Shown one piece after another: positions 1 through 64,000 of a DNA stretch of 64,000 nt. The DNA is from Pseudomonadales bacterium (GTDB taxonomy: Bacteria > Pseudomonadota > Gammaproteobacteria > Pseudomonadales > UBA5518). The position numbers and the translations under genes were made by a program. How positions within the stretch are numbered: position 1 is the stretch's first letter; every line of letters begins with the position of its first letter. Under the pieces are notes generated by a model that did no database searches, was not told the origin of the DNA, and worked only from the letters and a program-made list of their open reading frames with translations. The stretch covers positions 3,919-67,918 of the forward strand of contig JAJVIG010000004.1 in NCBI GenBank assembly GCA_022072145.1, given 5' to 3'.

Positions 1-815
1 CGGTAGAGCAGGAAGGAGCGGATCAGCGCGGCGTCGCCGGCCACGAATCCCGAGCGCATTCCCGGCAGGCTGGAGCGCTTCGAGAGGCTGTGGAACGCCA
101 TGCAGCCGCGGAAGTCGGCGCGGCCGTGGACGCGGCAGGCCTCGAGCACGCCCACCGGCGGCGCGTCCTCGCGCGGATACAGTTCCGAGTAGCACTCGTC
201 GGATGCGATGACGAAGCCGTGGCGGTCCGCGAGCGCGAAGACGCGCCGCCAGTCCTCGAGCGTCAGCACGGCGCCGGTCGGGTTGCCCGGCGAGCACACG
301 ACCAGCATCTGGCAGTGCGCCCAGTCGGCCTCGGTGATCGCGTCGAGGTCCGCAATGCCGGGGCGGCCGGGCTGTTCGGGCAGGAACAGCGGTGTCGCGC
401 CCGCGAGCAGCGCCGCGCCCTCGTAGATCTGGTAGAAGGGGTTCGGCATCGCGACCCGCGGCGCCGCGCGCGTGCGGTCGATGGCGCACTGCGTGAACGC
501 GAACAACGCCTCGCGGCTACCGTTGACCGGCAGCACGTGGCGCGCCGGCGACAGCGCTCCGGGCGGCAGCCGGTAGCGTGCCGCGAGCCAGTCGGCGATC
601 GCCGCGCGCAGCTCCTCCGTGCCCGCCGTCTTCGGGTACTGCGAGTAGCCGGCGGTGTGGCGCTGCAGTTCCGCGAGCACGAACTGCGGCGCCGCGTGGC
701 GCGGCTCGCCGATCGACAGCGGGATCGGCGCCAGCGCCGCCGGCTGCACGCCGTCGAGCAGCGCCGCGAGGCGCTCGAACGGATAGGGATGCAGGCGTTC
801 GAGGTCGGGGTTCAT
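1..815 (-). CDS. dapC: Succinyldiaminopimelate-type class I aminotransferase (3' end off the left edge)
   Basis: Minus-strand ORF with no stop in the window, so it is absent from the ORF track. My translation starts MNPDLERLHPYPFERLAALL and contains SIGEPRH, NPFYQIYEG, SPGNPTG and FHSLSKRSSLPGMRSGF (PLP-lysine motif). Its ATG (813-815) overlaps the glnD stop (812-814) as ATGA. Confidence 0.7.
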   Translation of the reverse strand, partial: MNPDLERLHPYPFERLAALLDGVQPAALAPIPLSIGEPRHAAPQFVLAELQRHTAGYSQYPKTAGTEELRAAIADWLAARYRLPPGALSPARHVLPVNGSREALFAFTQCAIDRTRAAPRVAMPNPFYQIYEGAALLAGATPLFLPEQPGRPGIADLDAITEADWAHCQMLVVCSPGNPTGAVLTLEDWRRVFALADRHGFVIASDECYSELYPREDAPPVGVLEACRVHGRADFRGCMAFHSLSKRSSLPGMRSGFVAGDAALIRSFLLY

Positions 816-3514
816 GGGCTGCGTCTCGTGGCGGTGGCCGCCGGCGCGTTCCCGTCGCGGTCGAGCGCCTCGCGGATCGCGCGCTGCAGCCCGTCCGCGG
901 TGGCGGGATCCTCGATCGGACGGTGCGCGGCGTCGGTGATGAAGAACACGTCCTCGACGCGTTCGCCGAGGGTGGTGATGCGCGCGTTGCGCACCTTGAT
1001 GCCGAAGGCGAGGAACACGCGGCCGATGCGCGCGAGCAGTCCGGCGCGGTCGGGGGTCATCACCTCGAGGATCGAATGGCTGCCGGAGGGATCGGTCGCG
1101 AGGCGGGTCTCGGTGGGCGCCGCGAAGTGTTTCAGCGCGCGCGGCGTGTGGCGCTGCACCACGTCGAGGTAGTGCTCGGTGCCGCCCAGGTGCTCGCTCA
1201 GCGCGTGGCGGATCTGCGCCGCGCGCGGGCCGTCGGGCGGCACCGGGCTGCCGTCCTGCTCGAGCACGAAGAAGGTGTCGAGCGTGTGGTGGTCGGCCGA
1301 GGAATACAGCCGCGCGCCGTGCACGTTCAGCCCGAGCTGCTCCATGGTGGCCGTGATCACGGCGAACAGGTGATCGCGATCACGCGTGTAGATGAAGATC
1401 TGCGTGACCGGGTCGAAGCGGCTGCCGGCCGCCTTGGTCAGCACCACCGGCGTCTCTGGTTCGCCGCGCGCGAGGATCGCCTCGCTGTGCCAGGCGATGT
1501 CGACGGCGGTCTCGCGCAGGAAGTAATCCGGTCCCATCTGCGCCCACAGTGCCTCGACGCGCTGCGGTTGCACGCCGCGGCCCTCGAGCAGGTTCTGCGC
1601 CGCGGCGCGCGTCTCGGCGATGCGCTCGCCACGGTCGGGCGGGTTCTCGAGTCCGCGGCGCAGCGCGCGCTTGGTCTGCACGTACAGCGAATGCAGCAGG
1701 CTGGCTCGCCAGCTGTTCCACAGGGTCGGGTTGGTTGCGGTGATATCGGCCACGGTCAGCGTGTACAGGTGGTCCAGGTGCATCTGGTCCGCGACCAGCC
1801 GCGCGAAGGTTTCGATGACCTCCGGGTCCGAGATGTCCTTGCGCTGCGCGGTGGTCGACATCTGCAGGTGGTTGCGCACCAGCCAGGCGACCAGGTTCGT
1901 CTCGCGCGGGCTGAGTTCGAGGCGCCGGCAGAACGCCGCCGCGTCGAGCGCGCCGAGCTCGCTGTGGTCGCCGCCGCGGCCCTTGGCGATGTCGTGGAAC
2001 AGTCCGGCCAGGTACAGCAGCTCGGGGCGCGGCAGACGCTTGATCGCGTGCGCCGCGGTCGGGAACTCCTCGCGCGCGCGCGGCAGCAGGAACATGCGCA
2101 TGTTGCGCACCACGCGGATCGTATGCGAGTCCACCGAATAGACGTGGAAGAGGTCGTGCTGCGTCTGGCCGATGATGCGGCCGAACTCCGGCACGAAGCG
2201 CCCGAGCACGCCGTAGCGCTTCATGCGGTCGAGCTGCGTTGCGACGCGCCACGGCGAGGCGAGCAGCTGCAGGAACAGGCGGTTGGCGAGCGGGTCGCGG
2301 CGCAGCGCGTCGTCGATCAGGCGGCGCGACTGGTGCACGAGGCGGATGGTCGACGCGCGCGGTGCGGTGATGAAATCGCTCTGCGCCATCAGCGTGAACA
2401 TCTCGATCAGCGCCCACGGGCTGTGGCGGAACACGTTGTCGTGCGCGACCTCGAGGTAGCCGTTGCGCACGCGGAAGCGCTGGTTGATCTCGTAGATGTC
2501 CACCGGTTCGCAGGCGCGCAGGATCGCCTCGTCGAACAATTGCGTCAGCATCTCGTTCAGCACGCCGAGGCGCAGCACCCAGCGGAAGTAGTCCTTCATG
2601 AAATGCTCGACCGCCAGCCCGCGCTCGTCGTCGGCGTAACCGAACAGGCGTGCAAGACTGAGCTGATGGTCGAACAGCAGGCGGTCCTCGGCGCGCCCCG
2701 CGAGCATGTGCAGCCCGTAGCGGATCCGCCACAGGAAGTCCTGTCCGCGCATCAGGGCATGGTATTCGGCCTCGTTCAGGAAGCCGCGCGCGACCAGCTC
2801 CAGCGTGCTGGCGGCGTGGAAATGGCGCTTCGCGACCCAGCCCACGGTCTGCACGTCGCGCAGCCCGCCGGGGCAGCCCTTGATGTTCGGCTCCAGGTTG
2901 TACTCGGTGTTGTTGAACTTGCGGTGACGTGCCTTCTGCTCGTCCCACTTGGCGCGGAAGAATTCGGCACTCGGCCAGATCTGCTCCGGTGCGGTGGCCG
3001 CCGCGAGCCGCGCGCGCAGCGCGTCGTCGCCGCGGATCGTGCGCGCCTCCATGAGCGCGGTGGCGATCGTGATGTCGGCGGCGGCCACCTCGCGGCACTC
3101 GGCCAGCGTGCGCACGCTGTGGCCGATCGCGAGCCGCGTGTCCCACAGGCAGGTGATGAAGGCCTCCAGTGCGGCGGTGTGCGGCACGCGCGCCGATTCG
3201 TCGGCGAGCAGCACGAGCAGGTCGATGTCGGAGTGCGGATGCAGCTCGCCGCGCCCGTAGCCGCCGACGGCGAGCAGCGCGATGCGTGGATCCGCGTCCA
3301 GCCGGTGGTGGGTCCACAGGCAGCGGAGGATGGCGTCCAGGCGCGCGGCGCGCTCGCGCACCAGCGTGCGGATGTCCTCTTCGGCGAGAAAGCGGCGGTC
3401 GAGGTCGGCGCCCACGCGCGCGAGCTGTTCGCGTACGGTGGGCAGCAGCGCGACGCCGCTGGCGAGTGCTGCAGCCAGCTCGTCCTCGCTCCAGGGCGGT
3501 GCCGGTTCCGACAT
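812..3514 (-). CDS. glnD: [Protein-PII] uridylyltransferase/uridylyl-removing enzyme
   Basis: 900-aa ORF with nucleotidyltransferase motif GGYGRGELHPHSDIDLLVL, HD-domain motif FHDIAKGRGGDH and C-terminal ACT-like repeats. Lies downstream of map, as in many proteobacteria. Confidence 0.95.
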   Translation of the reverse strand: MSEPAPPWSEDELAAALASGVALLPTVREQLARVGADLDRRFLAEEDIRTLVRERAARLDAILRCLWTHHRLDADPRIALLAVGGYGRGELHPHSDIDLLVLLADESARVPHTAALEAFITCLWDTRLAIGHSVRTLAECREVAAADITIATALMEARTIRGDDALRARLAAATAPEQIWPSAEFFRAKWDEQKARHRKFNNTEYNLEPNIKGCPGGLRDVQTVGWVAKRHFHAASTLELVARGFLNEAEYHALMRGQDFLWRIRYGLHMLAGRAEDRLLFDHQLSLARLFGYADDERGLAVEHFMKDYFRWVLRLGVLNEMLTQLFDEAILRACEPVDIYEINQRFRVRNGYLEVAHDNVFRHSPWALIEMFTLMAQSDFITAPRASTIRLVHQSRRLIDDALRRDPLANRLFLQLLASPWRVATQLDRMKRYGVLGRFVPEFGRIIGQTQHDLFHVYSVDSHTIRVVRNMRMFLLPRAREEFPTAAHAIKRLPRPELLYLAGLFHDIAKGRGGDHSELGALDAAAFCRRLELSPRETNLVAWLVRNHLQMSTTAQRKDISDPEVIETFARLVADQMHLDHLYTLTVADITATNPTLWNSWRASLLHSLYVQTKRALRRGLENPPDRGERIAETRAAAQNLLEGRGVQPQRVEALWAQMGPDYFLRETAVDIAWHSEAILARGEPETPVVLTKAAGSRFDPVTQIFIYTRDRDHLFAVITATMEQLGLNVHGARLYSSADHHTLDTFFVLEQDGSPVPPDGPRAAQIRHALSEHLGGTEHYLDVVQRHTPRALKHFAAPTETRLATDPSGSHSILEVMTPDRAGLLARIGRVFLAFGIKVRNARITTLGERVEDVFFITDAAHRPIEDPATADGLQRAIREALDRDGNAPAATATRRSP

Positions 3515-3520
3515 CGGCTC

Positions 3521-4327
3521 TCAGTCGGCCCCGCGCCACGGTTCACCGCGGCGCGCGGTGAGCACCTCGCAGCCGCCGGCGGTCACCAGCAGCGTGTGTT
3601 CCCACTGCGCCGAGAGGCGCCCGTCGCGGGTCTCGACCGTCCAGCCGTCGCGCTGCGACAGTTTGGTGTGGCGCTTGCCGGCGTTGATCATCGGCTCGAT
3701 GGTGAACGTCATGCCTTCCACCAGTTCCATGCCGGTGCCGGGGCGCCCGTAGTGCAACACCTGAGGCTCCTCGTGGAACTGGCTGCCGATGCCGTGACCG
3801 CAGTACTCGCGTACCACCGAGTAGTAGTTCGCTTCGGCGTGCTGCTGGATCACGTGGCCGATGTCGCCGAGGCGTGCGCCCGGGTGCACCACCTCGATGG
3901 CGCGGTACAGACACTCGTGCGTGACGCGCACCAGGCGTTCGGCGTGCGCCTCGCAGCGCCCGACCAGGAACATCACGCTGGTGTCGCCGTGGTAGCCGTC
4001 CTTCAGCACCGTCACGTCGACGTTGACGATATCGCCGTTCTTCAGGATGCGACGTTCGCTGGGGATGCCGTGGCAGACCACCTGGTTCACCGAGGTGCAG
4101 ATCGACTTCGGGAAACCGTGGTAGTCGAGCGGTGCCGGGATCGCGTGCTGCACGTTCACGATGAAGTCGTGGCAGATGCGGTCGAGTTCGCCGGTGCTCA
4201 CCCCGGGCTGCACGTGCGGCGCGATCATCTCGATCACGTCGGCGGCGAGGCGGCCGGCGACGCGCATGCGTTCGATCTCGGCTGGCGTCTTGATGAATCC
4301 CGGCGGCGGGTTCGGCTGGCTCTTCAT
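3521..4327 (-). CDS. map: Methionine aminopeptidase type I
   Basis: The last 268 codons of the 3521..6706 track ORF are near-colinear with E. coli Map (IKTPAEIERMRVAGRLAA, VCHGIP, DIVNVDVT, CGHGIG, FTIEPM, WEHT). Start chosen at ATG 4325-4327 (MKSQPNPPPGFIKTP); ATG 4355-4357 is an alternative. Confidence 0.93.
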   Translation of the reverse strand: MKSQPNPPPGFIKTPAEIERMRVAGRLAADVIEMIAPHVQPGVSTGELDRICHDFIVNVQHAIPAPLDYHGFPKSICTSVNQVVCHGIPSERRILKNGDIVNVDVTVLKDGYHGDTSVMFLVGRCEAHAERLVRVTHECLYRAIEVVHPGARLGDIGHVIQQHAEANYYSVVREYCGHGIGSQFHEEPQVLHYGRPGTGMELVEGMTFTIEPMINAGKRHTKLSQRDGWTVETRDGRLSAQWEHTLLVTAGGCEVLTARRGEPWRGAD

Positions 4328-4474
4328 GCTGCTCTCGGCTTGCGGGTCGGGTGACATCGCGCGACGCTGGCTGGGTAGGCGCGCATTGTAAACCACCGAC
4401 GTGGGGCCGCGCGGCCGCAAAACCGGCAATAGTCGATGCGGCCGACCGCGTGGCTTCTGTTCGTGCCGGGGCTG

Positions 4475-4483
4475 TGGTATAAA
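4475..4483 (+). promoter_or_regulatory. Putative extended -10 element (TGGTATAAA) for rpsB
   Basis: TG-n-TATAAA sits in the 360-nt divergent map/rpsB intergenic region, about 200 nt upstream of the rpsB ATG. Motif match only. Confidence 0.25.
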
Positions 4484-4687
4484 GCCGCCCGCTCCGTACC
4501 GGACCCGATCCGTGGCGGAGCGGGGTGCCGCCGCGGCGGGCCCGGCCACCCGGCCGGGCGCCGGACGAGCGGGCCCGAACGACACACACGCACCGGCACA
4601 TGGTCCGGGGTGCCCGGGGCGGCAGTTGCCGAACGGGTCGGACCATGGGGTGCGTGGAGGCTCAACCCTGACAACGAAGGTACCGTC

Positions 4688-5431
4688 ATGACCCACGTTT
4701 CCATGAAGGAAATGCTGCAGGCCGGCGTCCATTTCGGACACCAGACCCGCTACTGGAACCCGAAGATGAAACAGTACATCTTCGGCGCCCGCAACAAGGT
4801 TCACATCATCAACCTCGAGCACACGGTCGTCGCGTTCAACGAGGCGCTCGGCTTCGTGCGCCAGCTGGCCGGCAACAAGAACCGGCTGCTGTTCGTCGGC
4901 ACCAAGCGCTCGGCCAGCAATATCGTCGAGGAAGAGGCGCGGCGCGCCGGCATGCCCTTCGTGAGCCACCGCTGGCTGGGCGGCATGCTGACCAACTACA
5001 AGACGATCCGTGCCTCGATCAAGCGCCTGCGCGAACTCGAGCAACAGAGCCAGGACGGCACCTTCGCGCGCCTGACCAAGAAGGAAGCGCTGATGCGTAC
5101 GCGCCAGATGGCCAAGCTCGAGCAGAGCATCGGCGGCATCAAGGACATGGGCGGTTTGCCGGACGCGATCTTCGTGGTCGACGTCGACCACGAGCGCATC
5201 GCGATCACCGAGGCGCGCAAGCTCGGCATTCCGGTGATCGGCATCTGCGACACGAACAGCGACCCGGATGGCATCGATTACCTGATCCCCGGCAACGACG
5301 ACTCGATCCGTGCGATCCGGCTCTACGTCGGCGCGGTGGCCGATGCCTGCGTCGCCGGCCGCCAGGACGGCGGCGGCATCGCCGCGCGTGACGAGTTCGT
5401 CGAACTGGGCGGCGAAGCCCAGAACGGTTGA
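4688..5431 (+). CDS. rpsB: 30S ribosomal protein S2
   Basis: [27 protein letters not shown]... matches the S2 N-terminus. In frame within track ORF 4436..5431; ATG at 4688. Confidence 0.97.
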
Positions 5432-5471
5432 TCCGCTCGCTGCCGGCCGGCTGGCCGGCAGCGAATCGCTG

Positions 5472-5500
5472 GCGGCGGCCCCGGGCCGCCGCTTCTGTTT
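5472..5500 (+). terminator. Putative intrinsic attenuator between rpsB and tsf
   Basis: 9-bp GC stem GCGGCGGCC/GGCCGCCGC (5472-5492, loop CCG) followed by TTCTGTTT. A second 9-bp hairpin lies at 5440-5461. An rpsB-tsf attenuator is known in E. coli. Confidence 0.45.
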
Positions 5501-5530
5501 GCAAGACACCGGTTGTTGGAGGACACGGCA

Positions 5531-6394
5531 ATGGCTGATATCACGGCGTCGATGGTCAAGGAACTGCGCGAGCGCACCGGGCTCGGCATGATGGAGTGCA
5601 AGAAGGCGCTGGTCGAGGCGAACGGCGACATCGAACTCGCGGTCGAGGAACTGCGCAAATCGAGCGGCATGAAGGCGGCCAAGAAGGCCGGGCGCACCGC
5701 GGCCGACGGCGTGGTCTGTGCGCGCGTGGCCGGTGCGGACTACGGTCTGCTGCTCGAGGTCAACAGCGAGACCGATTTCGTCGCGCGCGACGGCAACTTC
5801 CTCGGTTTCGTGGCGAAGGTCGCGGACGCCGCGCTCGCGCAGCGCTGCGAGGACGTGGCCACGCTGATGGCGGGCGGCCTCGAGGCCGAGCGCGAGGCGC
5901 TGGTGCAGAAGATCGGCGAGAACATCACGGTGCGCCGCGCGCGTGCGCTGGCGGCGCCGGGCGGCGTGGTCGGCAGCTACGTGCACGGCAACTCCAAGAT
6001 CGCCGTGCTGGTGGGGCTGAAGGGCGGCTCGGGCGAACTCGCGCGTGACGTCGCCATGCACGTCGCCGCGATCAATCCGCAGTACGCCACCCCGGCCGAG
6101 GTGCCGCCGGCGGTGATCGAGAAGGAGCGCGAGATTCTCGTCGCGCAGGCCGCCGACAGCGGCAAGCCGGCGGAGATCGTCGCCAGGATGATCGAGGGCC
6201 GGGTGCGCAAGTTCCTCGCCGAGATCAGCCTGTCCGAGCAGCCCTTCGTGAAGGATCCGGAGATCACGGTCGGCAAGCTGCTGAAGCAGGCCGGGGCGGA
6301 GCTGACCGGGTTCGCGCGCTTCGAGGTTGGCGAGGGCATCGAGAAGGAAGAAAAGGATTTCGCCGCCGAGGTCGCGGCGCAGCTGAAGGGCTGA
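5531..6394 (+). CDS. tsf: Elongation factor Ts
   Basis: [35 protein letters not shown] is the canonical EF-Ts N-terminal UBA-like domain. ATG at 5531 follows GGAGGA. Confidence 0.97.
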
Positions 6395-6482
6395 ACGCGC
6401 GCCGCGCGCGGCATTGTTGCGCAGACGCGGCGTCCGCTTGCCTGTAGACTGGGGCGCGTTTCGGGCAAGATCGGGCGTCGCG

Positions 6483-7205
6483 ATGCAGAAGCAGAAGGAC
6501 AAGAAGTACAAGCGCATCCTGCTCAAGCTGAGCGGGGAGGCGCTGATGGGCAGCGAGAGCCTGGGGATCGACCCGAAGATCCTCGATCGCATGGCGCTCG
6601 AGATCGGCCAGCTGGTCGGCATCGGGGTGCAGGTCGGGCTGGTGATCGGCGGCGGCAACCTGTTCCGAGGCGCGTCGCTGCACGCGGCCGGCATGGATCG
6701 CGTCACCGGCGATCACATGGGGATGCTCGCGACCGTGATGAACGCGCTGGCGATGCGCGATGCGCTGGAGCGCTCGAACATCTCCTCCTCGATCATGTCG
6801 GCGATCCCGATGAGCGGGGTCGTCGACCACTACGACCGCCGCAAGGCCGTGCGCCAGCTTGCGCAGGGCGACGTGGTGATCTTTGCCGCCGGCACCGGCA
6901 ATCCGTTCTTCACCACCGACTCCTCGGCCTGCCTGCGCGGCATCGAGGTCAACGCCGAACTGGTGCTGAAAGCGACCAAGGTCGACGGCGTCTACACCAG
7001 CGATCCGATGTCCGATCCGTCGGCGGTGCGCTTCGATCGCCTGAGCTACGATGAGGTGCTCGATCGCAAGCTCGGCGTGATGGACCTGACCGCGATCTGC
7101 CTGTGCCGGGACCACCACATGCCGGTGCGCGTGTTCGCGATGGACAAGCCGAACGCGCTGCTGAACATCGTGATGGGCGGCGACGAAGGCACCCTGATCG
7201 AATAG
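6483..7205 (+). CDS. pyrH: UMP kinase
   Basis: [23 protein letters not shown] and [12 protein letters not shown]-like motifs. ATG at 6483 within track ORF 6414..7205. Confidence 0.95.
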
Positions 7206-7221
7206 CCGTGGAGGAAACGAA

Positions 7222-7779
7222 GTGATCAACGAGCTCAGGAAGGATGCCGAGGCGCGCATGCGCAAGAGCGTGGACGCGCTAGGTGTCGCGTTCAACAAGA
7301 TACGTACCGGCCGCGCGCATCCGAGCCTGCTCGATACCGTGCGCGTGTCGTACTACGGCAACGAGGTGCCGCTGAACCAGGTCGCCAACATCACCGTCGA
7401 GGACGCGCGCATGCTGGTGATCACGCCGTGGGAAAAGAGCATGGTGCCGGACGTCGAGAAGGCGATCCTCAAGTCCGACCTCGGACTCAACCCGTCGAGC
7501 GCCGGGCAGGTGATCCGCCTGCCGATGCCGGCGCTTACCGAGGAGACGCGCAAGGGCTACATCAAGCAGGCGCGGCACGAGGCGGAGCTGGCGCGCGTCG
7601 CGGTGCGCAATGTGCGCAAGGATGTGAACTCGGACCTGAAGGACCTGTTGAAGGAAAAGGCGATCTCCGAGGACGAGGAACGCCGCGCGCTCGACGAGGT
7701 GCAGAAGCTCACCGACCGCTACGTCGCCGAGATCGACCATCAGCTCGCGGCCAAGGAAAAGGACCTGATGGACATCTGA
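7222..7779 (+). CDS. frr: Ribosome recycling factor
   Basis: 185-aa ORF (GTG start) with [20 protein letters not shown]...[12 protein letters not shown], typical of RRF. Confidence 0.97.
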
Positions 7780-7801
7780 GCTCGCCCGGCGCGACGCTCC
7801 C

Positions 7802-8581
7802 ATGCAATCCCCCACGAAGTCCGAGGGCGAGGTCCCGCCGCGCGTGCCGCAGCACGTGGCCGTGATCATGGACGGCAACGGCCGCTGGGCGCGTGCGCGC
7901 GGACTCCCCGCGGTGGCCGGTCACCGCGCCGGAGTCGAGGTGATCCGCAAGCTGCTCGGCGCGTGCCGCGAACACGGGGTCGCGGTGCTGACGCTGTTCG
8001 CGTTCAGCAGCGAGAACTGGCAGCGCCCGCGCGAGGAAGTGCGCGGATTGATGGCGCTGTTCGCGCGCTACCTGCGCAGGGAGGTGCGCGAACTCCACGC
8101 GAGCGGTGTGCGGCTGCGCGTGATCGGGGACCGGGTGCGTTTCGGCCCGCGCATCGTGCGCCTGATGGACGAGGCCGAACGCCAGACCGCGGCCAACACC
8201 ACCTCCACGCTCGTCATCGCCGCCGACTACGGCGGGCAGTGGGACATCGTGCAGGGCGCGCGCGCGCTGGCGCATGATGTGGCCGCCGGTCGGCTCGACC
8301 CCGAACGCATCGACTCTGCCGCGTTGCAGCAGCGCCTGTGTCTGGGAGACCTGCCGCAGCCCGATTTGCTGATACGCACCGGCGGCGACCATCGCATCAG
8401 CAATTTCCTGCTGTGGCAGATCGCCTACACGGAGCTGTATTTCACGGAATGTTACTGGCCGGACTTCGACACCGGCGAGTTCGCGGCGGCGCTGCGTGAC
8501 TACGCGGCGCGTGAGCGGCGTTTCGGCGCCCGGCCTGCGGCGCCGGGGCAGATGGCCACCGGGCAGGTGACGGCATGTTGA
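7802..8581 (+). CDS. uppS: Di-trans,poly-cis-undecaprenyl-diphosphate synthase
   Basis: HVAVIMDGNGRWA, FAFSSENWQRP, RTGGDHRISNFLLWQIAYTELYF. Confidence 0.95.
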   Translation: MQSPTKSEGEVPPRVPQHVAVIMDGNGRWARARGLPAVAGHRAGVEVIRKLLGACREHGVAVLTLFAFSSENWQRPREEVRGLMALFARYLRREVRELHASGVRLRVIGDRVRFGPRIVRLMDEAERQTAANTTSTLVIAADYGGQWDIVQGARALAHDVAAGRLDPERIDSAALQQRLCLGDLPQPDLLIRTGGDHRISNFLLWQIAYTELYFTECYWPDFDTGEFAAALRDYAARERRFGARPAAPGQMATGQVTAC

Positions 8582-9411
8582 AGCAGCGTGTGGCGACCGC
8601 TCTGGTGTTCGCCACCGTGGTGCTCGGGGTGGTGTTCGGCACCACGCCGGAGGCGACTGCGGCGCTGTTCGGCCTGCTGGTGCTCGGCGCCGCGTGGGAG
8701 TGGTCGGCGCTGGCCGGCTTCGGTGCACGGTGGACGCGCCTGGCGTGTGTCGCGCTCGTGGGGGTGACGATGGCGGCCGGCCTGCGTGCGCTGGGCACGG
8801 TCGCCGACCCCGACGGCGGACGGCTGGTCGCACTGACCGGTCCGGTGCTCGCCTTCTGGGCGCTCGCGGCGCTGGCGGTTAAGGCGTATCCGGCCGGCTC
8901 CGGGATCTGGGTTTCGCGCTGGACGCTGCTGCTGGTGGGGCTGCTCGTGCTGGTGCCGCCGTGGCTCGCGGTGGTGTTCGTGCGCGCGCTGCCGCAGGGC
9001 GCGTACCTGCTGGTCTACGTGATCGCGCTGGTCGCCTGCGCCGATATCGGTGCCTTCTTCGCCGGGCGTGCGATCGGCGGACCGAAGCTGATGCCGCGGG
9101 TCAGTCCGGGCAAGACCTGGGCCGGTTTCGCCGGCGGGCTGGGTGCCAGCCTCCTGCTCGCGTTCGCGGTCGGCGTCGGGCTCGAGCTCGGCGGCGCGCA
9201 ACTCGGACTGTGGTGCGTGCTGGCCGGACTGACGGCGGTCGCCTCGGTGTTCGGTGACCTGCTGGAGAGCATGGTCAAGCGCCACGGCGGCCAGAAGGAC
9301 AGCGGCTCGCTGCTGCCGGGGCATGGCGGCCTGCTGGATCGGCTCGACAGCCTCAGTGCCGGCTTGCCGGTATTCGCCTTCGTGCTCGCGCAGACCGGGA
9401 TGGTGCCGTGA
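8575..9411 (+). CDS. cdsA: Phosphatidate cytidylyltransferase
   Basis: Polytopic membrane ORF with the CDS signature [36 protein letters not shown]. Overlaps the uppS end. Confidence 0.9.
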
Positions 9412-10595
9412 ACGACGGGCGCCTGCGGGTCACGGTGCTCGGCTCGACCGGTTCGATCGGCGAAAGCACGCTCGACGTGATCGCGCGCAATCCCGAACGC
9501 TACCGCGTGTTCGCGCTCGGCTGCGGCAGCCGCTGGCGCGAGTTGCTCGCGCAGTGCCGCGCGCACTGCCCGCGCGTTGCCGTGGTCGTCGACCGTGCCG
9601 CGGCGGACGCCTTGCGCGCGGCGGTGCGTGCCGAAGGACTTGCTATCGAGGTGCTGGACGGCGCGGCGGGGCTCGAGGCCGTGGCCGCGCATCCGGACAC
9701 CGAGGTGGTGATGGCGGCGATCGTCGGCGCGGCCGGGCTGCTGCCGACCATCGCCGCCGCACGCGCGGGCAAGCGGGTGTTGCTGGCGAACAAGGAAGCG
9801 CTGGTGATGGCCGGGCGCTTCTTCATGGACGCGGTGGCCACGGGTGGCGCAACGCTGCTGCCGATCGACAGCGAGCACAACGCAATTTTCCAGTGCCTTC
9901 CCGGAGGCTATCGCGCCGGCGAGCGTTCGCCGCTGGTGCGCCGCCTGCTGCTGACTGCCTCCGGCGGGCCGTTCCGCGCGATGGCGCCGGAGGCGCTGGT
10001 GCACGTGACCCCCGAACAGGCGGTCGCGCATCCGAACTGGGTGATGGGCCGCAAGATCTCGGTCGACTCGGCGACGATGATGAACAAGGGGCTCGAACTG
10101 ATCGAGGCCTGCTGGCTGTTCGGCATGCCGGCCGGGCAGGTCGAGGTGCTGATCCACCCGCAGAGCGTGGTGCATTCGCTGGTCGAGTTCGTCGACGGCT
10201 CGGTGCTGGCGCAACTCGGCAATCCCGATATGCGTGTGCCGATCGCCTGCGGACTGGCCTGGCCCGAGCGCATTCCCTCGGGCGCGACCCCGCTCGATCT
10301 GGTGCGCGCCACGGCACTGGCCTTCGAGGCGCCCGATTTCGCGCGCTTTCCGTGCCTGCGGCTGGCGCTGGATGCGGCGCGTGCCGGCGGTTCGGCGCCG
10401 GTGGTGCTGAACGCCGCCAACGAGGTCGCCGTGCAGGCCTTTCTGGACGGACGGCTCGGCTATACCCGCATCGCGCCGGTGATCGGCGCCGTGCTCGATC
10501 GGCTGGGCAGCACCGAACCCGGCTCGCTCGCGGAGGTCCAAGCGATCGACGGCAAGGCGCGCGCGGCAGCGTGGCGCCTCATCGACGGCGGCTGA
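9408..10595 (+). CDS. dxr: 1-deoxy-D-xylulose 5-phosphate reductoisomerase
   Basis: [60 protein letters not shown] start overlaps the cdsA stop. Confidence 0.95.
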
Positions 10596-10609
10596 GGACG
10601 GGAGATCGC

Positions 10610-11980
10610 ATGGAATTGTTGCAGACGGTCCTGATCACGGTGGTGACGCTGGGCATCCTGGTGGCGGTGCACGAGTACGGACACTTCATCGTGGCGCGGC
10701 GCGCGGGGGTGCGGGTACTGCGCTTCTCGATCGGTTTCGGGAGACCGTTGTGGCAACGCACCGGGCGTGACGGCACCGAATACGTGGTGGCAGCGATCCC
10801 GCTCGGGGGCTACGTGAAGATGCTCGACGAGCGCGAGGGCGAGGTGGCGCCGGAGGAGCTGCACCGCAGTTTCAACCGCAAGCCGGTGGGCGCGCGGTTC
10901 GCGATCGTCGCCGCCGGTCCGCTGGCGAACTTCCTGCTCGCGATCGTCGCGTTCTACGCGCTGTACGTGATCGGCGTGCCAGGGCTGGCGCCGGTGATCG
11001 GCGAGGTGGCCCCCGCCTCGATCGCGGAGGCGGCCGGGCTGGAGCGCGGGCAGGAGATCGTCGCCGTCGACGGCGAGCCGACACCGACACGTCAGGCGGT
11101 GTCGATGCAGTTGCTCAAGCGCCTCGGCGAGAGCGGCGAGCTCCGCTTCTCGGTGCGCTACGGTGTGGCGCAATCCGGGCTGGTCTACGAGTCTGCCGCC
11201 ACGATCACGGACTGGCTGGCCGGCGAGGACGATCCCGATCTGCTCGATGGACTCGGTATCGCGTTCCTGGTGCCGGAACTCGCGCCGCGCATCGGCAGCG
11301 TGCTGCCGGGCAGTCCGGCCGAGCGTGCCGGGATGCGCAGCGGCGACCTGGTGGTCGCCGTCGACGCCGAGGCGGTGGGATCCTGGGAGACTTGGGTGAG
11401 GCTGGTGCGCGCGAGCCCCGGACGCGAACTCGCCGTGGATCTCGAGCGTGGCGGCGAACGCGTGCGCGTGCGCGTGACGCCGGCCGCGGTAGCGCGTGGC
11501 GAGGACGGCGCGATCGGGCAGGTCGGCGTCGGCGTCGCCGAGCAGCCGTGGCCCGAGGAACTGCGGCGCACCGAGCGCTACGGTCCGTTCGCGGCGTGGC
11601 GGCCGGCGCTGGCGCAGACCTGGTCGCTGGCGGTGTTCACGGTCGATTCGGTCAGGAAGATGTTCGAGGGGATGATCTCCCCGAAGAACTTGAGCGGACC
11701 TATCACGATTGCTAAAGTGGCGACCGATTCGGCGCGCTCGGGCCTGGAGAGCTATATCGGTTTCCTCGCGCTGCTCAGCATCAGCCTCGGCGTGCTGAAC
11801 CTGTTTCCCATCCCGGTACTCGACGGCGGACACCTCGTCTATTACCTGATCGAGATGGTCAAGGGCAGTCCGGTGTCGGAACGGGCGCAGATGCTGGGTT
11901 ATCAGGTGGGCCTGGTGATCCTGGTCGGCGTGATGCTGCTGGCGTTGTACAACGACCTGAACCGGCTCGCGGCCAACTGA
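10610..11980 (+). CDS. rseP: Regulated intramembrane (site-2) zinc metalloprotease
   Basis: HEYGHFIVAR (HExxH), PDZ region and C-terminal NLFPIPVLDGGH motif. ATG at 10610 within track ORF 9254..11980. Confidence 0.93.
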   Translation: MELLQTVLITVVTLGILVAVHEYGHFIVARRAGVRVLRFSIGFGRPLWQRTGRDGTEYVVAAIPLGGYVKMLDEREGEVAPEELHRSFNRKPVGARFAIVAAGPLANFLLAIVAFYALYVIGVPGLAPVIGEVAPASIAEAAGLERGQEIVAVDGEPTPTRQAVSMQLLKRLGESGELRFSVRYGVAQSGLVYESAATITDWLAGEDDPDLLDGLGIAFLVPELAPRIGSVLPGSPAERAGMRSGDLVVAVDAEAVGSWETWVRLVRASPGRELAVDLERGGERVRVRVTPAAVARGEDGAIGQVGVGVAEQPWPEELRRTERYGPFAAWRPALAQTWSLAVFTVDSVRKMFEGMISPKNLSGPITIAKVATDSARSGLESYIGFLALLSISLGVLNLFPIPVLDGGHLVYYLIEMVKGSPVSERAQMLGYQVGLVILVGVMLLALYNDLNRLAAN

Positions 11981-12034
11981 TACCGGCGGCGCGATCCGGG
12001 CACTCAACTCGGCAAAGGACTCTCGGGCACCTCA

Positions 12035-14656
12035 ATGACGCGTTATCTCACCGTCCTTTCCCTGTGGCTGGCGCTGGCCGCCGCAGCCGCCGCGGAATCC
12101 TTCGTGGTCACCGACATCCGCGTCGAGGGCCTGCAGCGGATCTCCCCGGGCAGTGTGTTCAACGACATCCCGGTCAAGGTGAACGACCGCATCGACGAGG
12201 CTGCGATCGCCGAGACCGCGCGCGCGCTGTTCCGGTCGGGCAACTTCGACGACGTGCAGATCGGCCGCGATGGTGACGTGCTGGTGATCACGCTGGTCGA
12301 GCGTCCGTCGATCAGCGAGATCAACATCGACGGCAACAAGGCGATCAAGACCGAGGACCTGCTCGAGGGACTGAAGGGTGCCGGCCTCGCCGTGGGGCAG
12401 GTGTTCCAGCGCGCCACGCTCGAGCAGATGCGCGTGGAGCTGCAGCGCCAGTACGTGAGCCAGGGCCGTTACGACGCGCGCATCGAGACCGAGGTCGCCG
12501 AACAGGCGCGCAACCGCGTGGCGGTCAACATCGACGTCACCGAGGGCAGCGTCGCGCGCATCAAGCACATCAACGTGGTCGGCAACTCGGTGTTCGAAGA
12601 CGACGACCTCACCGAGCTGTTCGAGCTGAAGACCTCGGGCTGGTTCTCGTGGCTTAGCGGCGACGACAAGTACTCGCGCGAGAAGCTCAACGGCGACCTC
12701 GAGAACCTCAGTTCGTACTACCTGGACCGCGGCTATATCCGCTTCAACATCGATTCCACGCAGGTCTCGATCACGCCCGATCGCAGCGCCGTGTACATCA
12801 CGGTCAACGTCACCGAGGGCGAGAAGTACACGGTCTCCGGCGTCGATCTCTCGGGTGACATCGTGATCCCGGAGGAGGAGATGCGCGGCTTCCTGTTGCT
12901 GCGCGAGGGGCAGGATTTCTCCCAGGTGCAGGTCACGAACACCGAGGAGATGATCACGCAGCGTCTGGGCGTCGAGGGCTACACCTTCGCGAAGGTCAAC
13001 GGCATACCGGAGATCGACGACACCCGGCGCACGGTGGCAATGAAGTTCTTCGTCGACCCGGGCAAGCGCACCTACGTGCGGCGCATCGAGTTCCGCGGCA
13101 ACACCAAGAGCATCGACGAGGTACTGCGGCGAGAGATGCGCCAGATGGAATCGGCGCCGGCCTCATCGGCGTTGATCGAGCAGTCGCGCGTGCGCCTGGA
13201 GCGCCTCGGTTTCTTCAAGGAAGTGAAGACCGAGAACATCGAGGTGCCGGGCACCGACGACATGATCGACGTGCAGTACACGGTCGAGGAGCAGTCCTCG
13301 GGCAGCATCGGCGCGAGCATCGGCTACGCGCAGGACGCCGGACTGATCCTCGGCGCGAACCTGCAGCAGAACAACTTCCTCGGTACCGGCAAGCAGGTCG
13401 GTATCGGACTGAACTCGAGCAAGTACCAGGATCTCTACAGTTTCAACTACGTGAACCCGTATTTCACCGAGGACGGCGTCAGCCGCGGCTTCTCGGTGTT
13501 CTACCGTTCGACCGATCTCGAGGAGATCAACATCGCGAGCTACACCACCGATACCATCGGCGCGACGGTGAGCTTCGGCTACCCGATCAGCGAGACGCAG
13601 CGCCTGGGCCTGAGCCTCGGCGTGAACCGCACCGACATCGGCGCCGGCATCGGCGCGGTGCAGGAGATCTCGGGCAGCCCGCGCCCGATCGACGACGCGA
13701 TCGGCTACATCAGCCAGAGTGATCTGAACGACGGCGCCGACGGCGACGGCTGGTTCGACCCGGCGCTGATCCGTTCGCCGGTTCCCGGCAGCGTGTTCCA
13801 GACCGGCCTCCCTAAAGGCTTCCTCGACATCCACGGCGACAGCTTCGACAACTTCCTGGTCACCGGCAGCTGGTCGCAATCCGCGCTGAACCGCGGCCAG
13901 CTCGCGACCCGCGGTTACTCGCAGAGCCTGTCGCTGCAGCTCGCCACGCCCGGCAGCGACCTCGAATACTACAAGCTGATGTACAACGGCCAGATTTTCA
14001 TCCCGCTGTGGCGTGATTTCACGCTGCGCCTGCGCACCGACCTCGGTTACGGCGACGGCTGGGGTGACACCAGCGAGTTGCCGTTCTACGAGCATTTCTT
14101 CTCGGGCGGCTTCCGTTCGGTGCGCGGCTTCAAGAGCAATACGCTGGGACCGCAGAGCACGCCGGCGTTGCGCTACACGATCCTCAACATCCCCGAATAC
14201 AACAGCGAGGGAGAGATCGTCGACTTCAAGGACAAGTACGTCTACGTGACGTGCGCGCGCGCCGACGACACCAACACCGCCCACACGAAATGCGGACCGG
14301 AAGGCGAGAAGATCTTCTTCAGCGAGCTCGGCTACGACCGCTACAACTCCTTCGGTGGCAACCTGCTGGTCGAGGGCAGCGCCGAGATCCTGTTCCCGCT
14401 GCCGTTCATCAAGGACCAGCGCTCGGTGCGTTCCGGCGTGTTCGTCGATTTCGGTAATGTTTTTGATACCAATTGCAGTGACACGCAAGTAATATGCTCC
14501 GACCCTGATTTCGGCGAGCTGCGCTATTCGGTGGGGTTCGGGGTGACGTGGATCACCGGCTTCGGCCCGATCACCTTCAGCCTCGCCAAGCCGCTCAACG
14601 ACGAGCGCTGGGACGAGACCGAGGTCTTCCAGTTCTCGCTCGGTCAGGGCTTTTGA
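12035..14656 (+). CDS. bamA: Outer membrane protein assembly factor BamA
   Basis: 873-aa ORF with signal peptide, POTRA repeats (VVTDIRVEGLQRISPGSV...) and a C-terminal beta-barrel ending FQFSLGQGF. Confidence 0.95.
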   Translation: MTRYLTVLSLWLALAAAAAAESFVVTDIRVEGLQRISPGSVFNDIPVKVNDRIDEAAIAETARALFRSGNFDDVQIGRDGDVLVITLVERPSISEINIDGNKAIKTEDLLEGLKGAGLAVGQVFQRATLEQMRVELQRQYVSQGRYDARIETEVAEQARNRVAVNIDVTEGSVARIKHINVVGNSVFEDDDLTELFELKTSGWFSWLSGDDKYSREKLNGDLENLSSYYLDRGYIRFNIDSTQVSITPDRSAVYITVNVTEGEKYTVSGVDLSGDIVIPEEEMRGFLLLREGQDFSQVQVTNTEEMITQRLGVEGYTFAKVNGIPEIDDTRRTVAMKFFVDPGKRTYVRRIEFRGNTKSIDEVLRREMRQMESAPASSALIEQSRVRLERLGFFKEVKTENIEVPGTDDMIDVQYTVEEQSSGSIGASIGYAQDAGLILGANLQQNNFLGTGKQVGIGLNSSKYQDLYSFNYVNPYFTEDGVSRGFSVFYRSTDLEEINIASYTTDTIGATVSFGYPISETQRLGLSLGVNRTDIGAGIGAVQEISGSPRPIDDAIGYISQSDLNDGADGDGWFDPALIRSPVPGSVFQTGLPKGFLDIHGDSFDNFLVTGSWSQSALNRGQLATRGYSQSLSLQLATPGSDLEYYKLMYNGQIFIPLWRDFTLRLRTDLGYGDGWGDTSELPFYEHFFSGGFRSVRGFKSNTLGPQSTPALRYTILNIPEYNSEGEIVDFKDKYVYVTCARADDTNTAHTKCGPEGEKIFFSELGYDRYNSFGGNLLVEGSAEILFPLPFIKDQRSVRSGVFVDFGNVFDTNCSDTQVICSDPDFGELRYSVGFGVTWITGFGPITFSLAKPLNDERWDETEVFQFSLGQGF

Positions 14657-14696
14657 CGGGTTTGTCTCCGATTACCAGAACACTTGGAGTTCCGAC

Positions 14697-15215
14697 GTGA
14701 TGCGCCTTGGCCGTGCCGCTGCGATTGCCTGCCTGCTCTCCCTGGCTCCCGGTCTCGCCCTCGCACAGGGCAAGGTCGCGGTGCTGAACCTCGAGAAGGC
14801 GATCTTCGAGACCGAGGAGGCGAAGAAACAGCTCGACGCGCTGCGGCAGACGCCGGATTTCCAGAACAACAAGAAGGAATACGACCGTCTCAAGAAGCAG
14901 TACGAGGACCTCGCCCAGCAGTTCAACAAGAATCGCGAAGTGATGAGCGCCGAGCAGGAGGCCGAGCAGGCGCGCAAGCTCAAGGACGTGGAAACCGATT
15001 TCGAGTTCGTCGCCAAGAAGCTGCAGCAGGCGCAGGCCAGCGTCGCACAGCGCGTGATGCGCGAGCTCGGCCCGCGTGCCAATACGGTGGTCATGGACCT
15101 GATCAAGGCGGAGGGCATCGGCCTGCTGCTCAACGCCCAGGCGGCGCTGTACGCGGAGCCGGATTTCGTGCTCGACGCGAAGGTCACCGACAAGCTCAAC
15201 CAGGGCGGCAAGTGA
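14697..15215 (+). CDS. skp: Periplasmic chaperone Skp/OmpH
   Basis: 172-aa ORF with signal peptide (...LALAQG) and lysine/glutamate-rich coiled-coil content. Canonical position between bamA and lpxD. Confidence 0.85.
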   Translation: MMRLGRAAAIACLLSLAPGLALAQGKVAVLNLEKAIFETEEAKKQLDALRQTPDFQNNKKEYDRLKKQYEDLAQQFNKNREVMSAEQEAEQARKLKDVETDFEFVAKKLQQAQASVAQRVMRELGPRANTVVMDLIKAEGIGLLLNAQAALYAEPDFVLDAKVTDKLNQGGK

Positions 15216-15307
15216 CGGCACCCGCAACCGGCGGCGCACACGCCACAGGAAATGCGGCGAAGCGTGCCTGACGCCGCCGCGGGAAGTCACGCCACAGGGG
15301 CTCCCCG

Positions 15308-16366
15308 ATGGAATACCGCCTCGCTGAACTCGCCGCGCTCGTCGGCGCCGCGGTGCGCGGCGACCCGGCACGCCTGATCCGCGGTGTCGGGGACCTCGAA
15401 CACGCTCGTCCGGATCAGCTCGCGTTCCTTGCCTCGCCCGCGTACCGTCGTCACCTCGGTGCCACGCGCGCGGGGGCGGTCGTGCTGACGGCGGAGGTGG
15501 CGGACGACTGCACGGTCGACTGCCTGCTCGTCGAGGATCCCTACCGGGCGTTCGCGACGTTGTCGCGCCTGTTCGTCGAACTGCCGCTGTCCGTGCCCGG
15601 CGTGCACGCCACGGCGGTGGTCGCGCAGGAGGCGCGGATCCACGCGTCGGCAAGCATCGGCGCGCAGTGCACGATCGAGGCGGGCGCCGAGGTCGGGGAA
15701 CGCAGCGTGATCGGCGCGGGATGCCGCATCGGTGCGGGCAGCCGGATCGGCAGCGATTGCCGGCTGTGGGCCAACGTGGTGCTGTACCACGGCGTGCGCC
15801 TCGGCGATCGCGTCACGGTGCATGCCGGTGCCGTGCTCGGCGCCGACGGCTTCGGCTTCGCGAGCGGCCCTGAGGGCTGGGAGAAGATCGCACAGATCGG
15901 CGGGGTCGCGATCGGTGACGACGTCGAGATCGGTGCCTGCACGACGATCGACCGCGGTACGCTCGGTGACACCGTCGTCGAGCGCGGAGTCAAGATCGAC
16001 AATCAGGTGCAGATCGCGCACAACGCGCGCATCGGCGCGCACACCGCAATCGCCGGCTGTGCCGGGATCGCCGGCAGCGTGCGCGTCGGCAGCCGCTGCC
16101 GCATCGGCGGGGGTGCCGGGCTGGTCGGGCACATCGAGGTGGCCGACGGCGTGACGATCACGCCGATGAGCCTGGTCACGCGCTCGATCGGCGAGCCGGG
16201 AACCTATACTTCCGGCACCGTGCTGCAGGCGTCGCAGCGCTGGAAGCGCTCGGCGCTGCGCTTCGGCGAACTCGAGGAAATGAACCGCCGGCTACGGCGA
16301 GTGGAGCGCCTGCTGGGGCGCGCCGCGTCGGGTGGGCACGAGACGGAGGATACGGCCGGATGCTGA
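15308..16366 (+). CDS. lpxD: UDP-3-O-acylglucosamine N-acyltransferase
   Basis: 352-aa ORF with the LpxD N-terminal domain followed by hexapeptide (left-handed beta-helix) repeats. Confidence 0.95.
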
Positions 16367-16800
16367 TGGACATCAACGAGATTCGCGAGTATCTGCCGCA
16401 CCGCTATCCGTTTCTGCTGGTCGACCGCGTGATCGCGCTCGACGTCGGCAAGTCGATCGTCGCCTACAAGAACGTGACCGGCAACGAGGGTTTCTTCCAG
16501 GGCCACTTTCCGGACCTGCCGGTGATGCCGGGCGTGCTGATCGTCGAGGCGATGGCGCAGGCGGCGGGCATCCTGGGCTTCCGCACCATGGACAAGAAGC
16601 CTGCCGACGGGTCGATCTACTACTTCGTCGGCGCCGACGAGCTGCGCTTCAAGCGCCCGGTGGTCCCCGGTGACCGCCTGCAGCTCGAGGCCTCGATCCT
16701 GGCCGAGAAGCGCGGCATCTGGAAGTTCGCCTGCCGGGCCAGCGTCGATGGCCAGACGGCATGCGAGGCCACCATCCTGTGCGCGGACCGCAAGCGGTGA
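16360..16800 (+). CDS. fabZ: 3-hydroxyacyl-ACP dehydratase
   Basis: [33 protein letters not shown]. Overlaps the lpxD stop. Confidence 0.97.
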
Positions 16801-17567
16801 TCGATCCACGCGCCGTCGTCGATCCGCGCGCGCAGATCGCGCCCGACGCGCAGATAGGTCCGTTCTGCGTGATCGGACCCGGCGTCGAGATCGGGCCGCG
16901 CACGGTCGTCTCCTCGCACGTGGTGATCAGGGGGCCGACGCGCATCGGCGCCGACAACCGGATCTTCCAGTTCGCCTCGGTCGGCGAGGACAGTGCCGAC
17001 CAGAAGTACCGCGGTGAGCCCACCCGGCTCGTGATCGGCGACCGCAACGTGATCCGCGAGGGCGTGACCATCCACCGCGGCACGGTGCAGGACCGCGCGG
17101 AAACCACCATCGGCGACGACAACCTGCTGATGGCCTACGCACACGTCGGGCACGACAGCGTGATCGGCAACCACGCGATCCTGGTCAACAACGCGGCGAT
17201 CGCCGGGCACGTCGTGGTCGGTGACTGGGCGATCCTCGGCGGCTACGCGCTGGTGCACCAGCGCGTGCACATCGGCGCCCACAGCTTCGCGGCGATGGGC
17301 AGCGCGATCGGCAAGGACGTGCCGGCGTTCGTGATCGTCTCGGGCAGTCCTGCGCGCGCCAAGGGCATCAACCAGGAAGGCCTGCGCCGGCGCGGTTTCG
17401 ACCAGAACGCGATCACCGCGCTGCGGCTCGCCTACCGCATCGTCTACCGCCAGAAGTTCAAGGTCGACGAGGCGCTGCGCGCGCTCGGCGAACTGGCGGC
17501 GGAACACGAGGCGGTGCGCGTGTTCGCGGATTCGATCGCGGTGGCCACGCGCGGAATCGCCCGCTGA
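16797..17567 (+). CDS. lpxA: Acyl-ACP--UDP-N-acetylglucosamine O-acyltransferase
   Basis: Hexapeptide repeats plus the LpxA C-terminal helical domain. I place the start at GTG 16797 ([16 protein letters not shown]), overlapping the fabZ TGA as GTGA. The track start at 16761 is probably too far upstream. Confidence 0.92.
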
Positions 17568-17578
17568 GCGGCGGCGGG

Positions 17579-18739
17579 ATGACCGCGGACAAGGTGCTGC
17601 AGGTCGGCCTGGTCGCCGGCGAACACTCCGGAGACATGCTCGGCGTCGATCTGCTGCAGGCGCTGGCAGCGCGCGTGCCGGCGCTGGCGGCGCGCGGCGT
17701 CGGTGGCGAGCGCATGCGCCGGCAGGGGATGCACATCCTCGCGCCTGCCGAGCGGCTCGCGGTGATGGGCCTCGTCGAGCCGCTGCGACGGCTGCCGGGG
17801 CTGCTCCGCCTGCGCCGCGCGCTGGCACGCGAATTCCTGCGCGAACGGCCTGCGGTGTTCGTCGGCATCGACGCGCCCGACTTCAACCTCGGTCTGGAAC
17901 GCCGCCTGCGCTCGGCCGGCATACCTGTGGCCCACTACGTGAGCCCCTCGGTGTGGGCGTGGCGCAGCGGGCGGATCGCCACCATCCGGCGCAGCGTCGA
18001 TCTGATGCTGACCCTGTTCCCCTTCGAACCGGAACTGTACGCCACCCACGGCGTGGAGGCCTGCTACGTGGGGCATCCGCTGGCCGATCGCATCGCGCCG
18101 GTGCCGGACCGTGCGGCGGCGCGCACGCGTCTCGGGCTGGAAGCGGGTGGGCCGGTGATCGCGGTGTTGCCGGGGTCGCGCGCCGGCGAACTCGCGCGGC
18201 TCGCGCCGCCGTTCCTGGATGCCTGTGAGCTCTGCCTGCGTGAGGTGCCCGCCCTGCGTTTCGTGCTGCCGGCGGTCGACGAGCGCGCGCGTGCACTGCT
18301 CGCCACGCTGCTCAGCGACCGTCCATCGGGATCCGCGTTCAGGCTGCTCGCGGGCGATTCGCACGCTGCGCTCGAGGCGGCCGACCTCGCGCTGGTCGCC
18401 TGCGGCACCGCGACGCTCGAGGCGATGCTGTTCAAGCTGCCGATGGTCACTGCCTACCGCATGGCGGGGATCTCGCACGCGCTGATCTCGCGCATGCTGC
18501 GCACGCGCTGGGTCGCGCTGCCGAACATCCTCGCCGGCGAGGCGCTGGTGCCGGAGCTGCTGCAGGACGCGGTGCAACCGCGCGCGCTGGCCGACGAACT
18601 GCTGCGGCTGCTGCACGACGAGCCACGGCGCGCCGTGCTCCGCGCGCGCTTCGACGCGCTGCACGCACAGTTGCGCTGCGGCGCCGCGGAGCGCGCGGCC
18701 GAGGCGGTGCTCGCACTCGCACGACGCGGCACGCCCTGA
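17579..18739 (+). CDS. lpxB: Lipid-A-disaccharide synthase
   Basis: 386-aa ORF with [28 protein letters not shown]. Confidence 0.93.
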
Positions 18740-19353
18740 TGGACGACTGGCGGGAACTGCTCGCGGGCGGGCTGCGCGTGGCGGGCGTCGACGAGGCGGG
18801 CCGCGGACCGCTGGCCGGTGACGTGTTCGCGGCCGCGGTGGTCCTTGCGCCCGGTTGTACGCTGCCCGGACTGCGCGACTCGAAGAAGCTCGGCGCGGCA
18901 CGCCGTGAGGCGCTGGCCGAGGCGGTGCGCGCCGAGGCACTCGCGTGGTCGGTGGCACGCGCCAGCGTCGCCGAGATCGACGCGCTGAACATCCTGCAGG
19001 CCAGCCTGCTCGCGATGCGGCGCGCGGTGCAGGCGCTCGCGCCGCCGCCGGCGGCGGTGCTGGTCGACGGCAACCGGCTGCCTGCCTGGGAGTGGCGTGC
19101 CGTCGCCGTGGTCGGCGGCGACGACCTCGTGCCCGCGATCAGCGCCGCCTCGGTGCTCGCGAAGGTGGCACGCGACGAGGAGATGCGCCGGCTCGACGAG
19201 CGTTATCCAGGCTACGGCTTCGCGCGCCACAAGGGGTATCCGACGGCGGCGCATGTGGCGGCGCTGCTGCGTCTCGGCGCCAGCCCGGTGCACCGGATGT
19301 CCTTTGCGCCGGTGCGGGCCGCCGCCGCACAATACGCCGCCGATTCCTGCTGA
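18739..19353 (+). CDS. rnhB: Ribonuclease HII
   Basis: [26 protein letters not shown] motifs. The ATG overlaps the lpxB TGA by 1 nt. Confidence 0.95.
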
Positions 19354-19360
19354 GGCGTCC

Positions 19361-22300
19361 ATGAGCCCCGTATTCGTTCACCTCCGGCTGCACTCGGAAT
19401 TCTCGCTGGTCGACGGCATGGTGCGCGTCGAGGAACTCGCCGCGCGCGCATCCGCGCTCGGCATGCCGGCGGTCGCGCTGACCGACCAGGACAACCTGTT
19501 CGCGCTGATCAAGTTCTACAAGGAAGCGCAGTCGGCGGGCCTGAAGCCGATCGCCGGGTGCGACGTGCGCGTCGAGCACGACGGCCAAAGCTCGGCCGTG
19601 ACGCTGCTCGCCTGCTCGCAGGAGGGCTACCGCAACCTGATCCGGCTGGTCTCGCGCGGCTGGCTCGAGGCGCAGCAGCTCGGTCGCCCGCTGCTGCCGC
19701 GCGCTTGGGTCGCCGAGTGTGCCGGCGGGCTGATCGCGCTGTCCGGCGGTCGTGACGGCGAGCTCGGGCAGGCGTTGCTCGGCGGGCGCGCCGAGCAGGC
19801 CGAGCAACTGCTCGGCTGGTGGATGGACGCGTTCCCGGACCGTTTCTACCTCGAACTGAGCCGCACCGGGCGCGCGCGCGAGGAGGAATACCTGCACCTC
19901 GCGGTCGCGCTGGCGGCGCGCCACGATTGTCCGGTGGTCGCGACCAACGACGTGCGTTTCCTCGATCGCGACGACTACGAGGCGCACGAGGCGCGCGTGT
20001 GCATCCACGAGAGCCGCACGCTGGACGACCCGCGCCGGCCGCGCAACTACAGCCCGGAGCAGTACCTGCGCAGCGCCGCCGAGATGGCCGAACTGTTCGA
20101 GGACATACCGGAGGCGCTCGCCAACAGCGTCGAGATTGCGCGCCGTTGCAACCTGAAGCTCGAACTCGGCAAGGTGTACCTGCCGGACTATCCGGTGCCC
20201 GAGGGCATGCGGATCGGTGATTTCCTGCGCCGCGCGGCGCACGACGGGCTGACGGCGCGGCTGGCGCGCATGGACGACGGCGCGGCGCGCGAGCAAGGCT
20301 ATCGCGAGCGGCTGGATTTCGAACTGCAGACCATCGACACGATGGGCTTCGCTGGCTACTTCCTGATCGTGATGGACTTCATCCGCTGGGCGAAGGACAA
20401 CGGTGTGCCGGTGGGGCCGGGACGCGGCTCCGGAGCCGGCTCGCTGGTTGCCTACGCCCTCGGGATCACCGACATCGACCCGCTGCCGTACAACCTGCTG
20501 TTCGAGCGTTTCCTGAATCCCGAACGGGTGTCGATGCCGGACTTCGACGTCGACTTCTGCATGGAGGGGCGCGACCGCGTGATTGCCTACGTCGCCGAGC
20601 GCTACGGGCGCGAGGCAGTGTCGCAGATCATCACCTTCGGAACCATGGCGGCGAAGGCCGTGGTGCGCGACGTGGCGCGCGTACAGGGCAAGTCCTACGC
20701 GCTTGCCGACCGCCTGTCGAAGATGATCCCCTTCGAGGTCGGGATGACGCTCGGCAAGGCGATGGAGCAGGAGCAGCAGCTGCGCGACTTCGTGGCCCAG
20801 AACGAGGAAGTCGCCGAGATCATGGAGATGGCGTTCAAGCTCGAGGGGCTCGCGCGCAACGTGGGCAAGCACGCCGGCGGCGTGGTGATCGCGCCGACGT
20901 GGCTGACCGATTTCGTGCCGCTGTACGCCGACGACTCGGGCGGCGGGCTGGTCACGCAGTTCGACAAGGACGACGTCGAGAAGGTCGGGCTCGTGAAGTT
21001 CGACTTCCTCGGGCTGCGCACGCTCACGATCATCGACTGGGCGCTGGCGATCATCAACCGCAAGCGCGCCGCCGCCGGCGAGCACCCTGTCGACATCACG
21101 CGCCTGCCGCTCGACGACCCGGGCGTCTACGCGCTGCTCGCACGCGCCGAGACCACCGCGGTCTTCCAGCTCGAATCGCGCGGGATGAAGGACCTGATCA
21201 AGCGCCTGAAGCCGAGCTGTTTCGAGGACATCGTGGCGCTGGTGGCGCTGTACCGCCCGGGCCCGCTCGAGTCCGGGATGGTCGGCGACTTCATCGACCG
21301 CAAGCACGGCCGCGCGGTGGTGCGTTACCCGCATCCATTGCTCGAACCGGTGCTCGAAAACACCTACGGCGTGATCCTGTACCAGGAGCAGGTGATGCAG
21401 ATCGCGCAGGTGCTGGCGGGCTACACGCTCGGCGGCGCCGACCTGCTGCGCCGCGCGATGGGCAAGAAGAAGGCCGAGGAGATGGCGCAGCAGCGCGCGA
21501 TCTTCCTCGCCGGCGCCGCGGACAACGGCATCGCGGACGAGGTGGCCGGCCCGATCTTCGACCTGATGGAGAAGTTCGCCGGCTACGGGTTCAACAAGTC
21601 GCACTCGGCGGCCTACGCGCTGGTGTCGTACCAGACCGCGTGGCTGAAGCACCATTACCCGGCCGAGTTCATGGCGGCGGTGCTGTCCTCGGAAATGCAC
21701 AACACCGACAAGATCGTGGTGTTCGTCGAGGAATGCCGGTACATGCGCCTGCCACTGGTGCTGCCCGACGTGAACGCCAGCGAGTTCCGCTTCACGGTCG
21801 ATGCGCGCGGGGCGATCGTCTACGGGCTCGGCGCGATCAAGGGCATCGGCGAGGGGCCCGTCGAGAGCATCGTCGCGGCGCGCGCCGACGGCGGTCCGTT
21901 CCGCGACCTGTTCGACTTCTGCCGGCGCACCGACGCGCGCAAGGTCAACAAGCGTGCCGTCGAGGCGCTGATCCGCTCCGGCGCGCTGGACAGCCTGGGC
22001 GCGCCGCGGCCGGTGCTGATGGCCGCGATGAACGAGGCGATCAAGGCCGCCGAGCAGCAGGCGCACGCCGCCGATGTCGGGTTGCTCGACATGTTCGCCG
22101 AGACCGTTCCCGACGCGGACGCCGATGTCTACGCCGAATTCCGCCGCGCGCGGCCGTGGAGTGCGCGCGAGCGGCTGCGTGGCGAGAAGGAAACCCTGGG
22201 GCTCTACATCACCGGTCACCCGATCGACGACCACGAGGCCGAGATCGCGCAGTTCGTGCGCAACCGCATCGCGCAGCTGCGCGCGGAACAGGAGCCACAG

Positions 22301-22804
22301 CGCATCGCCGGACTGGTGGTCGGCATGCGCGCGATCAAGAACCGCCGTGGCGACGACATCGCGTTCGTGCAGCTCGACGATCGCACCGCGCGCATCGAGG
22401 TCGCGATGTTCGCCGAGTGCTACGGCAGCTGCCGCGAGCAGGTGGTTAAGGACGCGATCCTCGTCGTCGAGGGCGTGGTATCCAACGACGACGTCTCGGG
22501 TGAGCTGCGCATGCGCGCGAGCGCGGCGTACACCCTGGCCGAGGCACGCCGTCGCTTCGCCCGCGAACTCGTGCTGCAACTCGATGCCGGGGATTTCGTC
22601 ACCGGCTTTCCCGACACGCTCGGGCACCTGCTCGGCGGCGGCCGGGGTGCCGACGGCTGCGCGGTACGTGTGGTGTACACGGCGCCGGCGGTGCGCGCCG
22701 AGCTCAGCCTCGGCTCCGCCTGGCGCGTCTCGCCCGACGAGGAGTCGCTGGCGCGCCTGCGCGAGCACTTCGGGGCGGCGCGCGTGGAGCTGCGCTACGG
22801 CTGA
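19361..22804 (+). CDS. dnaE: DNA polymerase III alpha subunit
   Basis: 1147 codons from ATG 19361 (MSPVFVHLRLHSEFSLVDG, PHP domain), with GRGSGAGSLVAYALGITDIDP, the palm/fingers region and an OB fold at the C-terminus. Confidence 0.97.
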   Translation: MSPVFVHLRLHSEFSLVDGMVRVEELAARASALGMPAVALTDQDNLFALIKFYKEAQSAGLKPIAGCDVRVEHDGQSSAVTLLACSQEGYRNLIRLVSRGWLEAQQLGRPLLPRAWVAECAGGLIALSGGRDGELGQALLGGRAEQAEQLLGWWMDAFPDRFYLELSRTGRAREEEYLHLAVALAARHDCPVVATNDVRFLDRDDYEAHEARVCIHESRTLDDPRRPRNYSPEQYLRSAAEMAELFEDIPEALANSVEIARRCNLKLELGKVYLPDYPVPEGMRIGDFLRRAAHDGLTARLARMDDGAAREQGYRERLDFELQTIDTMGFAGYFLIVMDFIRWAKDNGVPVGPGRGSGAGSLVAYALGITDIDPLPYNLLFERFLNPERVSMPDFDVDFCMEGRDRVIAYVAERYGREAVSQIITFGTMAAKAVVRDVARVQGKSYALADRLSKMIPFEVGMTLGKAMEQEQQLRDFVAQNEEVAEIMEMAFKLEGLARNVGKHAGGVVIAPTWLTDFVPLYADDSGGGLVTQFDKDDVEKVGLVKFDFLGLRTLTIIDWALAIINRKRAAAGEHPVDITRLPLDDPGVYALLARAETTAVFQLESRGMKDLIKRLKPSCFEDIVALVALYRPGPLESGMVGDFIDRKHGRAVVRYPHPLLEPVLENTYGVILYQEQVMQIAQVLAGYTLGGADLLRRAMGKKKAEEMAQQRAIFLAGAADNGIADEVAGPIFDLMEKFAGYGFNKSHSAAYALVSYQTAWLKHHYPAEFMAAVLSSEMHNTDKIVVFVEECRYMRLPLVLPDVNASEFRFTVDARGAIVYGLGAIKGIGEGPVESIVAARADGGPFRDLFDFCRRTDARKVNKRAVEALIRSGALDSLGAPRPVLMAAMNEAIKAAEQQAHAADVGLLDMFAETVPDADADVYAEFRRARPWSARERLRGEKETLGLYITGHPIDDHEAEIAQFVRNRIAQLRAEQEPQRIAGLVVGMRAIKNRRGDDIAFVQLDDRTARIEVAMFAECYGSCREQVVKDAILVVEGVVSNDDVSGELRMRASAAYTLAEARRRFARELVLQLDAGDFVTGFPDTLGHLLGGGRGADGCAVRVVYTAPAVRAELSLGSAWRVSPDEESLARLREHFGAARVELRYG

Positions 22805-22883
22805 GTCTGGGCACATGGAACTTTGACGGTCGCCTTGCTAAGCTTGGCGACCCTTCGACACGCTGCGGGCCACGACTCCCCCG

Positions 22884-23834
22884 ATGAACCCGAACTATCT
22901 CGATTTCGAACAGCCGATCGCCGAACTCGAGGCGAAAATCGAGGAGCTGCGTCTGGTCGGCAACGACAACCAGATCAACATCGGCGACGAGATCGAGAAG
23001 CTGCGCCTGAAGAGCGACCGGCTCACCGAGAAGATCTACGCGAACCTCACACCGTGGCAGGTCGTGAAGGTCGCCCGCCATCCCCGTCGCCCGTACACGC
23101 TGGACTACATCGAGCGCGTGTTCACCGACTTCGACGAGCTGCACGGCGACCGCAAGTTCGCCGACGACAACGCGATCGTCGGCGGGCTCGCGCGCCTCGA
23201 CGGCACGCCGGTGATGGTGATCGGCCAGGAGAAGGGGCGCGGCGTCCCCGAGAAGGTGCGGCGCAACTTCGGCATGCCGAAGCCCGAGGGTTACCGCAAG
23301 GCGATGCGGCTGATGGAACTCGCCGAACGTTTCGGGCTCCCGGTGGTCACACTGATCGACACGCCTGGCGCATATCCCGGGATCGACTCGGAGGAGCGCG
23401 GCATCAGCGAGGCGATCGCGCAGAACCTCGCGGTGATGTCGCGGCTGCGCACGCCGATCGTGTGCGTGGTGATCGGCGAGGGCAGTTCGGGCGGCGCGCT
23501 CGGCATCGGCGTCGGGGACCACCTCGCGATGCTGCAGTATTCGACCTACTTCGTGATCTCTCCGGAAGGCTGCGCGAACATCATCTGGAAGACCTCGGAG
23601 AAGGCGCCCGAGGCGGCCGAGGCGATGGGCCTCACCTCGAGCGTGCTGGAGGAACTCGGCATCGTCGATGCGACGATCCCGGAGCCGCTGGGCGGCGCGC
23701 ACCGCGATGTCGACACGACGGCGCAGCGCATCCGCGAGCACCTGGTCGCCGAAGTCGGCCGCCTGCGGGCGATCCCGCTCGACGAACTGCTCGAGACGCG
23801 CTTCCAGCGCCTGATGTCCTACGGCAGCCGCTGA
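22884..23834 (+). CDS. accA: Acetyl-CoA carboxylase carboxyltransferase alpha subunit
   Basis: [40 protein letters not shown]. Confidence 0.97.
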
Positions 23835-23847
23835 CCGGGGGGCCCTG

Positions 23848-25176
23848 ATGCAGCCCGCGCCGCTGCTGCCGCTGCTGAGGGAGCATCCCGCGGCGCGGCG
23901 CTGGGTGGTGGCCTACAGCGGCGGACTCGATTCCCGTGTACTGCTCGATCTATGCGTGCGGCTGCGCGCGACGGATGCGCGCGTGCCGCCGGTGGTCGCG
24001 TTGCATGTCGATCATGGCGTGAACGAGGCCTCGGCGGCGTGGAGCCGTCACTGCGCCGGCGTGTGTGCCGGCCTCGGAATCGAGTATTTCGCGCGGCGTG
24101 CCGAGCCCGGGTCCGACACCGTCGCGCCGGCGTCGGAGGAAGCGCTGCGCGCGGCGCGCTACCGCGAGTTCGAGGCCTTCTGCGCGTCGGGCGACCTGCT
24201 GCTGCTCGCGCACCACCGCGATGACCAGGTCGAGACCGTGCTGCTGCGGCTGGTGCGTGGCGCGGGCGTCGCCGGGCTGGCCGCGATGCCGCATGAGCGC
24301 GGTTGCGGGCAGGCGCGGCTGTGCCGGCCGCTGCTCGAGGTGCCGCGCGATGAACTGCGCCGCCACGCGCTCGCCGAGGGGCTGGAATGGATCGAGGATC
24401 CCTCCAACGCGAGCCTGGAGTACGACCGCAATTTCCTGCGTCTCAGCGTGCTGCCGCCCCTGCTCGAGCGTTTTCCGGGCGCTGCGGCGGCGATCGCGCG
24501 CGCGGCGCACAACCTCGCGCAGGCGGCCGATATCTGTGCCGAGCGCACGCGCGAGGATCTCGCAGCCTGCGCCGGCACCGACCGTTACGGGCAACCGTAT
24601 CTCGGTCTCGCGCCGTGGCAACGGCTGTCGGGCGCGCGCGCCGATGCGCTGCTGCGCGCCTGGCTTGCGATGCACACGGCCACCACGCCCGATGCGCGCG
24701 CGCTGCAGACGCTGCGCGAAGAAGTGATTGCGGCGCGCGCCGATGCACAGCCGGCGCTGGTGCTCGGCGACATCGCGATCCGGCGCTACCGCGAGCGCAT
24801 CTACGCGGTGGCGGCGCACCAGTCGCCGCCGGTGGCCGGGATCGTGCTTGCGCCGGGCGAGTCGGCGCGCATCGAGGGCGCCGGACTGCTCGAGTTGCAG
24901 CGCTGCAGCGGTGCCGGCGTGCGCCCGGGCCGCGAACACCGGATCGGCTTCGGTTCGCCGGCGCTGCGTTGCCGGCCTGTGGGCCGGCCGGGCAAGACGC
25001 TGGGGCAGCTGGCGCAGGAATACGGCGTGCCGCCCTGGTTGCGTGCGCGGCTGCCGCTGCTGTTCGTCGACGGCGAGCTGGCCGCGGTGGCGGATCTGTG
25101 CATCTGCGAGGGCTTCGCGGCGCCGGCCGGCACCGCCGGGCTCAGACTGAACTGGCTGCCGCAGCAACGCGACTGA
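23848..25176 (+). CDS. tilS: tRNA(Ile)-lysidine synthase
   Basis: N-type ATP-PPase P-loop VAYSGGLDSRVL, HHRDDQVET, and a TilS C-terminal domain. Confidence 0.9.
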   Translation: MQPAPLLPLLREHPAARRWVVAYSGGLDSRVLLDLCVRLRATDARVPPVVALHVDHGVNEASAAWSRHCAGVCAGLGIEYFARRAEPGSDTVAPASEEALRAARYREFEAFCASGDLLLLAHHRDDQVETVLLRLVRGAGVAGLAAMPHERGCGQARLCRPLLEVPRDELRRHALAEGLEWIEDPSNASLEYDRNFLRLSVLPPLLERFPGAAAAIARAAHNLAQAADICAERTREDLAACAGTDRYGQPYLGLAPWQRLSGARADALLRAWLAMHTATTPDARALQTLREEVIAARADAQPALVLGDIAIRRYRERIYAVAAHQSPPVAGIVLAPGESARIEGAGLLELQRCSGAGVRPGREHRIGFGSPALRCRPVGRPGKTLGQLAQEYGVPPWLRARLPLLFVDGELAAVADLCICEGFAAPAGTAGLRLNWLPQQRD

Positions 25177-25182
25177 GCGTGC

Positions 25183-25767
25183 TCACCAGGCCAGCAGTTC
25201 GAGTGCCTTCACGATCTCGGGGCGCAGCGTCAGCACGGTGTCGTGGGTCACCGAGCCGATGCCCACGTCCTCGACCAACAGCAGCGTGATGCCGGGGTAG
25301 TGGTCCTTGCGCCGGCTGCCCGGCTGGTAGGCCAGTTCGTCGCAGACGCGGCGGGCGATCTCGGCGTACTCCTCGAAGGCGCCCTCGGCCGATGTGTAGT
25401 CGCCGACGCGACCGATGGCGCGCACCGTGATGCGGTGCCCGGGCGACTTGGCGTGGATCGCGAGCATCATCTTCTGCGCGCGCGAGAGCTTGAAGTCGAT
25501 CGCGAGGATCGCGTCGGCGATCTCGCGCGGCGCAGGTTTGCGGCGACCGCGCTGGTGGCGCTTCCCGGCCTGGATCCCGTCGACGATCGCGCGCAGTTCC
25601 ACCATGATCTGGTCGAGGTCGGGACCCTCGAAGTCGGCCACGCGCTGCTTGTTCTTCCATACGCGCCCACGGTACTCGTCGTTCCAGCAGCGGGCGATCA
25701 GGTCGTAGTTGCAGTAATCGTCCTTGAGGATCCGCTTGTCGATCTCGATCACAGGCAACGGCGGCAT
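25183..25767 (-). CDS. Hypothetical protein (no family recognised)
   Basis: 194-aa ORF with protein-like composition (mixed charged and hydrophobic residues, unlike the Arg/Ala/Pro-rich artefact frames). Convergent with tilS, with only 6 nt between the two stops. Confidence 0.55.
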   Translation of the reverse strand: MPPLPVIEIDKRILKDDYCNYDLIARCWNDEYRGRVWKNKQRVADFEGPDLDQIMVELRAIVDGIQAGKRHQRGRRKPAPREIADAILAIDFKLSRAQKMMLAIHAKSPGHRITVRAIGRVGDYTSAEGAFEEYAEIARRVCDELAYQPGSRRKDHYPGITLLLVEDVGIGSVTHDTVLTLRPEIVKALELLAW

Positions 25768-25944
25768 CCGGGACCTCGATTAGCAGGCTTCACTGCCGCG
25801 GCCAAGGGCATGGACGGGACTCACGATTGCAGGCTCCAGCGCGCGGGGCGCGGCATTCTTCCCATGCGGAAATTCAAATGTCAAGCGCTGTGCCGAGCCC
25901 CCTCGGATCGGTCGGCGGCGCCCCGTGCGGCGGGCCGGGCGGCC

Positions 25945-25973
25945 TTGCTGGAGGGGGGGTGTTCGCGCATAAT
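25945..25973 (+). promoter_or_regulatory. Putative sigma70 promoter of ffs (TTGCTG-17 nt-CATAAT)
   Basis: The hexamers have a 17-nt spacer and end about 35 nt before the mature 4.5S 5' end. This implies a short 5' leader, as in the RNase P-processed E. coli 4.5S precursor. Confidence 0.4.
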
Positions 25974-26007
25974 GCCGCGCTCGCCCGGACGGCCACCACG
26001 TTTCAAT

Positions 26008-26121
26008 GGCAGTCCCGGTCGGTGCCCTCGCAACGCTGGATGAGGAACCCCGCCAGGCCCGGAAGGGAGCAACGGTACTCGTCGACGCGTGTGCCGGGGT
26101 GTCGCTGGCCGGGGCTGCCAC
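26008..26121 (+). ncRNA. ffs: Signal recognition particle RNA (4.5S RNA)
   Basis: Colinear with E. coli 4.5S. The terminal helix GGCAGUCCCGG/CCGGGGCUGCC closes the molecule. CUCGCAACGCU is present, as is domain IV CCAGGCCCGGAAGGGAGCAAC with the GGAA tetraloop and AGCA loop, and GACGCGUGUGCCGGGGUGUCGCUGGCC. Lies directly upstream of dnaX, as is typical. Confidence 0.9.
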
Positions 26122-26183
26122 CCTTCGCACGACGGGTGGTTATAATCCCGTCCGTCCACGCCATCAGGAAACGTCCTGACCGC

Positions 26184-27920
26184 ATGTCATACCAGGTACT
26201 CGCGCGACGCTGGCGCCCGCAGACCTTCGCGCAGATGGTCGGGCAGGAGCACGTGCTGCGCGCGCTGGTCAACGCGCTCGAGCGCCAGCGACTGCACCAT
26301 GCCTACCTGCTGACCGGCACCCGCGGTGTCGGCAAGACGACGCTGGCGCGGCTGATCGCCAAATGCCTGAATTGCGAGCACGGCGTGTCGGCGACGCCGT
26401 GCGGCGAGTGCGCGGCGTGCCGCGAGATCGCGGAAGGTCGCTTCGTCGACCTGCTCGAGGTCGACGCCGCCTCGCGCACCAAGGTCGAGGACACACGCGA
26501 GTTGCTCGAGAACGTGCAGTACGCGCCGGCGCGCGGTCGCTTCAAGGTCTACCTGATCGACGAAGTGCACATGCTGTCGACGCACTCGTTCAACGCGCTG
26601 CTGAAGACGCTCGAGGAGCCGCCGCCGCACGTCAAGTTCCTGCTCGCGACCACCGACCCCCAGCGCCTTCCCGCGACGGTGCTGTCGCGCTGCCTGCAGT
26701 TTCACCTGAAAAACCTCAGCCCGGAGCAGATCGCCGGCCACCTCGCGCACGTGCTGCAGGAGGAGGGCATCGCGTTCGAGGAGGCGGCGCTGTGGGAACT
26801 GGCGGCGGCCGCCGAAGGCAGCATGCGCGATGCGCTGAGCCTCACCGACCAGGCAATCGCGCACTGCGCGGGTCGCGTAGAGGCGACGGCGGTGACCGAG
26901 ATGCTCGGGCACGTCGATCGCGAGATGCTGCGCGCGCTGGTCGATGCGCTGATGGGCGCGGACGGCGCGCAGGCGCTCGACGTGATCGCGACGATGGCGG
27001 CGCACGGCAGCGATTTCGAGCGCGCGCTGTCCGATCTGCTTGCGCTGCTGCACCGTGTCGCACTGGCGCAGGCAGTGCCGGCGACGCTCGCCGCGCTGCA
27101 CACGGAGCGCGAGCGCATCGCCGGCTGGGCGCAGCAGGCGGCGCCCGCCGACGTGCAACTGTATTACCAGATCGGCCTTGCCGGCCGGCGTGACCTGGCG
27201 CAGGCACCGGACATGCGCAGCGGTTTCGAGATGGCGCTGCTGCGCATGCTCGCGTTCCGTCCGGCGCGCACCGCTGAAGCGCGCACGGCGCCGGCAAGCG
27301 GCGCGGCGCCGCCAGCCACGCGCGTGCCGCCTGCCGTGCAGGAGGCGGTCGTCCCGGCAAAAAAGCCTGAACCGGAGGTCGCGCGCGCCTCCGGTGCACC
27401 GCCGGCACCGCGCGTGGAACCACGTCCGCCGCCGGTCGTGCCCGCACCGCCCGCGGCGACCACGCCGAGCGCGACGCCGGTCGTGGCGCCCGCCACGCGG
27501 CTCGCCGAGGTCGGCGCGGCGAACTGGCACCGGGTGCTGGACGAACTCGAATTGCCCGGCATCGCGCGTTCGGTGGCCGAGCACTGCGTGCCCGAAGGGG
27601 TCGACGGATCGACGTTGCAGCTGGTGCTGCAGGACGGACGCGAGATCCTGCACCAGCCCCAGATCGACCAGCGCATCGCGGTGGCGCTCGCGGCGCGCTT
27701 CGGCGAGGCGGTCACGGTGATGTTGCGGGTCGGCGAGCCGGGGGCCGAGACGCCGGCGCAGCGCGCCACCCGGCGCGCCGCCGAGCGCCACAGCGAGGCG
27801 GTGGCGGCCATCGATGCCGACGCCAATGTGCGACTGCTGGTGGAGCGCTTCGCGGCGCGGCTGCATCGCGATTCGATCGCCGCGCGCACCAGTGCAACGG
27901 ACGGGAGTGAGGACCGATGA
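26184..27920 (+). CDS. dnaX: DNA polymerase III subunits tau/gamma
   Basis: [24 protein letters not shown], Walker [10 protein letters not shown], Zn module [32 protein letters not shown] at 26184 within track ORF 25827..27920. Confidence 0.95.
27359..27394 (+). promoter_or_regulatory. Programmed -1 ribosomal frameshift cassette in dnaX
   Basis: Slippery heptamer A AAA AAG lies in the zero frame (27359-27365), followed by the 6-nt spacer CCTGAA and then the hairpin CCGGAGG-loop-CCTCCGG (27372-27394). The -1 frame reads GCC TGA (stop 27368-27370). An AGGAGG lies 13 nt upstream of the heptamer. Confidence 0.6.
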
Positions 27921-28237
27921 AGGGACTGAAGGAACTGATGGCGCAGGCGCAGCAGCTGCAGGAGCAGATGCGCGCGGCGCAGGAGGATATCGCCAAAGAG
28001 GAAGTGCACGGCGAAGCCGGCGGCGGACTGGTGCGCGTGACGATGAGCGGGCGCCACGACGTGCGGCGCGTGCATCTGGAGCCCTCGCTGCTCGGCGAGG
28101 ACCGCGAGGTGATCGAGGACCTGATCGCCGCGGCCGTGAACGACGCGGTGCGCCGCGTCGAGGCGCTGCAGCGCGAGCGCCTGGCCGGCGCCGCCGGGGG
28201 GCTCACGCTGCCCGACGGCTTCCGGATGCCGTTCTGA
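27917..28237 (+). CDS. ybaB: Nucleoid-associated protein YbaB/EbfC
   Basis: 106-aa ORF with [18 protein letters not shown]...[11 protein letters not shown]. The ATG overlaps the dnaX TGA (ATGA). Confidence 0.93.
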
Positions 28238-28250
28238 GGGGCCGGACGAC

Positions 28251-28853
28251 GTGACGATGCGCTTCGGTCCGCTGATCGACCAAGTGATGGAGGCGTTCCA
28301 GTGCCTGCCCGGCATCGGGCCGCGCTCGGCACAACGCATGACGCTGCACCTGCTCGAGCGCGATCGCGCGGGGGGCGCACACCTGGCGCAGGCGCTCGCG
28401 CGCGCACTCGAGCGCGTGGGCCGCTGTGAGCGCTGCCGCAACCTCAGCGAGACGCCGCTGTGCCCGATCTGCGCCAGCGCGCGGCGCGACGCCACCACGC
28501 TGTGCGTGGTCGAGACGCCGGCCGACGTGCTGGCGATCGAACAGGCGGGAGGCTACGCGGGGCGCTATTTCGTGCTGCTGGGTCGGCTGTCGCCGATCGA
28601 CGGCATCGGCCCCGAGGAGCTCGGACTCGAACAGCTGATCCGGCGCGTGCGCGATGAGGGCATCCGTGAGGTGATCCTCGCGACGAACCCCACCGTCGAA
28701 GGCGAAGCGACGGCGTACTTCATCACCGAACGCCTGCGCGAGCCCGGCGTCACGGTGACCCGGATCGCGCACGGGGTGCCGCTCGGCGGCGAACTCGAGT
28801 ACGTCGACGGCGGCACGCTGCTGCACGCACTGCAGGGACGCAAGCCGTTATGA
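28251..28853 (+). CDS. recR: Recombination protein RecR
   Basis: [12 protein letters not shown] (HhH), C4 zinc finger [16 protein letters not shown], and a Toprim region ([24 protein letters not shown]). GTG 28251 or ATG 28257 could be the start. Confidence 0.95.
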
Positions 28854-30001
28854 GTGCGCCGGTGCTGGAAACCTTCAACGGCATGCCGGTGTGCTACCTC
28901 GAGACGCGCGCCGACCTCGCGGAGGCCGCGCGCGGCTGGCTCGACTGCGTGGCGGTCGCGCTCGACACCGAGTTCATGCGGGTACGCACCTTCCATGCGC
29001 AGGCGGCGCTGTTCCAGGTCTGCGACGGCCGCGGCTGCTTCCTGGTCGACCCGCTGGCGATCGATGATCTGCAGCCGCTCGGGGAGCTGCTCGCGGCGCC
29101 GCACGTGACCAAGATCATGCACAGCTGCTCGGAGGACCTCGAGGTCTGCGAGCGCCGCCTCGGCGTACTGCCCGAACCACTGGTCGATACCCAGATCGTC
29201 GCCGCCTTCAGCGGTCATCCGCTGTCGGTTGGCTACCAGAAGATCCTAGCCGCTGAACTCGGTGTGCAGCTGCACAAGTCCGAGACGCACACCGACTGGC
29301 TGCAGCGGCCGCTGTCGCCGGCGCAGCTGCACTACGCGGCCGAGGATGTGGCGTTCCTGCTGCCGCTGTGGCACGAACTCGCGGACCGGATCGCGGGGAG
29401 CGCCAACGCCGGGTGGGCGCTGGCCGAGTGCGCCGCGGCGCTCGCGCGTTTCCGCGGCCGCGGCACGGCCGACTATCGGGCGGTAAGCGGAGCGTGGCGG
29501 CTGGACCGGTGCGGGCTCGCGGTGCTGCGCGCCCTGCACGCCTGGCGCGAGGACCTGGCGCGCAGCCGCGACCTGCCGCGCAGCTGGTTGCTCGCCGATG
29601 CGGTGCTGCTCGATCTCGCGCAGCTGCAGCCGCGCCGCGAGGCGGATCTCGCGGCCGTCGCCGAGCTGCCCGACGGCACGCGGCGCCGTCACGGCGGCGC
29701 GCTGCTGGCCGCGGTGGCCGGTGCGTTGACGCTGGCGGCCGGGGAACTGCCGCCACCGGTGCCTGCGCCGCTGGACGTGCCGCAGGGCAAACGGCTGAAA
29801 CGCCTGCGCGCGTACACCGTGGAGCGCGCCGAGGCGCTCGGCGTGGCGCCGGAGATGCTCGCGCGCCGGCGCGATTTCGAGGAACTGCTGCGCTGGGTCG
29901 ACGGCGTCGCAGGGCAGGGGGCGCCGGCGCTTCTGGACGGCTGGCGGCAGGCGGTGATCGGGGAGGAACTGCTGGCGCTGGCGCGCGAGGGAAGACCGTG
30001 A
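28850..30001 (+). CDS. rnd: Ribonuclease D
   Basis: DEDD 3'-5' exonuclease motifs ([21 protein letters not shown]) plus an HRDC-like C-terminus. Overlaps the recR stop (ATGA). Confidence 0.9.
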
Positions 30002-30273
30002 AGCTGATCTGCGCGGTCCACCGTGCGCGCCGCAACCCCGACACCTATCTCTACGTCGACCACGCCGAGGCGATGCGCCGCGTGCCGCCCGAGCTGCTGC
30101 GCGAACTAGGCGGCACCGAGCGTGCGATGACGCTGGTGCTCACGCCCGGGCGTCGGCTGGCGCGCACCAGCGGCGCCGAGGTGATGCGCGCGATCGCCGA
30201 ACGCGGCTACTACCTGCAACTGCCGCCGTTGCCGGAAGCGCCGCAGGCGCGGGGCGGGGAGGAACGATGCTGA
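29998..30273 (+). CDS. YcgL domain-containing protein
   Basis: 91-aa [27 protein letters not shown]...GYYLQLPP resembles the YcgL family. The GTG start overlaps the rnd TGA (GTGA). It is the tail of track ORF 29368..30273. Confidence 0.65.
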   Translation: MKLICAVHRARRNPDTYLYVDHAEAMRRVPPELLRELGGTERAMTLVLTPGRRLARTSGAEVMRAIAERGYYLQLPPLPEAPQARGGEERC

Positions 30274-30635
30274 GCGACGGCGACTACCTGCTGGTCTGGA
30301 CCGGCTATGCCGTGGCCGCGCTGGTCGTGATGGCGGCGTGGTGGCGGCTCACGTCATGGTTGCCGGTGTGGTTGCGCGACCCGCTGCGGGCGATCGCGCT
30401 CGTGGTGCTGGCGATGCCGGCACTGGTCGACCCTGAGCGTGGCCACTACGCTCCCGCGTTGTTCGTCTCCGCGTTCGAACTCGCCACCGCCGCCGATGGC
30501 GGCGGCGGCGCGGTGATCGGCGTGCGCCTGCTGCTCGGCGCGCTGCTCGCCGTGCTCGCCGCGTGGACGCTGCGGCTGCTGTGGTACCTGCTGGTCGGGC
30601 GCCGCCGTGCGCAGCGTGCCGGTGGCGTCAGCTGA
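30267..30635 (+). CDS. Hypothetical membrane protein
   Basis: 122-aa ORF with 3-4 hydrophobic segments. The ATG overlaps the preceding stop. No family recognised. Confidence 0.5.
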
Positions 30636-31602
30636 TCGCCTGCACCAGTTCGCGCTCGCCGAAACGCCCCTCGAACAGCGCGCTGCGCAGATAGCGCTCT
30701 CCGGAGTCGGGCAGCACCACGACGATGGTCTTGCCGGTGTGTTGCGGCTGGCGTGATACCCGTTCGGCGGCGGCCGCGGCCGCACCGCACGAAATCCCCG
30801 CCAGGATGCCTTCCTCGCGCATCAGCCGATGCGCGTACTCGATCGCCTCCTGGTCGCCGATCTGTTCGACCTGATCGACCAGCGAGAGATCGAGGTTACG
30901 CGGCACGAAACCGGCGCCGATGCCCTGGATCTTGTGGGGGGCGTGCGCGGGCGGCTTGCCGGCCAACGCGTTGGCGATCACCGGGGACGAGATCGGTTCG
31001 ACCGCGACCGTGGTGATCGCCTTGCCCATCGTGTGCTTGATATAGCGCGAGACACCGGTCAGGGTGCCACCGGTGCCGACTCCGGACACAAGTACGTCGA
31101 TCGTGCCGTCGGTGTCGCGCCAGATCTCGGGACCGGTGGTGCTCTCGTGGATCGCCGGATTGGCCGGGTTCTCGAACTGCTGCAGCATCAGGTGGTGCGC
31201 CGGGTCGGCGGCGACGATTTCCCCGGCCTTCGCGATCGCGCCCTTCATGCCGAGTGCGCCGTCGGTCAGTACGAGATTCGCGCCGAGCGCCGCCATGACC
31301 TGCCGGCGCTCCAGGCTCATCGTGTGCGGCATCGTCAGCGTCAGGCGGTAGCCGCGCGCGGCGGCCACGAAAGCCAGCGCAATGCCGGTGTTGCCGCTGG
31401 TGGGTTCGACGATCTCGACGCCGGGCTTCAACAGGCCGTCCTTTTCGGCCGCCCACACCATCGCCGCGCCGATCCGGCATTTCACCGAGAAGGCCGGGTT
31501 GCGACTCTCTAGCTTGGCGCAGATGTTGCCGTCGCCGATGCGGTTCAGGCGTACCAGCGGCGTGTTGCCGATCGAGTGGCTGTTGTCGGGATGGATGTTC
31601 AT
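30628..31602 (-). CDS. cysK: Cysteine synthase A (O-acetylserine sulfhydrylase)
   Basis: 324-aa ORF with [19 protein letters not shown] (PLP lysine), [22 protein letters not shown]. Confidence 0.93.
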
Positions 31603-31612
31603 GGTCGGGGTA

Positions 31613-31644
<32 letters not shown>

Positions 31645-31854
31645 CTGCGGGGTGTCGCGCGCGTCGTGGTGGTCAGGCTACTACCGGTGCGGCGGCAAGT
31701 CCACGCATCGGGGAGTACGCGGAGCGCGCCTGATCGGATTCGCCGCGCCGCCTGAGCGCTGCGGCCAGTCCGTCGCGGCGCCGTTATGGTTTAGACTCGC
31801 GGCTGCGCGCGCCGCCGGGGCACGCGGGGGAAAATCGATGCGGAGCGGGAAGCA

Positions 31855-32703
31855 ATGAATTTCGAAGGCACCGAGCGCTACGTCGCGACCGCGGACCTGC
31901 AGATCGCGGTCGACGCCGCCGTCACGCTGCAGCGGCCGCTGCTTATCAAGGGCGAGCCGGGAACAGGCAAGACCATGCTCGCCGAGGAGATCGCGCGCGC
32001 ACTCGGCAAACCGTTGCTGCAGTGGCACATCAAGTCCACCACCAAGGCGCAGCAGGGACTGTACGAGTACGACGCCGTGTCGCGCCTGCGCGACTCGCAG
32101 CTCGGCGATCCGCGCGTGCACGACATCGCGAACTACATCCGCCGCGGCAAGCTGTGGGAGGCCTTCGATTCGTCCGAGCAGGCCGTGCTGCTGATCGACG
32201 AGATCGACAAGGCCGACATCGAGTTCCCGAACGACCTGCTGCTCGAACTCGACCGCATGGAGTTCCACGTCTACGAGACCGGGCAGACGGTGCGTGCGCG
32301 CCAGCGGCCGATCGTCGTGATCACCAGCAACAACGAGAAGGAACTGCCGGACGCGTTCCTGCGCCGCTGCTTCTTCCACTTCATCAGCTTCCCCGACCGC
32401 GAGACGATGACGCGCATCGTCGAGGTGCACTACCCCGGCATCAAGCGCCGGCTCGTCGCCGAGGCGCTGGACATCTTCTTCGACGTGCGCAGTGTGCCCG
32501 GACTGAAGAAGAAGCCGTCGACCTCGGAACTGCTCGACTGGCTGAAGCTGCTGCTCGCCGACGACCTGCCGGAGGAGATCCTGAAGAGCCGCGACCCGGC
32601 GCGCGCGATCCCGCCGCTCTACGGCGCGCTGGTCAAGAACGAGCAGGACGTGCACCTGCTCGAGCGGCTGGCCTTCATGCACCGGCGCGAGAACCGCCGC
32701 TAG
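31855..32703 (+). CDS. MoxR-type AAA+ ATPase
   Basis: Walker A GEPGTGKT, Walker B LLIDEIDKA, sensor region ITSNNEKELPDAFLRRCF. 282 aa. Confidence 0.9.
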   Translation: MNFEGTERYVATADLQIAVDAAVTLQRPLLIKGEPGTGKTMLAEEIARALGKPLLQWHIKSTTKAQQGLYEYDAVSRLRDSQLGDPRVHDIANYIRRGKLWEAFDSSEQAVLLIDEIDKADIEFPNDLLLELDRMEFHVYETGQTVRARQRPIVVITSNNEKELPDAFLRRCFFHFISFPDRETMTRIVEVHYPGIKRRLVAEALDIFFDVRSVPGLKKKPSTSELLDWLKLLLADDLPEEILKSRDPARAIPPLYGALVKNEQDVHLLERLAFMHRRENRR

Positions 32704-32717
32704 GCGGGCGGCGCGCG

Positions 32718-33893
32718 ATGCTCGGCGGCTTCTTCACCAGCCTGCGCACCGGCGGCGTGCCGGTCTCGATACGCGAGTATCTGGACCTGCTCGGCGCCCT
32801 GTCGCAGCGCCTCGTGTTCGCCGACACCGACGCGTTCTATTACCTCAGCCGCGCGCTGCTGGTGAAGGACGAGAAGCACTTCGACAAGTTCGACCGCGCG
32901 TTCGGGCTGTATTTCCGCGACCTCGAGACGGTCGACGAGCTGATCGGGGCGTTGATCCCCGACGAGTGGCTGCGCAAGGAATTCCTGAAGACGCTGAGCG
33001 AGGAGGAGAAGGCGAAGATCGAGTCGCTGGGCGGGCTCGAGAAGCTGATCGAGGAGTTCCGCAAGCGCCTCGCCGAGCAGAAGGAGCGCCACCAGGGCGG
33101 CAACAAGTGGATCGGCACCGGCGGCACCTCGCCGTTCGGCGCCCACGGCTACCATCCGGAAGGCATGCGGGTCGGTCCGGAGGGCGGGCAGAAGCGCGCC
33201 GTGAAGGTGTGGGAGAAGCGCGAGTTCCGCAACCTCGACGACACGGTCGAACTCGGCACACGCAACATCAAGCTCGCCTTGCGCCGCCTGCGCAAGTTCG
33301 CGCGCAGCGGTGCGGCCGAGGAGCTCGACATGCCGGACACGATCCGCTCGACCGCGAAGAACGCCGGCATGCTCGATCTGAAACTGGTACCCGAGCGCCA
33401 CAACGCGGTGAAGGTGCTGCTGTTCTTCGACGTCGGCGGTTCGATGGATCCGCACGTGCGCACCTGCGAGCAGCTGTTCTCGGCCGCGCGCGGCGAGTTC
33501 AAGCACATGGAGTACTTCTACTTCCACAACTTCGTCTACGACTTCGTCTGGCGCGACAACGCGCGCCGGCGCAACGAGACGGTGGCCACGCTCGATCTGC
33601 TGCACCGCTACCCGCACGACTACCGCGTGATCTTCGTCGGCGACGCGGCGATGTCGCCCTACGAGATCCTGCAGCCGGGCGGCAGCGTCGAGTACTGGAA
33701 CGAGGAGGCGGGCGAACGCTGGTTCCGGCGCATCGCGCAGAACTGGCCGAAGGTCGTCTGGCTGAATCCGACTCCCGAGGAGCAGTGGGAGTTCACGCAG
33801 TCGATCGACATCACGCGCCAGCTGCTCGAGGACCGCATGTATCCGATGACGCTGAAGGGGCTCGAGGACGCGATGGCGTACCTGGGGCGCTGA
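32718..33893 (+). CDS. VWA (von Willebrand A) domain protein, CoxE-like partner of the MoxR ATPase
   Basis: 391 codons from ATG 32718 within track ORF 32022..33893. MIDAS-like LLFFDVGGSMD. Lies 15 nt downstream of the ATPase gene. Confidence 0.85.
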   Translation: MLGGFFTSLRTGGVPVSIREYLDLLGALSQRLVFADTDAFYYLSRALLVKDEKHFDKFDRAFGLYFRDLETVDELIGALIPDEWLRKEFLKTLSEEEKAKIESLGGLEKLIEEFRKRLAEQKERHQGGNKWIGTGGTSPFGAHGYHPEGMRVGPEGGQKRAVKVWEKREFRNLDDTVELGTRNIKLALRRLRKFARSGAAEELDMPDTIRSTAKNAGMLDLKLVPERHNAVKVLLFFDVGGSMDPHVRTCEQLFSAARGEFKHMEYFYFHNFVYDFVWRDNARRRNETVATLDLLHRYPHDYRVIFVGDAAMSPYEILQPGGSVEYWNEEAGERWFRRIAQNWPKVVWLNPTPEEQWEFTQSIDITRQLLEDRMYPMTLKGLEDAMAYLGR

Positions 33894-33902
33894 GAACGCG
33901 CT

Positions 33903-34697
33903 TCAGCCGCGAAGCCGCGCGCGGAACGCCACCAGCGCGGCGGTCACCGCGACGTTGAGCGACTCCACGCCGTTGGCCATCGGGATCGCGTACGCCTCGT
34001 CGGCGAGTGCACGCACGGCGCTGCCCACCCCGCTGGTCTCCCCGCCCAGCACGAACACGCGCGCCGCCTCGTCGAGCGGATCGAACAGGCTGCGCGACGC
34101 GCCGGCGTCGAGTACGCAGACCCGCCAGCCGCAGCCGCGCAGTCCGGTGAGCGCCTCCGCCAACGCATCGCAGCGCAGCAGCGGCGCACGGAACACGGTC
34201 CCGGCGCTGGCCTTGATGGTCAGTGGACAGATGTCGCAGCCGCCCTGGCGCGGCAGCACGATGCCCTCGCAGCCGGCGGCGGTCGCCGAGCGGATCAGCA
34301 TGCCGAGGTTCTGCGGGTTGCCGATGCCGTCGAGCGCGAGCAGCGTGGCGCCGGGGCGGGGGGCGAGCGGCAGCAGGTCGGCGAGCTGGCGATAACCGGG
34401 CAACTGCAGGTCGGCGGCCACGCCCTGGTCCTCGCGCGCGTGGCGCGAGATGCGCGCGAGTTCCTCGCGCCCGTGGTGGCGGATCTCGGCGCCCTGGGCG
34501 CTGGCGAGCGCCACGATCTCGTCGAGGACCGCGGCCGGGCGGTTGCTGCGCGCGAGGTGCAGGCGTTCGCAACGTACTCCGGTGCACTGCAGCGCCTCGA
34601 GCACGGTCTTGCGTCCGTAGACGGTCAGGGCGCGGCCGAAGCGCGACTTGCGCTGCCGGTAGCGGTCACTGTCTGGAGGTGCGGTGTCGGAAGGCAT
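33903..34697 (-). CDS. SpoU/TrmH-family RNA 2'-O-methyltransferase
   Basis: NPQNLGMLIRSA, FVLGGETSGV, IPMANGVESLNVAVTAAL (SPOUT motifs). Start placed at ATG 34695-34697 (MPSDTAPP...). Confidence 0.85.
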   Translation of the reverse strand: MPSDTAPPDSDRYRQRKSRFGRALTVYGRKTVLEALQCTGVRCERLHLARSNRPAAVLDEIVALASAQGAEIRHHGREELARISRHAREDQGVAADLQLPGYRQLADLLPLAPRPGATLLALDGIGNPQNLGMLIRSATAAGCEGIVLPRQGGCDICPLTIKASAGTVFRAPLLRCDALAEALTGLRGCGWRVCVLDAGASRSLFDPLDEAARVFVLGGETSGVGSAVRALADEAYAIPMANGVESLNVAVTAALVAFRARLRG

Positions 34698-34741
34698 CGG
34701 GACGTACAGAGGCCTGCCTTGCGCGGCGGCCACTCGCTGGC

Positions 34742-34942
34742 TTACTGCGGGCGCTGCGACTGCGTCTGCGCGCGCACGCGCGCGACGTAGCGCTCGGCGC
34801 CCAGGTTCGCTTCCAGCCGGTTCGGGAACGGACCTTCCTGGGTCTTCTCGCGGGTCACGAAATACCACTGGCCGTTGATCTGGCAGAAGCGATCCGAGCG
34901 GAAATGGAACGGGGATGTTTCGCCTGCCCGGCAGTAGTCCAT
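34742..34942 (-). CDS. Small hypothetical protein (about 66 aa)
   Basis: ORF ...FRSDRFCQINGQWYFVTREKTQEGPFPNRLEA... just upstream of and co-oriented with the methyltransferase. The track start at 34975 is a TTG; I prefer ATG 34940-34942. I only half recognise the motif; it may belong to a small DUF family. Confidence 0.4.
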   Translation of the reverse strand: MDYCRAGETSPFHFRSDRFCQINGQWYFVTREKTQEGPFPNRLEANLGAERYVARVRAQTQSQRPQ

Positions 34943-35202
34943 CACGATCTTGACGCCTGCGTCGCTATGGTTCAATTAAAGCAAAAGATGTACCGCGCTG
35001 CAAAACAGTCATGGAATCAGACGGTTTTCCGGCCGGATCGTCAATCCTTACCGGTGATCTGTAAAGAAAATCGACAAATCCTGCTGCCGGGCGGGGAGTA
35101 ACGGCTCCGGGCTTCGAGGTGCGCCTTGCGAGCGCCGGCCTTGTGCCGGAACCGGTGCGCTGTGGACAATGTCGGCCGCCGCGGCCGGACACACGGGTAG
35201 CG

Positions 35203-36027
35203 ATGATCCACAAACTGCTGCACCCCCACCACACGTTCACCGCGTTCAAGTATGGGGTCTACGGTGCGCTCGCGCTGAACGTCTGGCTGTTCTTCCGCGA
35301 GGACTGGCAAGCCGCCGTCGTCATGCTCGATACGGCGGCGCCGTGGGCGCGCTTGATCGAGGTGTTCGCGCAGACCATCGACACCTTCGCGTGGATGGTG
35401 CTGCTGGCGCTGTTCGAGCTCGAGACCTCGGTGCTGCCGGATGCCACCTTGCGGCACCCGCGCGTGAAGTGGACGCTGCACGGGGTGCGCGCGCTGTGCG
35501 CCCTCGTGATCCTGAATTCGCTGGCCGGTTACGCCGGCAAGTACCTGGGCTACCTGGAGGCCGAGCGCCTCACCCTCGAGGTCTGTTCGCTCGCCGGTGA
35601 CGGCTGGTTCCGCCTCGACGCGCTCGACGAGTTCAGCCCGCTCGACGCGGGCAACTGCGCCACGCTGGCCGGCGAGGAGGTGTTCCGGCTGCACGGAGGG
35701 CAGGTGGTGAGCTCGCTGGCGGTGCTCGCCGAGGCGCGCTGGTTCGCGTTGCTCGACGCGGTCAACGCCGCGGCCTGGATCCTGGTCGTGCTGGTGCTGG
35801 AGGTCGACGTGCGGCTGCAGTTGCGCGGCGCGTTGCGCGGCACGCTGTGGTGGACCAGCGGTGCGTGCAAGCTGCTGCTGTACACGGTGCTGCTGCTCGC
35901 GGTCGTGTTGTGGGCGTGGGACGGCGATTTGCTCGATTTCTGGGATGCGCTGCTGTGGCTGCTGGCGTTCGTGTTCATCGAGATGAACGTGTTCCAGTGG
36001 CGCCGGGAGAGCGTGCGCGCGGTCTAG
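35203..36027 (+). CDS. Hypothetical polytopic membrane protein
   Basis: 274 codons from ATG 35203 with several hydrophobic helices (VYGALALNVWLFF, AWMVLLALFELE, AAWILVVLVLEV, LLLYTVLLLAVVLWAW). No family recognised. Confidence 0.55.
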   Translation: MIHKLLHPHHTFTAFKYGVYGALALNVWLFFREDWQAAVVMLDTAAPWARLIEVFAQTIDTFAWMVLLALFELETSVLPDATLRHPRVKWTLHGVRALCALVILNSLAGYAGKYLGYLEAERLTLEVCSLAGDGWFRLDALDEFSPLDAGNCATLAGEEVFRLHGGQVVSSLAVLAEARWFALLDAVNAAAWILVVLVLEVDVRLQLRGALRGTLWWTSGACKLLLYTVLLLAVVLWAWDGDLLDFWDALLWLLAFVFIEMNVFQWRRESVRAV

Positions 36028-36968
36028 GATTCCGTTCGGTGAGCGCGCCAGCCGGGAGTCGCCTCGAGCCCCTCGGCGAGTTGCACGCGCGGTTCCCAAC
36101 CCAGCGCGGCGCCGATGGCGCGGTTGTCGCAACTCCAGTCCGGGTGGCGCAGCTCGCGCAGCTTGTGCGGCGTCAGCATCGGCGCGTGGCCGGTCCACGC
36201 GGCGAGCGCGGCGTTGGCGTGCGCGAGCAGGTCGAGCGGCCGGCGCGGGATCTCCCACACCCGCACCGCGCGCCCGCAGACGTCGGCGGTGATCGCGCAG
36301 AGCGCAGCCCAGTCGTAGCCGCCGTCGCGGCCGTCGTGCAGGCTCCATGTCGACAGGCCCGTCGCAGGCGTGGTGCACCACCGGCACGCGGCCTGCGCCA
36401 GATCGTCCACGAACAGCAGCGAGAGCCGGTCCGTGGCACGGCCGGCGCAGGGTGCCAGCCCGGTGCGCGCCATGAAGCGGAACACCGGCAGCATCTCGCG
36501 ATCCCCGGGGCCGTACACGGCCGGCGGGCGCAGCAGCGTGACCGCGCGCTTGCCGCGGTGTTCCTCGAGCAGGCGCTCGGCGGCACGCTTGCTCGCGGCG
36601 TAGTGCGAGAGCTGCGGCTCGCGCGCGGCGAGCGAGGAGAAGTGCAGCAGCGGCGCCGCCGGTGCCGCCGCGTCCAGCGCCGCCAGCAGCCGCGCCGTAC
36701 CGTCGACGTTCACCGCGTCGAAGTCCGCGCGCGTGATGCCGCGCACGGCACCGGCGATGTGGATCACGGCGTCCGCCCCGGCAACCAGTTCGCGCAGCGC
36801 CTGCGCCGACCCGAGGTCGCCGCCGACGATCGCGATGTGTGGGTCGCCCGTGCGCCGGGCGACGGCCGGATCGCGCGCCAGCACGCGCAGGCGCACTCCC
36901 GAGGAGCGCAGCAGGGAACAGACGCGGCGGCCGATGAAGCCGGTGGCTCCGGTGACCGCGACCAGCAT
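36024..36968 (-). CDS. NAD(P)-dependent epimerase/dehydratase-family SDR (candidate ceramide-pathway reductase)
   Basis: 314 codons from ATG 36966-36968. Rossmann motif VTGATGFIGRRV and YAASK catalytic dyad. Lies 26 nt downstream of the acyl-AMP ligase gene on the same strand. Confidence 0.85.
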   Translation of the reverse strand: MLVAVTGATGFIGRRVCSLLRSSGVRLRVLARDPAVARRTGDPHIAIVGGDLGSAQALRELVAGADAVIHIAGAVRGITRADFDAVNVDGTARLLAALDAAAPAAPLLHFSSLAAREPQLSHYAASKRAAERLLEEHRGKRAVTLLRPPAVYGPGDREMLPVFRFMARTGLAPCAGRATDRLSLLFVDDLAQAACRWCTTPATGLSTWSLHDGRDGGYDWAALCAITADVCGRAVRVWEIPRRPLDLLAHANAALAAWTGHAPMLTPHKLRELRHPDWSCDNRAIGAALGWEPRVQLAEGLEATPGWRAHRTES

Positions 36969-36994
36969 TCGAGCGTGCGGCAGCCGGGGAGGGG

Positions 36995-38797
36995 TCAGGC
37001 CGAGGCCTGGCGCAGTTGCGTGCCGGCGGCCACCGCGGCGATTTCGTCGAGGTCGTGGGTGTCGATGAAGTTCTGGCGTGCCTTCGAGCGCGAGAGCTTG
37101 CCCGAAGACGTGCGGGGCAGCGTGTGCGGCGGCACCAGCTCGACGTAGCAGTCGATGCCCATCTCGACGCGCACCAGGCGCGTCAGGCGCTCGATCAGCG
37201 CCGCGCGACGCACCGCGTTGGTCTCGCGGCACTGCACCACCAGCACGCAGACCTCGGCGTCGTCGGGGCCAGACACCGAGAACGCGAGCGCATCGCCGAC
37301 CCGCGTCTCGTCCTGGTGCTCGGCCAGGTACTCGAGATCCTGCGGCCAGATGTTGCGGCCGTTGATGATGATCAGGTCCTTCTTGCGGCCGGTGATCACG
37401 ATCTCGCCGTCGATGGTGTAGCCGATGTCGCCGGTGTCGAGCCAGCCGGCGGCGTCGAGCACCGCCCCGCTGTCGTCCTGCGGCCGGAAGTAGCCGGACA
37501 TCACGCTGGGGCCGCGCAGGAAAATGGTGCCGGTGCGGCGTTCGGGCAGCACGGCGCCGTCGTCGCCACGGATTTCCGTCGCGTAGCCGGGCAGCGGGGT
37601 GCCGCAGACGACGAAATCGCGCGCCCGCACCGTGGCGTCGTCGCGCGCCACGACACGTGCCTCGCCGTGGTCGGCCAGATGGTCGAGGTCGATGCGGTCG
37701 GTGGCGTAGCCGCTCGCCAGCGGAGCGAAACTCACCGCCAGCGAACATTCGGCCATGCCGTAGCAGGCAAGGAACGCGCGCGCGTCGAAACCTGCCGGGG
37801 CGAGCACCTCGGCGAAGCGGTCGAGCGTCTCGGGACGGATCATCTCGGCGCCGATGCCGGCCACGCGCCAGTGGCTCAGGTCGAAACGGGCGGCCTCGCC
37901 CTCGCGCAGGCGCCGCGCGCAGAGCTCGTAGCCGAACGAGGGGCTGAACGAGATCGTCGCCTGCGTCTGCGACATCAGGCTCAGCCACTGGCGCGGACGC
38001 ATCGCGAAGTCGCGCGTGTCCATGTAGTCGACCGGGATCTGCGCCGCGACCGGGACCAGCACCAGGCCGACCAGCCCCATGTCGTGGTAGAACGGCAGCC
38101 ACGAGAAGCAGCGGTCGGCCGGCGTGATCGCCACGCCGTGCGTGATGATGCCGGCGAGGTTGTCCATCACCGAGCGGTGGCGGATGATCACGCCGCGCGG
38201 GAAGCGCGTGCTGCCGGAGGTGTACTGCAGGTACGAGACGTCGTCGGCGCCGATCGCGGGCAACTCGCGCGGGTCTTCGGCCAGCGCATCGAATTCCTCC
38301 GGTTCGCCGATCATGCGCAGCGCCAGCCCCTCGGTGGCCTCGACCACGAACGGGATGAACGCCTCCGAGGCGATCGCCACAGCCGCGCCGCAGGCGTCGA
38401 TCAGGCCGCGCAGTTGCGCCACGTAGCTCTGGTGGCCGCCGAGGTTGATCGTCGCCGGCAGCGCGACCGGGATCAGCCCGGCGTACTGGCAGGCGAAGAA
38501 TACGCGCAGGAAATCGGGGCCGGTCTCGGCGACGATCGCGACCCGGTCACCCTTTTCCAGGCCGAGGCCGCTGAAGCGTCGCGCCAGTGCGATCGCCTGC
38601 ACCCTCAGTTCTGCATAGGGAAGCGTCGCGTAGAGTTCGCCGCGGCTGCTGTAGAAGTTCGCACCGTTCGCCCCGAGCGCCGCATAGTCCAGCGCCTCGG
38701 TGAGCGTCTGGAAGTCGGCGGCCCGGAACGGAAGGGAATGACTGGTCGGTGTCGATTCGGTCTGCAAAACGCTACCTTCGCCGTTGTTGTTCGTCAT
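36995..38797 (-). CDS. Fatty acyl-AMP ligase / acyl-ACP synthetase-type adenylating enzyme
   Basis: 600 codons from ATG 38795-38797. Adenylation motifs LQYTSGSTRFPRGV, YGMAECS, TGDIGY, SSGKLSR. The architecture is typical of FAALs. Confidence 0.9.
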   Translation of the reverse strand: MTNNNGEGSVLQTESTPTSHSLPFRAADFQTLTEALDYAALGANGANFYSSRGELYATLPYAELRVQAIALARRFSGLGLEKGDRVAIVAETGPDFLRVFFACQYAGLIPVALPATINLGGHQSYVAQLRGLIDACGAAVAIASEAFIPFVVEATEGLALRMIGEPEEFDALAEDPRELPAIGADDVSYLQYTSGSTRFPRGVIIRHRSVMDNLAGIITHGVAITPADRCFSWLPFYHDMGLVGLVLVPVAAQIPVDYMDTRDFAMRPRQWLSLMSQTQATISFSPSFGYELCARRLREGEAARFDLSHWRVAGIGAEMIRPETLDRFAEVLAPAGFDARAFLACYGMAECSLAVSFAPLASGYATDRIDLDHLADHGEARVVARDDATVRARDFVVCGTPLPGYATEIRGDDGAVLPERRTGTIFLRGPSVMSGYFRPQDDSGAVLDAAGWLDTGDIGYTIDGEIVITGRKKDLIIINGRNIWPQDLEYLAEHQDETRVGDALAFSVSGPDDAEVCVLVVQCRETNAVRRAALIERLTRLVRVEMGIDCYVELVPPHTLPRTSSGKLSRSKARQNFIDTHDLDEIAAVAAGTQLRQASA

Positions 38798-39055
38798 CGC
38801 GACGGCTGCCTCCAATCCCGTGTGAGCCGGGTGCCGACCTTGCGCCACTGCCCGGTCCCGTGCGCACCACGCACTCGCCGAGCCGGCAGGGAGCCGTTGA
38901 CCACTCACGTATTTTCGTTTGGATGGCCGCCAAATCAACCTGCACCGAGTGGTACTATTTGGCCGCGGAAGCCGCATTTTTGCGCTTTGAGACAGTCGCT
39001 AATCGGCGGATTTGAAACGAGAATCCATTCGCATCGAAGGACCGGGCGACACCCC

Positions 39056-40192
39056 ATGGCGAGCCACGCAGCAGTCGAGATCGTCGCGGCCGACAGCGCC
39101 GCGCGCCGGCGCGTCTTCCTGCAGTTGCCGCACCGGCTCTACGCGCAGGATCCGCAGTGGGTCGCGCCGCTCGAGTTCGAACTGCGCCAGCGCCTGTGGG
39201 GCGGCAATCCGTACCTGCAGCACGCCAGCGTGCAGGCCTGGGTGGCGTTGCGCGAGGGGCGTCCGGTGGGGCGGATCAGCGCGCAGTTCGACCGCCTGCA
39301 GCAGCAATACCACGACGACATGGCCGGCTCCTTCGGCCTGTTCGAGGCGGAGGACGACCCGCGCGTCGCCGAGGCGCTGCTCGAGGCGGCCGCCGCGTGG
39401 CTGCGCGGGCACGGGGCGCGGTGCCTGCGCGGCCCCCTGAACCTGTCGCTCAACGAGGAGTGCGGGCTGCTGGTCGCGGGCTTCGATACGCCGCCGTCGA
39501 TCATGATGGGGCACGGCCGGCCGTACTACGACGCGCTGCTCGCCGGTTGCGGGCTGCGCGGGGTGCGCGACCTGCTCGCCTACCGCGTGGCACCGGACTT
39601 CGCCGCGCCGCGCGTGATGCAGCGGCTCGCCGGTTCGCTCGCCGGACAGGTGCGCGTGCGCCCGTTGAGTCGCGCGCACAAGGCACGCGACCTCGGGATC
39701 CTGCGCGAGGTGTTCAACGACGCGTGGTCGCAGAACTACGGCTTCGTGCCGTTCACGGTCGAGGAGTTCGACGAGGTCGGCCGGTTGATGATGCTGCTGC
39801 TGCCCGAGGACTACGTGCAGATCGCCGAGGTCGACGGCGAACCCGCGGCATTCATCGTCGCCATGCCGAACATCCACGAGATCACCGCGAAGTTGCACGG
39901 GCGGCTGCTGCCGTTCGGCTGGCTGCGGCTGCTGTGGGGCGTGAAGGTGCGCCACCCGAAGAGCGCGCGCGTGCCGCTGATGGGCGTGCGCCGCCGCTAC
40001 CAGCACTCGCGCCTCGGTCCCGGGCTCGCGTTCATGGTGATCGATGCCGTGCGCAAGGGGCTGTGCGCGCGCGGCGTGCGCGCAGTGGAACTGTCGTGGA
40101 TCCTCGAGGACAACGCGGGGATGCGCGGCATCATCGAGGCGATCGGCGGCACGGTCTACAAGCGGTACCGCCTCTACGAGAAGGCGCTCTAG
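39056..40192 (+). CDS. Large GNAT-fold N-acyltransferase (candidate bacterial ceramide synthase)
   Basis: 378 codons from ATG 39056, the tail of track ORF 37016..40192. C-terminal GNAT-like core (VRRRYQHSRLGPGLAF...VELSWILEDNAGM). Divergent from the FAAL gene. Confidence 0.7.
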   Translation: MASHAAVEIVAADSAARRRVFLQLPHRLYAQDPQWVAPLEFELRQRLWGGNPYLQHASVQAWVALREGRPVGRISAQFDRLQQQYHDDMAGSFGLFEAEDDPRVAEALLEAAAAWLRGHGARCLRGPLNLSLNEECGLLVAGFDTPPSIMMGHGRPYYDALLAGCGLRGVRDLLAYRVAPDFAAPRVMQRLAGSLAGQVRVRPLSRAHKARDLGILREVFNDAWSQNYGFVPFTVEEFDEVGRLMMLLLPEDYVQIAEVDGEPAAFIVAMPNIHEITAKLHGRLLPFGWLRLLWGVKVRHPKSARVPLMGVRRRYQHSRLGPGLAFMVIDAVRKGLCARGVRAVELSWILEDNAGMRGIIEAIGGTVYKRYRLYEKAL

Positions 40193-40195
40193 ACG

Positions 40196-41011
40196 ATGTC
40201 CGACCGCTCCGCCGCCCCGTCGTTCGCCGCCATCGTGCTCGCCGGCGACCGCTCCGCCGCCGACCCGCTGGTCGCGGCGTCCGGACGCGGCGCCAAAGCG
40301 CTGCTGGCGATCGACGGCACGCCGATGCTGCTGCGCGTGCTGGACGCACTGGCGCGTTCACGCAGCGTGGGCGCGGTCACGCTGAGCGGTCCGGCGCACG
40401 AGGCGGTCGCCGCCGACGCGCTGCTGCAGCGCCGGCTCGCCGATGGCGCACTCGCATGGGTGCCCGCACAGGCCACGCCGAGCACCAGCGCCGCGCAGGC
40501 GCTGGCCGGCATCGACGCGCGCACACCGGTGCTGCTGACCACCGCGGATCATCCGCTGCTCGCGCCGGCGATGGTCGAGCATTTCTGTGCCGCCGCGCTG
40601 GCGAGCGGCGCCGACGTCGCGGTGGGACTCGCGCCGTATGCGCTGGTGTGCGCGAACTTCCCGACCATGCGCAAGACCGTGCTGCGATTCAGCGACGACG
40701 CGTACTGCGGCTGCAACCTGTTCGCGTTCCTCACGCCGGCCGGGCGCCGCATGGCGGATCTGTGGCGGGCGGTGGAGGCCGAGCGCAAGTCGCCGCTGAA
40801 GGTGATGCGGATGCTCGGCTGGACGTCGGTGCTGCGCTACCGGATGGGGTGGTTGTCGCTGGACGGTGCCGCGCAGGCGCTGTCGCGGCGCACCGGGATC
40901 GCGATCGCAGCGGTCACGCTGCCGTTCGGCGATGCCGCGGTCGACGTCGATTCGCCCGCGGACTTCACGCTGGTCGAACAACGCCTGCGCGCGCTGCGCG
41001 GCGCCGCCTGA
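40196..41011 (+). CDS. MobA-like NTP-transferase domain protein
   Basis: 271-aa ORF with N-terminal AAIVLAGDRS...KALLAIDGTPMLLRVLDAL, typical of GT-A/MobA-like nucleotidyltransferases. Lies 3 nt after the GNAT gene. Confidence 0.65.
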   Translation: MSDRSAAPSFAAIVLAGDRSAADPLVAASGRGAKALLAIDGTPMLLRVLDALARSRSVGAVTLSGPAHEAVAADALLQRRLADGALAWVPAQATPSTSAAQALAGIDARTPVLLTTADHPLLAPAMVEHFCAAALASGADVAVGLAPYALVCANFPTMRKTVLRFSDDAYCGCNLFAFLTPAGRRMADLWRAVEAERKSPLKVMRMLGWTSVLRYRMGWLSLDGAAQALSRRTGIAIAAVTLPFGDAAVDVDSPADFTLVEQRLRALRGAA

Positions 41012-41035
41012 GCGAGCGGCGCCGGGCTCCGGCGC

Positions 41036-42136
41036 TCAGACGGGCAGGATGCGCATTTGCTGGTAGAGGCGCACGTACTTGCGCACCATGTCCAGCGAAT
41101 CCTCGCAACCGTGGAAGCCCGCCTTGCGCAGCTTGATCGTGCTGACCAGACCCCAGCGCAGCGGATCGCTGCCGGCGGGCAGGTCCATCACGTTGCTCAT
41201 CTCCAGCGAGCCGCTGAACAGTTCGGTCACGTCCTCGGGAGCGTGCAGGCCGTAGCGCCTGACCATCGCGGGCCACATCCCGGCCATCTCGCGCACCTCC
41301 TGCGCGGCGTTCACCCGGCGCGGTTCGCCGAGCGCCATGCCGAAGCAGTCGGCGACCACCGGAAAGCGTTCCCGATGCGATACCACGTCGCCGTTGGAGA
41401 TGTTGAAGGTCTCGTCGCGCGCCGCCGGCGCGTCCGCGGCCCAGGCGAGCGCCTCGGCGATGAGGTCGGCGTCGGTGGCCTCGTTGACCATGCAGACACC
41501 GGCGGGCAGCGGCAGGTCGAGCCCGGCCTCGCGCCGCAGCGCGGCGTACAGGGGCAACATCAGGAAGGCGTTCATCGGCGAGCCGATCGCCGCGCCGGCG
41601 ATGCCGACCGGGCGCCACACGGTCCAGTGCCAGCCCTGCCCGTGCTGGCGCGCGCGGATGTAGTCTTCCTGCTCGTGATAGAAGTTCGGGTGCACCGGCC
41701 GCGGCAGGCATTCGCGCATCGGGATCGGCACGTGGGCATCCGGCAGGTGGCAGCCGTAGGCCTTGGCGCCGTGCACCAGCGACACGTGCCGCAAGCCCTT
41801 GGCGACCGCGACCAGCGGTTCCATCAGGTTGCGCAGCATCGCGGCGTTCTTGGCGATCTGCACCGGATCGGACCAGCCGCCATAGATGTCGTCGAGTTTC
41901 TCGGCGACCGCCGTGTACACCACGTGCGTGACCTCGCTCATCGCGCCGAAGGCCGCAGCGCAGGCGCGCTCGTCGGCCAGATCCACCGCCACGTGGCGCA
42001 CGCGCGCCGGCATCGCGAGCGGCGGGCGCCGCGACACCGCGATCACGTTCCAGTCCTCGCGGGCGCCGAAGTAACGCACGGCGGCGCTGCCTACCAGACC
42101 GGACGCGCCGGCGACGATGATCGTTCTGCTGCTCAT
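41036..42136 (-). CDS. SDR-family NAD(P)-dependent oxidoreductase (extended SDR)
   Basis: 366 codons from ATG 42134-42136. Rossmann motif IIVAGASGLVGSA. Confidence 0.8.
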   Translation of the reverse strand: MSSRTIIVAGASGLVGSAAVRYFGAREDWNVIAVSRRPPLAMPARVRHVAVDLADERACAAAFGAMSEVTHVVYTAVAEKLDDIYGGWSDPVQIAKNAAMLRNLMEPLVAVAKGLRHVSLVHGAKAYGCHLPDAHVPIPMRECLPRPVHPNFYHEQEDYIRARQHGQGWHWTVWRPVGIAGAAIGSPMNAFLMLPLYAALRREAGLDLPLPAGVCMVNEATDADLIAEALAWAADAPAARDETFNISNGDVVSHRERFPVVADCFGMALGEPRRVNAAQEVREMAGMWPAMVRRYGLHAPEDVTELFSGSLEMSNVMDLPAGSDPLRWGLVSTIKLRKAGFHGCEDSLDMVRKYVRLYQQMRILPV

Positions 42137-42183
42137 GCATGGCTCCTGTGTGATGGGGGTGCGCCGTCTCGCCGCCGCGGGCC

Positions 42184-43122
42184 TCAGGCCGTACGCGACA
42201 CCTCGAAGCTCGCGAGCGGTCGCTGTACGAACGTTCCCGACGCGGCGTCTTGGCGGCGTGCGTCGATGCGCACCTGCCAGCCGCCCGTGCCCGGCGTGAC
42301 GGTGCAGACATTGTATTCGGCGGCGTGGGCGGACAGCACGCCCGCGGCCGAAGCCGACGGGATGCCGAACACCGGAATCGCGCTGCCGGGGACGCGGATC
42401 AGGCTCTGCAGCGCGCGGTGACGGTGCCCGTGCAGCACCAGGTCGACCGGCGCGCGGCGCAGCAGCGCGCACAGCGCCGCGGCATCGATGAGCCGCTTGC
42501 GCCACTTCTCCTCGCCCGGCACCGGCGGATGGTGCAGCAGCAGCACGCGCAGCAACCCGCGACCGCGCAGTCCCTCGAGCAGGGATTCGAGCCGCGCGAG
42601 CTGCGTGGCGCCGATGCGCCCGATCGCCATGAACGGCGGCGAGGCGATCGCGCTGTCCAGCCCGATGAACGCCACCGCGCCGCGCACGCGCAGCAGCGGG
42701 AACGGATCGTCCGCGCGGCGTCCGTCGGGAGGCGCGTCGGAACGCATGAACTCGCTCCACTGGCCGCAGGATTCCTCCCACGTGCCGCGCACATAGCGGT
42801 CATGGTTGCCGGGCACCACGGTCACGCGGTCCGGGCTGCCGATCGTCTGCAGCCAGCGGCGGGCGGAGGCGAATTCCTCGGGCAAGGCGATGTTCGTGAG
42901 GTCGCCGGTGACGACGGTGTGGTCCGGCGCCAGCGCGAGCAGGTCGGCGCGCAGCGCGTCCAGCATCTCCGGGCGGTGCTCGTGGCGACGCCGGCGTTGC
43001 CACGACAGGTAGCCCAGCACGCGCTTGCTCGCCAGGCGCCGCCAGCGCACCGCCGACAGATCCGAGAGGTGCGGATCGGACAGGTGCGCGAAACGGAATG
43101 CTCCGTGGGCGCCGGAACTCAC
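42184..43122 (-). CDS. Calcineurin-like metallophosphoesterase
   Basis: Motifs FAHLSDPHL, VVTGDLTN, VVPGNHD, LLLHHPP, LVLHGHRH. There is no in-frame ATG near the N-terminus; GTG 43120-43122 overlaps the upstream TGA (GTGA). Confidence 0.85.
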   Translation of the reverse strand: MSSGAHGAFRFAHLSDPHLSDLSAVRWRRLASKRVLGYLSWQRRRRHEHRPEMLDALRADLLALAPDHTVVTGDLTNIALPEEFASARRWLQTIGSPDRVTVVPGNHDRYVRGTWEESCGQWSEFMRSDAPPDGRRADDPFPLLRVRGAVAFIGLDSAIASPPFMAIGRIGATQLARLESLLEGLRGRGLLRVLLLHHPPVPGEEKWRKRLIDAAALCALLRRAPVDLVLHGHRHRALQSLIRVPGSAIPVFGIPSASAAGVLSAHAAEYNVCTVTPGTGGWQVRIDARRQDAASGTFVQRPLASFEVSRTA

Positions 43123-44303
43123 GCGCCGTTCCGCAGCGAGGCGAAGGCGTCGACGATGCGGTCGATCTGGTCGTCGGTGTGCGCCGCGCCGACACTGCAG
43201 CGCAGCAGGCTGAACGTCGACGGCGAGGCGGGCGGAACCACCAGGTTCACGTAGACACCGCGCTCGAGCAGTTCGGGCCACCAGCGCAGCGCCGTGGCGC
43301 GATCCTCGAGGCGCACCGCGACCACCGGACCCGGCTCCGGCCCCAGCGTGAAACCCAGTCCCGCGAGCCCGGCGTAGAGCCGCTCGGCGTTGCGCCACAA
43401 CTGTTCGCGCAGGTGCGGGCGCTCGCGCAGGTGGCGCAGTGCCACGCGGGTAGAGGCGATCACCGACGGCGACGGCGAGGCGGTGAAGATGTAGGAGCGG
43501 ATCGAGAAGCGGATCGCCTCGAGCTCGGGCCGGTTGCTGACGCAGTATCCCCCGATCGAGCCCAGGCTCTTGCTGAACGTGCCGACCACGAAGTCCACCG
43601 CGTCCTCGACGCCCGCGGCCTCGGCGAGCCCGCGGCCGTGTGCGCCCAGCACGCCCAGCGAATGCGCCTCGTCGACCATCAGGCAGAAATCGTGGCGCTC
43701 CTTGAGCCGGGCGATCTCGGCGAGTGGCGCGCGGTCGCCGAGCATGCTGTAGATGCCCTCGACGATCACCAGTGCGTCCGCCGCGCGCTCGCCCAGCCGC
43801 TCGAGCCGGCGCTCGAGGTTCGCGGCATCGCTGTGGCGGAAGCGGATCACCTCGGCGCCGCCCAGGCGCACGCCGTCGTAGATGCTGGCGTGGCTGTCGG
43901 CGTCGAGCAGCACCACGTCGCCGGGGCCGGCGAGGGTCGCGCCCATGCCCATGGTCGCGCTGAAGCCGGTGGAGAACACGATCGCGTGGCGCCGGCCATA
44001 GAAGGCCGCGAGTTCCTGCTCCAGCGCCACGTGGTCGGCGAAGGTGCCGTTGGCCATCCGCGAGCCGGTGGTGCCGGTGCCCTGTTCGGCCAGTGCGCGC
44101 TGCGCGGCGGCGATGCATTCCGGGTCGAAGGTCAGCCCGAGGTAGTTGTTGGTGCCCGCGAGTATCACGCGGCGGCCATCGACGATCGCCTCGGTGGAGG
44201 AAAGGATCTTCTCGGTCACGGCGCCGAACGGACGGATGCCGAGCGCGTCGAGTTCGGCGCGCACCTCCGCCATCGGGGTGAACTTCTGTAGCAGCCGGTT
44301 CAT
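43119..44303 (-). CDS. spt: Alpha-oxoamine synthase, serine palmitoyltransferase-like
   Basis: 394-aa ORF. The PLP-lysine motif GTFSKSLGSIGG and downstream IFTASPSPSV...LLRCSVGAAHT are closely colinear with Sphingomonas-type SPT (GTFSKSVGTVGG...) rather than with BioF or Kbl. Confidence 0.85.
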   Translation of the reverse strand: MNRLLQKFTPMAEVRAELDALGIRPFGAVTEKILSSTEAIVDGRRVILAGTNNYLGLTFDPECIAAAQRALAEQGTGTTGSRMANGTFADHVALEQELAAFYGRRHAIVFSTGFSATMGMGATLAGPGDVVLLDADSHASIYDGVRLGGAEVIRFRHSDAANLERRLERLGERAADALVIVEGIYSMLGDRAPLAEIARLKERHDFCLMVDEAHSLGVLGAHGRGLAEAAGVEDAVDFVVGTFSKSLGSIGGYCVSNRPELEAIRFSIRSYIFTASPSPSVIASTRVALRHLRERPHLREQLWRNAERLYAGLAGLGFTLGPEPGPVVAVRLEDRATALRWWPELLERGVYVNLVVPPASPSTFSLLRCSVGAAHTDDQIDRIVDAFASLRNGA

Positions 44304-44542
44304 CCGGTGAGATCCGCGACGGTGCGCGCCAGGTCGCCGGCGGTGCGGATCCCGGACAGGGCGTTGAGCGGGAACGACAGGTCGAATTCGTCCTCGATCT
44401 GTTCGATGACCTCCATCACGTCGATCGACGACAGTCCCAGTTCGCCGGCGAGATCGCTGTCGGCCGTGATCGGCCGCGAGGTCTTGCCGGGTGCCGCGAG
44501 CAGTTCGAGCACCCGCGTGAGGCAGGAATCGTAGCGTGCCAT
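44300..44542 (-). CDS. Acyl carrier protein (dedicated, pathway-specific)
   Basis: 80-aa ORF with the phosphopantetheine attachment motif LGLSSIDVMEV. Its stop overlaps the spt ATG (ATGA). Confidence 0.9.
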   Translation of the reverse strand: MARYDSCLTRVLELLAAPGKTSRPITADSDLAGELGLSSIDVMEVIEQIEDEFDLSFPLNALSGIRTAGDLARTVADLTG

Positions 44543-44633
44543 CGTGCGTTTTTCCCGAGCGGCGCGGCGTGTCGCGCCAACGCGGGCGATTATACTGGGG
44601 CGGTTGCGCGCCGCACCTCCCGCCGCCGCGCCA

Positions 44634-45728
44634 ATGTTGGTGATTTTCAGGTACGTGTCAGTCATCCCCGGTGCTTCGCCTCCCTTGGTCTGGATCATCG
44701 CCGCGTACCGCGCCGGCGAACAGAGCCAGTTGCTCGCGCTCGCCGAGGCGCTCGGGTGGCCGTACGAGGTCAAGCGGCTGCGCCACCGGCGCGCCGGCGC
44801 GCTGTACGACGTGACGCGCGCGAACGGACTGTGTGGCATCGATCGCGCGCGCTCCGATGCGCTCGCGCCGCCGTGGCCCGAGGTGGTGATCGCGGCCGGG
44901 ATGCGCAACGAGCCGGTGTGCCGCTGGATCCGCCACGCCTCGGGCGGGCGCACGCGCATCGTGCACATCGGGCGTCCGTGGGCGCCGCTCGCCGCCTTCG
45001 ACCTCGTGGTCACCACGCCGCAGTACCGCCTGCCGCCGGCGCCGAACGTGTTGCAGAACACCTTGACGCTGCACCGTGTCACGCCGGCGCGGCTGGCCGA
45101 GGCCCACGCAGTGCACGGCGAGCGCCTCGCGCGGCTGCCGTCGCCGCGCATCGCGCTGATCGTCGGCGGCCCGAGCGGACCGTTCCACTTCGGCGCGCGC
45201 GGCGCGGCGCGGCTCGCACGCGAGGCGTCGGCGCACGCGCACGCGCTGGGTGGCAGCCTGCTGGTCAGCACCAGTTCGCGCACGCCGGCGCCGGCGGTGC
45301 GTGCGCTGTGCGAGGCAATCGAGGTGCCGCACGAGTTCTACGCGTGGCGCGCCGGCGATGCCGGGAATCCGTATTACGCGTATCTCGCCTGCGCCGAGAG
45401 GCTGATCGTGAGCTTCGACAGCATCGCGATGATCTCGGAGGCCTGCGCTACCGGCAAGCCCGTGTACCTGTTCGATCCGCAACGCGCGCACGGCGGTGAC
45501 GCGGCGCCCGCGGTCGAGCACAGTCCGCGCGCGCTCGGCTACCGCGCCCTGCTGCGCTGGGGGCCGCGCCGGTTGGGGCGCGACATCACGCTGGTGCACG
45601 ATCGACTGCTCGCGGCCGGGCGCGTCGCGTGGCTGGGCGAGGGGCGCGAACCGCAGGACCTGAATCCGTCGCCCGACATCGAACGCGCGGTCGCGCGCGT
45701 GAGGGCGCTGCTCGATGAGCGCCGCTGA
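44634..45728 (+). CDS. ELM1-like (DUF1022, 'mitochondrial fission ELM1') family protein
   Basis: 364 codons from ATG 44634 within track ORF 44544..45728. Family assigned from overall resemblance (VWIIAAYRAGEQSQ..., IALIVGGPSGPF, LLVSTSSRTP, SIAMISEACATGKPV). TATACT at 44591-44596 could be its -10 element. Confidence 0.6.
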   Translation: MLVIFRYVSVIPGASPPLVWIIAAYRAGEQSQLLALAEALGWPYEVKRLRHRRAGALYDVTRANGLCGIDRARSDALAPPWPEVVIAAGMRNEPVCRWIRHASGGRTRIVHIGRPWAPLAAFDLVVTTPQYRLPPAPNVLQNTLTLHRVTPARLAEAHAVHGERLARLPSPRIALIVGGPSGPFHFGARGAARLAREASAHAHALGGSLLVSTSSRTPAPAVRALCEAIEVPHEFYAWRAGDAGNPYYAYLACAERLIVSFDSIAMISEACATGKPVYLFDPQRAHGGDAAPAVEHSPRALGYRALLRWGPRRLGRDITLVHDRLLAAGRVAWLGEGREPQDLNPSPDIERAVARVRALLDERR

Positions 45729-45749
45729 AGCGCACCGGAAGCGAGTGCG

Positions 45750-46826
45750 CTAGCGCGGGCGGTGCGAGGCTGCCGCGATCGCCAGCGCGATCGCCGCCGC
45801 GATGCAGATCGGCACCAGCACCACGATGCCCTGGCGCAGCCCGAGCAGCTGCCCGCCGGTGTGCAGGATCTGCGTGAACAGGTAGAAACCGACGCCGGCC
45901 ACCGCGCCGCCGAGCACCCGCCAGCCGAAGCCCGCGCTGCGCGCGCTGCCGAAGTGCCAGCCGATCACCACCGCGAACAGCACCATCACCGCAGCCGACA
46001 GGGGCAACGTGGCTTTCTGCCAGAAGGCCATGCGCACCTGCGCATCGTCCTGGCCGGTGGCGCGCAGGTGGTCCGCGTACGCGAGCAGCGCGCTCGGGGA
46101 CATCGCGGCCAGCGAGCGCCCCAGCGCCGGGAGTTCGTCGGCGGACCAGAACGGCCCCAGCTCGAGGCGCTCCAGCGTGCGCATCTCGATGCCCTGCGGC
46201 TGCCATTCCTTGAAGCGCACCTCGCGCAGCGTCCAGGCGCGGGTCTGCGGCACCTCGGCCGACGTCGCGCCGATCACGCGCCGCAGACGGTGATCGGGTC
46301 CGAACTCGTACAGCGCGATTCCTTCCGGGATGTGCCCGTCGCGCAGGTGGCGCACGTTGAAGAAGCGCCCGCCGCTGCGCGACCACAGCCCCTGGCCGGC
46401 GAGCAGGTCGAGGTTGCCGGTGCGCCGCACCACGCGTTCGGACTCCGCCTTCTGCAGCATCGGTGCGACCAGCCATTCGCCGGCCGCGTACAGCCCCGCG
46501 ACCACCAGCAGCGTCGGCAGCGCGGCGATCGCGAGCAGTTGCCTGAGCGAGACGCCGGCACCGCGGATCACTACCAGTTCGCTCGAGCGGCTGAGGTTCG
46601 CGAGCGCGAGCACGGTGCCGAGCGCCGTTATCACCGGCGCGAGTTCCAGCACGCGCTGCGGCGTGGTCAAGAGCACGTACTGCAGCGCGTGCGTGAAATG
46701 GTAGCGGTCACCGAGGTTGTCGAGCTCGCTGACCAGCGCGAGCAGGCTGAACAGTGCCGCCAGCACCGTGAACACGATCAGCCAGCCGCGGACCAGATGT
46801 CCGGCGACGAAACGCGCGATGATCAC
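45750..46826 (-). CDS. lptG: LPS export ABC transporter permease LptG
   Basis: 358-aa YjgP/YjgQ-family permease. It overlaps the lptF stop by 4 nt. Confidence 0.9.
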   Translation of the reverse strand: MIIARFVAGHLVRGWLIVFTVLAALFSLLALVSELDNLGDRYHFTHALQYVLLTTPQRVLELAPVITALGTVLALANLSRSSELVVIRGAGVSLRQLLAIAALPTLLVVAGLYAAGEWLVAPMLQKAESERVVRRTGNLDLLAGQGLWSRSGGRFFNVRHLRDGHIPEGIALYEFGPDHRLRRVIGATSAEVPQTRAWTLREVRFKEWQPQGIEMRTLERLELGPFWSADELPALGRSLAAMSPSALLAYADHLRATGQDDAQVRMAFWQKATLPLSAAVMVLFAVVIGWHFGSARSAGFGWRVLGGAVAGVGFYLFTQILHTGGQLLGLRQGIVVLVPICIAAAIALAIAAASHRPR

Positions 46827-47896
46827 CCGCGCGCCCTCGCGAGCCGCAGCCGCGGCCAGCCGAGCAGCATCGCGAGCAGCGCCAGCGGCGGCAGGTACGC
46901 GAGCAGCAGGCCGGGGAATGCCGGGACGTCACCGTTCTCCAGCGAGTTGCGCACGCCGCTCAGGATGGCGAACAGCAGCAGATAGGCACCGATAGCAACC
47001 GCCAGCGTGCTCGCTCTCGGCTGGCGCGGGTTCGCGCGGGCGAGCGGCACCGCGAGCAGTCCCAGCATCAGGGTCGACAGCGGTGTGCTGAGACGCCACT
47101 GGTACTCCGCGATCTCCTTCGGTTCAGTGGAAGCGGCCAGCACCGCGGTGGCCGCCGACTTGCGGCGGAAACGCTCGATGCGCTCCTCCTGCGGGAAGCG
47201 GATCAGGAAGCTGCCGAAGCGCATCTCCACGTCGCGCGGGCCGTCGCGCTCGAGCAGGTACGAGTAGCCGTCGAAGAACTCCACCGAACGCGATCCCTCC
47301 TCGTCCATGTCATGGATGCGCGCGCTCGTGGCCGCGATCACCTGCGAGCGCAGGCCCTGATCGACCTGCACGAACACGTCGCGCAGTTCGCCGGCCGCGG
47401 CATCGACTTCCTGTGCGTACAGCACGTAGCCGCCGTTGCCCATGTCCACGAAGGTGCCCGGACGGATGTTCGAGATGTCGAAGCGGCTGATGCTGCGCTG
47501 TTCGAGTTCGTAGCTGCGCGTGTAGACCCACGGGCGCACCTGGGTCGAGATCCATCCCACCAGCAGCGCGCAGAGCAGCGCGAGCTTGCCCACTGCCCAC
47601 AGCACGCGGACCTCGCCGATGCCGGCGGACTGCATCGCTGCCATCTCGGACTCGCGGTGCAGACGCCCGACCGCGAGCAGCACGGCGAGGAACAGCGTGG
47701 TCGGAATCAGTACCTCCAGCGACACCAGCGTGTTCAGGAAGATCAGCTCGGCGACCACCGGTGCGGCGATTTCCCCGCTCGCCGCCTCCGACAGACGCAC
47801 GGCCGTGCTGAAGGCGACCGACACGGTGGCCAGCATCGCGAGCCCGGCGGCGAAGGGCCGCAGGATCTCGGAGGTGAGGTAGCGCTCGATCAGCAT
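46823..47896 (-). CDS. lptF: LPS export ABC transporter permease LptF
   Basis: 357 codons from ATG 47894-47896 (MLIERYLTSEILRPF...). YjgP/YjgQ family. Confidence 0.9.
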   Translation of the reverse strand: MLIERYLTSEILRPFAAGLAMLATVSVAFSTAVRLSEAASGEIAAPVVAELIFLNTLVSLEVLIPTTLFLAVLLAVGRLHRESEMAAMQSAGIGEVRVLWAVGKLALLCALLVGWISTQVRPWVYTRSYELEQRSISRFDISNIRPGTFVDMGNGGYVLYAQEVDAAAGELRDVFVQVDQGLRSQVIAATSARIHDMDEEGSRSVEFFDGYSYLLERDGPRDVEMRFGSFLIRFPQEERIERFRRKSAATAVLAASTEPKEIAEYQWRLSTPLSTLMLGLLAVPLARANPRQPRASTLAVAIGAYLLLFAILSGVRNSLENGDVPAFPGLLLAYLPPLALLAMLLGWPRLRLARARG

Positions 47897-47987
47897 GCGC
47901 GGTCCAGTTCGGGGTGGGCAGGGGTGGATGTCGAGGGCGCCATTGTAAAGAAGCGGCCCGGCTCTGGCACCGGCCGTTCGCCGCGCT

Positions 47988-48722
47988 TCAGCCGAGCGCC
48001 GCGCGCACCCGCTCGAGGTCCGCCGGGGTGTCGACCGCGATGCTCGCGGTCGCCAGGGCGAGCATGTGCACCTCGATGCCGAGATCCAGGAAGCGCAGGA
48101 TCTCGATGTCCTCGACCCGCTCGAGCGGCGGACGCTCGCCGGCGGCGACGAAAGCCGCCAGCTGCTGGCGCGAGAAGGCGTAGATGCAGACCTGCTTGTG
48201 CGCGCCGGCAAAGGCGCCGCTCTTGCTGCACGGGATCGCGGCCCGGCTCATGTAGAGCAGCCGGCCGTCGCGCGCGGCCGCGACCTTCGGCACGTCGCGG
48301 GACCTGAACTCGCGCTCGTCGGTGATCGCGGTCATGGCGTTCACCACCGCCCGCGCGCCCAGGCGGCGGAAAGTGTCGGCGACGCGCACGATGTCCTGCG
48401 GATCGATCAGCGGCTCGTCGCCCTGCACGTTCACGATGAAGCCGCTCTCGATCCGTGCGGCGGCGCGGGCCACGCGATCGGTGCCGGTGGCGCAGTCGGG
48501 CGGCGTCATGATCACGCGGGCGCCAAAGGACGCGCAGGTCGCGCGGATGCGCGCGTCGTCGGTCGCGACGAACACGCGATCGCGCGTGGCGGCAGCGCAG
48601 CAGCGCTCCCAGACGTGGTGGATCATCGGCTTGCCGTGGATGTCGGCGAGCGGCTTGCCCGGGAAACGCGACGAGGCGAAACGGGCCGGGATCACGATCG
48701 CGAACTCAGCTGGCGACGGCAT
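47988..48722 (-). CDS. kdsB: 3-deoxy-manno-octulosonate cytidylyltransferase-like (CMP-Kdo synthetase family)
   Basis: 244 codons from ATG 48720-48722. IVIPARFASSRFPGKPLADIHGKPMIHHV, TGTDRVA, VNVQGDEPLI and VDTPADLERVR are colinear with E. coli KdsB. Whether this is the housekeeping copy cannot be told from this window. Confidence 0.75.
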   Translation of the reverse strand: MPSPAEFAIVIPARFASSRFPGKPLADIHGKPMIHHVWERCCAAATRDRVFVATDDARIRATCASFGARVIMTPPDCATGTDRVARAAARIESGFIVNVQGDEPLIDPQDIVRVADTFRRLGARAVVNAMTAITDEREFRSRDVPKVAAARDGRLLYMSRAAIPCSKSGAFAGAHKQVCIYAFSRQQLAAFVAAGERPPLERVEDIEILRFLDLGIEVHMLALATASIAVDTPADLERVRAALG

Positions 48723-50337
48723 GCAGTTCACCCTGGTCAACGGGGTAGCTGGTCGGGGTCGCGGCGGCGAGCGTGAGGCCCGCGCGCTCCAGCGCCGGGC
48801 GTGCCAGCGCCAGCAGTTCGAGCATCTCCTGCTGGCGTGGATCACCGGCCGCGAAGCCGTCGAAGCCGGCCAGCAGCACGCGGCGGGCGCCGCCGGCCAC
48901 GCACAGCGCGAGCGCGTATGCGCAGGCGAGCGGCGCCGGCAGCACGCAGCCGTCGCGACGCGCCTCGAAGCAGTGTCCGCGCAGCTCGCAGTCGTAGTCG
49001 AGCACGGTGGCGTCGCGCAGCGTCGCGCGGGTCTGTGCGTCGTGCAGGCGCCGCGGCGTCCATACCGGCTTGCCGCTGGCAGCCAGGTGGCTCGCCTCGC
49101 ACAGCAGTCGCAAGGCATCGATGCAGACGAAGGCATCGACCAGGTGCGGGTCGAGCGCGTCCTGGCGGTTGAGCGCGAGCACCAGCGGCCGCCGGGCGCG
49201 TATGTAGTCGCCAAGCTCGCGTACGCGCCGGCGCGCCCCGTCGCCGGCGCCGATCAGCAGTACCTCGGCGCCGGCGAAGCGGCCCAGATCCGGTGCGGCG
49301 CGGGCCGCGGCGGGCGGCGCCGCAGGCGCGAAGGCGTGCATGGTCAGCGCGATCTCGCTGCGGCTGAAGCGGCTCGCATCGCGCGCCGCGAGCGCGCGCA
49401 GCGCCGCGAAGCGCTCCTCGGGTGAATAGCGCGGATCACCGATCAGCGTCTGCGCGAACATCGGATGGATGCCGCGCAACGCGCAGTAGTGGTAGTAGAA
49501 ACCCGGTCCCCAACCGTGGCGGCGGCGCAGGGGCACGAAATACCGCTCGCACAGACGCTGCAGCTCCCGCAACCGCTCGTCGTGCGCGCCGCCGGTGTCG
49601 AGCTCGCAGAGCAGCAGTTCGAGCGCCGCGTTGCCGGCGCCGCGCCCCATGCCGGCGACCGTGCAATCGGCCACGCACGCGCCGTGCGCGATCGCCGCCA
49701 GGGTGTTGGCCACCGCCAGCGAGCGGTTGTCGTGCGCGTGGAAGCCGAGCTCGCCGCGCCACTGCGTCCTCACCGCCGCACAGGCGCGCGCGGTCGCGGC
49801 CGGATCCAGCGCACCGAAGGAATCCGCGAGGCAGAGGATCTGCACGCAACCCCAGCCGGCGACGTCGCGCGCCGCCTGTGCGAGCCGCGCCGGCGCGATG
49901 CCCGCGACCTGCATCAGGTTCAACCCCACGCCATAGCCGAGGCGAGCCAGCGCCTCGGCGATCGCGCGGCTGCGCCCGAGGTCGGCGAGCCGCACCGCGA
50001 TGCGCACCAGCGCCACCCGCGAGGCGGCACGCGGCGCGAAGGCGCGCACGATCGCGGCGCCGGGATCGTCGGCTGCGGCCAGCGCGTCGTCGGCATCGAC
50101 CATCACCGCCACGTCCAGCGCGGGCGGGATGTCGAGGGTGTCGAGCAGGGCGTCGCTCGCGTGGGCGAACGGGCCGGCGCCCGGCAGCTCGCGCAGCGCG
50201 CGGAAACCGGGCTCTACGATGTCCACACCGACCGCCGCGAGCGTGTGCAGATACGTCGTGACCAGACCGGCATCGAAGCGCCAGCCGGTGTGGTAGCCGC
50301 CGTCGCGCAGCGTGCAGTCGAGGATGCGCGGCCTCAT
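48706..50337 (-). CDS. HMGL-like (pyruvate-dependent) aldolase domain protein with a long C-terminal extension
   Basis: 543-aa ORF. The N-terminus ILDCTLRDGGY...GFHAHDN...AGMGRGAGNA is the HMGL/DRE-TIM aldolase signature. The C-terminal ~230 aa (LLIGAGDG...) is of unknown function. Confidence 0.75.
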   Translation of the reverse strand: MRPRILDCTLRDGGYHTGWRFDAGLVTTYLHTLAAVGVDIVEPGFRALRELPGAGPFAHASDALLDTLDIPPALDVAVMVDADDALAAADDPGAAIVRAFAPRAASRVALVRIAVRLADLGRSRAIAEALARLGYGVGLNLMQVAGIAPARLAQAARDVAGWGCVQILCLADSFGALDPAATARACAAVRTQWRGELGFHAHDNRSLAVANTLAAIAHGACVADCTVAGMGRGAGNAALELLLCELDTGGAHDERLRELQRLCERYFVPLRRRHGWGPGFYYHYCALRGIHPMFAQTLIGDPRYSPEERFAALRALAARDASRFSRSEIALTMHAFAPAAPPAAARAAPDLGRFAGAEVLLIGAGDGARRRVRELGDYIRARRPLVLALNRQDALDPHLVDAFVCIDALRLLCEASHLAASGKPVWTPRRLHDAQTRATLRDATVLDYDCELRGHCFEARRDGCVLPAPLACAYALALCVAGGARRVLLAGFDGFAAGDPRQQEMLELLALARPALERAGLTLAAATPTSYPVDQGELHAVAS

Positions 50338-51260
50338 CGCAGCACCCCGTCACGCCACAGGCGCCACAGCAGGGCCCAGACGAAGAGCAGCGGGTGACGG
50401 CGCACGCGCTCGGGGATCTCGATCCGGTGTCCGCTGTGGCGCTCGAGTTTCCACGCGATGTAGTCGAAGCCACCCTCGAAGGTCGCCAGCGCCTTCAGCA
50501 GCCGCGCGATCGACAGCAGCTTGCCCTGCACGCGGCGCAGCCGCCACGCGATCCGCGCGCGGCGTCGTGCGGCCTGCGGCACCTGGCTGCGCACGCGCAC
50601 GCCGTCGAGTTCCAGCGGCCAGCGCAGCGCCGCGCGCACCTCGCGCGTCGCCGCCTCGAAGAAAGCGCGGTTCGCCTCGACCAGCGTCGCGGCGCGACCG
50701 CCGCCCTCGACGCGCAGCTCGGTCGCATAGCTGAGCGCGAGCGCCTGCGCCCACAGTTCGGGCAGCGGGGCGCTGGCCGGCAGCGCCGGCAAGGTGCGGT
50801 CGAGGAAGGTGATCGCAGCCCGGCGCAGTGCCGCGCGCACCCGCTCCAGTGATTGCGCGTCGCGGTGGTACACCACCGCAACCGGTTGGCAGAGCCGGCC
50901 CCAGCCGTAGGATTCGAACCATGCCGGCGACACGGCGCGTTGCAGTTCGCCGAGCGACCACACGCCGTACTTGCTGCGCACGGTGCCGGCCGCGGATGCC
51001 GCCTGCAGGTAGTAGACGTTGGGCGCCAGCGCGCGGTTCGCCAGTGCCTCCAGCGTGCCGGCGTGCGCCGCGCGGTGATCGCGCACGATCACGTACAGGT
51101 CGACCAGACCGTCGAGCAGCTCGCCGCTGCGCAGGCAGGAGCCGTAGAACAGCACCGCGTCGATCGCCTCGCCGTGGCGCGCGCGCAGCGCGGCAAGCAG
51201 TGCATCGAGCGCGCCCTGCGCGCTGCCGGAAGGCGTGTACAGCGGACCGAAGACCGTCAT
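50334..51260 (-). CDS. Tam41/Mmp37-like nucleotidyltransferase (family assignment tentative)
   Basis: 308-aa ORF. LFYGSCLRSG...VDLYVIV...NVYYLQ...SKYGVWSLGELQRAV...YGWGRLCQPV resembles the Tam41 (mitochondrial CDP-DAG synthase) pattern YGSG...DfI..V...vYyN...KYGVis...L..DL..W..lY.aGRl.KPV. ATGA overlaps at both ends. Confidence 0.5.
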   Translation of the reverse strand: MTVFGPLYTPSGSAQGALDALLAALRARHGEAIDAVLFYGSCLRSGELLDGLVDLYVIVRDHRAAHAGTLEALANRALAPNVYYLQAASAAGTVRSKYGVWSLGELQRAVSPAWFESYGWGRLCQPVAVVYHRDAQSLERVRAALRRAAITFLDRTLPALPASAPLPELWAQALALSYATELRVEGGGRAATLVEANRAFFEAATREVRAALRWPLELDGVRVRSQVPQAARRRARIAWRLRRVQGKLLSIARLLKALATFEGGFDYIAWKLERHSGHRIEIPERVRRHPLLFVWALLWRLWRDGVLR

Positions 51261-52240
51261 CGCGGCAATCCCAGCAGGCGCACTTCGCCGGCCACCGCGA
51301 GGTGCAGCGGGCGGGGTGCGTCGGTGCTGCGGTAGAGTTCGCCGTCGAGCGTGAACACGCCGTCGAAGTCGAGCCCGAGCGCGTCGATGCGGTGGCTGTG
51401 GTAGCCGTTGACCGGTGTCATGCGGTGGGTGCGGCGCCCGGCGAGCAGCGGCGGCAGGGAACGCAGGAAATGCGGCGCACGACGCTCGACGGCGGTGAAC
51501 AGCAGCCTCCCGGTGCCTTCGTCGCAGAACGGGTGGATGCCGAGGAACAGCCGTTCGAGCGCGCTGGCCACGATCAGGCGGAACTCGCCGTCGAGCGGCG
51601 CGCCGCTGGCCTCGGTGATGCGCGCGCGCAGCGGCTCCGCGAAACCCTCATGGCCGCGCAGCATTCCCCACAGCGTGCGTGCGAGCGCCAGCCCCGGACC
51701 GGCGTCACCGCGCGGACCGTGCGCCTTCACGCGGCGGTTCCAGTATTCGATGCCATCGACCACGGCGCCGGCGCCGAAGATGAAGCCGTGCCCCAGTGCG
51801 CGGCCGTCCGCGCCGCGCACGCCGATCACCGGGCGCACGATCCGGCGCACCTCGCCGGCTTCGCCGCGCCGCCACGCCAGCAAGCGTGCGAGCGCGTCGG
51901 GCAGTCCGCCACGCATCCCGGTGTCGGCGGCGGTCACGTTCGAGGTGCCGCCGGGCAGCGCACAGACGAGCGGCATGCTGGTGAACGGCGAGCGTTCGAC
52001 CAGCAGGCCGACCACGCGCGCCAGGCTGCCGTCGCCGCCGTTCACCGCCAGCGTGTCTACCCCGTCGCGGGCGAATTGGGCCAGCGTCGCGGCCAACTGC
52101 TCCGGATCCCGCGTGACCACGTGATGAACGCCGTGCGCACCGGCGAGCAACGCGCTGACGGCCTCGAGCCCGCGCCGGTTGTGGCCGCTGTGTGGATTAC
52201 TGATCACGCCGAGGCGCGGGGGGGAATCAGGTGCTGGCAT
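51257..52240 (-). CDS. Lipid kinase of the DAGK-catalytic-domain family (YegS/LCB5-like)
   Basis: 327 codons from ATG 52238-52240. LGVISNPHSG, VNGGDGSL, LPGGTSN are DAGK_cat motifs. Confidence 0.8.
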   Translation of the reverse strand: MPAPDSPPRLGVISNPHSGHNRRGLEAVSALLAGAHGVHHVVTRDPEQLAATLAQFARDGVDTLAVNGGDGSLARVVGLLVERSPFTSMPLVCALPGGTSNVTAADTGMRGGLPDALARLLAWRRGEAGEVRRIVRPVIGVRGADGRALGHGFIFGAGAVVDGIEYWNRRVKAHGPRGDAGPGLALARTLWGMLRGHEGFAEPLRARITEASGAPLDGEFRLIVASALERLFLGIHPFCDEGTGRLLFTAVERRAPHFLRSLPPLLAGRRTHRMTPVNGYHSHRIDALGLDFDGVFTLDGELYRSTDAPRPLHLAVAGEVRLLGLPR

Positions 52241-52350
52241 GGCGCCGCCGGCGCGGGGTTCCTGCGGTAGAGTCGTGGCGGCGAGTATACGGGGGCGCGC
52301 GCATTCCCGATAATCGCCGTCGCCGCCAGACCCGCAGCCGGAGACCACCG

Positions 52351-53418
52351 ATGAGAATCGAAGCCACGATCACCGCCCCGGACAGCATCGAGGAACTCGC
52401 CGCCCACGCGCGCGAACTCGATCGGCTCGGTTACGACAGCCTGCTGGTGCCCGAGGCCGGTCACGATCCCTACCTCTCCCAGATGATCCTGGCCGAGCAC
52501 ACGCGCCGCGCGCGCATCGGCACCGGCATCGCGATCTCGTTTCCGCGCAGCCCGTTCGTGACCGCACAGCTCGCGTGGGACCTGCAGCGCTTCTCGCGCG
52601 GGCGTTTCGTGCTGGGTCTGGGCACCCAGGTGCGGGCGCACAACGAACGCCGCTACTCGACGCCGTGGCCGTCGCCACCGGGGCCACGGCTGCGCGAATA
52701 CATCCTGTGCGTGAAGGCGATCCACGAACACTTCCGCACCGGGGCAAAGCCGGATTTCCGCGGCCAGTACTACCAGTTCACGCTGAGCAACCCTTTCTTC
52801 AATCCCGGCCCGATCGCGGGCGTGGGCGCGGTGCCGATTCACGTGGCGGCGGTGAACCCCTACAACTGCCGGCTCGCCGGCGAGCTGGGCGACGGCATCC
52901 GCATGCATCCGCTGAACACACCGGACTATCTGCGTGACGTGATTCGCCCGGCCGTGGCCGCGGGCGCGGCGGCGGCGGGCCGATCGCTGGCGGACATCGA
53001 GTTCGCGATCAACCCGTTCTTCGCCACCGGCAGCGACGCGACCGAACTGGCGCAGTCGGTCGAGTTGATCCGCAAGCACATCTCGTTCTACGCCGCGACG
53101 GCCTCATATGCGGCCGTGATGCGCCACCACGGCTGGGACGGCGTCGGCGAGCGGCTAATCGCGCTGTCGCGCGAAGGTCGCTGGGACGAGATGCCGGCGC
53201 TGGTCAGCGACGCGATGCTCGAGACCTTCGCGATCGTCGGCCTGCTCGACGAATTGCCGCAGAAGCTCGCCGAACGCTACGGCGGACTGGTCGATGCGGT
53301 CAACGTGGTGTTCGGCCCGCCGTATGCGGCCTTGCAGCCCCGCCAGCGCGATCTGTTCGTGCGCCTGGGGCCGGTGCTGCCGGCGCTGCAGCTCATTGCG
53401 GGCGCGAGCGGTCGCTGA
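52351..53418 (+). CDS. Luciferase-like (LLM class) flavin/F420-dependent oxidoreductase
   Basis: 355 codons from ATG 52351. TIM-barrel LLM pattern (LGYDSLLVPEAGHDP, RFVLGLGTQV, NP...AGELGDG). Confidence 0.8.
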   Translation: MRIEATITAPDSIEELAAHARELDRLGYDSLLVPEAGHDPYLSQMILAEHTRRARIGTGIAISFPRSPFVTAQLAWDLQRFSRGRFVLGLGTQVRAHNERRYSTPWPSPPGPRLREYILCVKAIHEHFRTGAKPDFRGQYYQFTLSNPFFNPGPIAGVGAVPIHVAAVNPYNCRLAGELGDGIRMHPLNTPDYLRDVIRPAVAAGAAAAGRSLADIEFAINPFFATGSDATELAQSVELIRKHISFYAATASYAAVMRHHGWDGVGERLIALSREGRWDEMPALVSDAMLETFAIVGLLDELPQKLAERYGGLVDAVNVVFGPPYAALQPRQRDLFVRLGPVLPALQLIAGASGR

Positions 53419-54724
53419 TCGGGGGCGGGCGCCGCGCGGCCGGCGTCACCAGGACTTGCGCGATCCGGTTGCCCTCCATCGCGGCGACCTCGAAGCGCAG
53501 CCCGTCCCAGTCGACGTGATCGCCCGCGACCGGTATGCGCTCCAGGCTGTGCATCACGAATCCCGCGATGGTGTTGAAGCCGTAGACGTCCCGGCCCGGC
53601 GGGTCCTCCTCGCGTTCCAGCACCTGTTTCACGCGGTCCATCGATGCCGTGCCCTCGATCAGCAGCGCGCCGTCCTCGCGGCGCGTGAACTCGGCGTCTT
53701 CCGGTTCCTCCGGCAGCAGTCGCTCGCCGACGATGGCGCGCAGCATGTCGCCCAGCGTCACCAGTCCCTGCAGTGCACCGTACTCGTCGACGACCAGCGC
53801 GATGTGCGTCCGCGCGCGACGGAAATTGTCGAGCAACTGGAACAGGGTCAGGCTCTCGGTGACGTAGAGCGGCGTGTGCAACCGGGACGTCAGGTCGAGC
53901 GGGAGTCCCTGCAGTGCGGGAACCAGCAGATCGGCCCGGCGCAGGATGCCGGCGACCTGCTCGGCGCTGCCGCGACAGACGACGATGTGTTCGTGTGGAC
54001 ATTCGAGCAATCGTTGCCGGACGACTGCCTCGGCCGCGTTCAGATCGACGCGGTACACCTCGAGCCGCGGCGTCATGATCGAACCGACGCGCTGTTCGTC
54101 GAGCCGCAGCACATTGGCGACGATCTCGCGTTCGCTCTCGTGGAAGACGCCGGACTCCGCGCCGTGCAGCATCAGGACCTTGATCTCCTCGTCGGTGACC
54201 GGGTGTTCCTCGCGGCGCCTCGCTCCGGTGATCCGCAGGATCAGGTCCGAGGAGGCCGACAGCAGCCACACCAGCGGCCGTGCAACGCAGGACAACGCGT
54301 TCATGGGGCGTGCCACCAGCGAGGCGATCGCCTCCGGGGCGAGCAGGCCCAGACGCTTGGGCACCAGTTCGCCTACCACGACCGAAACGTAGGTCAGGGC
54401 GACCACCACCACGGTCAGCGCGACGCTGCTCGCCCACGGTTCGATGGCCGGCACGGTGCGCAACCAGTCGCGCAGCGGGTCCGCCAGCGCGGCTTCGCCG
54501 ACCGCACCGCTGAGGATGCCGATCGAGGTGATCCCCACCTGGATCGTGGACAGGAAACGCGACGGCTCCTCGTGGAGCGCGAGTGCGGCCGGCGCGCCAG
54601 GGCGTCCCGAATCCGCCAGGCGCTGCAGCCGCGCCTTGCGCGAGGACACGACCGCGATCTCGCACATCGCGAATACCGCGTTCAGCAGGATCAGGAATGC
54701 CAGCAGTGCAATATCGATCGCCAT
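53393..54724 (-). CDS. CNNM/TlyC-family protein (DUF21-CBS pair-CorC_HlyC)
   Basis: 443 codons from ATG 54722-54724. DUF21 membrane region (AFLILLNAVFAMCEIAVVSS), CBS pair, and a C-terminal transporter-associated domain. Confidence 0.9.
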   Translation of the reverse strand: MAIDIALLAFLILLNAVFAMCEIAVVSSRKARLQRLADSGRPGAPAALALHEEPSRFLSTIQVGITSIGILSGAVGEAALADPLRDWLRTVPAIEPWASSVALTVVVVALTYVSVVVGELVPKRLGLLAPEAIASLVARPMNALSCVARPLVWLLSASSDLILRITGARRREEHPVTDEEIKVLMLHGAESGVFHESEREIVANVLRLDEQRVGSIMTPRLEVYRVDLNAAEAVVRQRLLECPHEHIVVCRGSAEQVAGILRRADLLVPALQGLPLDLTSRLHTPLYVTESLTLFQLLDNFRRARTHIALVVDEYGALQGLVTLGDMLRAIVGERLLPEEPEDAEFTRREDGALLIEGTASMDRVKQVLEREEDPPGRDVYGFNTIAGFVMHSLERIPVAGDHVDWDGLRFEVAAMEGNRIAQVLVTPAARRPPPISDRSRPQ

Positions 54725-54879
54725 TGTCTTTTCGGCACGGGTTGCGCAGCGCCGCGCGCCGGTCTCGCTGCCGCGCTTCCGGAACGGTGCGGCCGATACC
54801 ATCGGGGCACGCGGATCGTTGCACGGCGGATCGCCAGCCTGCAAGCTGTGGCCGGTGGCCAGCGAGCAGGAGTGAGGTG

Positions 54880-56127
54880 ATGTCCAGAGCAGGGTATGCA
54901 TGCGCTGTCGCGGTGCTGCTGGGCGTATCGTCGATGACGGCGTTCGGCGAGCAGCGAGGCGATGATGGGCCGGGCGCCGACATCCGCGCCTGGGAGGCGT
55001 TCATGAACGCCGCGCGCGACGCCGGCAGCGAGTTCCTGCGCCGGTATCCGCAGGGCGAGCAGTCCGACCGCGCCGAGGCGCTGCTGTACCTGAGCCAGCA
55101 ATTGGCCGGCAGCGTCCAGCTGACGCTCGCCGACCAGGACCGTGACCTGCCGCTGCTGCGCCTCGGCGCGACCAATATCGGCAAGTGGGGGCTCGACGGC
55201 GCCGATGCGCGCTACCTCGGCGCCGCGCTCGATCCGGCGGGACGCTACCGTTTGTCCGGGCAACTGGGAACGGCCCGGCTCACTGCAGTGCAGGTCGTCA
55301 CCGACCATCCGGTCTACGCGGCACACGGCTCGCTGTCGGATGCGGCGCTCGGGACGCCGGGTAGCGAGGTGTCGGTACTGCTCGCCCCCGAGCGGCCGGC
55401 CGACTGGCAAGGGGCGTGGTTGCCGCTACCCGCGCAGGCCAACCGGCTGGTGATCCGGGAGTACTTCGGTGACTGGGCATCGGAGTCCCCGGCGCACTGG
55501 CGGCTGGAGCGGCTCGACACCGCGGCGACGCCGGCGCCGCTGCCGGATCTGGCGGGCGCAGCCGCATCGCTCGCGAACGTCCAGGCGCGCTTCGAGCACC
55601 GGCTGCACATCTGGATGCCGTGGCTCGAGCGCACGCGCGAGCGCTCCACGAACACGTTGGTGCCGCTGGGTCCGGGCGGGCAGGGACTCGCGAACAACGT
55701 CTACGGCGAAGGCTGGTTCAGGCTCGCCGACGACGAGGTGCTGCTGATCGAATTCGATTCGCCGCAGGCCGCGCTGTGGAGCCTGCAGCTCGGCAACAGG
55801 TGGTGGGAATCGCTCGATTACATCCACCGCACCGGCAGCGTCAACGGGGATCAGGCGATCGCCGACGGCGACGGCCGCTACCGGATCGTGGTCGCGGACC
55901 GGGACCCCGGTTACGCGAACTGGCTGGATACCGGCGGGCACCGCGAAGGGGCGATGATGTACCGCTTCCAGAACAGCCGCAACGCACCGTTGCCGGCCGT
56001 GCGACTGCTGAAACGCGGCGCGCTGGACGCCGCGATGCCGCGGGATGCGGCCAGGATCGACGCGGCGCAGCGTGCGCAGCAGATCGCGCTGCGACGCGCG
56101 CACGCACACCGGCGGTGGTCGCCGTGA
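54880..56127 (+). CDS. Secreted DUF1214-like family protein, paralog 1
   Basis: 415 codons from ATG 54880 (SD GAGGTG) with a signal peptide MSRAGYACAVAVLLGVSSMTAFG. Shares DPGYANWLDTGG and the basic C-terminal tail ...RRAHAHRRW with the two paralogs below. Confidence 0.7.
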   Translation: MSRAGYACAVAVLLGVSSMTAFGEQRGDDGPGADIRAWEAFMNAARDAGSEFLRRYPQGEQSDRAEALLYLSQQLAGSVQLTLADQDRDLPLLRLGATNIGKWGLDGADARYLGAALDPAGRYRLSGQLGTARLTAVQVVTDHPVYAAHGSLSDAALGTPGSEVSVLLAPERPADWQGAWLPLPAQANRLVIREYFGDWASESPAHWRLERLDTAATPAPLPDLAGAAASLANVQARFEHRLHIWMPWLERTRERSTNTLVPLGPGGQGLANNVYGEGWFRLADDEVLLIEFDSPQAALWSLQLGNRWWESLDYIHRTGSVNGDQAIADGDGRYRIVVADRDPGYANWLDTGGHREGAMMYRFQNSRNAPLPAVRLLKRGALDAAMPRDAARIDAAQRAQQIALRRAHAHRRWSP

Positions 56128-56141
56128 GCGCCGGGTTCGCG

Positions 56142-57794
56142 ATGGCCCTGCGCTGCCTGCTCGCGTTGCCATTGCTTGCCTCGGCCCAGCTGGCGCTGGC
56201 GAGCGCGACGACAGCGGACTGCGCACTGCTCGCACGCGCGCAACGCTTCGACCCGGCGCTCGACGACTGTTTCGCGCTGGCGATCCGCGCGGGTGGCGAA
56301 GGCATGGAGCGGCTGCTGGCGCGGGATTTCTCCTACAACACCTCGCGTGGCACCCGGCTCGACGGCGAGCAGCTGCGTGCCTGGCTGGCCGGGGACGCCA
56401 ACCGGCTCGCGGACGTGCGCGTGGAGGATCTGCGCGAGCGCGCCACGGGCACCGCGGTGCTCACCGACGGGGTGATGGTGGCCACGCCGGTCGGCGAACC
56501 GCCGCTGCGTTCGCGTTATCTGCATGTCTGGGTGTACGAGGAGCCGGCCGGCTGGCGACTGCTGGCGCGCCAGGTCACGGAGCTGCCGGTAGATGCACCA
56601 TCCGCGGATCCGGATGATCCAGTGCACGGTGCGTTCGGCGAACTGCTGCGCAGCCTGGTCGACGCGGAGCGAAGCGTGCGCGGCAGTCCGGCCTACGGCA
56701 GCGACACCGAGCGCGCGGCGGGCTATCTGCACCTGTCGCGGATGGTGCTGAAGTCCGTCGAACAGGAAATGCTGCAGGACGCGGATTTCCCGTTCTTCCG
56801 CGTCATGGACCTGCACATCCGCGAGGGCGGCGACAACCCGGACCAGCGCTACCTGTTCGCGCCGGTTCGCGGCGGCCAGGCGTACCGCATCCACGGACAG
56901 CTCGGCAGCGCGGACCGACTGGAAGTGCAGCTCTATGCCGGTGAGCCGTGGGCCGGCAGCGGCCGCTCGGCGGGCTATCTGGGCTTCGAACAGATCGATA
57001 TCGGCGCCGACGGCAATTTCAGCATCGAGCTGGTCGCTCCGGATGCGTCGCTTGGCCGCAACCGGCTTGGCAATCCCGGCGACAGCACGACGGTGGTCGT
57101 GCGCCAGATCTACAGCCGCTGGCAGGTGGCCGATCCCGGGCACGTGCACATCGACCGCGTCGGCTTCGAGGGCGTGCCGCGTGCGCCGGCATCGAGCGAG
57201 GAGGTGGGGCGGCGACTGCGCGAGACCGCACGCATCCTTGCGCAGTCGGTGCGGGTGTGGCCCGATTTCGTGCAGCAGCGCTATGTGCGTGCACTGCCGG
57301 CCAACACGCTGACGGCGCCGGCCGATACCGCGCGCCTCGGCGGGGTGCACGGGCGCTGGATGGCGAGCGGGCATTTCGAGATCCCCGCGGGGCAGGCGCT
57401 GGTGGTGCGCACCGTGCCGACCTCGGCGCACTACCAGGCGTTGCAGATCGCCGATCTCTGGTTCGCCTCGCTGGAATACGCCAACGGAAGCGCGAGTTTC
57501 ACGGCGGCCCAGTCGCGCCTGGCGGCCGATGGTGCGTACTACCATGTGATCAGCGCCGAGGATCCGGGCTACCACAACTGGCTGGGCACCGGTGGACTGC
57601 AGCGCGGTGTGCTGTTGCTGCGCTATGACGGCGTGCGCGGTGAACTGCCCGCGAACCAGTGGCCTTCGGCGCAACTGCTGCCGCTCGCCGAGCTCGAGCG
57701 TCACATCCCGGGCTTCACGATGGTGACGCCCGAGGAGCGCGCCGGGCAGTTGCGCGCGCGGCGCGCACACGTGCAGCGACGGTTCAGCCGGTAG
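56142..57794 (+). CDS. Secreted DUF1214-like family protein, paralog 2, with an extra N-terminal ~130-aa domain
   Basis: Signal peptide MALRCLLALPLLASAQLALA; GTG 56124, overlapping the upstream TGA, is an alternative start. The N-terminal region looks like a SnoaL/NTF2-type fold. The C-terminal part is colinear with paralogs 1 and 3 (GGDNPDQRY, DPGYHNWLGTGG, RRAHVQRRF). Confidence 0.7.
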   Translation: MALRCLLALPLLASAQLALASATTADCALLARAQRFDPALDDCFALAIRAGGEGMERLLARDFSYNTSRGTRLDGEQLRAWLAGDANRLADVRVEDLRERATGTAVLTDGVMVATPVGEPPLRSRYLHVWVYEEPAGWRLLARQVTELPVDAPSADPDDPVHGAFGELLRSLVDAERSVRGSPAYGSDTERAAGYLHLSRMVLKSVEQEMLQDADFPFFRVMDLHIREGGDNPDQRYLFAPVRGGQAYRIHGQLGSADRLEVQLYAGEPWAGSGRSAGYLGFEQIDIGADGNFSIELVAPDASLGRNRLGNPGDSTTVVVRQIYSRWQVADPGHVHIDRVGFEGVPRAPASSEEVGRRLRETARILAQSVRVWPDFVQQRYVRALPANTLTAPADTARLGGVHGRWMASGHFEIPAGQALVVRTVPTSAHYQALQIADLWFASLEYANGSASFTAAQSRLAADGAYYHVISAEDPGYHNWLGTGGLQRGVLLLRYDGVRGELPANQWPSAQLLPLAELERHIPGFTMVTPEERAGQLRARRAHVQRRFSR

Positions 57795-57980
57795 CGGCCT
57801 GGGGGCCCGTTCATCCGCCATGCAACGCGAGCGCCTGCGTGCCGGCGCGCGTGCTCGCGGTACGGCAGGTCGAGCATCGCGCCGGGTGCGTGCAGCCGCA
57901 CGACACCGGAGGCGAGGGCGGAGTGCGTGCGGTGCGGGATCACCTGGACGCGTTTACCGGACCGGTACCGGTCAGCACGT

Positions 57981-58295
57981 TCATGCGCAGTCCTCCGCGT
58001 GGTTGCCTGAACCCGGTGTGTGCGCGCGCGATGGTGTGGCGTCGTCGCCGAGGCGCCGATCGGCAGCCAGGCGGATTTCCTCGTCGCGCAGCGCCATCAG
58101 CACGGCCTCGAGTTCGGCGAACCCGAGCTCGATCGCATGCAACTGGACGATGAGCTGGCCGCTGCCGGGCGGGTGTTCGTGGAACGGCACGTCGTGGCCG
58201 AAGCCGTCGACGAATACCCGCAGCACGCCGCTGCAGTGCGGTGTTGCGGTGCGGTGGTGGAATACGTCCACGAGGGACGGGGTGATGATCGACAT
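57981..58295 (-). CDS. Small His-rich hypothetical protein (104 aa)
   Basis: ATG 58293-58295 is preceded by a consensus AGGAGG 5 nt upstream. 10 His in 104 aa (FHHRTATPH, GHDVPFHEH, AHTPGSGNH). No family recognised. Confidence 0.5.
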   Translation of the reverse strand: MSIITPSLVDVFHHRTATPHCSGVLRVFVDGFGHDVPFHEHPPGSGQLIVQLHAIELGFAELEAVLMALRDEEIRLAADRRLGDDATPSRAHTPGSGNHAEDCA

Positions 58296-58349
58296 GAGTC
58301 CTCCTGTTTGCCCTTGAAGGGCATCCGGGAGACGTGACGCGATGGGTGC

Positions 58350-58445
58350 CTGCTTGGTTGCCGGCCGGCCGCATCCCTCTTGCGAGGACACCACCTTGCC
58401 CAGGCGGGCAGGTTGGCGGGGCGTCAAGCCCTCTCGTGATGCCAG
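58350..58445 (-). promoter_or_regulatory. Candidate structured cis-regulatory RNA, unit A (riboswitch-like four-way junction)
   Basis: P1 GCAUC/GAUGC (58438-58442 with 58371-58375). P2 GGGC-UUGAC-GCCC. P3 CCA(A)CCUGCCC-GCCU-GGGCA(A)GGUGG. P4 CCUC-GCAA-GAGG. 3' tail GGCAACCAAGC. Lies in the 5' leader of the His-rich ORF. Confidence 0.5.
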
Positions 58446-58451
58446 ATACAT

Positions 58452-58480
58452 AAACGAAAAACCCCGCAGCAAGGCGGGGT
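58452..58480 (-). terminator. Intrinsic terminator between RNA units B and A
   Basis: On the minus strand: ACCCCGC-CUUGCU-GCGGGGU followed by UUUUCGUUUA. This is a 7-bp GC-rich stem plus a U tract. Confidence 0.65.
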
Positions 58481-58488
58481 CAGCGTCC

Positions 58489-58578
58489 GCTTGGTTGCCC
58501 GCAGGCCGCATCTGCTCTTGCGAGCACACCACCTTGCAGGGACGCTGCAGGTTGGTGGGGCTGACCCCGTCTTGATGC
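58489..58578 (-). promoter_or_regulatory. Candidate structured RNA, unit B (same fold as unit A)
   Basis: P1 GCAUC/GAUGC (58574-58578 with 58508-58512). P2 GGGG-UCAG-CCCC. P3 CCA(A)CCUGCAG-CGUCC-CUGCA(A)GGUGG. P4 UGCUC-GCAA-GAGCA. Tail GGCAACCAAGC. There are compensatory changes relative to unit A in P2, P3 and P4. Confidence 0.5.
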
Positions 58579-58585
58579 AGGAGGG

Positions 58586-58614
58586 ATCGTAGCGAGGACA
58601 GGGGTGTGCGTCAA
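58586..58614 (-). promoter_or_regulatory. Putative sigma70 promoter (TTGACG-17 nt-TACGAT) driving unit B
   Basis: The hexamers read on the minus strand with a 17-nt spacer. The predicted start falls within a few nt of the first P1 nucleotide of unit B. Confidence 0.4.
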
Positions 58615-58641
58615 TGCGGCCGCGCTCATTCACGTGCAATC

Positions 58642-58682
58642 CCGGTGTTGCAGGCCGGTTTCACCGTGACCTGCAACACCGG
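58642..58682. repeat. Perfect 13-bp inverted repeat (CCGGTGTTGCAGG - 15 nt - CCTGCAACACCGG)
   Basis: Read directly. It lies 15 nt downstream of the sulfotransferase stop. No U tract follows on either strand. Confidence 0.9.
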
Positions 58683-58696
58683 CCAGAGCTTGCGGG

Positions 58697-59956
58697 TCAG
58701 AGTTCGTCCGGTACGTCGAAATAGCGTTGATACCGGCGGAAGCACTGGCGTTTCTGGTGCGCCGCGTCGTCCTCGCCCACATCGTACTGGTGCGCGCCGA
58801 ACTTGCCCTGGGGCTTGCCTTCCAGATACCGGGCCATATGCGCCTCCACCTCGACGTCGAGGGGCAGGTCGATCTGCCGGTAGACCTTGCGCAAGGCCGC
58901 CAGGGGGGCGTCGATCAGATCGGCATAACGGGAATTGGCGCACTGCGCGCGGGGAATGGTGCCGTCTTCGAGCCAGTCGATGACCCGTTCCAGCCGCGCC
59001 GCCATGTGCTCCGCAGAGAGCAGGCTCTCGAAGGAAGTGACATCGAGAGGCTTGTCGCTGCGCATCCAGTAGAAGGTGCCGGCCAGATTGGTCACCGACG
59101 CCTGGGCCTTGAGCGGGTCGCGGTGGGTGAGCAGCACGCGGGCGTCGGGAAAGACCTTGAACAGGGTGGGCAGGTAGTTGAGGTGCGACGGTGCCTTCAG
59201 CAGCCAGTGCCGGCGCGGATTGCGCCATTGCCACAGCTGCAGCATCTTCCGGTAGAAGAGATAGGGATATTCCCAGTCGGTACGGGTGCCGAGCCATTCC
59301 ATGTAGCTGGGTACCTGGAACAGGAAGGGAATGTATTCGCTGACGAAGGTGCAGGCCTGGGCAATGATGCATTCGTTAGGCAGGCGTGCGTCCATCTCGT
59401 GCATGGTGGCATAGGTGGGCGTGACGCGGTTCCATTGGGTGATCAGGTGCTGGCAGCGCTCGATGCGCGGGTCGCTGTCGTAGGTGGCGCGCTCGGGCGG
59501 GGGGTAGGGGAACATCATTTCCCAGTGGCGCGGCGAACCGAAGCGCGGATCCTGGGAGAGCAGTTCGAAAAGTATGGAGGTGCCGGAACGGGACAGTCCG
59601 GCAATGATTACCGGGCGATCGATCTGTTCCCCGGCGATCTCGGGATGCGCCGTGAAGGCCGCCTGGACGCCGAGCAGCGCCTGCAGCCAGATCAGGATCT
59701 CGTTGCGGGTCATCAGGCGGCCGAAATAATGCAGTTCGGCCTCTTCGTCCAGCGACTTCAAAAGAACCTCGAAAGGTTCCCGCCAGCGGTCGTCGCCGAA
59801 GTCGGACAGACCCGTCGCGCGGCAGGCCGTGGCGATCAGTTCGTCCGCTTGCAATGGCACCAGGCTGCGCAGGTCCGTATATCGGCCTTCGGCGTTGAAC
59901 CGGGCCAGCCACTCGGGCCGTGGCGGGGGCTGCCAGCTCAGGGTGCCGTCGCTCAT
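58697..59956 (-). CDS. Sulfotransferase family protein (PAPS-dependent type)
   Basis: 419-aa ORF with 5'-PSB-like IIAGLSRSGTS and 3'-PB-like VLLTHRDPLKAQAS motifs. Confidence 0.88.
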   Translation of the reverse strand: MSDGTLSWQPPPRPEWLARFNAEGRYTDLRSLVPLQADELIATACRATGLSDFGDDRWREPFEVLLKSLDEEAELHYFGRLMTRNEILIWLQALLGVQAAFTAHPEIAGEQIDRPVIIAGLSRSGTSILFELLSQDPRFGSPRHWEMMFPYPPPERATYDSDPRIERCQHLITQWNRVTPTYATMHEMDARLPNECIIAQACTFVSEYIPFLFQVPSYMEWLGTRTDWEYPYLFYRKMLQLWQWRNPRRHWLLKAPSHLNYLPTLFKVFPDARVLLTHRDPLKAQASVTNLAGTFYWMRSDKPLDVTSFESLLSAEHMAARLERVIDWLEDGTIPRAQCANSRYADLIDAPLAALRKVYRQIDLPLDVEVEAHMARYLEGKPQGKFGAHQYDVGEDDAAHQKRQCFRRYQRYFDVPDEL

Positions 59957-59986
59957 CGTCGGTGCTCCATTGAAGATGGGGAGAGC

Positions 59987-61195
59987 TCAATAACCGAAGC
60001 GCCGGGTCACGCCCCGGCGTCGGGCAGCCAGCTGCTCGCGGCGTTCGTCGTGGCCGATGCGCTTGACGTTGCCGGGGAGCTGCGCAAAAAGTTCGGCCAG
60101 GGCCACCTGGGTTGCCTGGGGTACCGGCTGCTCATCCGAGAGCATCCAGCGGAAGGTGACGTAGCCGGCCGAAAATCCGGAACAATCGAGCCAGTTGGGT
60201 ACGCCGGGATCTTCGTGGGCCACCACCACGACAAGTTCGCCATCGTCCTCGCGCACCGCGTAGTGCATGTTGGTATTCGATAGCCGGTAGCGGTAGTCGA
60301 CCGTCTCCCACCACGAATTGCCGAATTCCACGCCCCAATACACGCACTTCTCCGGCGGTCTGACACGGATGACCAGGGCCTGGTCCGGCGGCAGTTCCCA
60401 ATAGCAGACCATGGGGTCGCCGCCCGGCGTGGCGTCGATGCGGTTCTTCTCCAGTTGCCAGTAGGACAGGAACTGGTTGCGGTAGGGTTTCCAGCGGGCC
60501 AGCATTTCCGGCCAGTACTCGACGGATTCCTTGAGCCAGCGCACGGAGTCGGTGAGGCCCTGCGCGAGGGCGGCCGGGGACGGGCAGGGGGGAGGGGTGT
60601 GCGGCCCCGAGACGCGGTCGATCTGCGCCCGCATCGGCCGCTCTGCCTCCCAATCGGCGAAATACTGACGGAAGGTGATACGGAAGGTGTCGGGCGTGGT
60701 TTTCAGCCAGTTGCCCGCGCCGCATCCGGGCGGACGCTCGGGGCCGATCCAGAGCTCGAAGCTGCCGTCTGCTGCGGTCTCGATCTGGTGCCCGAAGAGA
60801 ACGTCGGCGACACGGCCACCCCAGGGGGTCAGGCCGGTTTCCACTGCCACCACGGAGAAGTACCGGGAACTGCCGCGGTCACCGCAGATGCGGTAGGTGT
60901 CGGTGCCGTTGACCTGGGCGCCGACGTAGACGCAGTCGGAATTGTCCCCGCCCTGCTTGCGGGTCGGATCGAAATAGCGGGCCAGTTCCGGGAAGAGCGG
61001 GTCGCGATACTCGTAATGGAACTGCCAGGCGAGGGAAAGGTTGCGCATCAGCTGCAGGAAGCCTGCCGCCCGATCCAGGGGGCGATCCGGGACGTCGGGG
61101 CGCAGAGGAATGCGCCCGGCCTCCTTCAGGCGATCACAGAACTCGTCCCAGGCTTTGCCCAGCTCCCCGATTCCGTCTTCCCGGCCTTCGTTCAT
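59987..61195 (-). CDS. DUF1214-like family protein, paralog 3 (no signal peptide)
   Basis: 402-aa ORF colinear with paralogs 1 and 2 (GGDNSDCVY, WWETVDYRYR, EDPGVPNWLDCSG, RRGVTRRFGY). Lies 30 nt upstream of the sulfotransferase gene on the same strand. Confidence 0.75.
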   Translation of the reverse strand: MNEGREDGIGELGKAWDEFCDRLKEAGRIPLRPDVPDRPLDRAAGFLQLMRNLSLAWQFHYEYRDPLFPELARYFDPTRKQGGDNSDCVYVGAQVNGTDTYRICGDRGSSRYFSVVAVETGLTPWGGRVADVLFGHQIETAADGSFELWIGPERPPGCGAGNWLKTTPDTFRITFRQYFADWEAERPMRAQIDRVSGPHTPPPCPSPAALAQGLTDSVRWLKESVEYWPEMLARWKPYRNQFLSYWQLEKNRIDATPGGDPMVCYWELPPDQALVIRVRPPEKCVYWGVEFGNSWWETVDYRYRLSNTNMHYAVREDDGELVVVVAHEDPGVPNWLDCSGFSAGYVTFRWMLSDEQPVPQATQVALAELFAQLPGNVKRIGHDERREQLAARRRGVTRRFGY

Positions 61196-61230
61196 GGTCT
61201 ATCCTGATGCGATGTTGCGCGTGCCTTATG

Positions 61231-61246
61231 CATGACACTAGTCATG
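61231..61246. promoter_or_regulatory. Inverted repeat CATGAC-ACTA-GTCATG, candidate TetR operator
   Basis: 6-4-6 palindrome in the 108-nt AT-richer divergent region between the TetR gene and the DUF1214-3/sulfotransferase operon. Further short palindromes follow: GCATGC (61255-61260) and TACGTA (61261-61266). Confidence 0.35.
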
Positions 61247-61303
61247 TAATGGAAGCATGCTACGTAATTCGCCACGGTCACCGCAAGTCATCCGGAGAGC
61301 GTC

Positions 61304-61897
61304 ATGCCGAAAATCGTCGATAGCGACGAGCGTCGCGAGTTCATCGCCCGGATCGCTGCGGAAGTGATTGCCAGCGACGGCATCGAGCGCGCCACCATTC
61401 GCGAGATCGCCCGCCGGGCCGGGGCCACGCGGGGACTGGTGGAGCACCACTTCCGCAACAAGGCCGAAGTCATCGAGAGCGCGCTGGACTGGCTCAATCG
61501 ACGCTATCTCCGCCGGGAACGGAAGGTTCGCCAGGGCAAGGAAGGGCTGGACGCGCTGGAGGCGAGGATCCGCTGCTTCCTTCCGGTCAGCGCGGTCGCA
61601 CGGCGGGAGTGGCGTTTGCGCCTTCGCTTCTGGAGTTCCAACGATCCTTTGGTCCAGGCGGTGCAGCGGGCACGGCTCGGCGAAACACGACGTCTTTTTC
61701 GCGATGACATCGCCAGGGCCGTTGCGCTGGGACAGATGCCGGAGCCGCCCGACCTGTCCATCGTCGCCGAGCGGCTGCTCGCGCGCGTCGCCGGCCTCAG
61801 TGCGCAGGCGGTGGTCGATCACCAGCACTACAGCAGCGGCCGCTTGATGGCGGAACTCTCCGCGATGCTGGAGGAACTCCGGCAGGGGCGGTTCTAG
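61304..61897 (+). CDS. TetR/AcrR-family transcriptional regulator
   Basis: 197-aa ORF with the N-terminal HTH ATIREIARRAGATRGLVEHHFRNKAEV. Confidence 0.9.
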   Translation: MPKIVDSDERREFIARIAAEVIASDGIERATIREIARRAGATRGLVEHHFRNKAEVIESALDWLNRRYLRRERKVRQGKEGLDALEARIRCFLPVSAVARREWRLRLRFWSSNDPLVQAVQRARLGETRRLFRDDIARAVALGQMPEPPDLSIVAERLLARVAGLSAQAVVDHQHYSSGRLMAELSAMLEELRQGRF

Positions 61898-61987
61898 GGG
61901 CTGGTCGATATTGGGGGGATCGGGTCGAGGGTCACATGGGCGGGCGGTGCGTCAAGGCGTTGCCGCGCACACGTTACACCCGAATAC

Positions 61988-62016
61988 AAAAAGGGGGCCG
62001 CATTGCTGCAACCCCC
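61988..62016 (-). terminator. Intrinsic terminator of tRNA-Asn
   Basis: On the minus strand: GGGGGUUGCA-GCAA-UGCGGCCCCC, a 10-bp stem including two G-U pairs with a GNRA loop, followed by UUUUU. It starts 19 nt after the tRNA 3' end. Confidence 0.75.
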
Positions 62017-62035
62017 TGATGTTCCACTTCGAAAG

Positions 62036-62111
62036 TGGCTCCGCCTGTTGGGCTCGAACCAACGACCCGCTGATTAACAGTCAGCTGCTCTACCTGCTGA
62101 GCTAAGGCGGA
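62036..62111 (-). tRNA. tRNA-Asn (anticodon GUU), CCA encoded
   Basis: Cloverleaf folded by hand. Acceptor TCCGCCT/AGGCGGA, D arm GCTC/GAGC, anticodon arm GCTGA-CTGTTAA-TCAGC, T arm GTTGG-TTCGAGC-CCAAC, discriminator G plus CCA. Close to E. coli tRNA-Asn around GACUGUUAAUC. Confidence 0.97.
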
Positions 62112-62304
62112 ATGAAACGGTCTTCGTCGAGGCCGCGTATGTTAGTGAGGCCCTCCTGCGAGGTCAATACGAAAGCTTGGGGGCAAATGCACGTCGCCCG
62201 GCACCACGCCGCACGTCGATCCACGGGGGTCCGGTGGGCGTAGAATCAGCCGGTTTTTCGTGGCCGCCGGGACGTCTCGCGGCGCCAGTGCCGGACCCAG
62301 CCTG

Positions 62305-64000
<1,696 letters not shown>

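Follow-up and report, generated by a model that had tools for sequence, protein, structure and literature searches.

A probable sphingolipid island of about 16 kb in an uncultured high-GC proteobacterium

Gene content and extent of the locus

The window (the whole 64,000-nt stretch of DNA analysed) belongs to an uncultured high-GC proteobacterium. The initial annotation had recognised nine genes of a ceramide-type cluster at 36024-45728, and all nine are present as intact ORFs with GC3 values of 0.90-0.95 (Table 1). However, this 9.7-kb boundary was too narrow; co-directional, overlapping genes run on past 45728, and genes of the same system extend to ~52243, giving a sphingolipid island of ~16 kb from 36024. 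Beyond the core, the added stretch codes for paralogs of LptG and LptF, a CMP-transferase with an aldolase/MptE-like fusion protein as its partner, a CpgB-like lipid kinase, and a Tam41-like protein. Overlaps of 4-35 nt join the DAGK, Tam41, HMGL-fusion, and CTP-transferase genes, which have the same direction as the LptF/LptG genes and are separated from these by a 91-nt gap. The genes for LpxD, FabZ, LpxA, and LpxB lie at 15.5-18.7 kb of the same window, each product scoring above its NCBIfam equivalog cut-off, as expected from the earlier report of lpxA/B/D.

Table 1 Features of the island and its flank, with position, strand, and supporting match.
Feature	Position	Strand	Evidence
Predicted membrane protein, 274 aa, family unassigned	35203-36027	+	Convergent on cerR
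CerR-type reductase, NDUFA9-like extended SDR (SDR1)	36024-36968	-	Pfam Epimerase, E=1e-26
AasR-type fatty acyl-AMP ligase / acyl-ACP synthetase	36995-38797	-	NF006624, 814 bits (cut-off 600)
bCerS/YghO-type N-acyltransferase, GNAT-like, 378 aa	39056-40192	+	Match to E. coli BL21 YghO
MobA/CofC-like nucleotidyltransferase	40196-41011	+	PF12804, E=1.5e-13
PRISE-family SDR, enone/C=C reductase type (SDR2)	41036-42136	-	PF22917
Calcineurin-like metallophosphoesterase	42184-43122	-	PF00149, E=7e-13
Serine palmitoyltransferase (Spt)	43119-44303	-	NF047599, 607 bits (cut-off 500); contains GTFSKSLGSIGG
AcpR-type dedicated acyl carrier protein	44300-44542	-	PF00550, E=2.5e-11
ELM1-family GT-B-fold protein	44634-45728	+	PF06258, 212 bits, E=1e-62
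spt-linked LptG paralog (LptG2 type)	45750-46826	-	PF03739; TIGR04408, 261 bits (cut-off 240)
spt-linked LptF paralog (LptF2 type)	46823-47896	-	TIGR04407, 286 bits (cut-off 230)
KdsB-like CMP-transferase (CTP_transf_3)	47988-48740	-	PF02348, E=3e-41; NF009905, 293 bits
Two-domain HMGL-like aldolase / MptE-like fusion protein	48706-50337	-	PF00682, E=2e-29
Tam41/Mmp37-like nucleotidyltransferase	50334-51260	-	PF09139, 28.1 bits (cut-off 24), weak match
DAGK-family lipid kinase, GGDG motif	51257-52243	-	PF00781, E=6e-13

Several gene pairs are kept across 84 related loci. The FAAL gene (aasR) adjoins cerR in 29/29 loci, the MobA-like gene comes after that for bCerS in 34/34, LptF and LptG are paired in 39/39, and the ELM1-like gene lies within 600 nt of spt in 49 of the 52 loci with both. 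An MsbA-like flippase is carried by 56 of the 84 loci, and none was found in the island. At the other edge, the membrane protein convergent on cerR showed no Pfam or NCBIfam match, and a homolog adjoins cerR only in one close relative (L084); its membership of the island is uncertain.

All 15 island ORFs have the full length of their homologs and no frameshifts, with GC3 values of 0.89-0.95, and an independent MAG (L003) and several sequencing runs carry these genes with 90-97% conservation. These observations speak against a decaying or silent remnant from which no lipid is made. E. coli K-12 carries such a remnant (yghO-yghT), and aasR is pseudogenised in A. vinelandii, but we give this explanation of the island almost no credence.

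The ceramide core

The initial annotation had proposed the component set of Caulobacter (Spt, ACP, acyl-ACP synthetase, GNAT-type ceramide synthase, and reductase), and five window proteins indeed match the E. coli BL21(DE3) cluster, with identities of 57.6% (Spt), 49% (AasR), 45.7% (YghO/bCerS), 45% (AcpR), and 42.7% (CerR). For four of the five, the alignments span 94-99% of the length of the window protein; that of the ACP spans 51 of its 80 aa. All links to Caulobacter pass through the E. coli BL21 sequences or the literature, in which the Caulobacter equivalences of the E. coli BL21 genes and the biochemistry of SPT, AcpR, and AasR are described (PMC9386255).

The suggested alpha-oxoamine synthase is a serine palmitoyltransferase: it passes the SPT equivalog and, among PDB entries, scores far higher with solved SPTs (413-435 bits) than with Kbl (226), ALAS (197), or BioF (169). 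The catalytic residues K245, H138, D211, H214, and R368 are conserved. BioF, Kbl, and HemA identities for this protein were considered and rejected; the bioF and Kbl models gave 319 and 304 bits, below their cut-offs of 426 and 460. An alpha-oxoamine synthase with an ACP and a FAAL is also known from other lipid and natural-product pathways, and cysteate acyltransferase and CqsA are among the PDB matches of Spt, which might point to a non-sphingolipid amino-lipid made via a generic alpha-oxoamine synthase, such as a cysteate sulfonolipid of the capnine type, a CAI-1-like alpha-hydroxyketone, or a polyketide-like amine. However, these two matches reach 192 and 125 bits, far from the SPT scores, and the CqsA-type model gives 189 bits against a cut-off of 428. 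Moreover, the protein is 57.6% identical to the biochemically active E. coli BL21 SPT, which was shown to make 3-oxosphinganine, and the window holds the complete five-gene ceramide set. A product other than a sphingolipid is thus highly improbable.

The acpR gene overlaps the start of spt by 4 nt, and the serine of the GL-x-S-I motif is aligned between its product and E. coli BL21 AcpR. The ligase matches E. coli BL21 AasR (ECD_02851, E=0), which falls into the same NCBIfam subfamily at 870 bits, and is predicted to load the dedicated ACP. The GNAT-like protein falls narrowly below the cut-off of Pfam Acetyltransf_1 (20.5 versus 20.7 bits). Its expected relationship to bCerS is borne out by an alignment with YghO (ECD_02850, aca) that spans 361 of the 378 aa of the window protein (E=2e-114); YghO is listed as the counterpart of Caulobacter bCerS (CC_1154; PMC9386255).

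Which of the two SDRs acts as CerR had been regarded as not deducible, but the two proteins are readily distinguished. SDR1 aligns with E. coli BL21 ECD_02852 (epi) over 300 aa (E=4e-60), always lies beside aasR, and matches mostly complex I 39-kDa/NDUFA9 subunits in the PDB; epi is the counterpart of CC_1164 (PMC9386255). SDR1 is therefore the CerR-type enzyme, for which reduction of the N-acylated long-chain base at its 3-keto group is proposed. SDR2, in contrast, is a PRISE protein that gave no match to E. coli epi and whose best PDB matches are progesterone 5-beta-reductase and iridoid synthase (94-113 bits). Among the 84 loci it occurs only in the 97%-related MAG L003; it is a lineage-specific addition that closes the acpR-spt operon.

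Putative genes for the head group and export

Three genes had been described as extra to the Caulobacter set. This holds for the ELM1-like gene, but not for the other two, which match Caulobacter genes by domain type and gene order only. The MobA-like gene directly follows the bCerS gene, as in CC_1154-CC_1153, Neut_1100-1101, and Avin_44290-44300, and is on that basis the counterpart of CC_1153, a CofC/MobA-like gene needed for CPG2 (PMC11324152). The metallophosphoesterase, found in 32 of the 84 spt loci, likewise corresponds to CC_1158, a calcineurin-type phosphoesterase that contributes to CPG2 (PMC11324152). The gene shares 4 nt at its start with the end of spt, suggesting coupled translation.

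At the far end of the island, two further genes have Caulobacter counterparts, assigned by Pfam domain and synteny only. The Tam41-like gene, which overlaps each neighbouring gene by 4 nt, is the counterpart of CC_1161 (CpgC), a Tam41-domain protein required for CPG (PMC11324152). The kinase, whose translation contains NGGDGS and thus the GGDG motif common to CpgB, is the counterpart of CpgB (CC_1160, ceramide kinase); wherever the kinase and Tam41-like genes both occur (5/5 loci), they are adjacent.

The ELM1-like gene is divergent from acpR-spt. A Foldseek search with the AF2 model of its product (pLDDT 89.5) retrieved GT-B enzymes, namely UDP-GlcNAc 2-epimerase, MurG, WaaG, polysialyltransferase, and TarL. 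We infer that the protein is a candidate ceramide or ceramide-phosphate glycosyltransferase.

The fusion protein (AF2 model pLDDT 90.9) has an N-terminal HMGL-like TIM barrel of the pyruvate-aldolase type, and its PDB matches are 3dxi (123 bits) and 4-hydroxy-2-oxovalerate aldolases. The C-terminal domain appears weakly MptE-like/DUF115-like: PF01973 was matched in 6 of 40 relatives (best E=2e-4), and the best PDB match of the domain profile was an MptE pyrophosphokinase (E=0.015). The DUF115 family includes putative CMP-sugar transferases. A CMP-transferase homolog follows the fusion gene in 58 of 80 metagenome loci, in 2 of 40 family representatives the two are fused, and the pair was found beside spt in none of the other 164 loci examined. 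The pair could be a neighbouring glycan module.

LptG and LptF paralogs, whose genes overlap by 4 nt in the window, occur in 40 and 46 of the 84 spt loci, respectively. It is conceivable that only the 9.7-kb ceramide core is functional and that LptF/LptG, the KdsB-like gene, and the aldolase-fusion gene are ordinary LPS or polysaccharide genes that became neighbours by chance. LptG and LptF score above the LPS-export equivalog cut-offs, the cytidylyltransferase just reaches that of kdsB (155.3 versus 155.2), the 58 loci with the aldolase-fusion/CMP-transferase pair all lack spt, and the gap upstream of lptF contains a promoter-like site. However, the LPS-export cut-offs do not discriminate, since the spt-linked E. 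coli paralogs carry identical names in the PGAP annotation. Window LptF and LptG score 157 and 144 bits with these spt-linked E. coli BL21 paralogs but 97 and 114 bits with the housekeeping pair, and LptF-LptG genes lie within spt clusters in 39-46 of the 84 loci, from several phyla, as well as within those of Caulobacter and E. coli BL21. Furthermore, lptF is separated from the Tam41-like and kinase genes by the aldolase and CMP-transferase genes; the aldolase gene overlaps the Tam41-like gene by 4 nt and the CMP-transferase gene by 17-35 nt. We consider a core-only function unlikely. Since a single LptFG pair and a single KdsB-like gene are seen in the window, these may be shared with LPS.

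Proposed pathway and comparison with known clusters

Taken together, the region is very probably a ~16-kb sphingolipid island of the 'rhodobacterial' type, as in Caulobacter crescentus and E. coli B; the type of system is known, and its variant head-group module is so far uncharacterised. For the core, homology to characterised proteins was computed and the chemistry follows those proteins. The AasR-type ligase would put a free fatty acid on the dedicated ACP, Spt would condense acyl-AcpR with L-serine to 3-oxosphinganine, the YghO/bCerS-type N-acyltransferase would add the second acyl chain, and the NDUFA9-like SDR (CerR) would reduce the 3-keto group to give dihydroceramide. The later steps are proposed from domains, operon structure, and conserved neighbourhood. 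The CpgB-like kinase would phosphorylate the ceramide, and the Tam41-like and CofC/MobA-like nucleotidyltransferases and the metallophosphoesterase may process nucleotide-activated intermediates, as in the proposal for Caulobacter ceramide phosphoglycerate. The LptF/LptG paralogs of the same operon would most likely pass the completed lipid on to the Lpt bridge leading to the outer membrane.

The 17-gene Caulobacter cluster (CC_1152-CC_1168; ceramide, CPG/CPG2, LptC2/F2/G2) matches the island in domain content (PMC11324152). Both have the core genes aasR, cerR, acpR, spt, and bcerS, and in both bcerS precedes a CofC/MobA-like gene and a Tam41-like gene adjoins that of a DAGK-type kinase; a calcineurin-type phosphoesterase and an LptF/LptG pair are likewise common to the two. 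In contrast, the CDP-alcohol phosphatidyltransferase CC_1159, the HIT protein CC_1157, the PF00483 nucleotidyltransferase CC_1152, LptC2, the flippase, and CC_1167 of Caulobacter have no equivalent in the island, whereas the ELM1-like GT-B protein, PRISE SDR, aldolase/MptE-like fusion protein, and CTP_transf_3 are additional in the island. Since the CDP-alcohol transferase, PF00483 nucleotidyltransferase, and HIT protein are replaced by the ELM1, aldolase-fusion/CMP-transferase, and PRISE genes, the head group is probably unlike that of Caulobacter.

The E. coli BL21(DE3) locus yghO-aasR-epi-acpR-spt-lptG-lptF (ECD_02850-02854 and neighbours) has the same five core genes (43-58% identity), keeps the aasR-cerR and acpR-spt pairs, and also carries spt-linked LptG/LptF paralogs. 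However, it lacks the MobA-like, metallophosphoesterase, ELM1-like, Tam41-like, and kinase genes, and instead encodes ATP-binding proteins, YtfJ, and a MOP-type 'LPS biosynthesis protein'. Azotobacter vinelandii and Pseudomonas luteola, gammaproteobacterial hosts like that of the window, have contiguous 13-gene clusters (PMC11324152, S2 tables) that similarly unite the core, a CC_1153-like gene, LptF2/G2, the kinase, and a Tam41-like gene in one locus. They keep CC_1159 and CC_1152 and lack CC_1158, the opposite of the window pattern, and, judged from the published consecutive locus tags only, leave no apparent room for an ELM1-like gene (PMC11324152).

Individual proteins also resemble those of other glycan systems. 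GtrOC1 of Acinetobacter baumannii and other PF06258 proteins of LOS outer-core loci share the Pfam family and GT-B clan (CL0113) of the ELM1-like protein and are predicted glycosyltransferases for a lipid-anchored glycan, GtrOC1 being proposed to form the first outer-core linkage. However, their predicted substrate is LOS, while the window protein is tied to acpR-spt. CMP-ulosonic-acid modules (KdsA/KdsC/KdsB for Kdo, NeuB/NeuA for sialic acids) also combine an aldol-type condensing enzyme with a CTP_transf_3 cytidylyltransferase, often with a HAD phosphatase, but the condensing domain in the window is an HMGL/DmpG-type pyruvate aldolase and not of the KdsA or NeuB fold. The likeness of the fusion C-terminus to Maf/MptE-like DUF115 proteins is weak (E=2e-4 to 0.015).

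Serine palmitoyltransferase and the ceramide core

The segment 36024‒45728 contains nine intact genes (GC3 0.90‒0.95) in a window of about 70% G+C, and the Pfam and NCBIfam assignments agree with the gene list of the initial annotation, which placed the boundary of the locus at 45728. The island goes on beyond this point, with minus-strand genes extending to 52243.

Genes of the sphingolipid island in window coordinates
Product	Position	Strand	Basis or location
Extended SDR (SDR1)	36024-36968	-	Pfam/NCBIfam
Fatty acyl-AMP ligase	36995-38797	-	Pfam/NCBIfam
GNAT-like protein, 378 aa	39056-40192	+	Pfam/NCBIfam
MobA-like nucleotidyltransferase	40196-41011	+	Pfam/NCBIfam
Second SDR (SDR2)	41036-42136	-	Pfam/NCBIfam
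Metallophosphoesterase	42184-43122	-	Pfam/NCBIfam
Alpha-oxoamine synthase with GTFSKSLGSIGG	43119-44303	-	Pfam/NCBIfam
ACP	44300-44542	-	Pfam/NCBIfam
ELM1-family protein	44634-45728	+	Pfam/NCBIfam
LptG-like	45750-46826	-	downstream of ELM1-like gene
LptF-like	46823-47896	-	downstream of ELM1-like gene
KdsB-like CTP_transf_3 protein	47988-48740	-	downstream of ELM1-like gene
HMGL-like fusion protein, 543 aa	48706-50337	-	downstream of ELM1-like gene
Tam41-like protein	50334-51260	-	PF09139, 28 bits
DAGK-family kinase, GGDG motif	51257-52243	-	PF00781, E=6e-13

The α-oxoamine synthase scored 607 bits against the NCBIfam serine palmitoyltransferase (SPT) equivalog NF047599 (cut-off 500) and remained under the cut-offs of the bioF (319 bits; cut-off 426), Kbl (304; 460), ALAS (219; 339), and CqsA-type (189; 428) models. 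The highest scores in a PDB sequence search were those of the SPTs from S. wittichii (435 bits), S. paucimobilis (413 bits), and Sphingobacterium (291 bits), followed by Kbl (226), ALAS (197), cysteate acyltransferase (192), BioF (169), and CqsA (125). The SPT identity proposed initially is borne out by these scores. The SPT active-site residues align in the window enzyme as the PLP lysine K245, H138, D211, H214, and R368, which correspond to K265 (PLP lysine), H159, D231, H234, and the carboxylate-binding R390 in S. paucimobilis numbering. The position of S. paucimobilis R378 is occupied by Val in the window enzyme and by Leu in the SPT of E. coli BL21, to which the window enzyme is 57.6% identical (BLASTP, E=1.6e-158). 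The E. coli BL21 enzyme is active in vitro (PMC9386255). On its sequence, the window α-oxoamine synthase is an SPT, with a predicted activity that converts L-serine and a long-chain acyl thioester to 3-oxosphinganine.

As a proxy for Caulobacter crescentus, we compared the proteins by BLASTP with those of the E. coli BL21(DE3) cluster (RefSeq region), where all five ceramide genes lie together and have been tabulated beside their Caulobacter counterparts: aasR (ECD_02851, CC_1165), epi or cerR (ECD_02852, CC_1164), acpR (ECD_02853, CC_1163), spt (ECD_02854, CC_1162), and aca or bcerS (yghO/ECD_02850, CC_1154) (PMC9386255). The small ACP gene lies directly upstream of spt, with a 4-nt overlap with the spt start; its product matches PF00550 and is 45% identical to E. 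coli BL21 AcpR (E=2.5e-13), with the phosphopantetheine serine aligned. The fatty acyl-AMP ligase (FAAL) scored 814 bits against NF006624, and its identity to AasR of E. coli BL21 is 49% (E=0). Both members of an AcpR/AasR pair, a serine-bearing ACP adjoining spt and a FAAL-type ligase of the AasR subfamily, are present. AasR acylates its cognate AcpR and not CoA or AcpP (PMC9386255).

The comparison of the GNAT protein and the SDRs with bCerS and CerR, which the initial annotation had proposed as a check, was run through the E. coli BL21 proteins and supports both assignments. The GNAT protein is 45.7% identical to YghO over 361 of its 378 residues (E=2e-114). Its Acetyltransf_1 domain scored 20.5 bits, just below the cut-off of 20.7, and many of its relatives carry a precomputed PF00583 match; the PDB sequence search returned no relative. 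SDR1 is 42.7% identical to epi/ECD_02852 over 300 aa (E=4e-60), carries the NAD(P) site GxxGxxG as GATGFIG at residues 8‒14, and has PDB matches that are mostly complex I NDUFA9/39-kDa subunits, in accord with how CerR has been described in the literature. SDR2 is a member of the PRISE family (progesterone 5β-reductases and iridoid synthases). It was rejected as CerR, having no BLASTP match to epi and PRISE-type enzymes as its best PDB matches, and it lacks all three CerR features, namely an NDUFA9-like SDR with GxxGxxG, CC_1164-type homology, and a place beside aasR. CerR was initially held not to be deducible from sequence; since SDR1 has both the epi homology and the NDUFA9 likeness, and SDR2 is a PRISE protein without an epi match, SDR1 is the CerR candidate. 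All five window proteins match the E. coli BL21 set with 43‒58% identity, and at the sequence level the core ceramide interpretation is correct.

The accompanying claim of lpxA/B/D also holds. LpxD, FabZ, LpxA, and LpxB, encoded at 15.5‒18.7 kb, each exceed their equivalog cut-offs, and the organism thus carries lipid A genes as well.

Three further genes flank the island. A predicted 274-aa multi-pass membrane protein (35203‒36027, +) is convergent on cerR; it has a homolog beside cerR only in one close relative (L084) and no Pfam match at E up to 10. A small ORF (34742‒34975, -) between a SpoU methyltransferase gene and the island takes the same position as the DUF6316 gene of three relatives (L001, L083, and L084). 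An F420-dependent LLM-class oxidoreductase gene (52351‒53418, +; TIGR03617 350 bits, cut-off 278) is divergent from the kinase gene and is not conserved beside spt in related loci.

Comparison with the Caulobacter cluster

The kinase, Tam41-like, fusion, and CMP-transferase (KdsB-like) genes overlap by 4‒35 nt and the LptF/LptG genes by 4 nt, with a gap of 91 nt between the CMP-transferase gene and lptF. A promoter and terminator scan was uninformative in DNA of 70% GC. In Caulobacter, the cluster comprises 17 genes, including the ceramide genes, the ceramide kinase CC_1160 (CpgB), the Tam41-like CC_1161 (CpgC), the CDP-alcohol transferase CC_1159 (CpgA), the calcineurin-type phosphoesterase CC_1158, the HIT protein CC_1157, the LptF/G paralogs CC_1155/1156, the CofC/MobA-like CC_1153 directly 3' of bcerS, and the nucleotidyltransferase CC_1152 (PMC11324152). 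Genes with the kinase and Tam41-like domain types lie side by side in the island and are, by domain type, candidate counterparts of CpgB and CpgC. Among the three genes initially regarded as extra, the MobA-like gene and the metallophosphoesterase turn out to match Caulobacter genes in domain and position, and only the ELM1-like gene stands as an addition.

The Caulobacter cluster has no counterparts of the ELM1-like protein, the PRISE SDR, or the aldolase-fusion/CMP-transferase pair, whereas the window island is without the CC_1159, CC_1157, and CC_1152 types. No island protein matches PF01066 or PF00483 in Pfam, and a search of all frames across the 64-kb window found no CDP-alcohol transferase motif D-G-x2-A-R...G-x3-D-x3-D. 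CpgA and the PF00483 nucleotidyltransferase CC_1152 are both required for the ceramide phosphoglycerate lipid CPG2 (PMC11324152); neither type was found among the island genes, and CC_1159- and CC_1152-like genes could be located elsewhere in the genome.

Conserved neighborhoods and putative dedicated export genes

We surveyed 84 spt loci, consisting of the closest 80 species-genome loci (none alphaproteobacterial) and 4 metagenome contigs, with ORFs clustered by BLASTP. The families near spt were an MsbA-like ABC exporter (56 loci), ELM1-like proteins (54, often in 2‒3 copies), LptF (46), MobA-like (43), LptG (40), FAAL (38), GNAT (35), metallophosphoesterase (MPE; 32), CerR (30), sulfotransferase (26), Tam41-like (12), NeuB (10), and DAGK (7). 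Where both partners are present, the pairs GNAT-MobA (34/34), LptF-LptG (39/39), FAAL-CerR (29/29), and Spt-ELM1 (49/52) are near-invariant. The gammaproteobacterial design consists of LptF-LptG-ABC, a divergent ELM1, AcpR-Spt-(MPE), MobA-GNAT, and FAAL-CerR, often with sulfotransferases, and that of Deltaproteobacteria and Nitrospirae of Tam41, DAGK, MPE, LptGF, MobA, GNAT, FAAL, CerR, ACP, Spt, ABC, and NeuB. The window combines the gamma-type core with Tam41 and DAGK and is without the ABC exporter. Outside the window, the PRISE gene was seen in just one locus, that of a MAG (L003) with a 97% identical Spt.

ELM1 (53 loci) and NeuB (10 loci) are mutually exclusive near spt, with no locus containing both. 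NeuB and a classical SDR take the place of ELM1 in Deltaproteobacteria, Nitrospirae, and Methylomirabilota (L038‒L040, L049, L055, L060, L061, L069, and L082). Sulfotransferases (1‒3 genes per locus) always occur with ELM1, in Halieaceae, Thiogranum, Thiohalobacter, and Porticoccaceae; these clusters, found among L004‒L080 (e.g., L042:1-9000, L056, L062, and L068), carry a 2OG-Fe oxygenase and 2‒3 ELM1 paralogs beside LptF-LptG-ABC. The sulfotransferase-bearing gammaproteobacterial clusters hint at sulfated glycosphingolipids. Proteins of a conserved, roughly 311-aa family are encoded beside ELM1 paralogs in 21 spt loci (e.g., L007:1950-2966); this family has no Pfam match at E up to 10, and a relationship to Tam41 was ruled out (BLASTP E=64 to the Tam41-like protein).

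The window LptG (261 bits; cut-off 240) and LptF (286; cut-off 230) pass the LPS-export equivalogs by a modest margin, but these cut-offs are not discriminating, because PGAP gives the spt-linked E. coli paralogs the same names. The spt-linked pair of E. coli BL21(DE3) (L085:4920-7066, NC_012971 2994920-2997066) is named plainly "LPS export ABC transporter permease LptG/LptF" in RefSeq/PGAP, and it shares only 28‒29% identity with the housekeeping pair (4397810-4399992). The window LptF scored 157 bits against the spt-linked E. coli paralog versus 97 against the housekeeping LptF, and LptG 144 versus 114. One LptF/LptG pair is visible in the 64-kb window, and, from its similarity and its place inside the cluster, we read it as a putative sphingolipid-linked pair. 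Housekeeping names assigned to spt-linked LptF/LptG and KdsB-like paralogs are an annotation trap. In the 56 related loci with the MsbA-like exporter, its gene lies between ELM1 and LptG; since only 21 nt separate these two genes in the window (45728‒45750), the exporter has been either lost or located elsewhere.

Proposed head-group module and predicted product

The ELM1-like protein belongs to PF06258 (212 bits), a family of the GT-B clan CL0113. Its AlphaFold model, built from a 40-sequence alignment, has a pLDDT of 89.5 and a pTM of 0.87, and shows the two-Rossmann-domain GT-B fold. Nearly all of the top 50 Foldseek matches in the PDB are GT-B-fold enzymes (probability 0.99‒1.00, with modest TM-scores of 0.33‒0.48), including UDP-GlcNAc 2-epimerases, MurG, WaaG, a polysialyltransferase, TarL, and heptosyltransferase II, which match at probability 1.0 with TM-scores of 0.35‒0.48; the PDB sequence search gave no match. 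Acinetobacter members of PF06258 are predicted LOS glycosyltransferases. Our literature search found no biochemically characterized PF06258 member and no paper tying ELM1/PF06258 to bacterial sphingolipids. The ELM1-like protein is a candidate ceramide or ceramide-phosphate glycosyltransferase.

The fusion protein represents a family with 642 representatives at E<=1e-30, most with an architecture of about 540 aa. The N-terminal part forms a pyruvate aldolase barrel of the DmpG type, and PDB 3dxi is this domain of a family member (target-normalized TM-score 0.83). The C-terminal domain contains G-x-GPS and GFDGY motifs; it has no Pfam match at E up to 10 in the window protein, a weak MptE-like PF01973 match in 6 of 40 relatives, and MptE pyrophosphokinase as the best match of its profile in the PDB (E=0.015). 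Its fold is weakly assigned, because the 50 Foldseek matches listed for the whole model are all TIM-barrels.

CTP_transf_3 is fused to the aldolase protein in 2 of 40 relatives, and among 80 metagenome loci (L091‒L170) a CTP_transf_3 homolog comes after the fusion gene in 58 and a HAD phosphatase in 40; spt is absent from all 80. The two genes, often with the HAD phosphatase, form a widespread module, mostly in marine metagenomes, on whose function we found no literature. The fusion gene is absent from the other surveyed spt loci (the L003 contig is too short to reach that region), and two of them encode a weak CTP_transf_3 homolog (37‒40% identity). We judged it unlikely that the KdsB-like gene is the housekeeping kdsB, because its association with the aldolase protein is conserved and the two are occasionally fused. 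The pair looks like a module for making a CMP-activated keto-deoxy acid, and its insertion between the Tam41-like/kinase genes and lptF suggests, from operon position, that it may decorate the sphingolipid.

An encompassing but improbable reading is that the island produces an anionic glyco-/phospho-sphingolipid mimicking Kdo-lipid A. A CMP-activated 3-deoxy-2-ulosonic-type acid would be assembled by the fusion protein together with the KdsB-like protein and linked to ceramide or ceramide-1-phosphate by the ELM1 GT-B protein, the MptE-like domain, or both; export would fall to the dedicated LptF/LptG paralogs. ELM1-family proteins would then be previously unrecognized ceramide glycosyltransferases of gammaproteobacterial sphingolipid clusters, and the sulfotransferases of the Halieaceae and Thiogranum clusters suggest sulfated glycosphingolipids in the same scheme. 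Bacterial sphingolipids can partly replace LPS; in Caulobacter, anionic sphingolipids permit lipid A loss, determine how sensitive the cell is to polymyxin, and influence virulence (PMC9393093, PMC11324152).

Uncultured and marine Gammaproteobacteria commonly have the gamma-type design (ELM1-like, LptF/LptG, usually an MsbA-like ABC exporter, and often sulfotransferases), and the survey points to particular genes as candidates for the head-group enzymes and transporters still missing for bacterial sphingolipids. The island belongs to a known kind of system: its spt gene can be named by NCBI's own models, and the five-gene core with the kinase, Tam41-like, and LptFG genes has already been described in the literature for Alpha-, Beta-, and Gammaproteobacteria. 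The difference lies in the decoration module, which has an ELM1-like GT-B protein, a PRISE reductase, and the aldolase/MptE-like fusion together with a CMP-transferase, and is without the CPG2-specific transferases of Caulobacter; a head group unlike that of Caulobacter is therefore predicted. The window couples a known ceramide core to another set of decoration and export genes.

What the first reader, a model, noticed from the sequence alone, without database searches (positions are those of the whole stretch)
47988..52240. Coupled operon of lipid kinase, Tam41-like nucleotidyltransferase, HMGL aldolase and KdsB-like cytidylyltransferase: candidate novel anionic head-group pathway
Four minus-strand genes are packed with overlaps: kinase/Tam41-like ATGA at 51257-51260, Tam41-like/aldolase ATGA at 50334-50337, and aldolase/KdsB-like overlapping by 17 nt. 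The logic can be read as follows. (i) A DAGK-family kinase phosphorylates a lipid alcohol; the Caulobacter ceramide kinase CpgB belongs to this family. (ii) A Tam41-like enzyme could convert the phospholipid to a CDP-lipid, as Tam41 does with phosphatidate. (iii) A pyruvate-dependent aldolase could build a 3-deoxy-2-ulosonic-type acid. (iv) A KdsB-like enzyme would CMP-activate that acid. Together with the adjacent ceramide cluster, this predicts a phospho-linked acidic sugar or acid head group on ceramide. I do not know of such a combination having been described. The chemistry is inference only.
Basis: inference. Interest (0 to 1): 0.75.

Follow-up and report, generated by a model that had tools for sequence, protein, structure and literature searches.

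The report
Sphingolipid operon with Kdo-like sugar module
Four overlapping genes beside a ceramide-synthesis cluster join the ceramide kinase and Tam41-like enzyme already known from Caulobacter to a widespread but unstudied two-gene module that probably makes a CMP-activated, Kdo-like acid sugar, which points to an undescribed anionic bacterial sphingolipid.

Summary
Four minus-strand genes (47988-52240) overlap by 4, 4 and 17 nt, and all four domain calls hold.

The DAGK-type kinase plus Tam41-like pair next to spt matches the published Caulobacter cpgB/cpgC pair. CpgB is a proven ceramide kinase. CpgC has already been proposed to make an NDP-ceramide.

The other two genes are not part of that pathway. 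With the KdsB/KpsU-like cytidylyltransferase (and usually a HAD phosphatase) it forms a widespread, uncharacterised module. That module normally sits in polysaccharide loci.

Only a small clade has it inside the kinase/Tam41/Elm1-glycosyltransferase/LptFG cluster: 3 of the 80 species genomes with the closest Tam41-like relatives, plus several metagenome contigs. The linkage survives rearrangement.

The locus has no cpgA-type CDP-alcohol transferase. No gene follows the MobA-like transferase in the position cpgD holds in Azotobacter and Pseudomonas luteola.

Best reading: a ceramide-phosphate lipid carrying a Kdo-like ulosonic acid. It is a new variant of the CPG-type pathway, and the chemistry is inferred only.

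The parts
51257..52240 (-). CpgB-like lipid (ceramide) kinase, 327 aa; no predicted TM segment
   Evidence: Pfam DAGK_cat 6e-13. GGDG motif 'VNGGDGS' at about residue 66. It lies directly upstream of the Tam41-like gene in 70 of the 74 related loci that have enough upstream DNA. Its stop overlaps the next start in ATGA.
50334..51260 (-). Tam41-like (CpgC-like) putative nucleotidyltransferase, 308 aa
   Evidence: Pfam Tam41_Mmp37 28.1 bits against a cut-off of 24. A family profile hits PDB Tam41 6ig2 at E=0.004 across the KYGV...W..Y..GR..PV region. Invariant G40-S41 ... D54. 1439 homologues.
49318..50337 (-). N-terminal DmpG-like DRE-TIM aldolase domain, plus helical subdomain, of the 543-aa fusion protein
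   Evidence: Pfam HMGL-like 2e-29. PDB 3dxi 1e-34 and 4-hydroxy-2-oxovalerate aldolases 4lrs and 1nvm. Invariant R11, D12, H200 and H202. AF2 pLDDT 90.
48706..49317 (-). C-terminal MptE/SteA-like Rossmann-type domain of the same protein (residues ~345-543)
   Evidence: AF2 pLDDT 94.5. Best Foldseek matches are SteA 9hmz and MptE HPPK 8sd5, probability 1.0, TM about 0.5. Pfam MptE-like matches weakly in 8 of 24 members. The best profile hit in PDB is 8sd5, E=0.046. The domain almost always occupies residues ~340-540 of ~540-aa proteins.
47988..48722 (-). KdsB/KpsU-like cytidylyltransferase, 244 aa (module-type paralogue)
   Evidence: Pfam CTP_transf_3 3e-41. NCBIfam NF009905 292.7 bits (cut-off 255) and TIGR00466 155.4 bits (cut-off 155.2). 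Best PDB hit is E. coli KpsU 1gq9 at 3e-45. 38% identical to E. coli KdsB. It has Gln and Ile where KdsB and KpsU have His and Gln.
47942..47970 (-). Sigma-70-like promoter match in the 91-nt gap between the KdsB-like gene and lptF
   Evidence: Consensus scan, 9 of 12 matches. No terminator-like site lies in the gap. A consensus match only.
46823..47896 (-). LptF-type permease
   Evidence: Pfam LptF_LptG 1e-55. TIGR04407 285.9 bits, cut-off 230.
45750..46826 (-). LptG-type permease (4-nt overlap with lptF)
   Evidence: Pfam LptF_LptG 1e-53. TIGR04408 260.9 bits, cut-off 240.
44544..45728 (+). Elm1-like putative GT-B glycosyltransferase (the true start is probably ~30 codons downstream)
   Evidence: Pfam Mito_fiss_Elm1 1.4e-62. 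Homologues are ~364 aa. One to three paralogues occur in 57 of 80 related loci. The family belongs to Pfam clan CL0113 and is predicted to be a glycosyltransferase in Acinetobacter outer-core loci (PMC4172580).
43119..44303 (-). Serine palmitoyltransferase
   Evidence: NCBIfam NF047599 607 bits, cut-off 500.
42184..43101 (-). Calcineurin-like metallophosphoesterase (same family type as Caulobacter CC_1158)
   Evidence: Pfam Metallophos 7e-13. Homologues at 47-63% identity lie next to the kinase in 29 related loci.
41036..42130 (-). SDR/PRISE-type reductase (CerR candidate)
   Evidence: Pfam PRISE, Epimerase and NAD_binding_10.
40196..41011 (+). MobA-like nucleotidyltransferase (CC_1153-like by position)
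   Evidence: Pfam NTP_transf_3 1.5e-13. It directly follows the bCerS-like ORF, as CC_1153 follows CC_1154 (PMC11324152 S2 Table). Present in 29 of 80 related loci.
39047..40192 (+). bCerS candidate (381 aa, no Pfam or NCBIfam hit)
   Evidence: Assigned from the translation and from its position. Homologues at 51-62% identity occur in 27 related loci, each beside the MobA-like gene. Identity with bCerS was not tested directly.
36995..38800 (-). Fatty acyl-AMP ligase (AasR-like)
   Evidence: NCBIfam NF006624 814 bits. Pfam AMP-binding.
36024..36990 (-). Second SDR/epimerase-type gene downstream of the ligase (alternative CerR candidate)
   Evidence: The translation starts with 'VTGATGFIG'. It was not scanned against Pfam.
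52241..52350 (.). 110-bp divergent intergenic region upstream of the kinase gene (presumed operon promoter)
   Evidence: Sequence read. The consensus scan found no match there.

Best explanation
The four genes form one translationally coupled operon for cytoplasmic head-group assembly on ceramide. They sit inside a ceramide-synthesis and Lpt-export locus.

Step 1 (inferred from Caulobacter CpgB). The kinase phosphorylates ceramide to ceramide-1-phosphate.

Step 2 (inferred; unproven even in Caulobacter). The Tam41-like protein activates or extends the phospholipid. The most plausible reaction is C1P + CTP to CDP-ceramide.

Step 3 (inferred from family). The DmpG-like domain condenses pyruvate with an aldose or aldose phosphate to give a 3-deoxy-2-ulosonic acid. 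This is a PEP-independent route, unlike KdsA or NeuB.

Step 4 (inferred). The KdsB/KpsU-like enzyme converts that acid to its CMP ester. Two changed motif residues suggest that the acid is not ordinary Kdo.

Step 5 (speculative). The acid is transferred to the phospho-ceramide head group. The transferase would be either the neighbouring Elm1-like GT-B enzyme or the MptE-like domain fused to the aldolase.

Step 6. The finished anionic lipid is flipped and then extracted by the adjacent LptF/LptG.

The aldolase fusion and the cytidylyltransferase are a mobile cassette borrowed from polysaccharide loci. In this lineage no CpgA/CpgD-type (CDP-glycerate) genes were detected in the locus.
For: Coupling and intactness. 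The overlaps are 4, 4 and 17 nt. The same four genes occur in L004 with dN/dS of 0.20-0.35.

Sphingolipid context. Spt, a fatty acyl-AMP ligase, a bCerS-like ORF, SDRs, a MobA-like transferase and a metallophosphoesterase lie within 12 kb. Several of these correspond to Caulobacter CC_1165, 1162, 1158, 1154 and 1153 (PMC11324152).

The kinase-Tam41 pair. The kinase lies directly upstream in 70 of 74 related loci. CpgB is a demonstrated ceramide kinase (PMC10331486). CpgC is Tam41-like and is required for CPG.

The module is tied to this cluster, not merely adjacent.
- It is present in the window, L001-L004, L006, L007 and L093.
- In L093 it lies in a different operon and orientation, yet still within the kinase/Tam41/Elm1/sulfotransferase/LptF cluster.
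- In L088 it sits beside an alkaline ceramidase gene.

Enzyme families.
- The aldolase domain keeps the metal ligands D12, H200 and H202 and is closest to pyruvate aldolases.
- The cytidylyltransferase is closest to KpsU and KdsB and keeps the QGDEP motif and the DTP aspartate.
- Fusions of aldolase, MptE-like domain and CTP_transf_3 exist (P0082, P0083, P0111). This shows that the two genes work together.
- A canonical-type KdsB coexists with the module-type enzyme on contig L092.

Other points. None of the four proteins has a predicted TM segment. No CDP-alcohol phosphotransferase motif occurs in the window or in 89 loci.
Against: - No biochemical data exist for any member of the aldolase-MptE family, for the module-type cytidylyltransferase or for bacterial Elm1-like proteins.
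Published gammaproteobacterial orthologues are only 29-32% identical to them.
- The DmpG catalytic histidine position appears to be Tyr in this family ('RDGGY'). This rests on my memory of the DmpG motif.
- The window and L004 lack the HAD phosphatase and the 314-aa protein that accompany the module in relatives. The module here may be incomplete, or it may depend on genes elsewhere.
- LptF and LptG pass the NCBIfam equivalog cut-offs and could be the housekeeping pair.
- The MptE-like fold resembles pyrophosphokinases more than any glycosyltransferase, so the transfer step has no supported catalyst.
- Outside this clade the module sits mostly in polysaccharide loci.
Confidence: 0.5

Rival explanations
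1. The module makes a CMP- or CDP-activated non-sugar or short hydroxy-keto acid, which becomes the second anionic unit of a CPG2-like lipid. It would replace CpgD (CDP-glycerate synthase) and CpgA functionally. The order would be aldolase, then MptE-like (pyro)phosphokinase, then cytidylyltransferase. The product would be ceramide-phospho-acid-phospho-acid rather than a glycoside.
For: - The locus keeps CC_1153-like and CC_1158-like genes, but no CDP-alcohol transferase motif (cpgA type) was found and no gene sits in the cpgD position.
- The C-terminal domain is closest to pyrophosphokinase-type folds (MptE HPPK, SteA), not to glycosyltransferases.
- In the triple fusions the domain order is aldolase, MptE-like, CTP_transf_3. 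That matches a make, phosphorylate, cytidylylate sequence.
Against: - Characterised CTP_transf_3 enzymes (KdsB, KpsU, NeuA) make CMP esters of 2-ulosonic acids from the free anomeric hydroxyl, not CDP esters (established family knowledge). This protein passes KdsB-type NCBIfam cut-offs.
- A HAD phosphatase accompanies the module in most loci. That fits a KdsC-like dephosphorylation better than a phosphorylated final substrate.
Confidence: 0.2
2. The aldolase fusion and the KdsB-like gene serve LPS core, O-antigen or capsule synthesis rather than the sphingolipid. They lie here only because they travel with lptF/lptG. The KdsB-like enzyme may even be the housekeeping CMP-Kdo synthetase.
For: - In Pseudomonas sp. 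Q1-7, Magnetospirillum sp. UT-4 and another genome, the module lies in Wzm/Wzt- or GT-rich polysaccharide loci.
- LptF and LptG here pass equivalog cut-offs.
- The organism makes lipid A: lpxD and lpxA are in the window.
- The protein would be named KdsB under NCBI's rules.
Against: - The aldolase start overlaps the Tam41-like stop in ATGA, so the genes are co-translated with the sphingolipid genes.
- The module stays within the kinase/Tam41/Elm1 cluster after rearrangement (L093).
- The module-type enzyme has Gln and Ile where E. coli KdsB and KpsU have His and Gln. It coexists with a canonical-type KdsB in L092.
- It is always paired with the aldolase fusion, which ordinary Kdo synthesis does not need.
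Confidence: 0.15
3. The kinase and the Tam41-like enzyme act on a glycerolipid or polyprenol rather than ceramide. For example, diacylglycerol goes to phosphatidate and then CDP-DAG, and the cassette decorates a non-sphingoid lipid carrier.
For: - CpgB phosphorylates diacylglycerol in vitro about as well as ceramide (PMC10331486).
- Tam41 itself uses phosphatidate.
- Spt lies within 10 kb in only 1 of 80 related loci.
Against: - The window has spt 3.7 kb away, together with other ceramide genes.
- 19-29 of 80 related loci carry the acyl-AMP ligase, bCerS-like and MobA-like genes next to the kinase.
- Nearly all genera with cpgB homologues have sphingolipid genes (PMC10331486).
- The window already encodes the canonical CdsA.
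Confidence: 0.07

Closest known systems
Caulobacter crescentus ceramide (di)phosphoglycerate pathway, cpgA-D (CC_1152-CC_1161) with LptF2/LptG2
   Same: A DAGK-type kinase is followed by a Tam41-like protein, next to spt. The same neighbourhood holds a bCerS-like ORF, a MobA/CofC-like transferase, a metallophosphoesterase, an acyl-AMP ligase and an LptF/LptG pair. All enzymes appear to be soluble and cytoplasmic.
   Different: No CDP-alcohol phosphotransferase (CpgA type) was detected, and no gene sits in the CpgD position. Instead there are an aldolase-MptE fusion, a KdsB-like cytidylyltransferase and an Elm1-like GT-B protein. Gene order also differs. Sequence orthology to CpgB and CpgC was not tested directly.
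Kdo activation and transfer to lipid: KdsA/KdsC/KdsB-WaaA, and the capsule system KpsU-KpsS/KpsC, which puts beta-Kdo on (lyso)phosphatidylglycerol
   Same: The cytidylyltransferase is 38% identical to E. coli KdsB, and its best PDB hit is KpsU (3e-45). A HAD phosphatase accompanies the module in relatives, as KdsC does. The acceptor would again be a phospholipid.
   Different: The acid would come from a class II pyruvate aldolase fold, not from a PEP-dependent KdsA. His and Gln in two conserved KdsB/KpsU motifs are Gln and Ile here. No WaaA-, KpsS- or KpsC-type transferase is present.
DmpG/BphI 4-hydroxy-2-oxovalerate aldolases (DRE-TIM metallolyases); structural-genomics entry 3dxi (BVU_2661 N-terminal domain)
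   Same: It shares the TIM barrel plus helical communication domain, the D...HxH metal site and the conserved Arg. 3dxi belongs to the same two-domain family (E=1e-34).
   Different: Scores fall far below the equivalog cut-off (94.9 against 286 bits). No partner acetaldehyde dehydrogenase is present. It has a 'RDGGY' motif and a fused MptE-like domain.
Mitochondrial Tam41 (CDP-DAG synthase)
   Same: The Pfam hit is above the gathering score. The KYGV...GR..PV region aligns with PDB 6ig2. A GS...D nucleotidyltransferase motif is present.
   Different: The similarity is very distant (E=0.004 with a family profile). The presumed substrate is ceramide-1-phosphate. No activity has been shown for any bacterial member.
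MptE (archaeal HPPK) / SteA / Maf proteins (Pfam PF01973)
   Same: The C-terminal domain shares the fold (Foldseek probability 1.0, TM about 0.5) and the N-terminal G-x-G-P-S-like motif.
   Different: Sequence similarity is marginal. Maf glycosyltransferases are not among the top 50 structural matches. The domain is found almost only fused behind the aldolase.
Acinetobacter baumannii GtrOC1/GtrOC14/GtrOC19 (Mito_fiss_Elm1 family, outer-core loci)
   Same: It belongs to the same Pfam family, in GT-B clan CL0113, and is predicted to glycosylate a lipid-linked core.
   Different: None has been characterised biochemically. Here the genes sit in a sphingolipid locus, often as two or three paralogues.

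Membership tests
Bacterial ceramide kinase (CpgB type) | DAGK/LCB5 catalytic domain with the GGDG ATP-binding motif | tested here: met
   Pfam DAGK_cat 6e-13. 'NGGDGS' is visible in the sequence. The motif is described in PMC10331486.
Bacterial ceramide kinase (CpgB type) | Gene adjacent to a Tam41-like gene and to sphingolipid synthesis genes | tested here: met
   ATGA overlap with the Tam41-like gene. Spt is 7 kb away. The pair is conserved in 70 of 74 loci.
Bacterial ceramide kinase (CpgB type) | Significant sequence match to CCNA_01218 (the paper used an E-value cut-off of 1e-20) | not tested
Bacterial ceramide kinase (CpgB type) | ATP-dependent phosphorylation of ceramide | not testable with these tools
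   Needs an enzyme assay.
CpgC / Tam41_Mmp37 | Pfam PF09139 match above the gathering score | tested here: met
   28.1 bits against 24, covering only profile positions 74-180.
CpgC / Tam41_Mmp37 | Similarity to the solved Tam41 structure | tested here: inconclusive
   Family profile against 6ig2: E=0.004 over 120 residues. No structure model was made.
CpgC / Tam41_Mmp37 | CTP-dependent formation of a CDP-lipid | not testable with these tools
   This is unproven even for Caulobacter CpgC (PMC12275187).
Caulobacter-type CPG2 pathway | CDP-alcohol phosphotransferase CpgA next to cpgB | tested here: not met
   No DG..AR...G...D...D motif occurs in any frame of the window or of 89 loci.
Caulobacter-type CPG2 pathway | CpgD (COG1213 phosphoglycerate cytidylyltransferase) after the CC_1153-like gene | tested here: inconclusive
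   Only one MobA-like transferase (40196-41011) follows the bCerS-like ORF, and the next gene is on the other strand. I had no CpgD sequence to compare. Its only PDB hit is TTHA0179.
KdsB (CMP-Kdo synthetase) | CTP_transf_3 fold and a score above the NCBIfam KdsB models | tested here: met
   NF009905 292.7 bits (cut-off 255). NF003952 249.5 bits (cut-off 193). TIGR00466 155.4 bits against 155.2, which is borderline. Best PDB hit KpsU at 3e-45.
KdsB (CMP-Kdo synthetase) | Catalytic QGDEP motif and C-terminal DTP aspartate | tested here: met
   Alignments.
KdsB (CMP-Kdo synthetase) | His in 'L(K/R)H(V/L)G(I/L)Y' and Gln in 'LEQLR', both shared by E. coli KdsB, KpsU and the canonical-type copy in L092 | tested here: not met
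   The window and all module-linked copies have 'KQVCIY' and 'IEILR'. That these positions contact Kdo rests on my memory of the KdsB and KpsU structures and was not checked.
KdsB (CMP-Kdo synthetase) | Sole, essential copy supplying lipid A-Kdo | not testable with these tools
   Only 64 kb of this genome is available. In related contig L092 a canonical-type copy coexists with the module-type copy.
4-hydroxy-2-oxovalerate aldolase (DmpG/BphI) | DRE-TIM barrel with D/H/H metal site | tested here: met
   D12, H200 and H202 are invariant. Foldseek against 1nvm: TM (target) 0.80.
4-hydroxy-2-oxovalerate aldolase (DmpG/BphI) | Equivalog-level score and a partner acylating dehydrogenase | tested here: not met
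   TIGR03217 94.9 bits against a cut-off of 286. No dehydrogenase gene lies in the operon.
MptE-like / Maf (PF01973) | Pfam match, or fold match to MptE | tested here: inconclusive
   8 of 24 members match weakly, best E=0.007, and the window copy does not match. Foldseek against 8sd5 and 9hmz: probability 1.0, TM about 0.5.
Elm1-like GT-B glycosyltransferase | Pfam PF06258 (clan CL0113) | tested here: met
   1.4e-62. The clan assignment comes from PMC4172580.
Elm1-like GT-B glycosyltransferase | Detectable similarity to characterised lipid-directed GT-B enzymes (LpxB, WaaA, WaaQ) | tested here: not met
   hhalign probabilities below 1%. No PDB hit with a single sequence or with a profile.

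The most novel reading that the evidence does not exclude
The locus builds a lipid-A-independent 'mini-LPS': ceramide-1-phosphate (or phosphoglycerate) capped with a previously unknown CMP-activated 3-deoxy-ulosonic acid. The acid would be made by a PEP-independent pyruvate-aldolase route. The aldolase-MptE fusion, the module-type cytidylyltransferase and the HAD phosphatase would then be a new, portable pathway for an acidic sugar. Bacteria would plug it into either polysaccharides or sphingolipids, with export through LptFG.
Probability: 0.25. Interest if true: 0.8.

Novelty: new variant of a known kind. Interest (0 to 1): 0.58.

Why it matters
Anionic sphingolipids let Caulobacter survive without lipid A, and they are the target of polymyxin there. 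How their head groups are built is still largely unknown, including what the Tam41-like CpgC does.

This locus is a natural variant. It keeps the CpgB/CpgC core, but no CDP-glycerate branch (cpgA, cpgD) was detected, and a Kdo-like sugar module and Elm1-type glycosyltransferases are present instead. If confirmed, three things would follow.
1. Bacterial sphingolipid head groups would be shown to be modular.
2. A sphingolipid would carry the same kind of acidic sugar that defines the LPS inner core. That bears on what the Lpt machinery recognises.
3. A first functional handle would exist on the aldolase-MptE protein family. It has about 1,350 cluster representatives, sits in many polysaccharide loci, and has no characterised member that I could find.

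The work also exposes an undescribed Elm1/sulfotransferase-type sphingolipid cluster. It is common in marine Gammaproteobacteria (Halieaceae, Thiogranum, Thiohalobacter) and in Roseovarius.

Tried and rejected
1. C-terminal domain as a Maf-type flagellin glycosyltransferase. This was my first guess from the sequence motifs. Foldseek gave SteA and MptE as best matches and no Maf or GT42 entry in the top 50. I kept it only as a minority option.
2. Elm1-like protein as a relative of LpxB, WaaA or WaaQ. hhalign probabilities were below 1%, and PDB sequence and profile searches found nothing.
3. Search for a CpgA-type CDP-alcohol phosphotransferase by motif in the window and 89 loci. None was found; the single relaxed match is an off-frame artefact inside dnaE.
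4. Search for an acpR-like acyl carrier protein near spt with a DSL-motif and GC3 filter. Nothing was found. It may lie elsewhere, or the filter may be too strict.
5. The 314-aa protein that follows the HAD gene in relatives has no Pfam or PDB match.
6. Literature searches for the aldolase/cytidylyltransferase pairing, for Elm1 in sphingolipid loci and for ulosonic acid on ceramide turned up nothing relevant.
7. Direct orthology to Caulobacter CpgB, CpgC, CpgD and bCerS could not be tested.
8. A terminator or separate promoter inside the cassette. None was found. The only terminator-like match, at 49504-49516, lies inside the aldolase gene and is within chance expectation.

Full report
**1.

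The window is about 70% G+C, so long spurious ORFs are common. The four minus-strand ORFs nevertheless have solid family matches.
- 51257-52240: DAGK_cat, 6e-13.
- 50334-51260: Tam41_Mmp37, 28.1 bits against a gathering score of 24.
- 48706-50337: HMGL-like, 2e-29.
- 47988-48722: CTP_transf_3, 3e-41.

Reading the DNA confirms the ATGA stop/start overlaps at 51260-51257 and 50337-50334. It also confirms a 17-nt overlap between the aldolase stop (48708-48706) and the cytidylyltransferase ATG (48722).

A 110-bp divergent intergenic region precedes the kinase. A 91-nt gap with a promoter-like match and no terminator separates the last gene from lptF.

A MAG contig (L004) has the same four genes at 89-94% identity, with dN/dS of 0.20-0.35 for each gene. 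All four are therefore intact and under purifying selection.

**2. The surroundings**

Downstream on the same strand lie LptF- and LptG-type permeases. Next come:
- a convergent Elm1-like protein;
- serine palmitoyltransferase (NCBIfam 607 bits);
- a calcineurin-like phosphoesterase;
- an SDR;
- a MobA-like nucleotidyltransferase directly after a 381-aa ORF, which I take to be the ceramide synthase from its position;
- a fatty acyl-AMP ligase;
- a second SDR.

The first 30 kb hold housekeeping genes in the order glnD-rpsB-tsf-pyrH-frr-uppS-cdsA-dxr-bamA-lpxD-lpxA-dnaE-accA-tilS-dnaX-recR. This is a chromosome of an LPS-making proteobacterium with its own CdsA. The nearest relatives are labelled Gammaproteobacteria or Pseudomonadota.

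**3. Half of the cassette is already known**

In Caulobacter, CC_1160 (CpgB) is a purified ceramide kinase (PMC10331486). CC_1161 (CpgC) carries the Tam41/Mmp37 domain and is required for ceramide phosphoglycerate. Olea-Ozuna et al. explicitly suggested that it forms an NDP-activated ceramide (PMC11324152).

The same papers assign several further genes to the cluster:
- CC_1159 (CpgA, a CDP-alcohol transferase);
- CC_1158 (a phosphoesterase);
- CC_1153 (a CofC/MobA-like transferase);
- CC_1152 (CpgD, CDP-glycerate synthase; PMC12275187);
- a second LptF/LptG pair.

The window has counterparts of the kinase, the Tam41-like protein, the phosphoesterase, the MobA-like transferase and LptFG. It has no CDP-alcohol transferase motif anywhere, and no second transferase sits in the CpgD position.

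I could not align the window proteins with the Caulobacter proteins themselves. The orthology rests on domain family, on the GGDG motif, on the KYGV...GR..PV region shared with Tam41 and on gene neighbourhood.

**4. The other half is a portable, uncharacterised module**

The 543-aa protein belongs to a family with more than 1,333 hits. Nearly all are about 540 aa and come from many phyla.

Its first ~340 residues are a DmpG-like pyruvate-aldolase fold with the metal ligands conserved.

- It models at pLDDT 94.5.
- Its best structural matches are SteA and the archaeal pterin pyrophosphokinase MptE.
- It has weak MptE-like Pfam signals.
- A profile of this domain finds 1,354 cluster representatives. 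Almost always the domain lies at the same position behind an aldolase domain.

Some relatives are triple fusions that add a CTP_transf_3 domain. The aldolase fusion and the cytidylyltransferase therefore act in one pathway.

In Pseudomonas sp. Q1-7, Magnetospirillum sp. UT-4 and other genomes, the module (with a HAD phosphatase) lies in Wzm/Wzt- or glycosyltransferase-rich polysaccharide loci.

**5. The cytidylyltransferase is a specialised KdsB paralogue**

Its best PDB match is the capsule CMP-Kdo synthetase KpsU (3e-45). It passes NCBIfam KdsB-type cut-offs and is 38% identical to E. coli KdsB.

All module-linked copies share 'KQVCIY' and 'IEILR'. E. coli KdsB and KpsU have a His and a Gln at those positions. 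So does a second, canonical-type copy found 10 kb from the module in contig L092 (48% identical to E. coli KdsB).

This pattern suggests a different acid substrate. It also shows that, at least in one relative, the module copy is additional to ordinary kdsB. Whether those positions touch the sugar is my recollection of the KdsB/KpsU structures and was not checked.

**6. The link between the module and the sphingolipid genes**

A genome-collection scan with the Tam41-like family returned 270 relatives. Among the best 80, one genome per species:
- the kinase lies directly upstream in 70 of the 74 loci with enough flank;
- an Elm1-like gene is present in 57, often as two or three paralogues;
- the MobA-like gene is present in 29;
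- the acyl-AMP ligase is present in 19;
- LptF/G is present in 17;
- the aldolase/cytidylyltransferase pair is present in only 3.

Metagenome contigs carrying the closest aldolase homologues (49-54% identity) show the same association (L001-L003, L093).

In L093 the module sits in a different operon and orientation. It is still inside the kinase/Tam41/Elm1/sulfotransferase/LptF cluster. That argues for a functional link rather than accidental linkage.

In L088 the module is next to an alkaline ceramidase gene.

In relatives the module is longer: aldolase fusion, cytidylyltransferase, HAD and a 314-aa unknown protein, often with a 2OG oxygenase. The window and L004 have only the first two.

**7. 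Most likely mechanism**

1. Ceramide is phosphorylated (by analogy with a proven enzyme).
2. The Tam41-like enzyme activates or extends it (a published hypothesis, unproven).
3. The aldolase domain makes a 3-deoxy-2-ulosonic acid from pyruvate and an aldose or aldose phosphate (family inference).
4. The KdsB-like enzyme makes the CMP ester (family inference).
5. A transferase attaches the acid to the lipid head group (speculative). The candidates are the Elm1-like GT-B protein, whose family is predicted to be a glycosyltransferase in Acinetobacter outer-core loci (PMC4172580), and the MptE-like domain.
6. LptFG extract the product.

None of the four proteins has a predicted membrane segment. 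That fits assembly at the cytoplasmic face of the membrane.

I put about 0.7 on the cassette being a sphingolipid head-group operon. I put about 0.4 on the ulosonic-acid chemistry, and about 0.5 on the package as stated.

**8. Rivals**

- Rival 1. The MptE-like domain is a kinase and the product is a CDP-activated hydroxy acid that replaces CDP-glycerate. This fits the fold and the domain order in the triple fusions. It conflicts with what KdsB-family enzymes are known to do and with the accompanying phosphatase.
- Rival 2. The module serves LPS or another glycan and merely sits beside lptFG. This fits its usual habitat and the equivalog-level LptF/G scores. It conflicts with the translational coupling and with the linkage that survives rearrangement.
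- Rival 3. The kinase and the Tam41-like enzyme act on diacylglycerol. This is possible in vitro for CpgB, but the ceramide-gene context argues against it.

**9. Novelty and verdict**

The kinase/Tam41 half is a new member of a known kind. The insertion of a Kdo-like module and the absence of a detectable CpgA/CpgD branch make the whole a new variant of the CPG-type anionic sphingolipid pathway.

I found no paper that describes the module family, an Elm1-type sphingolipid cluster or an ulosonic acid on a bacterial ceramide. The held library is incomplete, so that absence is weak evidence.

All of the chemistry is inferred, and the organism is known only from metagenomic assemblies.

Interest is 0.58. 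It remains substantial because the module is a clean, testable lead, both for sphingolipid head-group diversity and for an orphan enzyme family.

Noticed in passing
window 58344-58447 and 58481-58583 (minus strand): Two tandem SAM-I/IV riboswitch aptamers (60.9 and 48.4 bits, both above the gathering score). They lie just downstream of a sulfotransferase gene (58697-59956) and upstream of minus-strand ORFs that have no Pfam hit.
   Followed up: no
window 52351-53418 (+): An F420-dependent LLM-class oxidoreductase (TIGR03617, 363 bits against a cut-off of 278) is transcribed divergently from the kinase. It is 99% identical in L004, while the cassette genes are 89-94% identical. An F420-family enzyme next to a CofC/MobA-like-containing lipid locus is curious.
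   Followed up: no
L008-L083 (e.g. L043 8086-20921; L093): A widespread cluster type occurs in Halieaceae, Thiogranum, Thiohalobacter, Pseudohaliea and Roseovarius. It comprises kinase, Tam41-like, 1-3 Elm1-like paralogues, a conserved sulfotransferase, a 2OG oxygenase, a ~315-aa unknown protein that is about 70% identical across taxa, and often LptF/G plus an MsbA-like ABC transporter. No CpgA-type gene is present. It suggests sulfated or glycosylated phosphosphingolipids that have not been described.
   Followed up: partly
L088 13191-14825: A neutral/alkaline ceramidase gene (PF04734) lies directly after the aldolase / KdsB-like / HAD triad, in a contig that has no kinase/Tam41 pair nearby.
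   Followed up: no
L092 1206-1943 and 11610-12350: One contig carries two KdsB-family genes 10 kb apart. One is canonical-type (48% identical to E. coli KdsB). The other is module-type with the 'KQVCIY'/'IEILR' signature.
   Followed up: yes
P0082, P0083, P0111 (about 780 aa): Natural triple fusions of aldolase, MptE-like domain and CTP_transf_3. P0108 (885 aa) instead carries 4Fe-4S ferredoxin-type domains fused to the aldolase.
   Followed up: no
window 47988-48722 compared with L001 12334-13979: The window and L004 have lost, or never had, the HAD phosphatase and the 314-aa unknown protein that follow the cytidylyltransferase in relatives. They also lack the Elm1 paralogue that sits between the Tam41-like gene and the aldolase gene in those relatives.
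   Followed up: partly
window 36000-45000: No acyl carrier protein (acpR-like) gene was found near spt, although Caulobacter, Azotobacter and Pseudomonas luteola have one beside spt.
   Followed up: partly
window 54583-56127 (+) and 59987-61195 (-): Two DUF1214 proteins flank a Sulfotransfer_3 gene and a TetR regulator. Function unknown.
   Followed up: no
window 43119-44303: Spt scores best with the NCBIfam 'betaproteobacterial' SPT equivalog (607 bits). Yet the housekeeping gene order and the labels of related MAGs point to Gammaproteobacteria.
   Followed up: no

Follow-up and report, generated by a model that had tools for sequence, protein, structure and literature searches.

Between a sulfotransferase-family gene and an open reading frame of 104 aa (ORF1), the window, by which we mean the whole 64-kb stretch of DNA analysed, carries a minus-strand leader with two units of ~100 nt, unit B being the first and unit A the second (Table 1). 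The units are direct repeats (D1-D4) of 92-96% identity, spaced by 137-139 nt. A first-pass annotation, made from the letters of the sequence, had read them as tandem RNA elements that matched no known riboswitch class, and had guessed at a divalent metal as ligand from the His-rich product of ORF1. We scanned the whole window against Rfam at the curated thresholds, at which the gathering score of RF01725, the SAM-I/IV riboswitch, is 41.1 bits. The scan returned two RF01725 matches, both spanning model positions 1-99 and thus full length. The margin of unit B over the threshold is only 7 bits, and its J1/2 reads AAGAC, not AAGAG. For the P3 core pattern, 0.00 occurrences are expected in the window and two were found. 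Since both units exceed the curated threshold and are collinear with 4L81, the crystallised SAM-I/IV aptamer (env87; sequence printed in PMC5393176), the label "unassigned" is wrong: judged by their sequences, both units belong to the SAM-I/IV class and not to a new one, which removes the proposed novelty and a false lead with it. The metal ligand does not hold up either, because the conserved core of the units is that of SAM binders, and SAM is the predicted ligand of both.

Table 1. Features of the leader and of the genes around it (window coordinates; bit scores and E-values refer to RF01725 and the 64-kb window)
Feature	Coordinates	Strand	Remarks
Sulfotransferase-family gene	58697-59956		Pfam Sulfotransfer_3
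-35 hexamer, TTGACG	58609-58614	-	unchanged in L004
-10 hexamer, TACGAT	58586-58591	-	17-nt spacer
Unit B, first SAM-I/IV aptamer	58481-58583	-	48.4 bits, E = 7.7e-5
Unit B P1	58574-58578/58508-58512	-	
Unit B P2	58557-58568	-	
Unit B P3	58528-58556	-	L3 58540-58545
Unit B internal P4	58514-58525	-	
Unit B P5	58497-58506	-	
Unit B PK-2, 3' strand	58483-58488	-	
Antiterminator, 5' arm	58560-58581	-	unit B P1 5' strand, J1/2 and P2 5' strand
Antiterminator, 3' arm	58463-58484	-	terminator 5' arm, loop and most of 3' arm
Intrinsic terminator	58450-58481	-	stem-loop 58460-58481, then UUUUUCGUUUAU; identical in L004
Unit A, second SAM-I/IV aptamer	58344-58447	-	60.9 bits, E = 1.4e-7
Unit A P1	58438-58442/58371-58375	-	
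Unit A P2	58418-58433	-	
Unit A P3	58390-58417	-	L3 58401-58405
Unit A internal P4	58376-58387	-	
Unit A P5	58360-58369	-	
Unit A PK-2, 3' strand	58348-58352	-	
SD hairpin	58298-58333	-	UCUCC (58328-58332) paired with the GGAGG SD (58300-58304); -17.7 kcal/mol, z = -2.6
ORF1, 104 aa	57981-58295	-	gene directly controlled (predicted); coding-like composition
ORF2 remnant	57701-57984	-	ORF1 paralogue, frameshifted in the window

Architecture of the two aptamers

Direct reading of the units gave the helices that had been described before. P1 is GCAUC/GAUGC in both units, P2 is GGGC/GCCC in A and GGGG/CCCC in B, and distal P3 is UGCCC/GGGCA in A and UGCAG/CUGCA in B, and the GCAA-capped stem, CCUC/GAGG in A and GCUC/GAGC in B, corresponds to the internal GNRA-capped P4 of SAM-I/IV. 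The four-way junction with three hairpins was also seen correctly and is the known SAM-I/IV junction, but the P5 hairpin and the pseudoknot PK-2 had been overlooked. P5 (GCC/GGC), located 3' of P1, is 100% paired in the 10-unit alignment, with variable loops. PK-2 links the P3 loop (L3) to the 3' tail as GCCUG/CAGGC in A and GCGUCC/GGACGC in B, and as ACCCG/CGGGU or GCCCG/CGGGC in the related units from metagenome-assembled genomes (MAGs) described below; it is 87.5% paired in the alignment, and three of its five pairs change on both sides.

The alignment holds 10 units in 8 distinct rows, with only ~6 independent sequences behind the covariation counts. Across it, the specified structure pairs in 92.8% of cells, compared with 31-46% for registers in which the 3' partners are shifted one to three columns. 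Seven pairs change on both sides (one in P1, two in P2, one in P4 and the three in PK-2). Apparent mispairs in P4 reflect a one-column register shift by MAFFT, and the P4 versions were read directly instead; the five found, CCUC/GAGG, GCUC/GAGC, CCCC/GGGG, CCGC/GCGG and CCGCC/GGCGG, are all Watson-Crick. The SAM-clan binding core (the A-U/U-A pairs of P1, G-A in J1/2 and CAACC/AAGGUG in P3) is invariant in 10 of 10 units, the upper-case core positions of the Rfam consensus, including GAUGCGGC, are likewise kept in all ten, and the binding-core positions are identical to those of 4L81. With the Rfam matches, the pairing in this alignment upholds the earlier view of riboswitch aptamers with a four-way junction whose differences from each other preserve pairing. 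The unconstrained minimum free energy (MFE) fold of unit A reproduces the junction with P1-P4. The whole-aptamer MFE z-scores of -1.1 and -0.6 are not significant, so that the structural support comes from the covariance model and from covariation.

SAM-I/IV riboswitches are characterised by an unsplit P2, the lack of PK-1, a P4 helix and a PK-2 connected to P5, and P4 inside the junction is present in the solved SAM-I/IV structure and absent from SAM-IV (PMC6890682). The supplement to the original description states that the P2 internal loop is absent (PMC2864571). In both units P2 is an uninterrupted helix of 4-5 bp with a loop of 4-5 nt (GGGG-UCAG-CCCC; G-GGGC-UUGAC-GCCC-C), and on direct reading for PK-1, L2 was not complementary to the 1-3 nt that separate P3 and P4. 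The units share with the SAM-I/IV riboswitch (RF01725, SAM clan CL00012; 4L81) the A-U/U-A pairs of P1, J1/2 (A)CGAG, a short P2 without K-turn, the CAACC/AAGGUG internal loop of P3, the GNRA-capped P4 in the junction, the P5 3' of P1 and the PK-2 from L3 to the 3' tail. The collinear alignment to 4L81 runs through J1/2 (ACGAG), the short P2 hairpin, P3 (CAACCUG...CAAGGUG), P4, the 3' strand of P1, P5 and the tail AAC(C/G)AAG, after which the pseudoknot strand follows. SAM-I, by contrast, has a K-turn in P2 and PK-1 and lacks P5 and PK-2, the opposite set. One departure from the Rfam consensus concerns the 3' tail, which in the consensus is SD-like (aAggag), suggesting that in consensus SAM-I/IV riboswitches PK-2 itself may hide the ribosome-binding site (RBS). 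The PK-2 3' strands of our units (CAGGC, GGACGC) are not an RBS; each unit has a separate platform, which for unit B is made up of antiterminator and terminator and for unit A is an SD hairpin at some distance.

Expression platforms of units B and A

The promoter TTGACG-17-TACGAT (58614-58586), already noted in the first-pass annotation, is the sole sigma-70-like site in 57700-58900 (1 found, 0.2 expected). Two complete aptamers of the same class thus lie in one 5' leader behind a single promoter-like site, with none between the units. Judging only from promoter spacing, transcription probably starts near 58579, which would leave 1-3 nt ahead of P1 of unit B. The absence of a promoter between the terminator and unit A makes ORF1 dependent on read-through. 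The intrinsic terminator had been recognised before; its stem of 8 pairs is followed by UUUUUCGUUU, and it folds at -14.6 kcal/mol (z = -3.2). The 10-nt complementarity between 58560-58569 and 58475-58484, from which an antiterminator had been deduced, is real, but its extent had been given too short: it forms the core of a 22-nt antiterminator, the inverted repeat I1, whose arms are 86% Watson-Crick and whose 3' arm overlaps the PK-2 3' strand of unit B by 2 nt.

Because the 5' arm consists of aptamer strands (P1, J1/2 and P2), aptamer folding and antitermination are mutually exclusive in unit B, as had been claimed, and the computed folds agree. The MFE structure of the full leader contains the antiterminator helix (-63.6 kcal/mol, compared with -57.4 kcal/mol for aptamer plus terminator). 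For a transcript that ends ahead of the terminator, the MFE structure is the unit B aptamer, and once the 3' arm has been made the long-range helix becomes the MFE structure. In these in silico folds, then, the first aptamer controls an intrinsic terminator, as it does in bi-mechanism tandems. Without SAM, the first 22 aptamer nucleotides would pair with the 3' arm, and the helix would swallow the terminator hairpin and let RNA polymerase read through. With SAM bound, P1, P2 and PK-2 would be locked, the PK-2 3' strand adjoining the antiterminator arm; the 5' arm would then be unavailable, the terminator hairpin with its U-tract would form, and a transcript of ~125 nt would be released. Modelled in this way, unit B would follow standard OFF-switch logic, in which the terminator can form only if bound ligand protects P1, P2 and PK-2 from strand invasion.

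Contrary to what had been stated, unit A does not lead straight into the RBS: ~43 nt with a separate hairpin lie between it and the GGAGG. The inner stem of this SD hairpin is UGCCCUU/AAGGGCA (inverted repeat I3). The hairpin also contains GAUGCC (58320-58325), which copies the 3' strand of P1. In unit A the 5' strand of P1, read with one additional G as GGCAUC, is complementary to this copy and could pair with it as an alternative. When P1 pairing was forced either way, the two folds were isoenergetic (-67.9 and -67.8 kcal/mol). The predicted SD hairpin was present in every computed conformer, and forcing the alternative P1 lowered SD pairing only modestly. We also sought for unit A an anti-aptamer/anti-SD helix of the type seen in the related locus L028 (see below) and did not find one, the sole candidate being the exchange of P1 partners. 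Another anti-SD candidate, CCCUCCUG at the extreme 5' end (58578-58585; inverted repeat I2, complementary to the SD), was rejected, because the transcription start is probably downstream of it and because it is disrupted by two substitutions in L004, a 96%-identical relative of the window.

Unit A would thus act on read-through transcripts, most likely at translation. GGCAUC could pair either with its aptamer partner or with GAUGCC in the SD hairpin, and SAM binding would favour the aptamer P1, leaving the SD hairpin intact and the RBS buried. We propose this translational switch tentatively, because SD pairing changes little between the two modelled P1 states. If both units work as outlined, ORF1, and in relatives ORF2 and ORF3 as well, would be expressed only at low SAM, and the two checkpoints would sharpen the response and shut expression off at the levels of both transcription and translation.

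Related loci and downstream genes

Three metagenome contigs (L001-L003) are 99.9-100% identical to the window, and the relative L004 carries the same leader, with counterparts of units A and B that likewise score above the RF01725 threshold. Over the 286 nt that begin with P1 of unit B and end at the start codon, window and L004 differ by 2 substitutions, both in loops, namely L3 of unit B and the loop of the SD hairpin. ORF1 (315 nt) differs by 11 substitutions, with 4 synonymous and 6 non-synonymous codon changes, and the promoter region (36 nt) by 6, all in the spacer or flanks and none in either hexamer. In this comparison, conservation is stronger in the riboswitch units than in the neighbouring ORF1.

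A scan of GTDB species genomes for the tandem P3-core pattern gave at least 119 loci, of which 116 were chance matches; among the matches listed, only L028 (Steroidobacteraceae), L059 and L061 were real. These are tandem pairs in gammaproteobacterial MAGs, and all of their units pass the RF01725 threshold. A stricter 26-base tandem pattern had a single match in metagenomes (L125), inside a coding region and with no Rfam match, and was dismissed as chance. As in the window pair, both aptamers of each MAG tandem match RF01725, follow one another in series and possess P4, P5 and PK-2. The MAG tandems differ from the window pair in having an inter-unit spacer of only ~20 nt with no terminator after the first unit, different downstream genes, and a clear anti-SD/SD platform on the second unit, where an anti-SD, CCUCGCUCCUC, can pair either with the 5' strand of the aptamer, GAGGAGCGAGG, or with the SD. 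The sequence of this platform supports translational control as a likely ancestral role of the second unit. The MAG first units cluster together, as do the MAG second units (77-100% identity), whereas units A and B of the window are each other's nearest relatives (72%) and may represent a separate duplication or a homogenised pair.

ORF1 has a GC content of 0.73/0.45/0.84 at the three codon positions, like that of neighbouring genes, and had no match in Pfam, PADLOC or NCBIfam. A word-indexed search of 5.8 billion clusters found one near-identical cluster, and a HMMER search of 1.84 billion representatives gave six proteins at E <= 0.001, among which P0001, P0002 and P0006 alone look like genuine relatives. 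The single-sequence AlphaFold model has a mean pLDDT of 48.5. In L004, the genes after ORF1 are its paralogue ORF2 (45% identity over 66 aa) and the 198-aa ORF3; the similarity of the window to this operon ends near 57843. P0002 is a fused ORF1-ORF2 homologue, found beside BrnT/BrnA and HTH toxin-antitoxin genes in the metagenome locus L126. Upstream of P0002 we found a long hairpin and no SAM-I/IV element, which rules out that the riboswitch travels with the ORF1 family.

The MAG tandems precede a gene for an AAA_5 ATPase, an ORF of ~160-200 aa and a gene for a VWA_CoxE/DUF2201-like protein. No link to methionine, cysteine or SAM metabolism or transport was found for ORF1 in Pfam, PADLOC and NCBIfam, nor for the AAA_5/VWA operon of the MAGs. 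The gene context is therefore not the methionine/SAM metabolism usual for SAM-I/IV riboswitches. In this respect, and in no other, the locus is truly atypical; such a context is usual for the class and not strictly defining.

Interpretation of the tandem arrangement

We conclude, with a probability of roughly 0.88, that the leader of this small operon consists of two complete SAM-I/IV riboswitches in series, unit B acting on transcription and unit A most likely on translation. Tandem SAM riboswitches with a terminator after the first aptamer and RBS control by the second are an established design, termed "bi-mechanism" (Sherlock et al. 2022, PMC9481103). As in the tandems described there (SAM-II/SAM-V in 'Ca. 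Pelagibacter ubique', SAM-II doublets, SAM-II with SAM-I/IV), two SAM sensors share one leader, the first placed before an intrinsic terminator and the second lying near the RBS, an arrangement of which a steeper response and a two-level shut-off are expected. The difference from those tandems is that both sensors here are SAM-I/IV. The survey counts 164 SAM-I doublets, 44 SAM-II doublets, 149 SAM-II/SAM-V tandems, 7 cases of SAM-II followed by SAM-I/IV and 2 of SAM-I/IV followed by SAM-II, and a SAM-I/IV doublet is absent from its Table 1 (PMC9481103). The tandem SAM-I riboswitches, which are pseudo-cooperative, resemble our pair in the clan binding core, in the ligand, SAM (predicted here), and in placing two independent OFF switches (likewise predicted here) in series. 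A 2025 survey pools all SAM classes.

Terminated SAM riboswitch transcripts can have a second life: in Listeria, SreA and SreB base-pair with other mRNAs. Unit B could likewise be mainly an independent trans-acting sRNA of ~125 nt that pairs with other mRNAs, with unit A alone as the cis-regulator of ORF1. Unit B is indeed preceded by a promoter of its own and followed by a strong terminator, no second promoter was detected before unit A, so that the terminated product must accumulate at high SAM, and the first units of L028, L059 and L061 have no terminator, which speaks against a function of the first unit that is fixed across lineages. However, a 22-nt antiterminator would be pointless unless read-through into unit A and ORF1 were regulated, and a role in trans would add to the role in cis and not replace it; we consider the sRNA explanation unlikely. 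A change of ligand within the SAM-I/IV fold, for example to SAH or another adenosyl or sulfur metabolite, would suit the controlled genes, which are unrelated to SAM metabolism in the window and in the MAGs alike, as well as the deviation of unit B in J1/2, and variant subgroups with changed specificity are described for other riboswitch classes (PMC6847200). Against it, the upper-case core of the Rfam consensus is intact in every aligned unit, and J1/2 of unit A (ACGAG) is the same as in the SAM-bound crystal construct 4L81, so a shifted ligand seems to us quite improbable. That the units are a dispersed REP-like repeat or a chance duplication without regulatory function might be thought from two similar, intergenic ~100-nt copies spaced by 137-139 nt. 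We regard this as hardly credible, and the REP-like form of it as excluded: the 64 kb hold just two copies, which both fit a curated riboswitch model and differ from each other in ways that keep the pairing intact, the units are more conserved than ORF1, and they are precisely framed by promoter, antiterminator, terminator and RBS.

The preferred reading, two SAM-I/IV riboswitches in series, retains from the first-pass annotation the architecture and the logic of unit B, and gives up the novelty and the ligand. The locus adds a member to a class already known, in a type of arrangement that is known as well, and what remains new is modest: a same-class SAM-I/IV doublet, not in Table 1 of the 2022 survey, in which the first switch is predicted to be transcriptional and has an unusually long antiterminator. 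It also adds cases of SAM riboswitches on genes without known sulfur or methyl tie, namely an orphan family of small proteins in the window and, in the relatives, an AAA+/VWA operon. If these associations hold, "expressed when SAM is low" would become a regulatory handle for assigning function to uncharacterised proteins. More speculatively, and in our view with little chance of being right, a tandem SAM-I/IV cassette in Steroidobacteraceae-like Gammaproteobacteria could have been recruited from methionine metabolism to accessory genes as a SAM-depletion alarm. The accessory genes, the ORF1/ORF2 small-protein pair here and the MoxR-like AAA+/VWA operon in the three MAGs, would then be switched on only when SAM collapses, for instance through SAM-degrading enzymes of phages or severe methyl-donor starvation, and the serial switches would provide a sharp threshold.

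ORF2 and its relatives

ORF2, a paralogue of ORF1 (the 104-aa ORF directly downstream of riboswitch unit A), shares 45% identity with ORF1 across 66 aa. In L004, a 96%-identical relative with the same leader, ORF2 is unbroken and is followed by the 198-aa ORF3. In the window, ORF2 is frameshifted (it reads MNVLTGTGPVNASR*, and reading resumes in a different frame), and the nucleotide similarity to L004 stops near 57843. Therefore, the operon downstream of the riboswitches in the window looks decayed or rearranged. The ORF1 family is tiny, and in one member, the 190-aa protein P0002, ORF1-like and ORF2-like halves are joined. The P0002 gene lies 3′ of BrnT/BrnA and HI1420-type/HTH toxin-antitoxin gene pairs, and its 5′ region carries a hairpin with a 20-bp stem, not a riboswitch.

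Repeats around the riboswitch promoter

Between the stop codon (58697) of the sulfotransferase-family gene directly 5′ of the riboswitches and the riboswitch promoter, we observed a perfect inverted repeat with arms CCGGUGUUGCAGG and CCUGCAACACCGG, after which direct reading found no U-tract. This repeat may serve as a terminator or insulator of the upstream gene. A further segment, AUCCCUCCUG, directly 5′ of unit B P1, is complementary to the Shine-Dalgarno/start region of ORF1 (inverted repeat I2). This complementarity was taken as chance, because the segment is probably located at or upstream of the transcription start, and two of its bases are substituted in L004.

Paired SAM-I/IV aptamers in gammaproteobacterial MAGs

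SAM-I/IV pairs were also found in three gammaproteobacterial MAGs, one of them Steroidobacteraceae. In these three loci, the spacer between the aptamers is just ~20 nt long and holds no terminator, and the first aptamer has no visible expression platform. The linker behind the first aptamer is C/A-rich and unstructured, and it could be a Rho entry site. The genes 3′ of the pairs encode an AAA_5 (MoxR-like) ATPase, a 160-200-aa ORF and a VWA_CoxE/DUF2201-like protein.

Flanking genes and other RNAs

Three flanking ORFs share C-terminal motifs, e.g., ...NWL(D/G)TGG.... Of the two scanned for domains (56154-57794 and 59987-61195), DUF1214 was confirmed solely for the one on the minus strand. The match of the second plus-strand ORF to DUF4440 was marginal (25.0 bits, under the cutoff of 25.2). 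The window has a GC content of 69.6%, and the other RNAs identified in it are listed below.

Coordinates of the features described
Feature	Sequence	Position	Strand	Remarks
Inverted repeat	window	58642-58682	minus	perfect 13 bp, 15-nt loop; direct reading only
I2	window	58578-58595 vs 58289-58306		18 nt, 72%
ORF2	window	57701-57984	minus	L004: 785-1648
P0002 locus	L126 (metagenome, JGI 3300036770)	3074-3646		also L127
SAM-I/IV pair	L028	219-448		
SAM-I/IV pair	L059	2376-2605		
SAM-I/IV pair	L061	3957-4193		
Flanking ORF	window	54583-56127	plus	shared motifs
Flanking ORF	window	56154-57794	plus	shared motifs; marginal DUF4440
Flanking ORF	window	59987-61195	minus	DUF1214 (Pfam, E = 2.5e-13)
TetR-family regulator	window	61304-61897		
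t44 RNA	window	4565-4666	plus	Rfam, 75.2 bits
Bacterial small SRP RNA	window	26017-26113	plus	Rfam, 69.1 bits
tRNA	window	62039-62111	minus	Rfam
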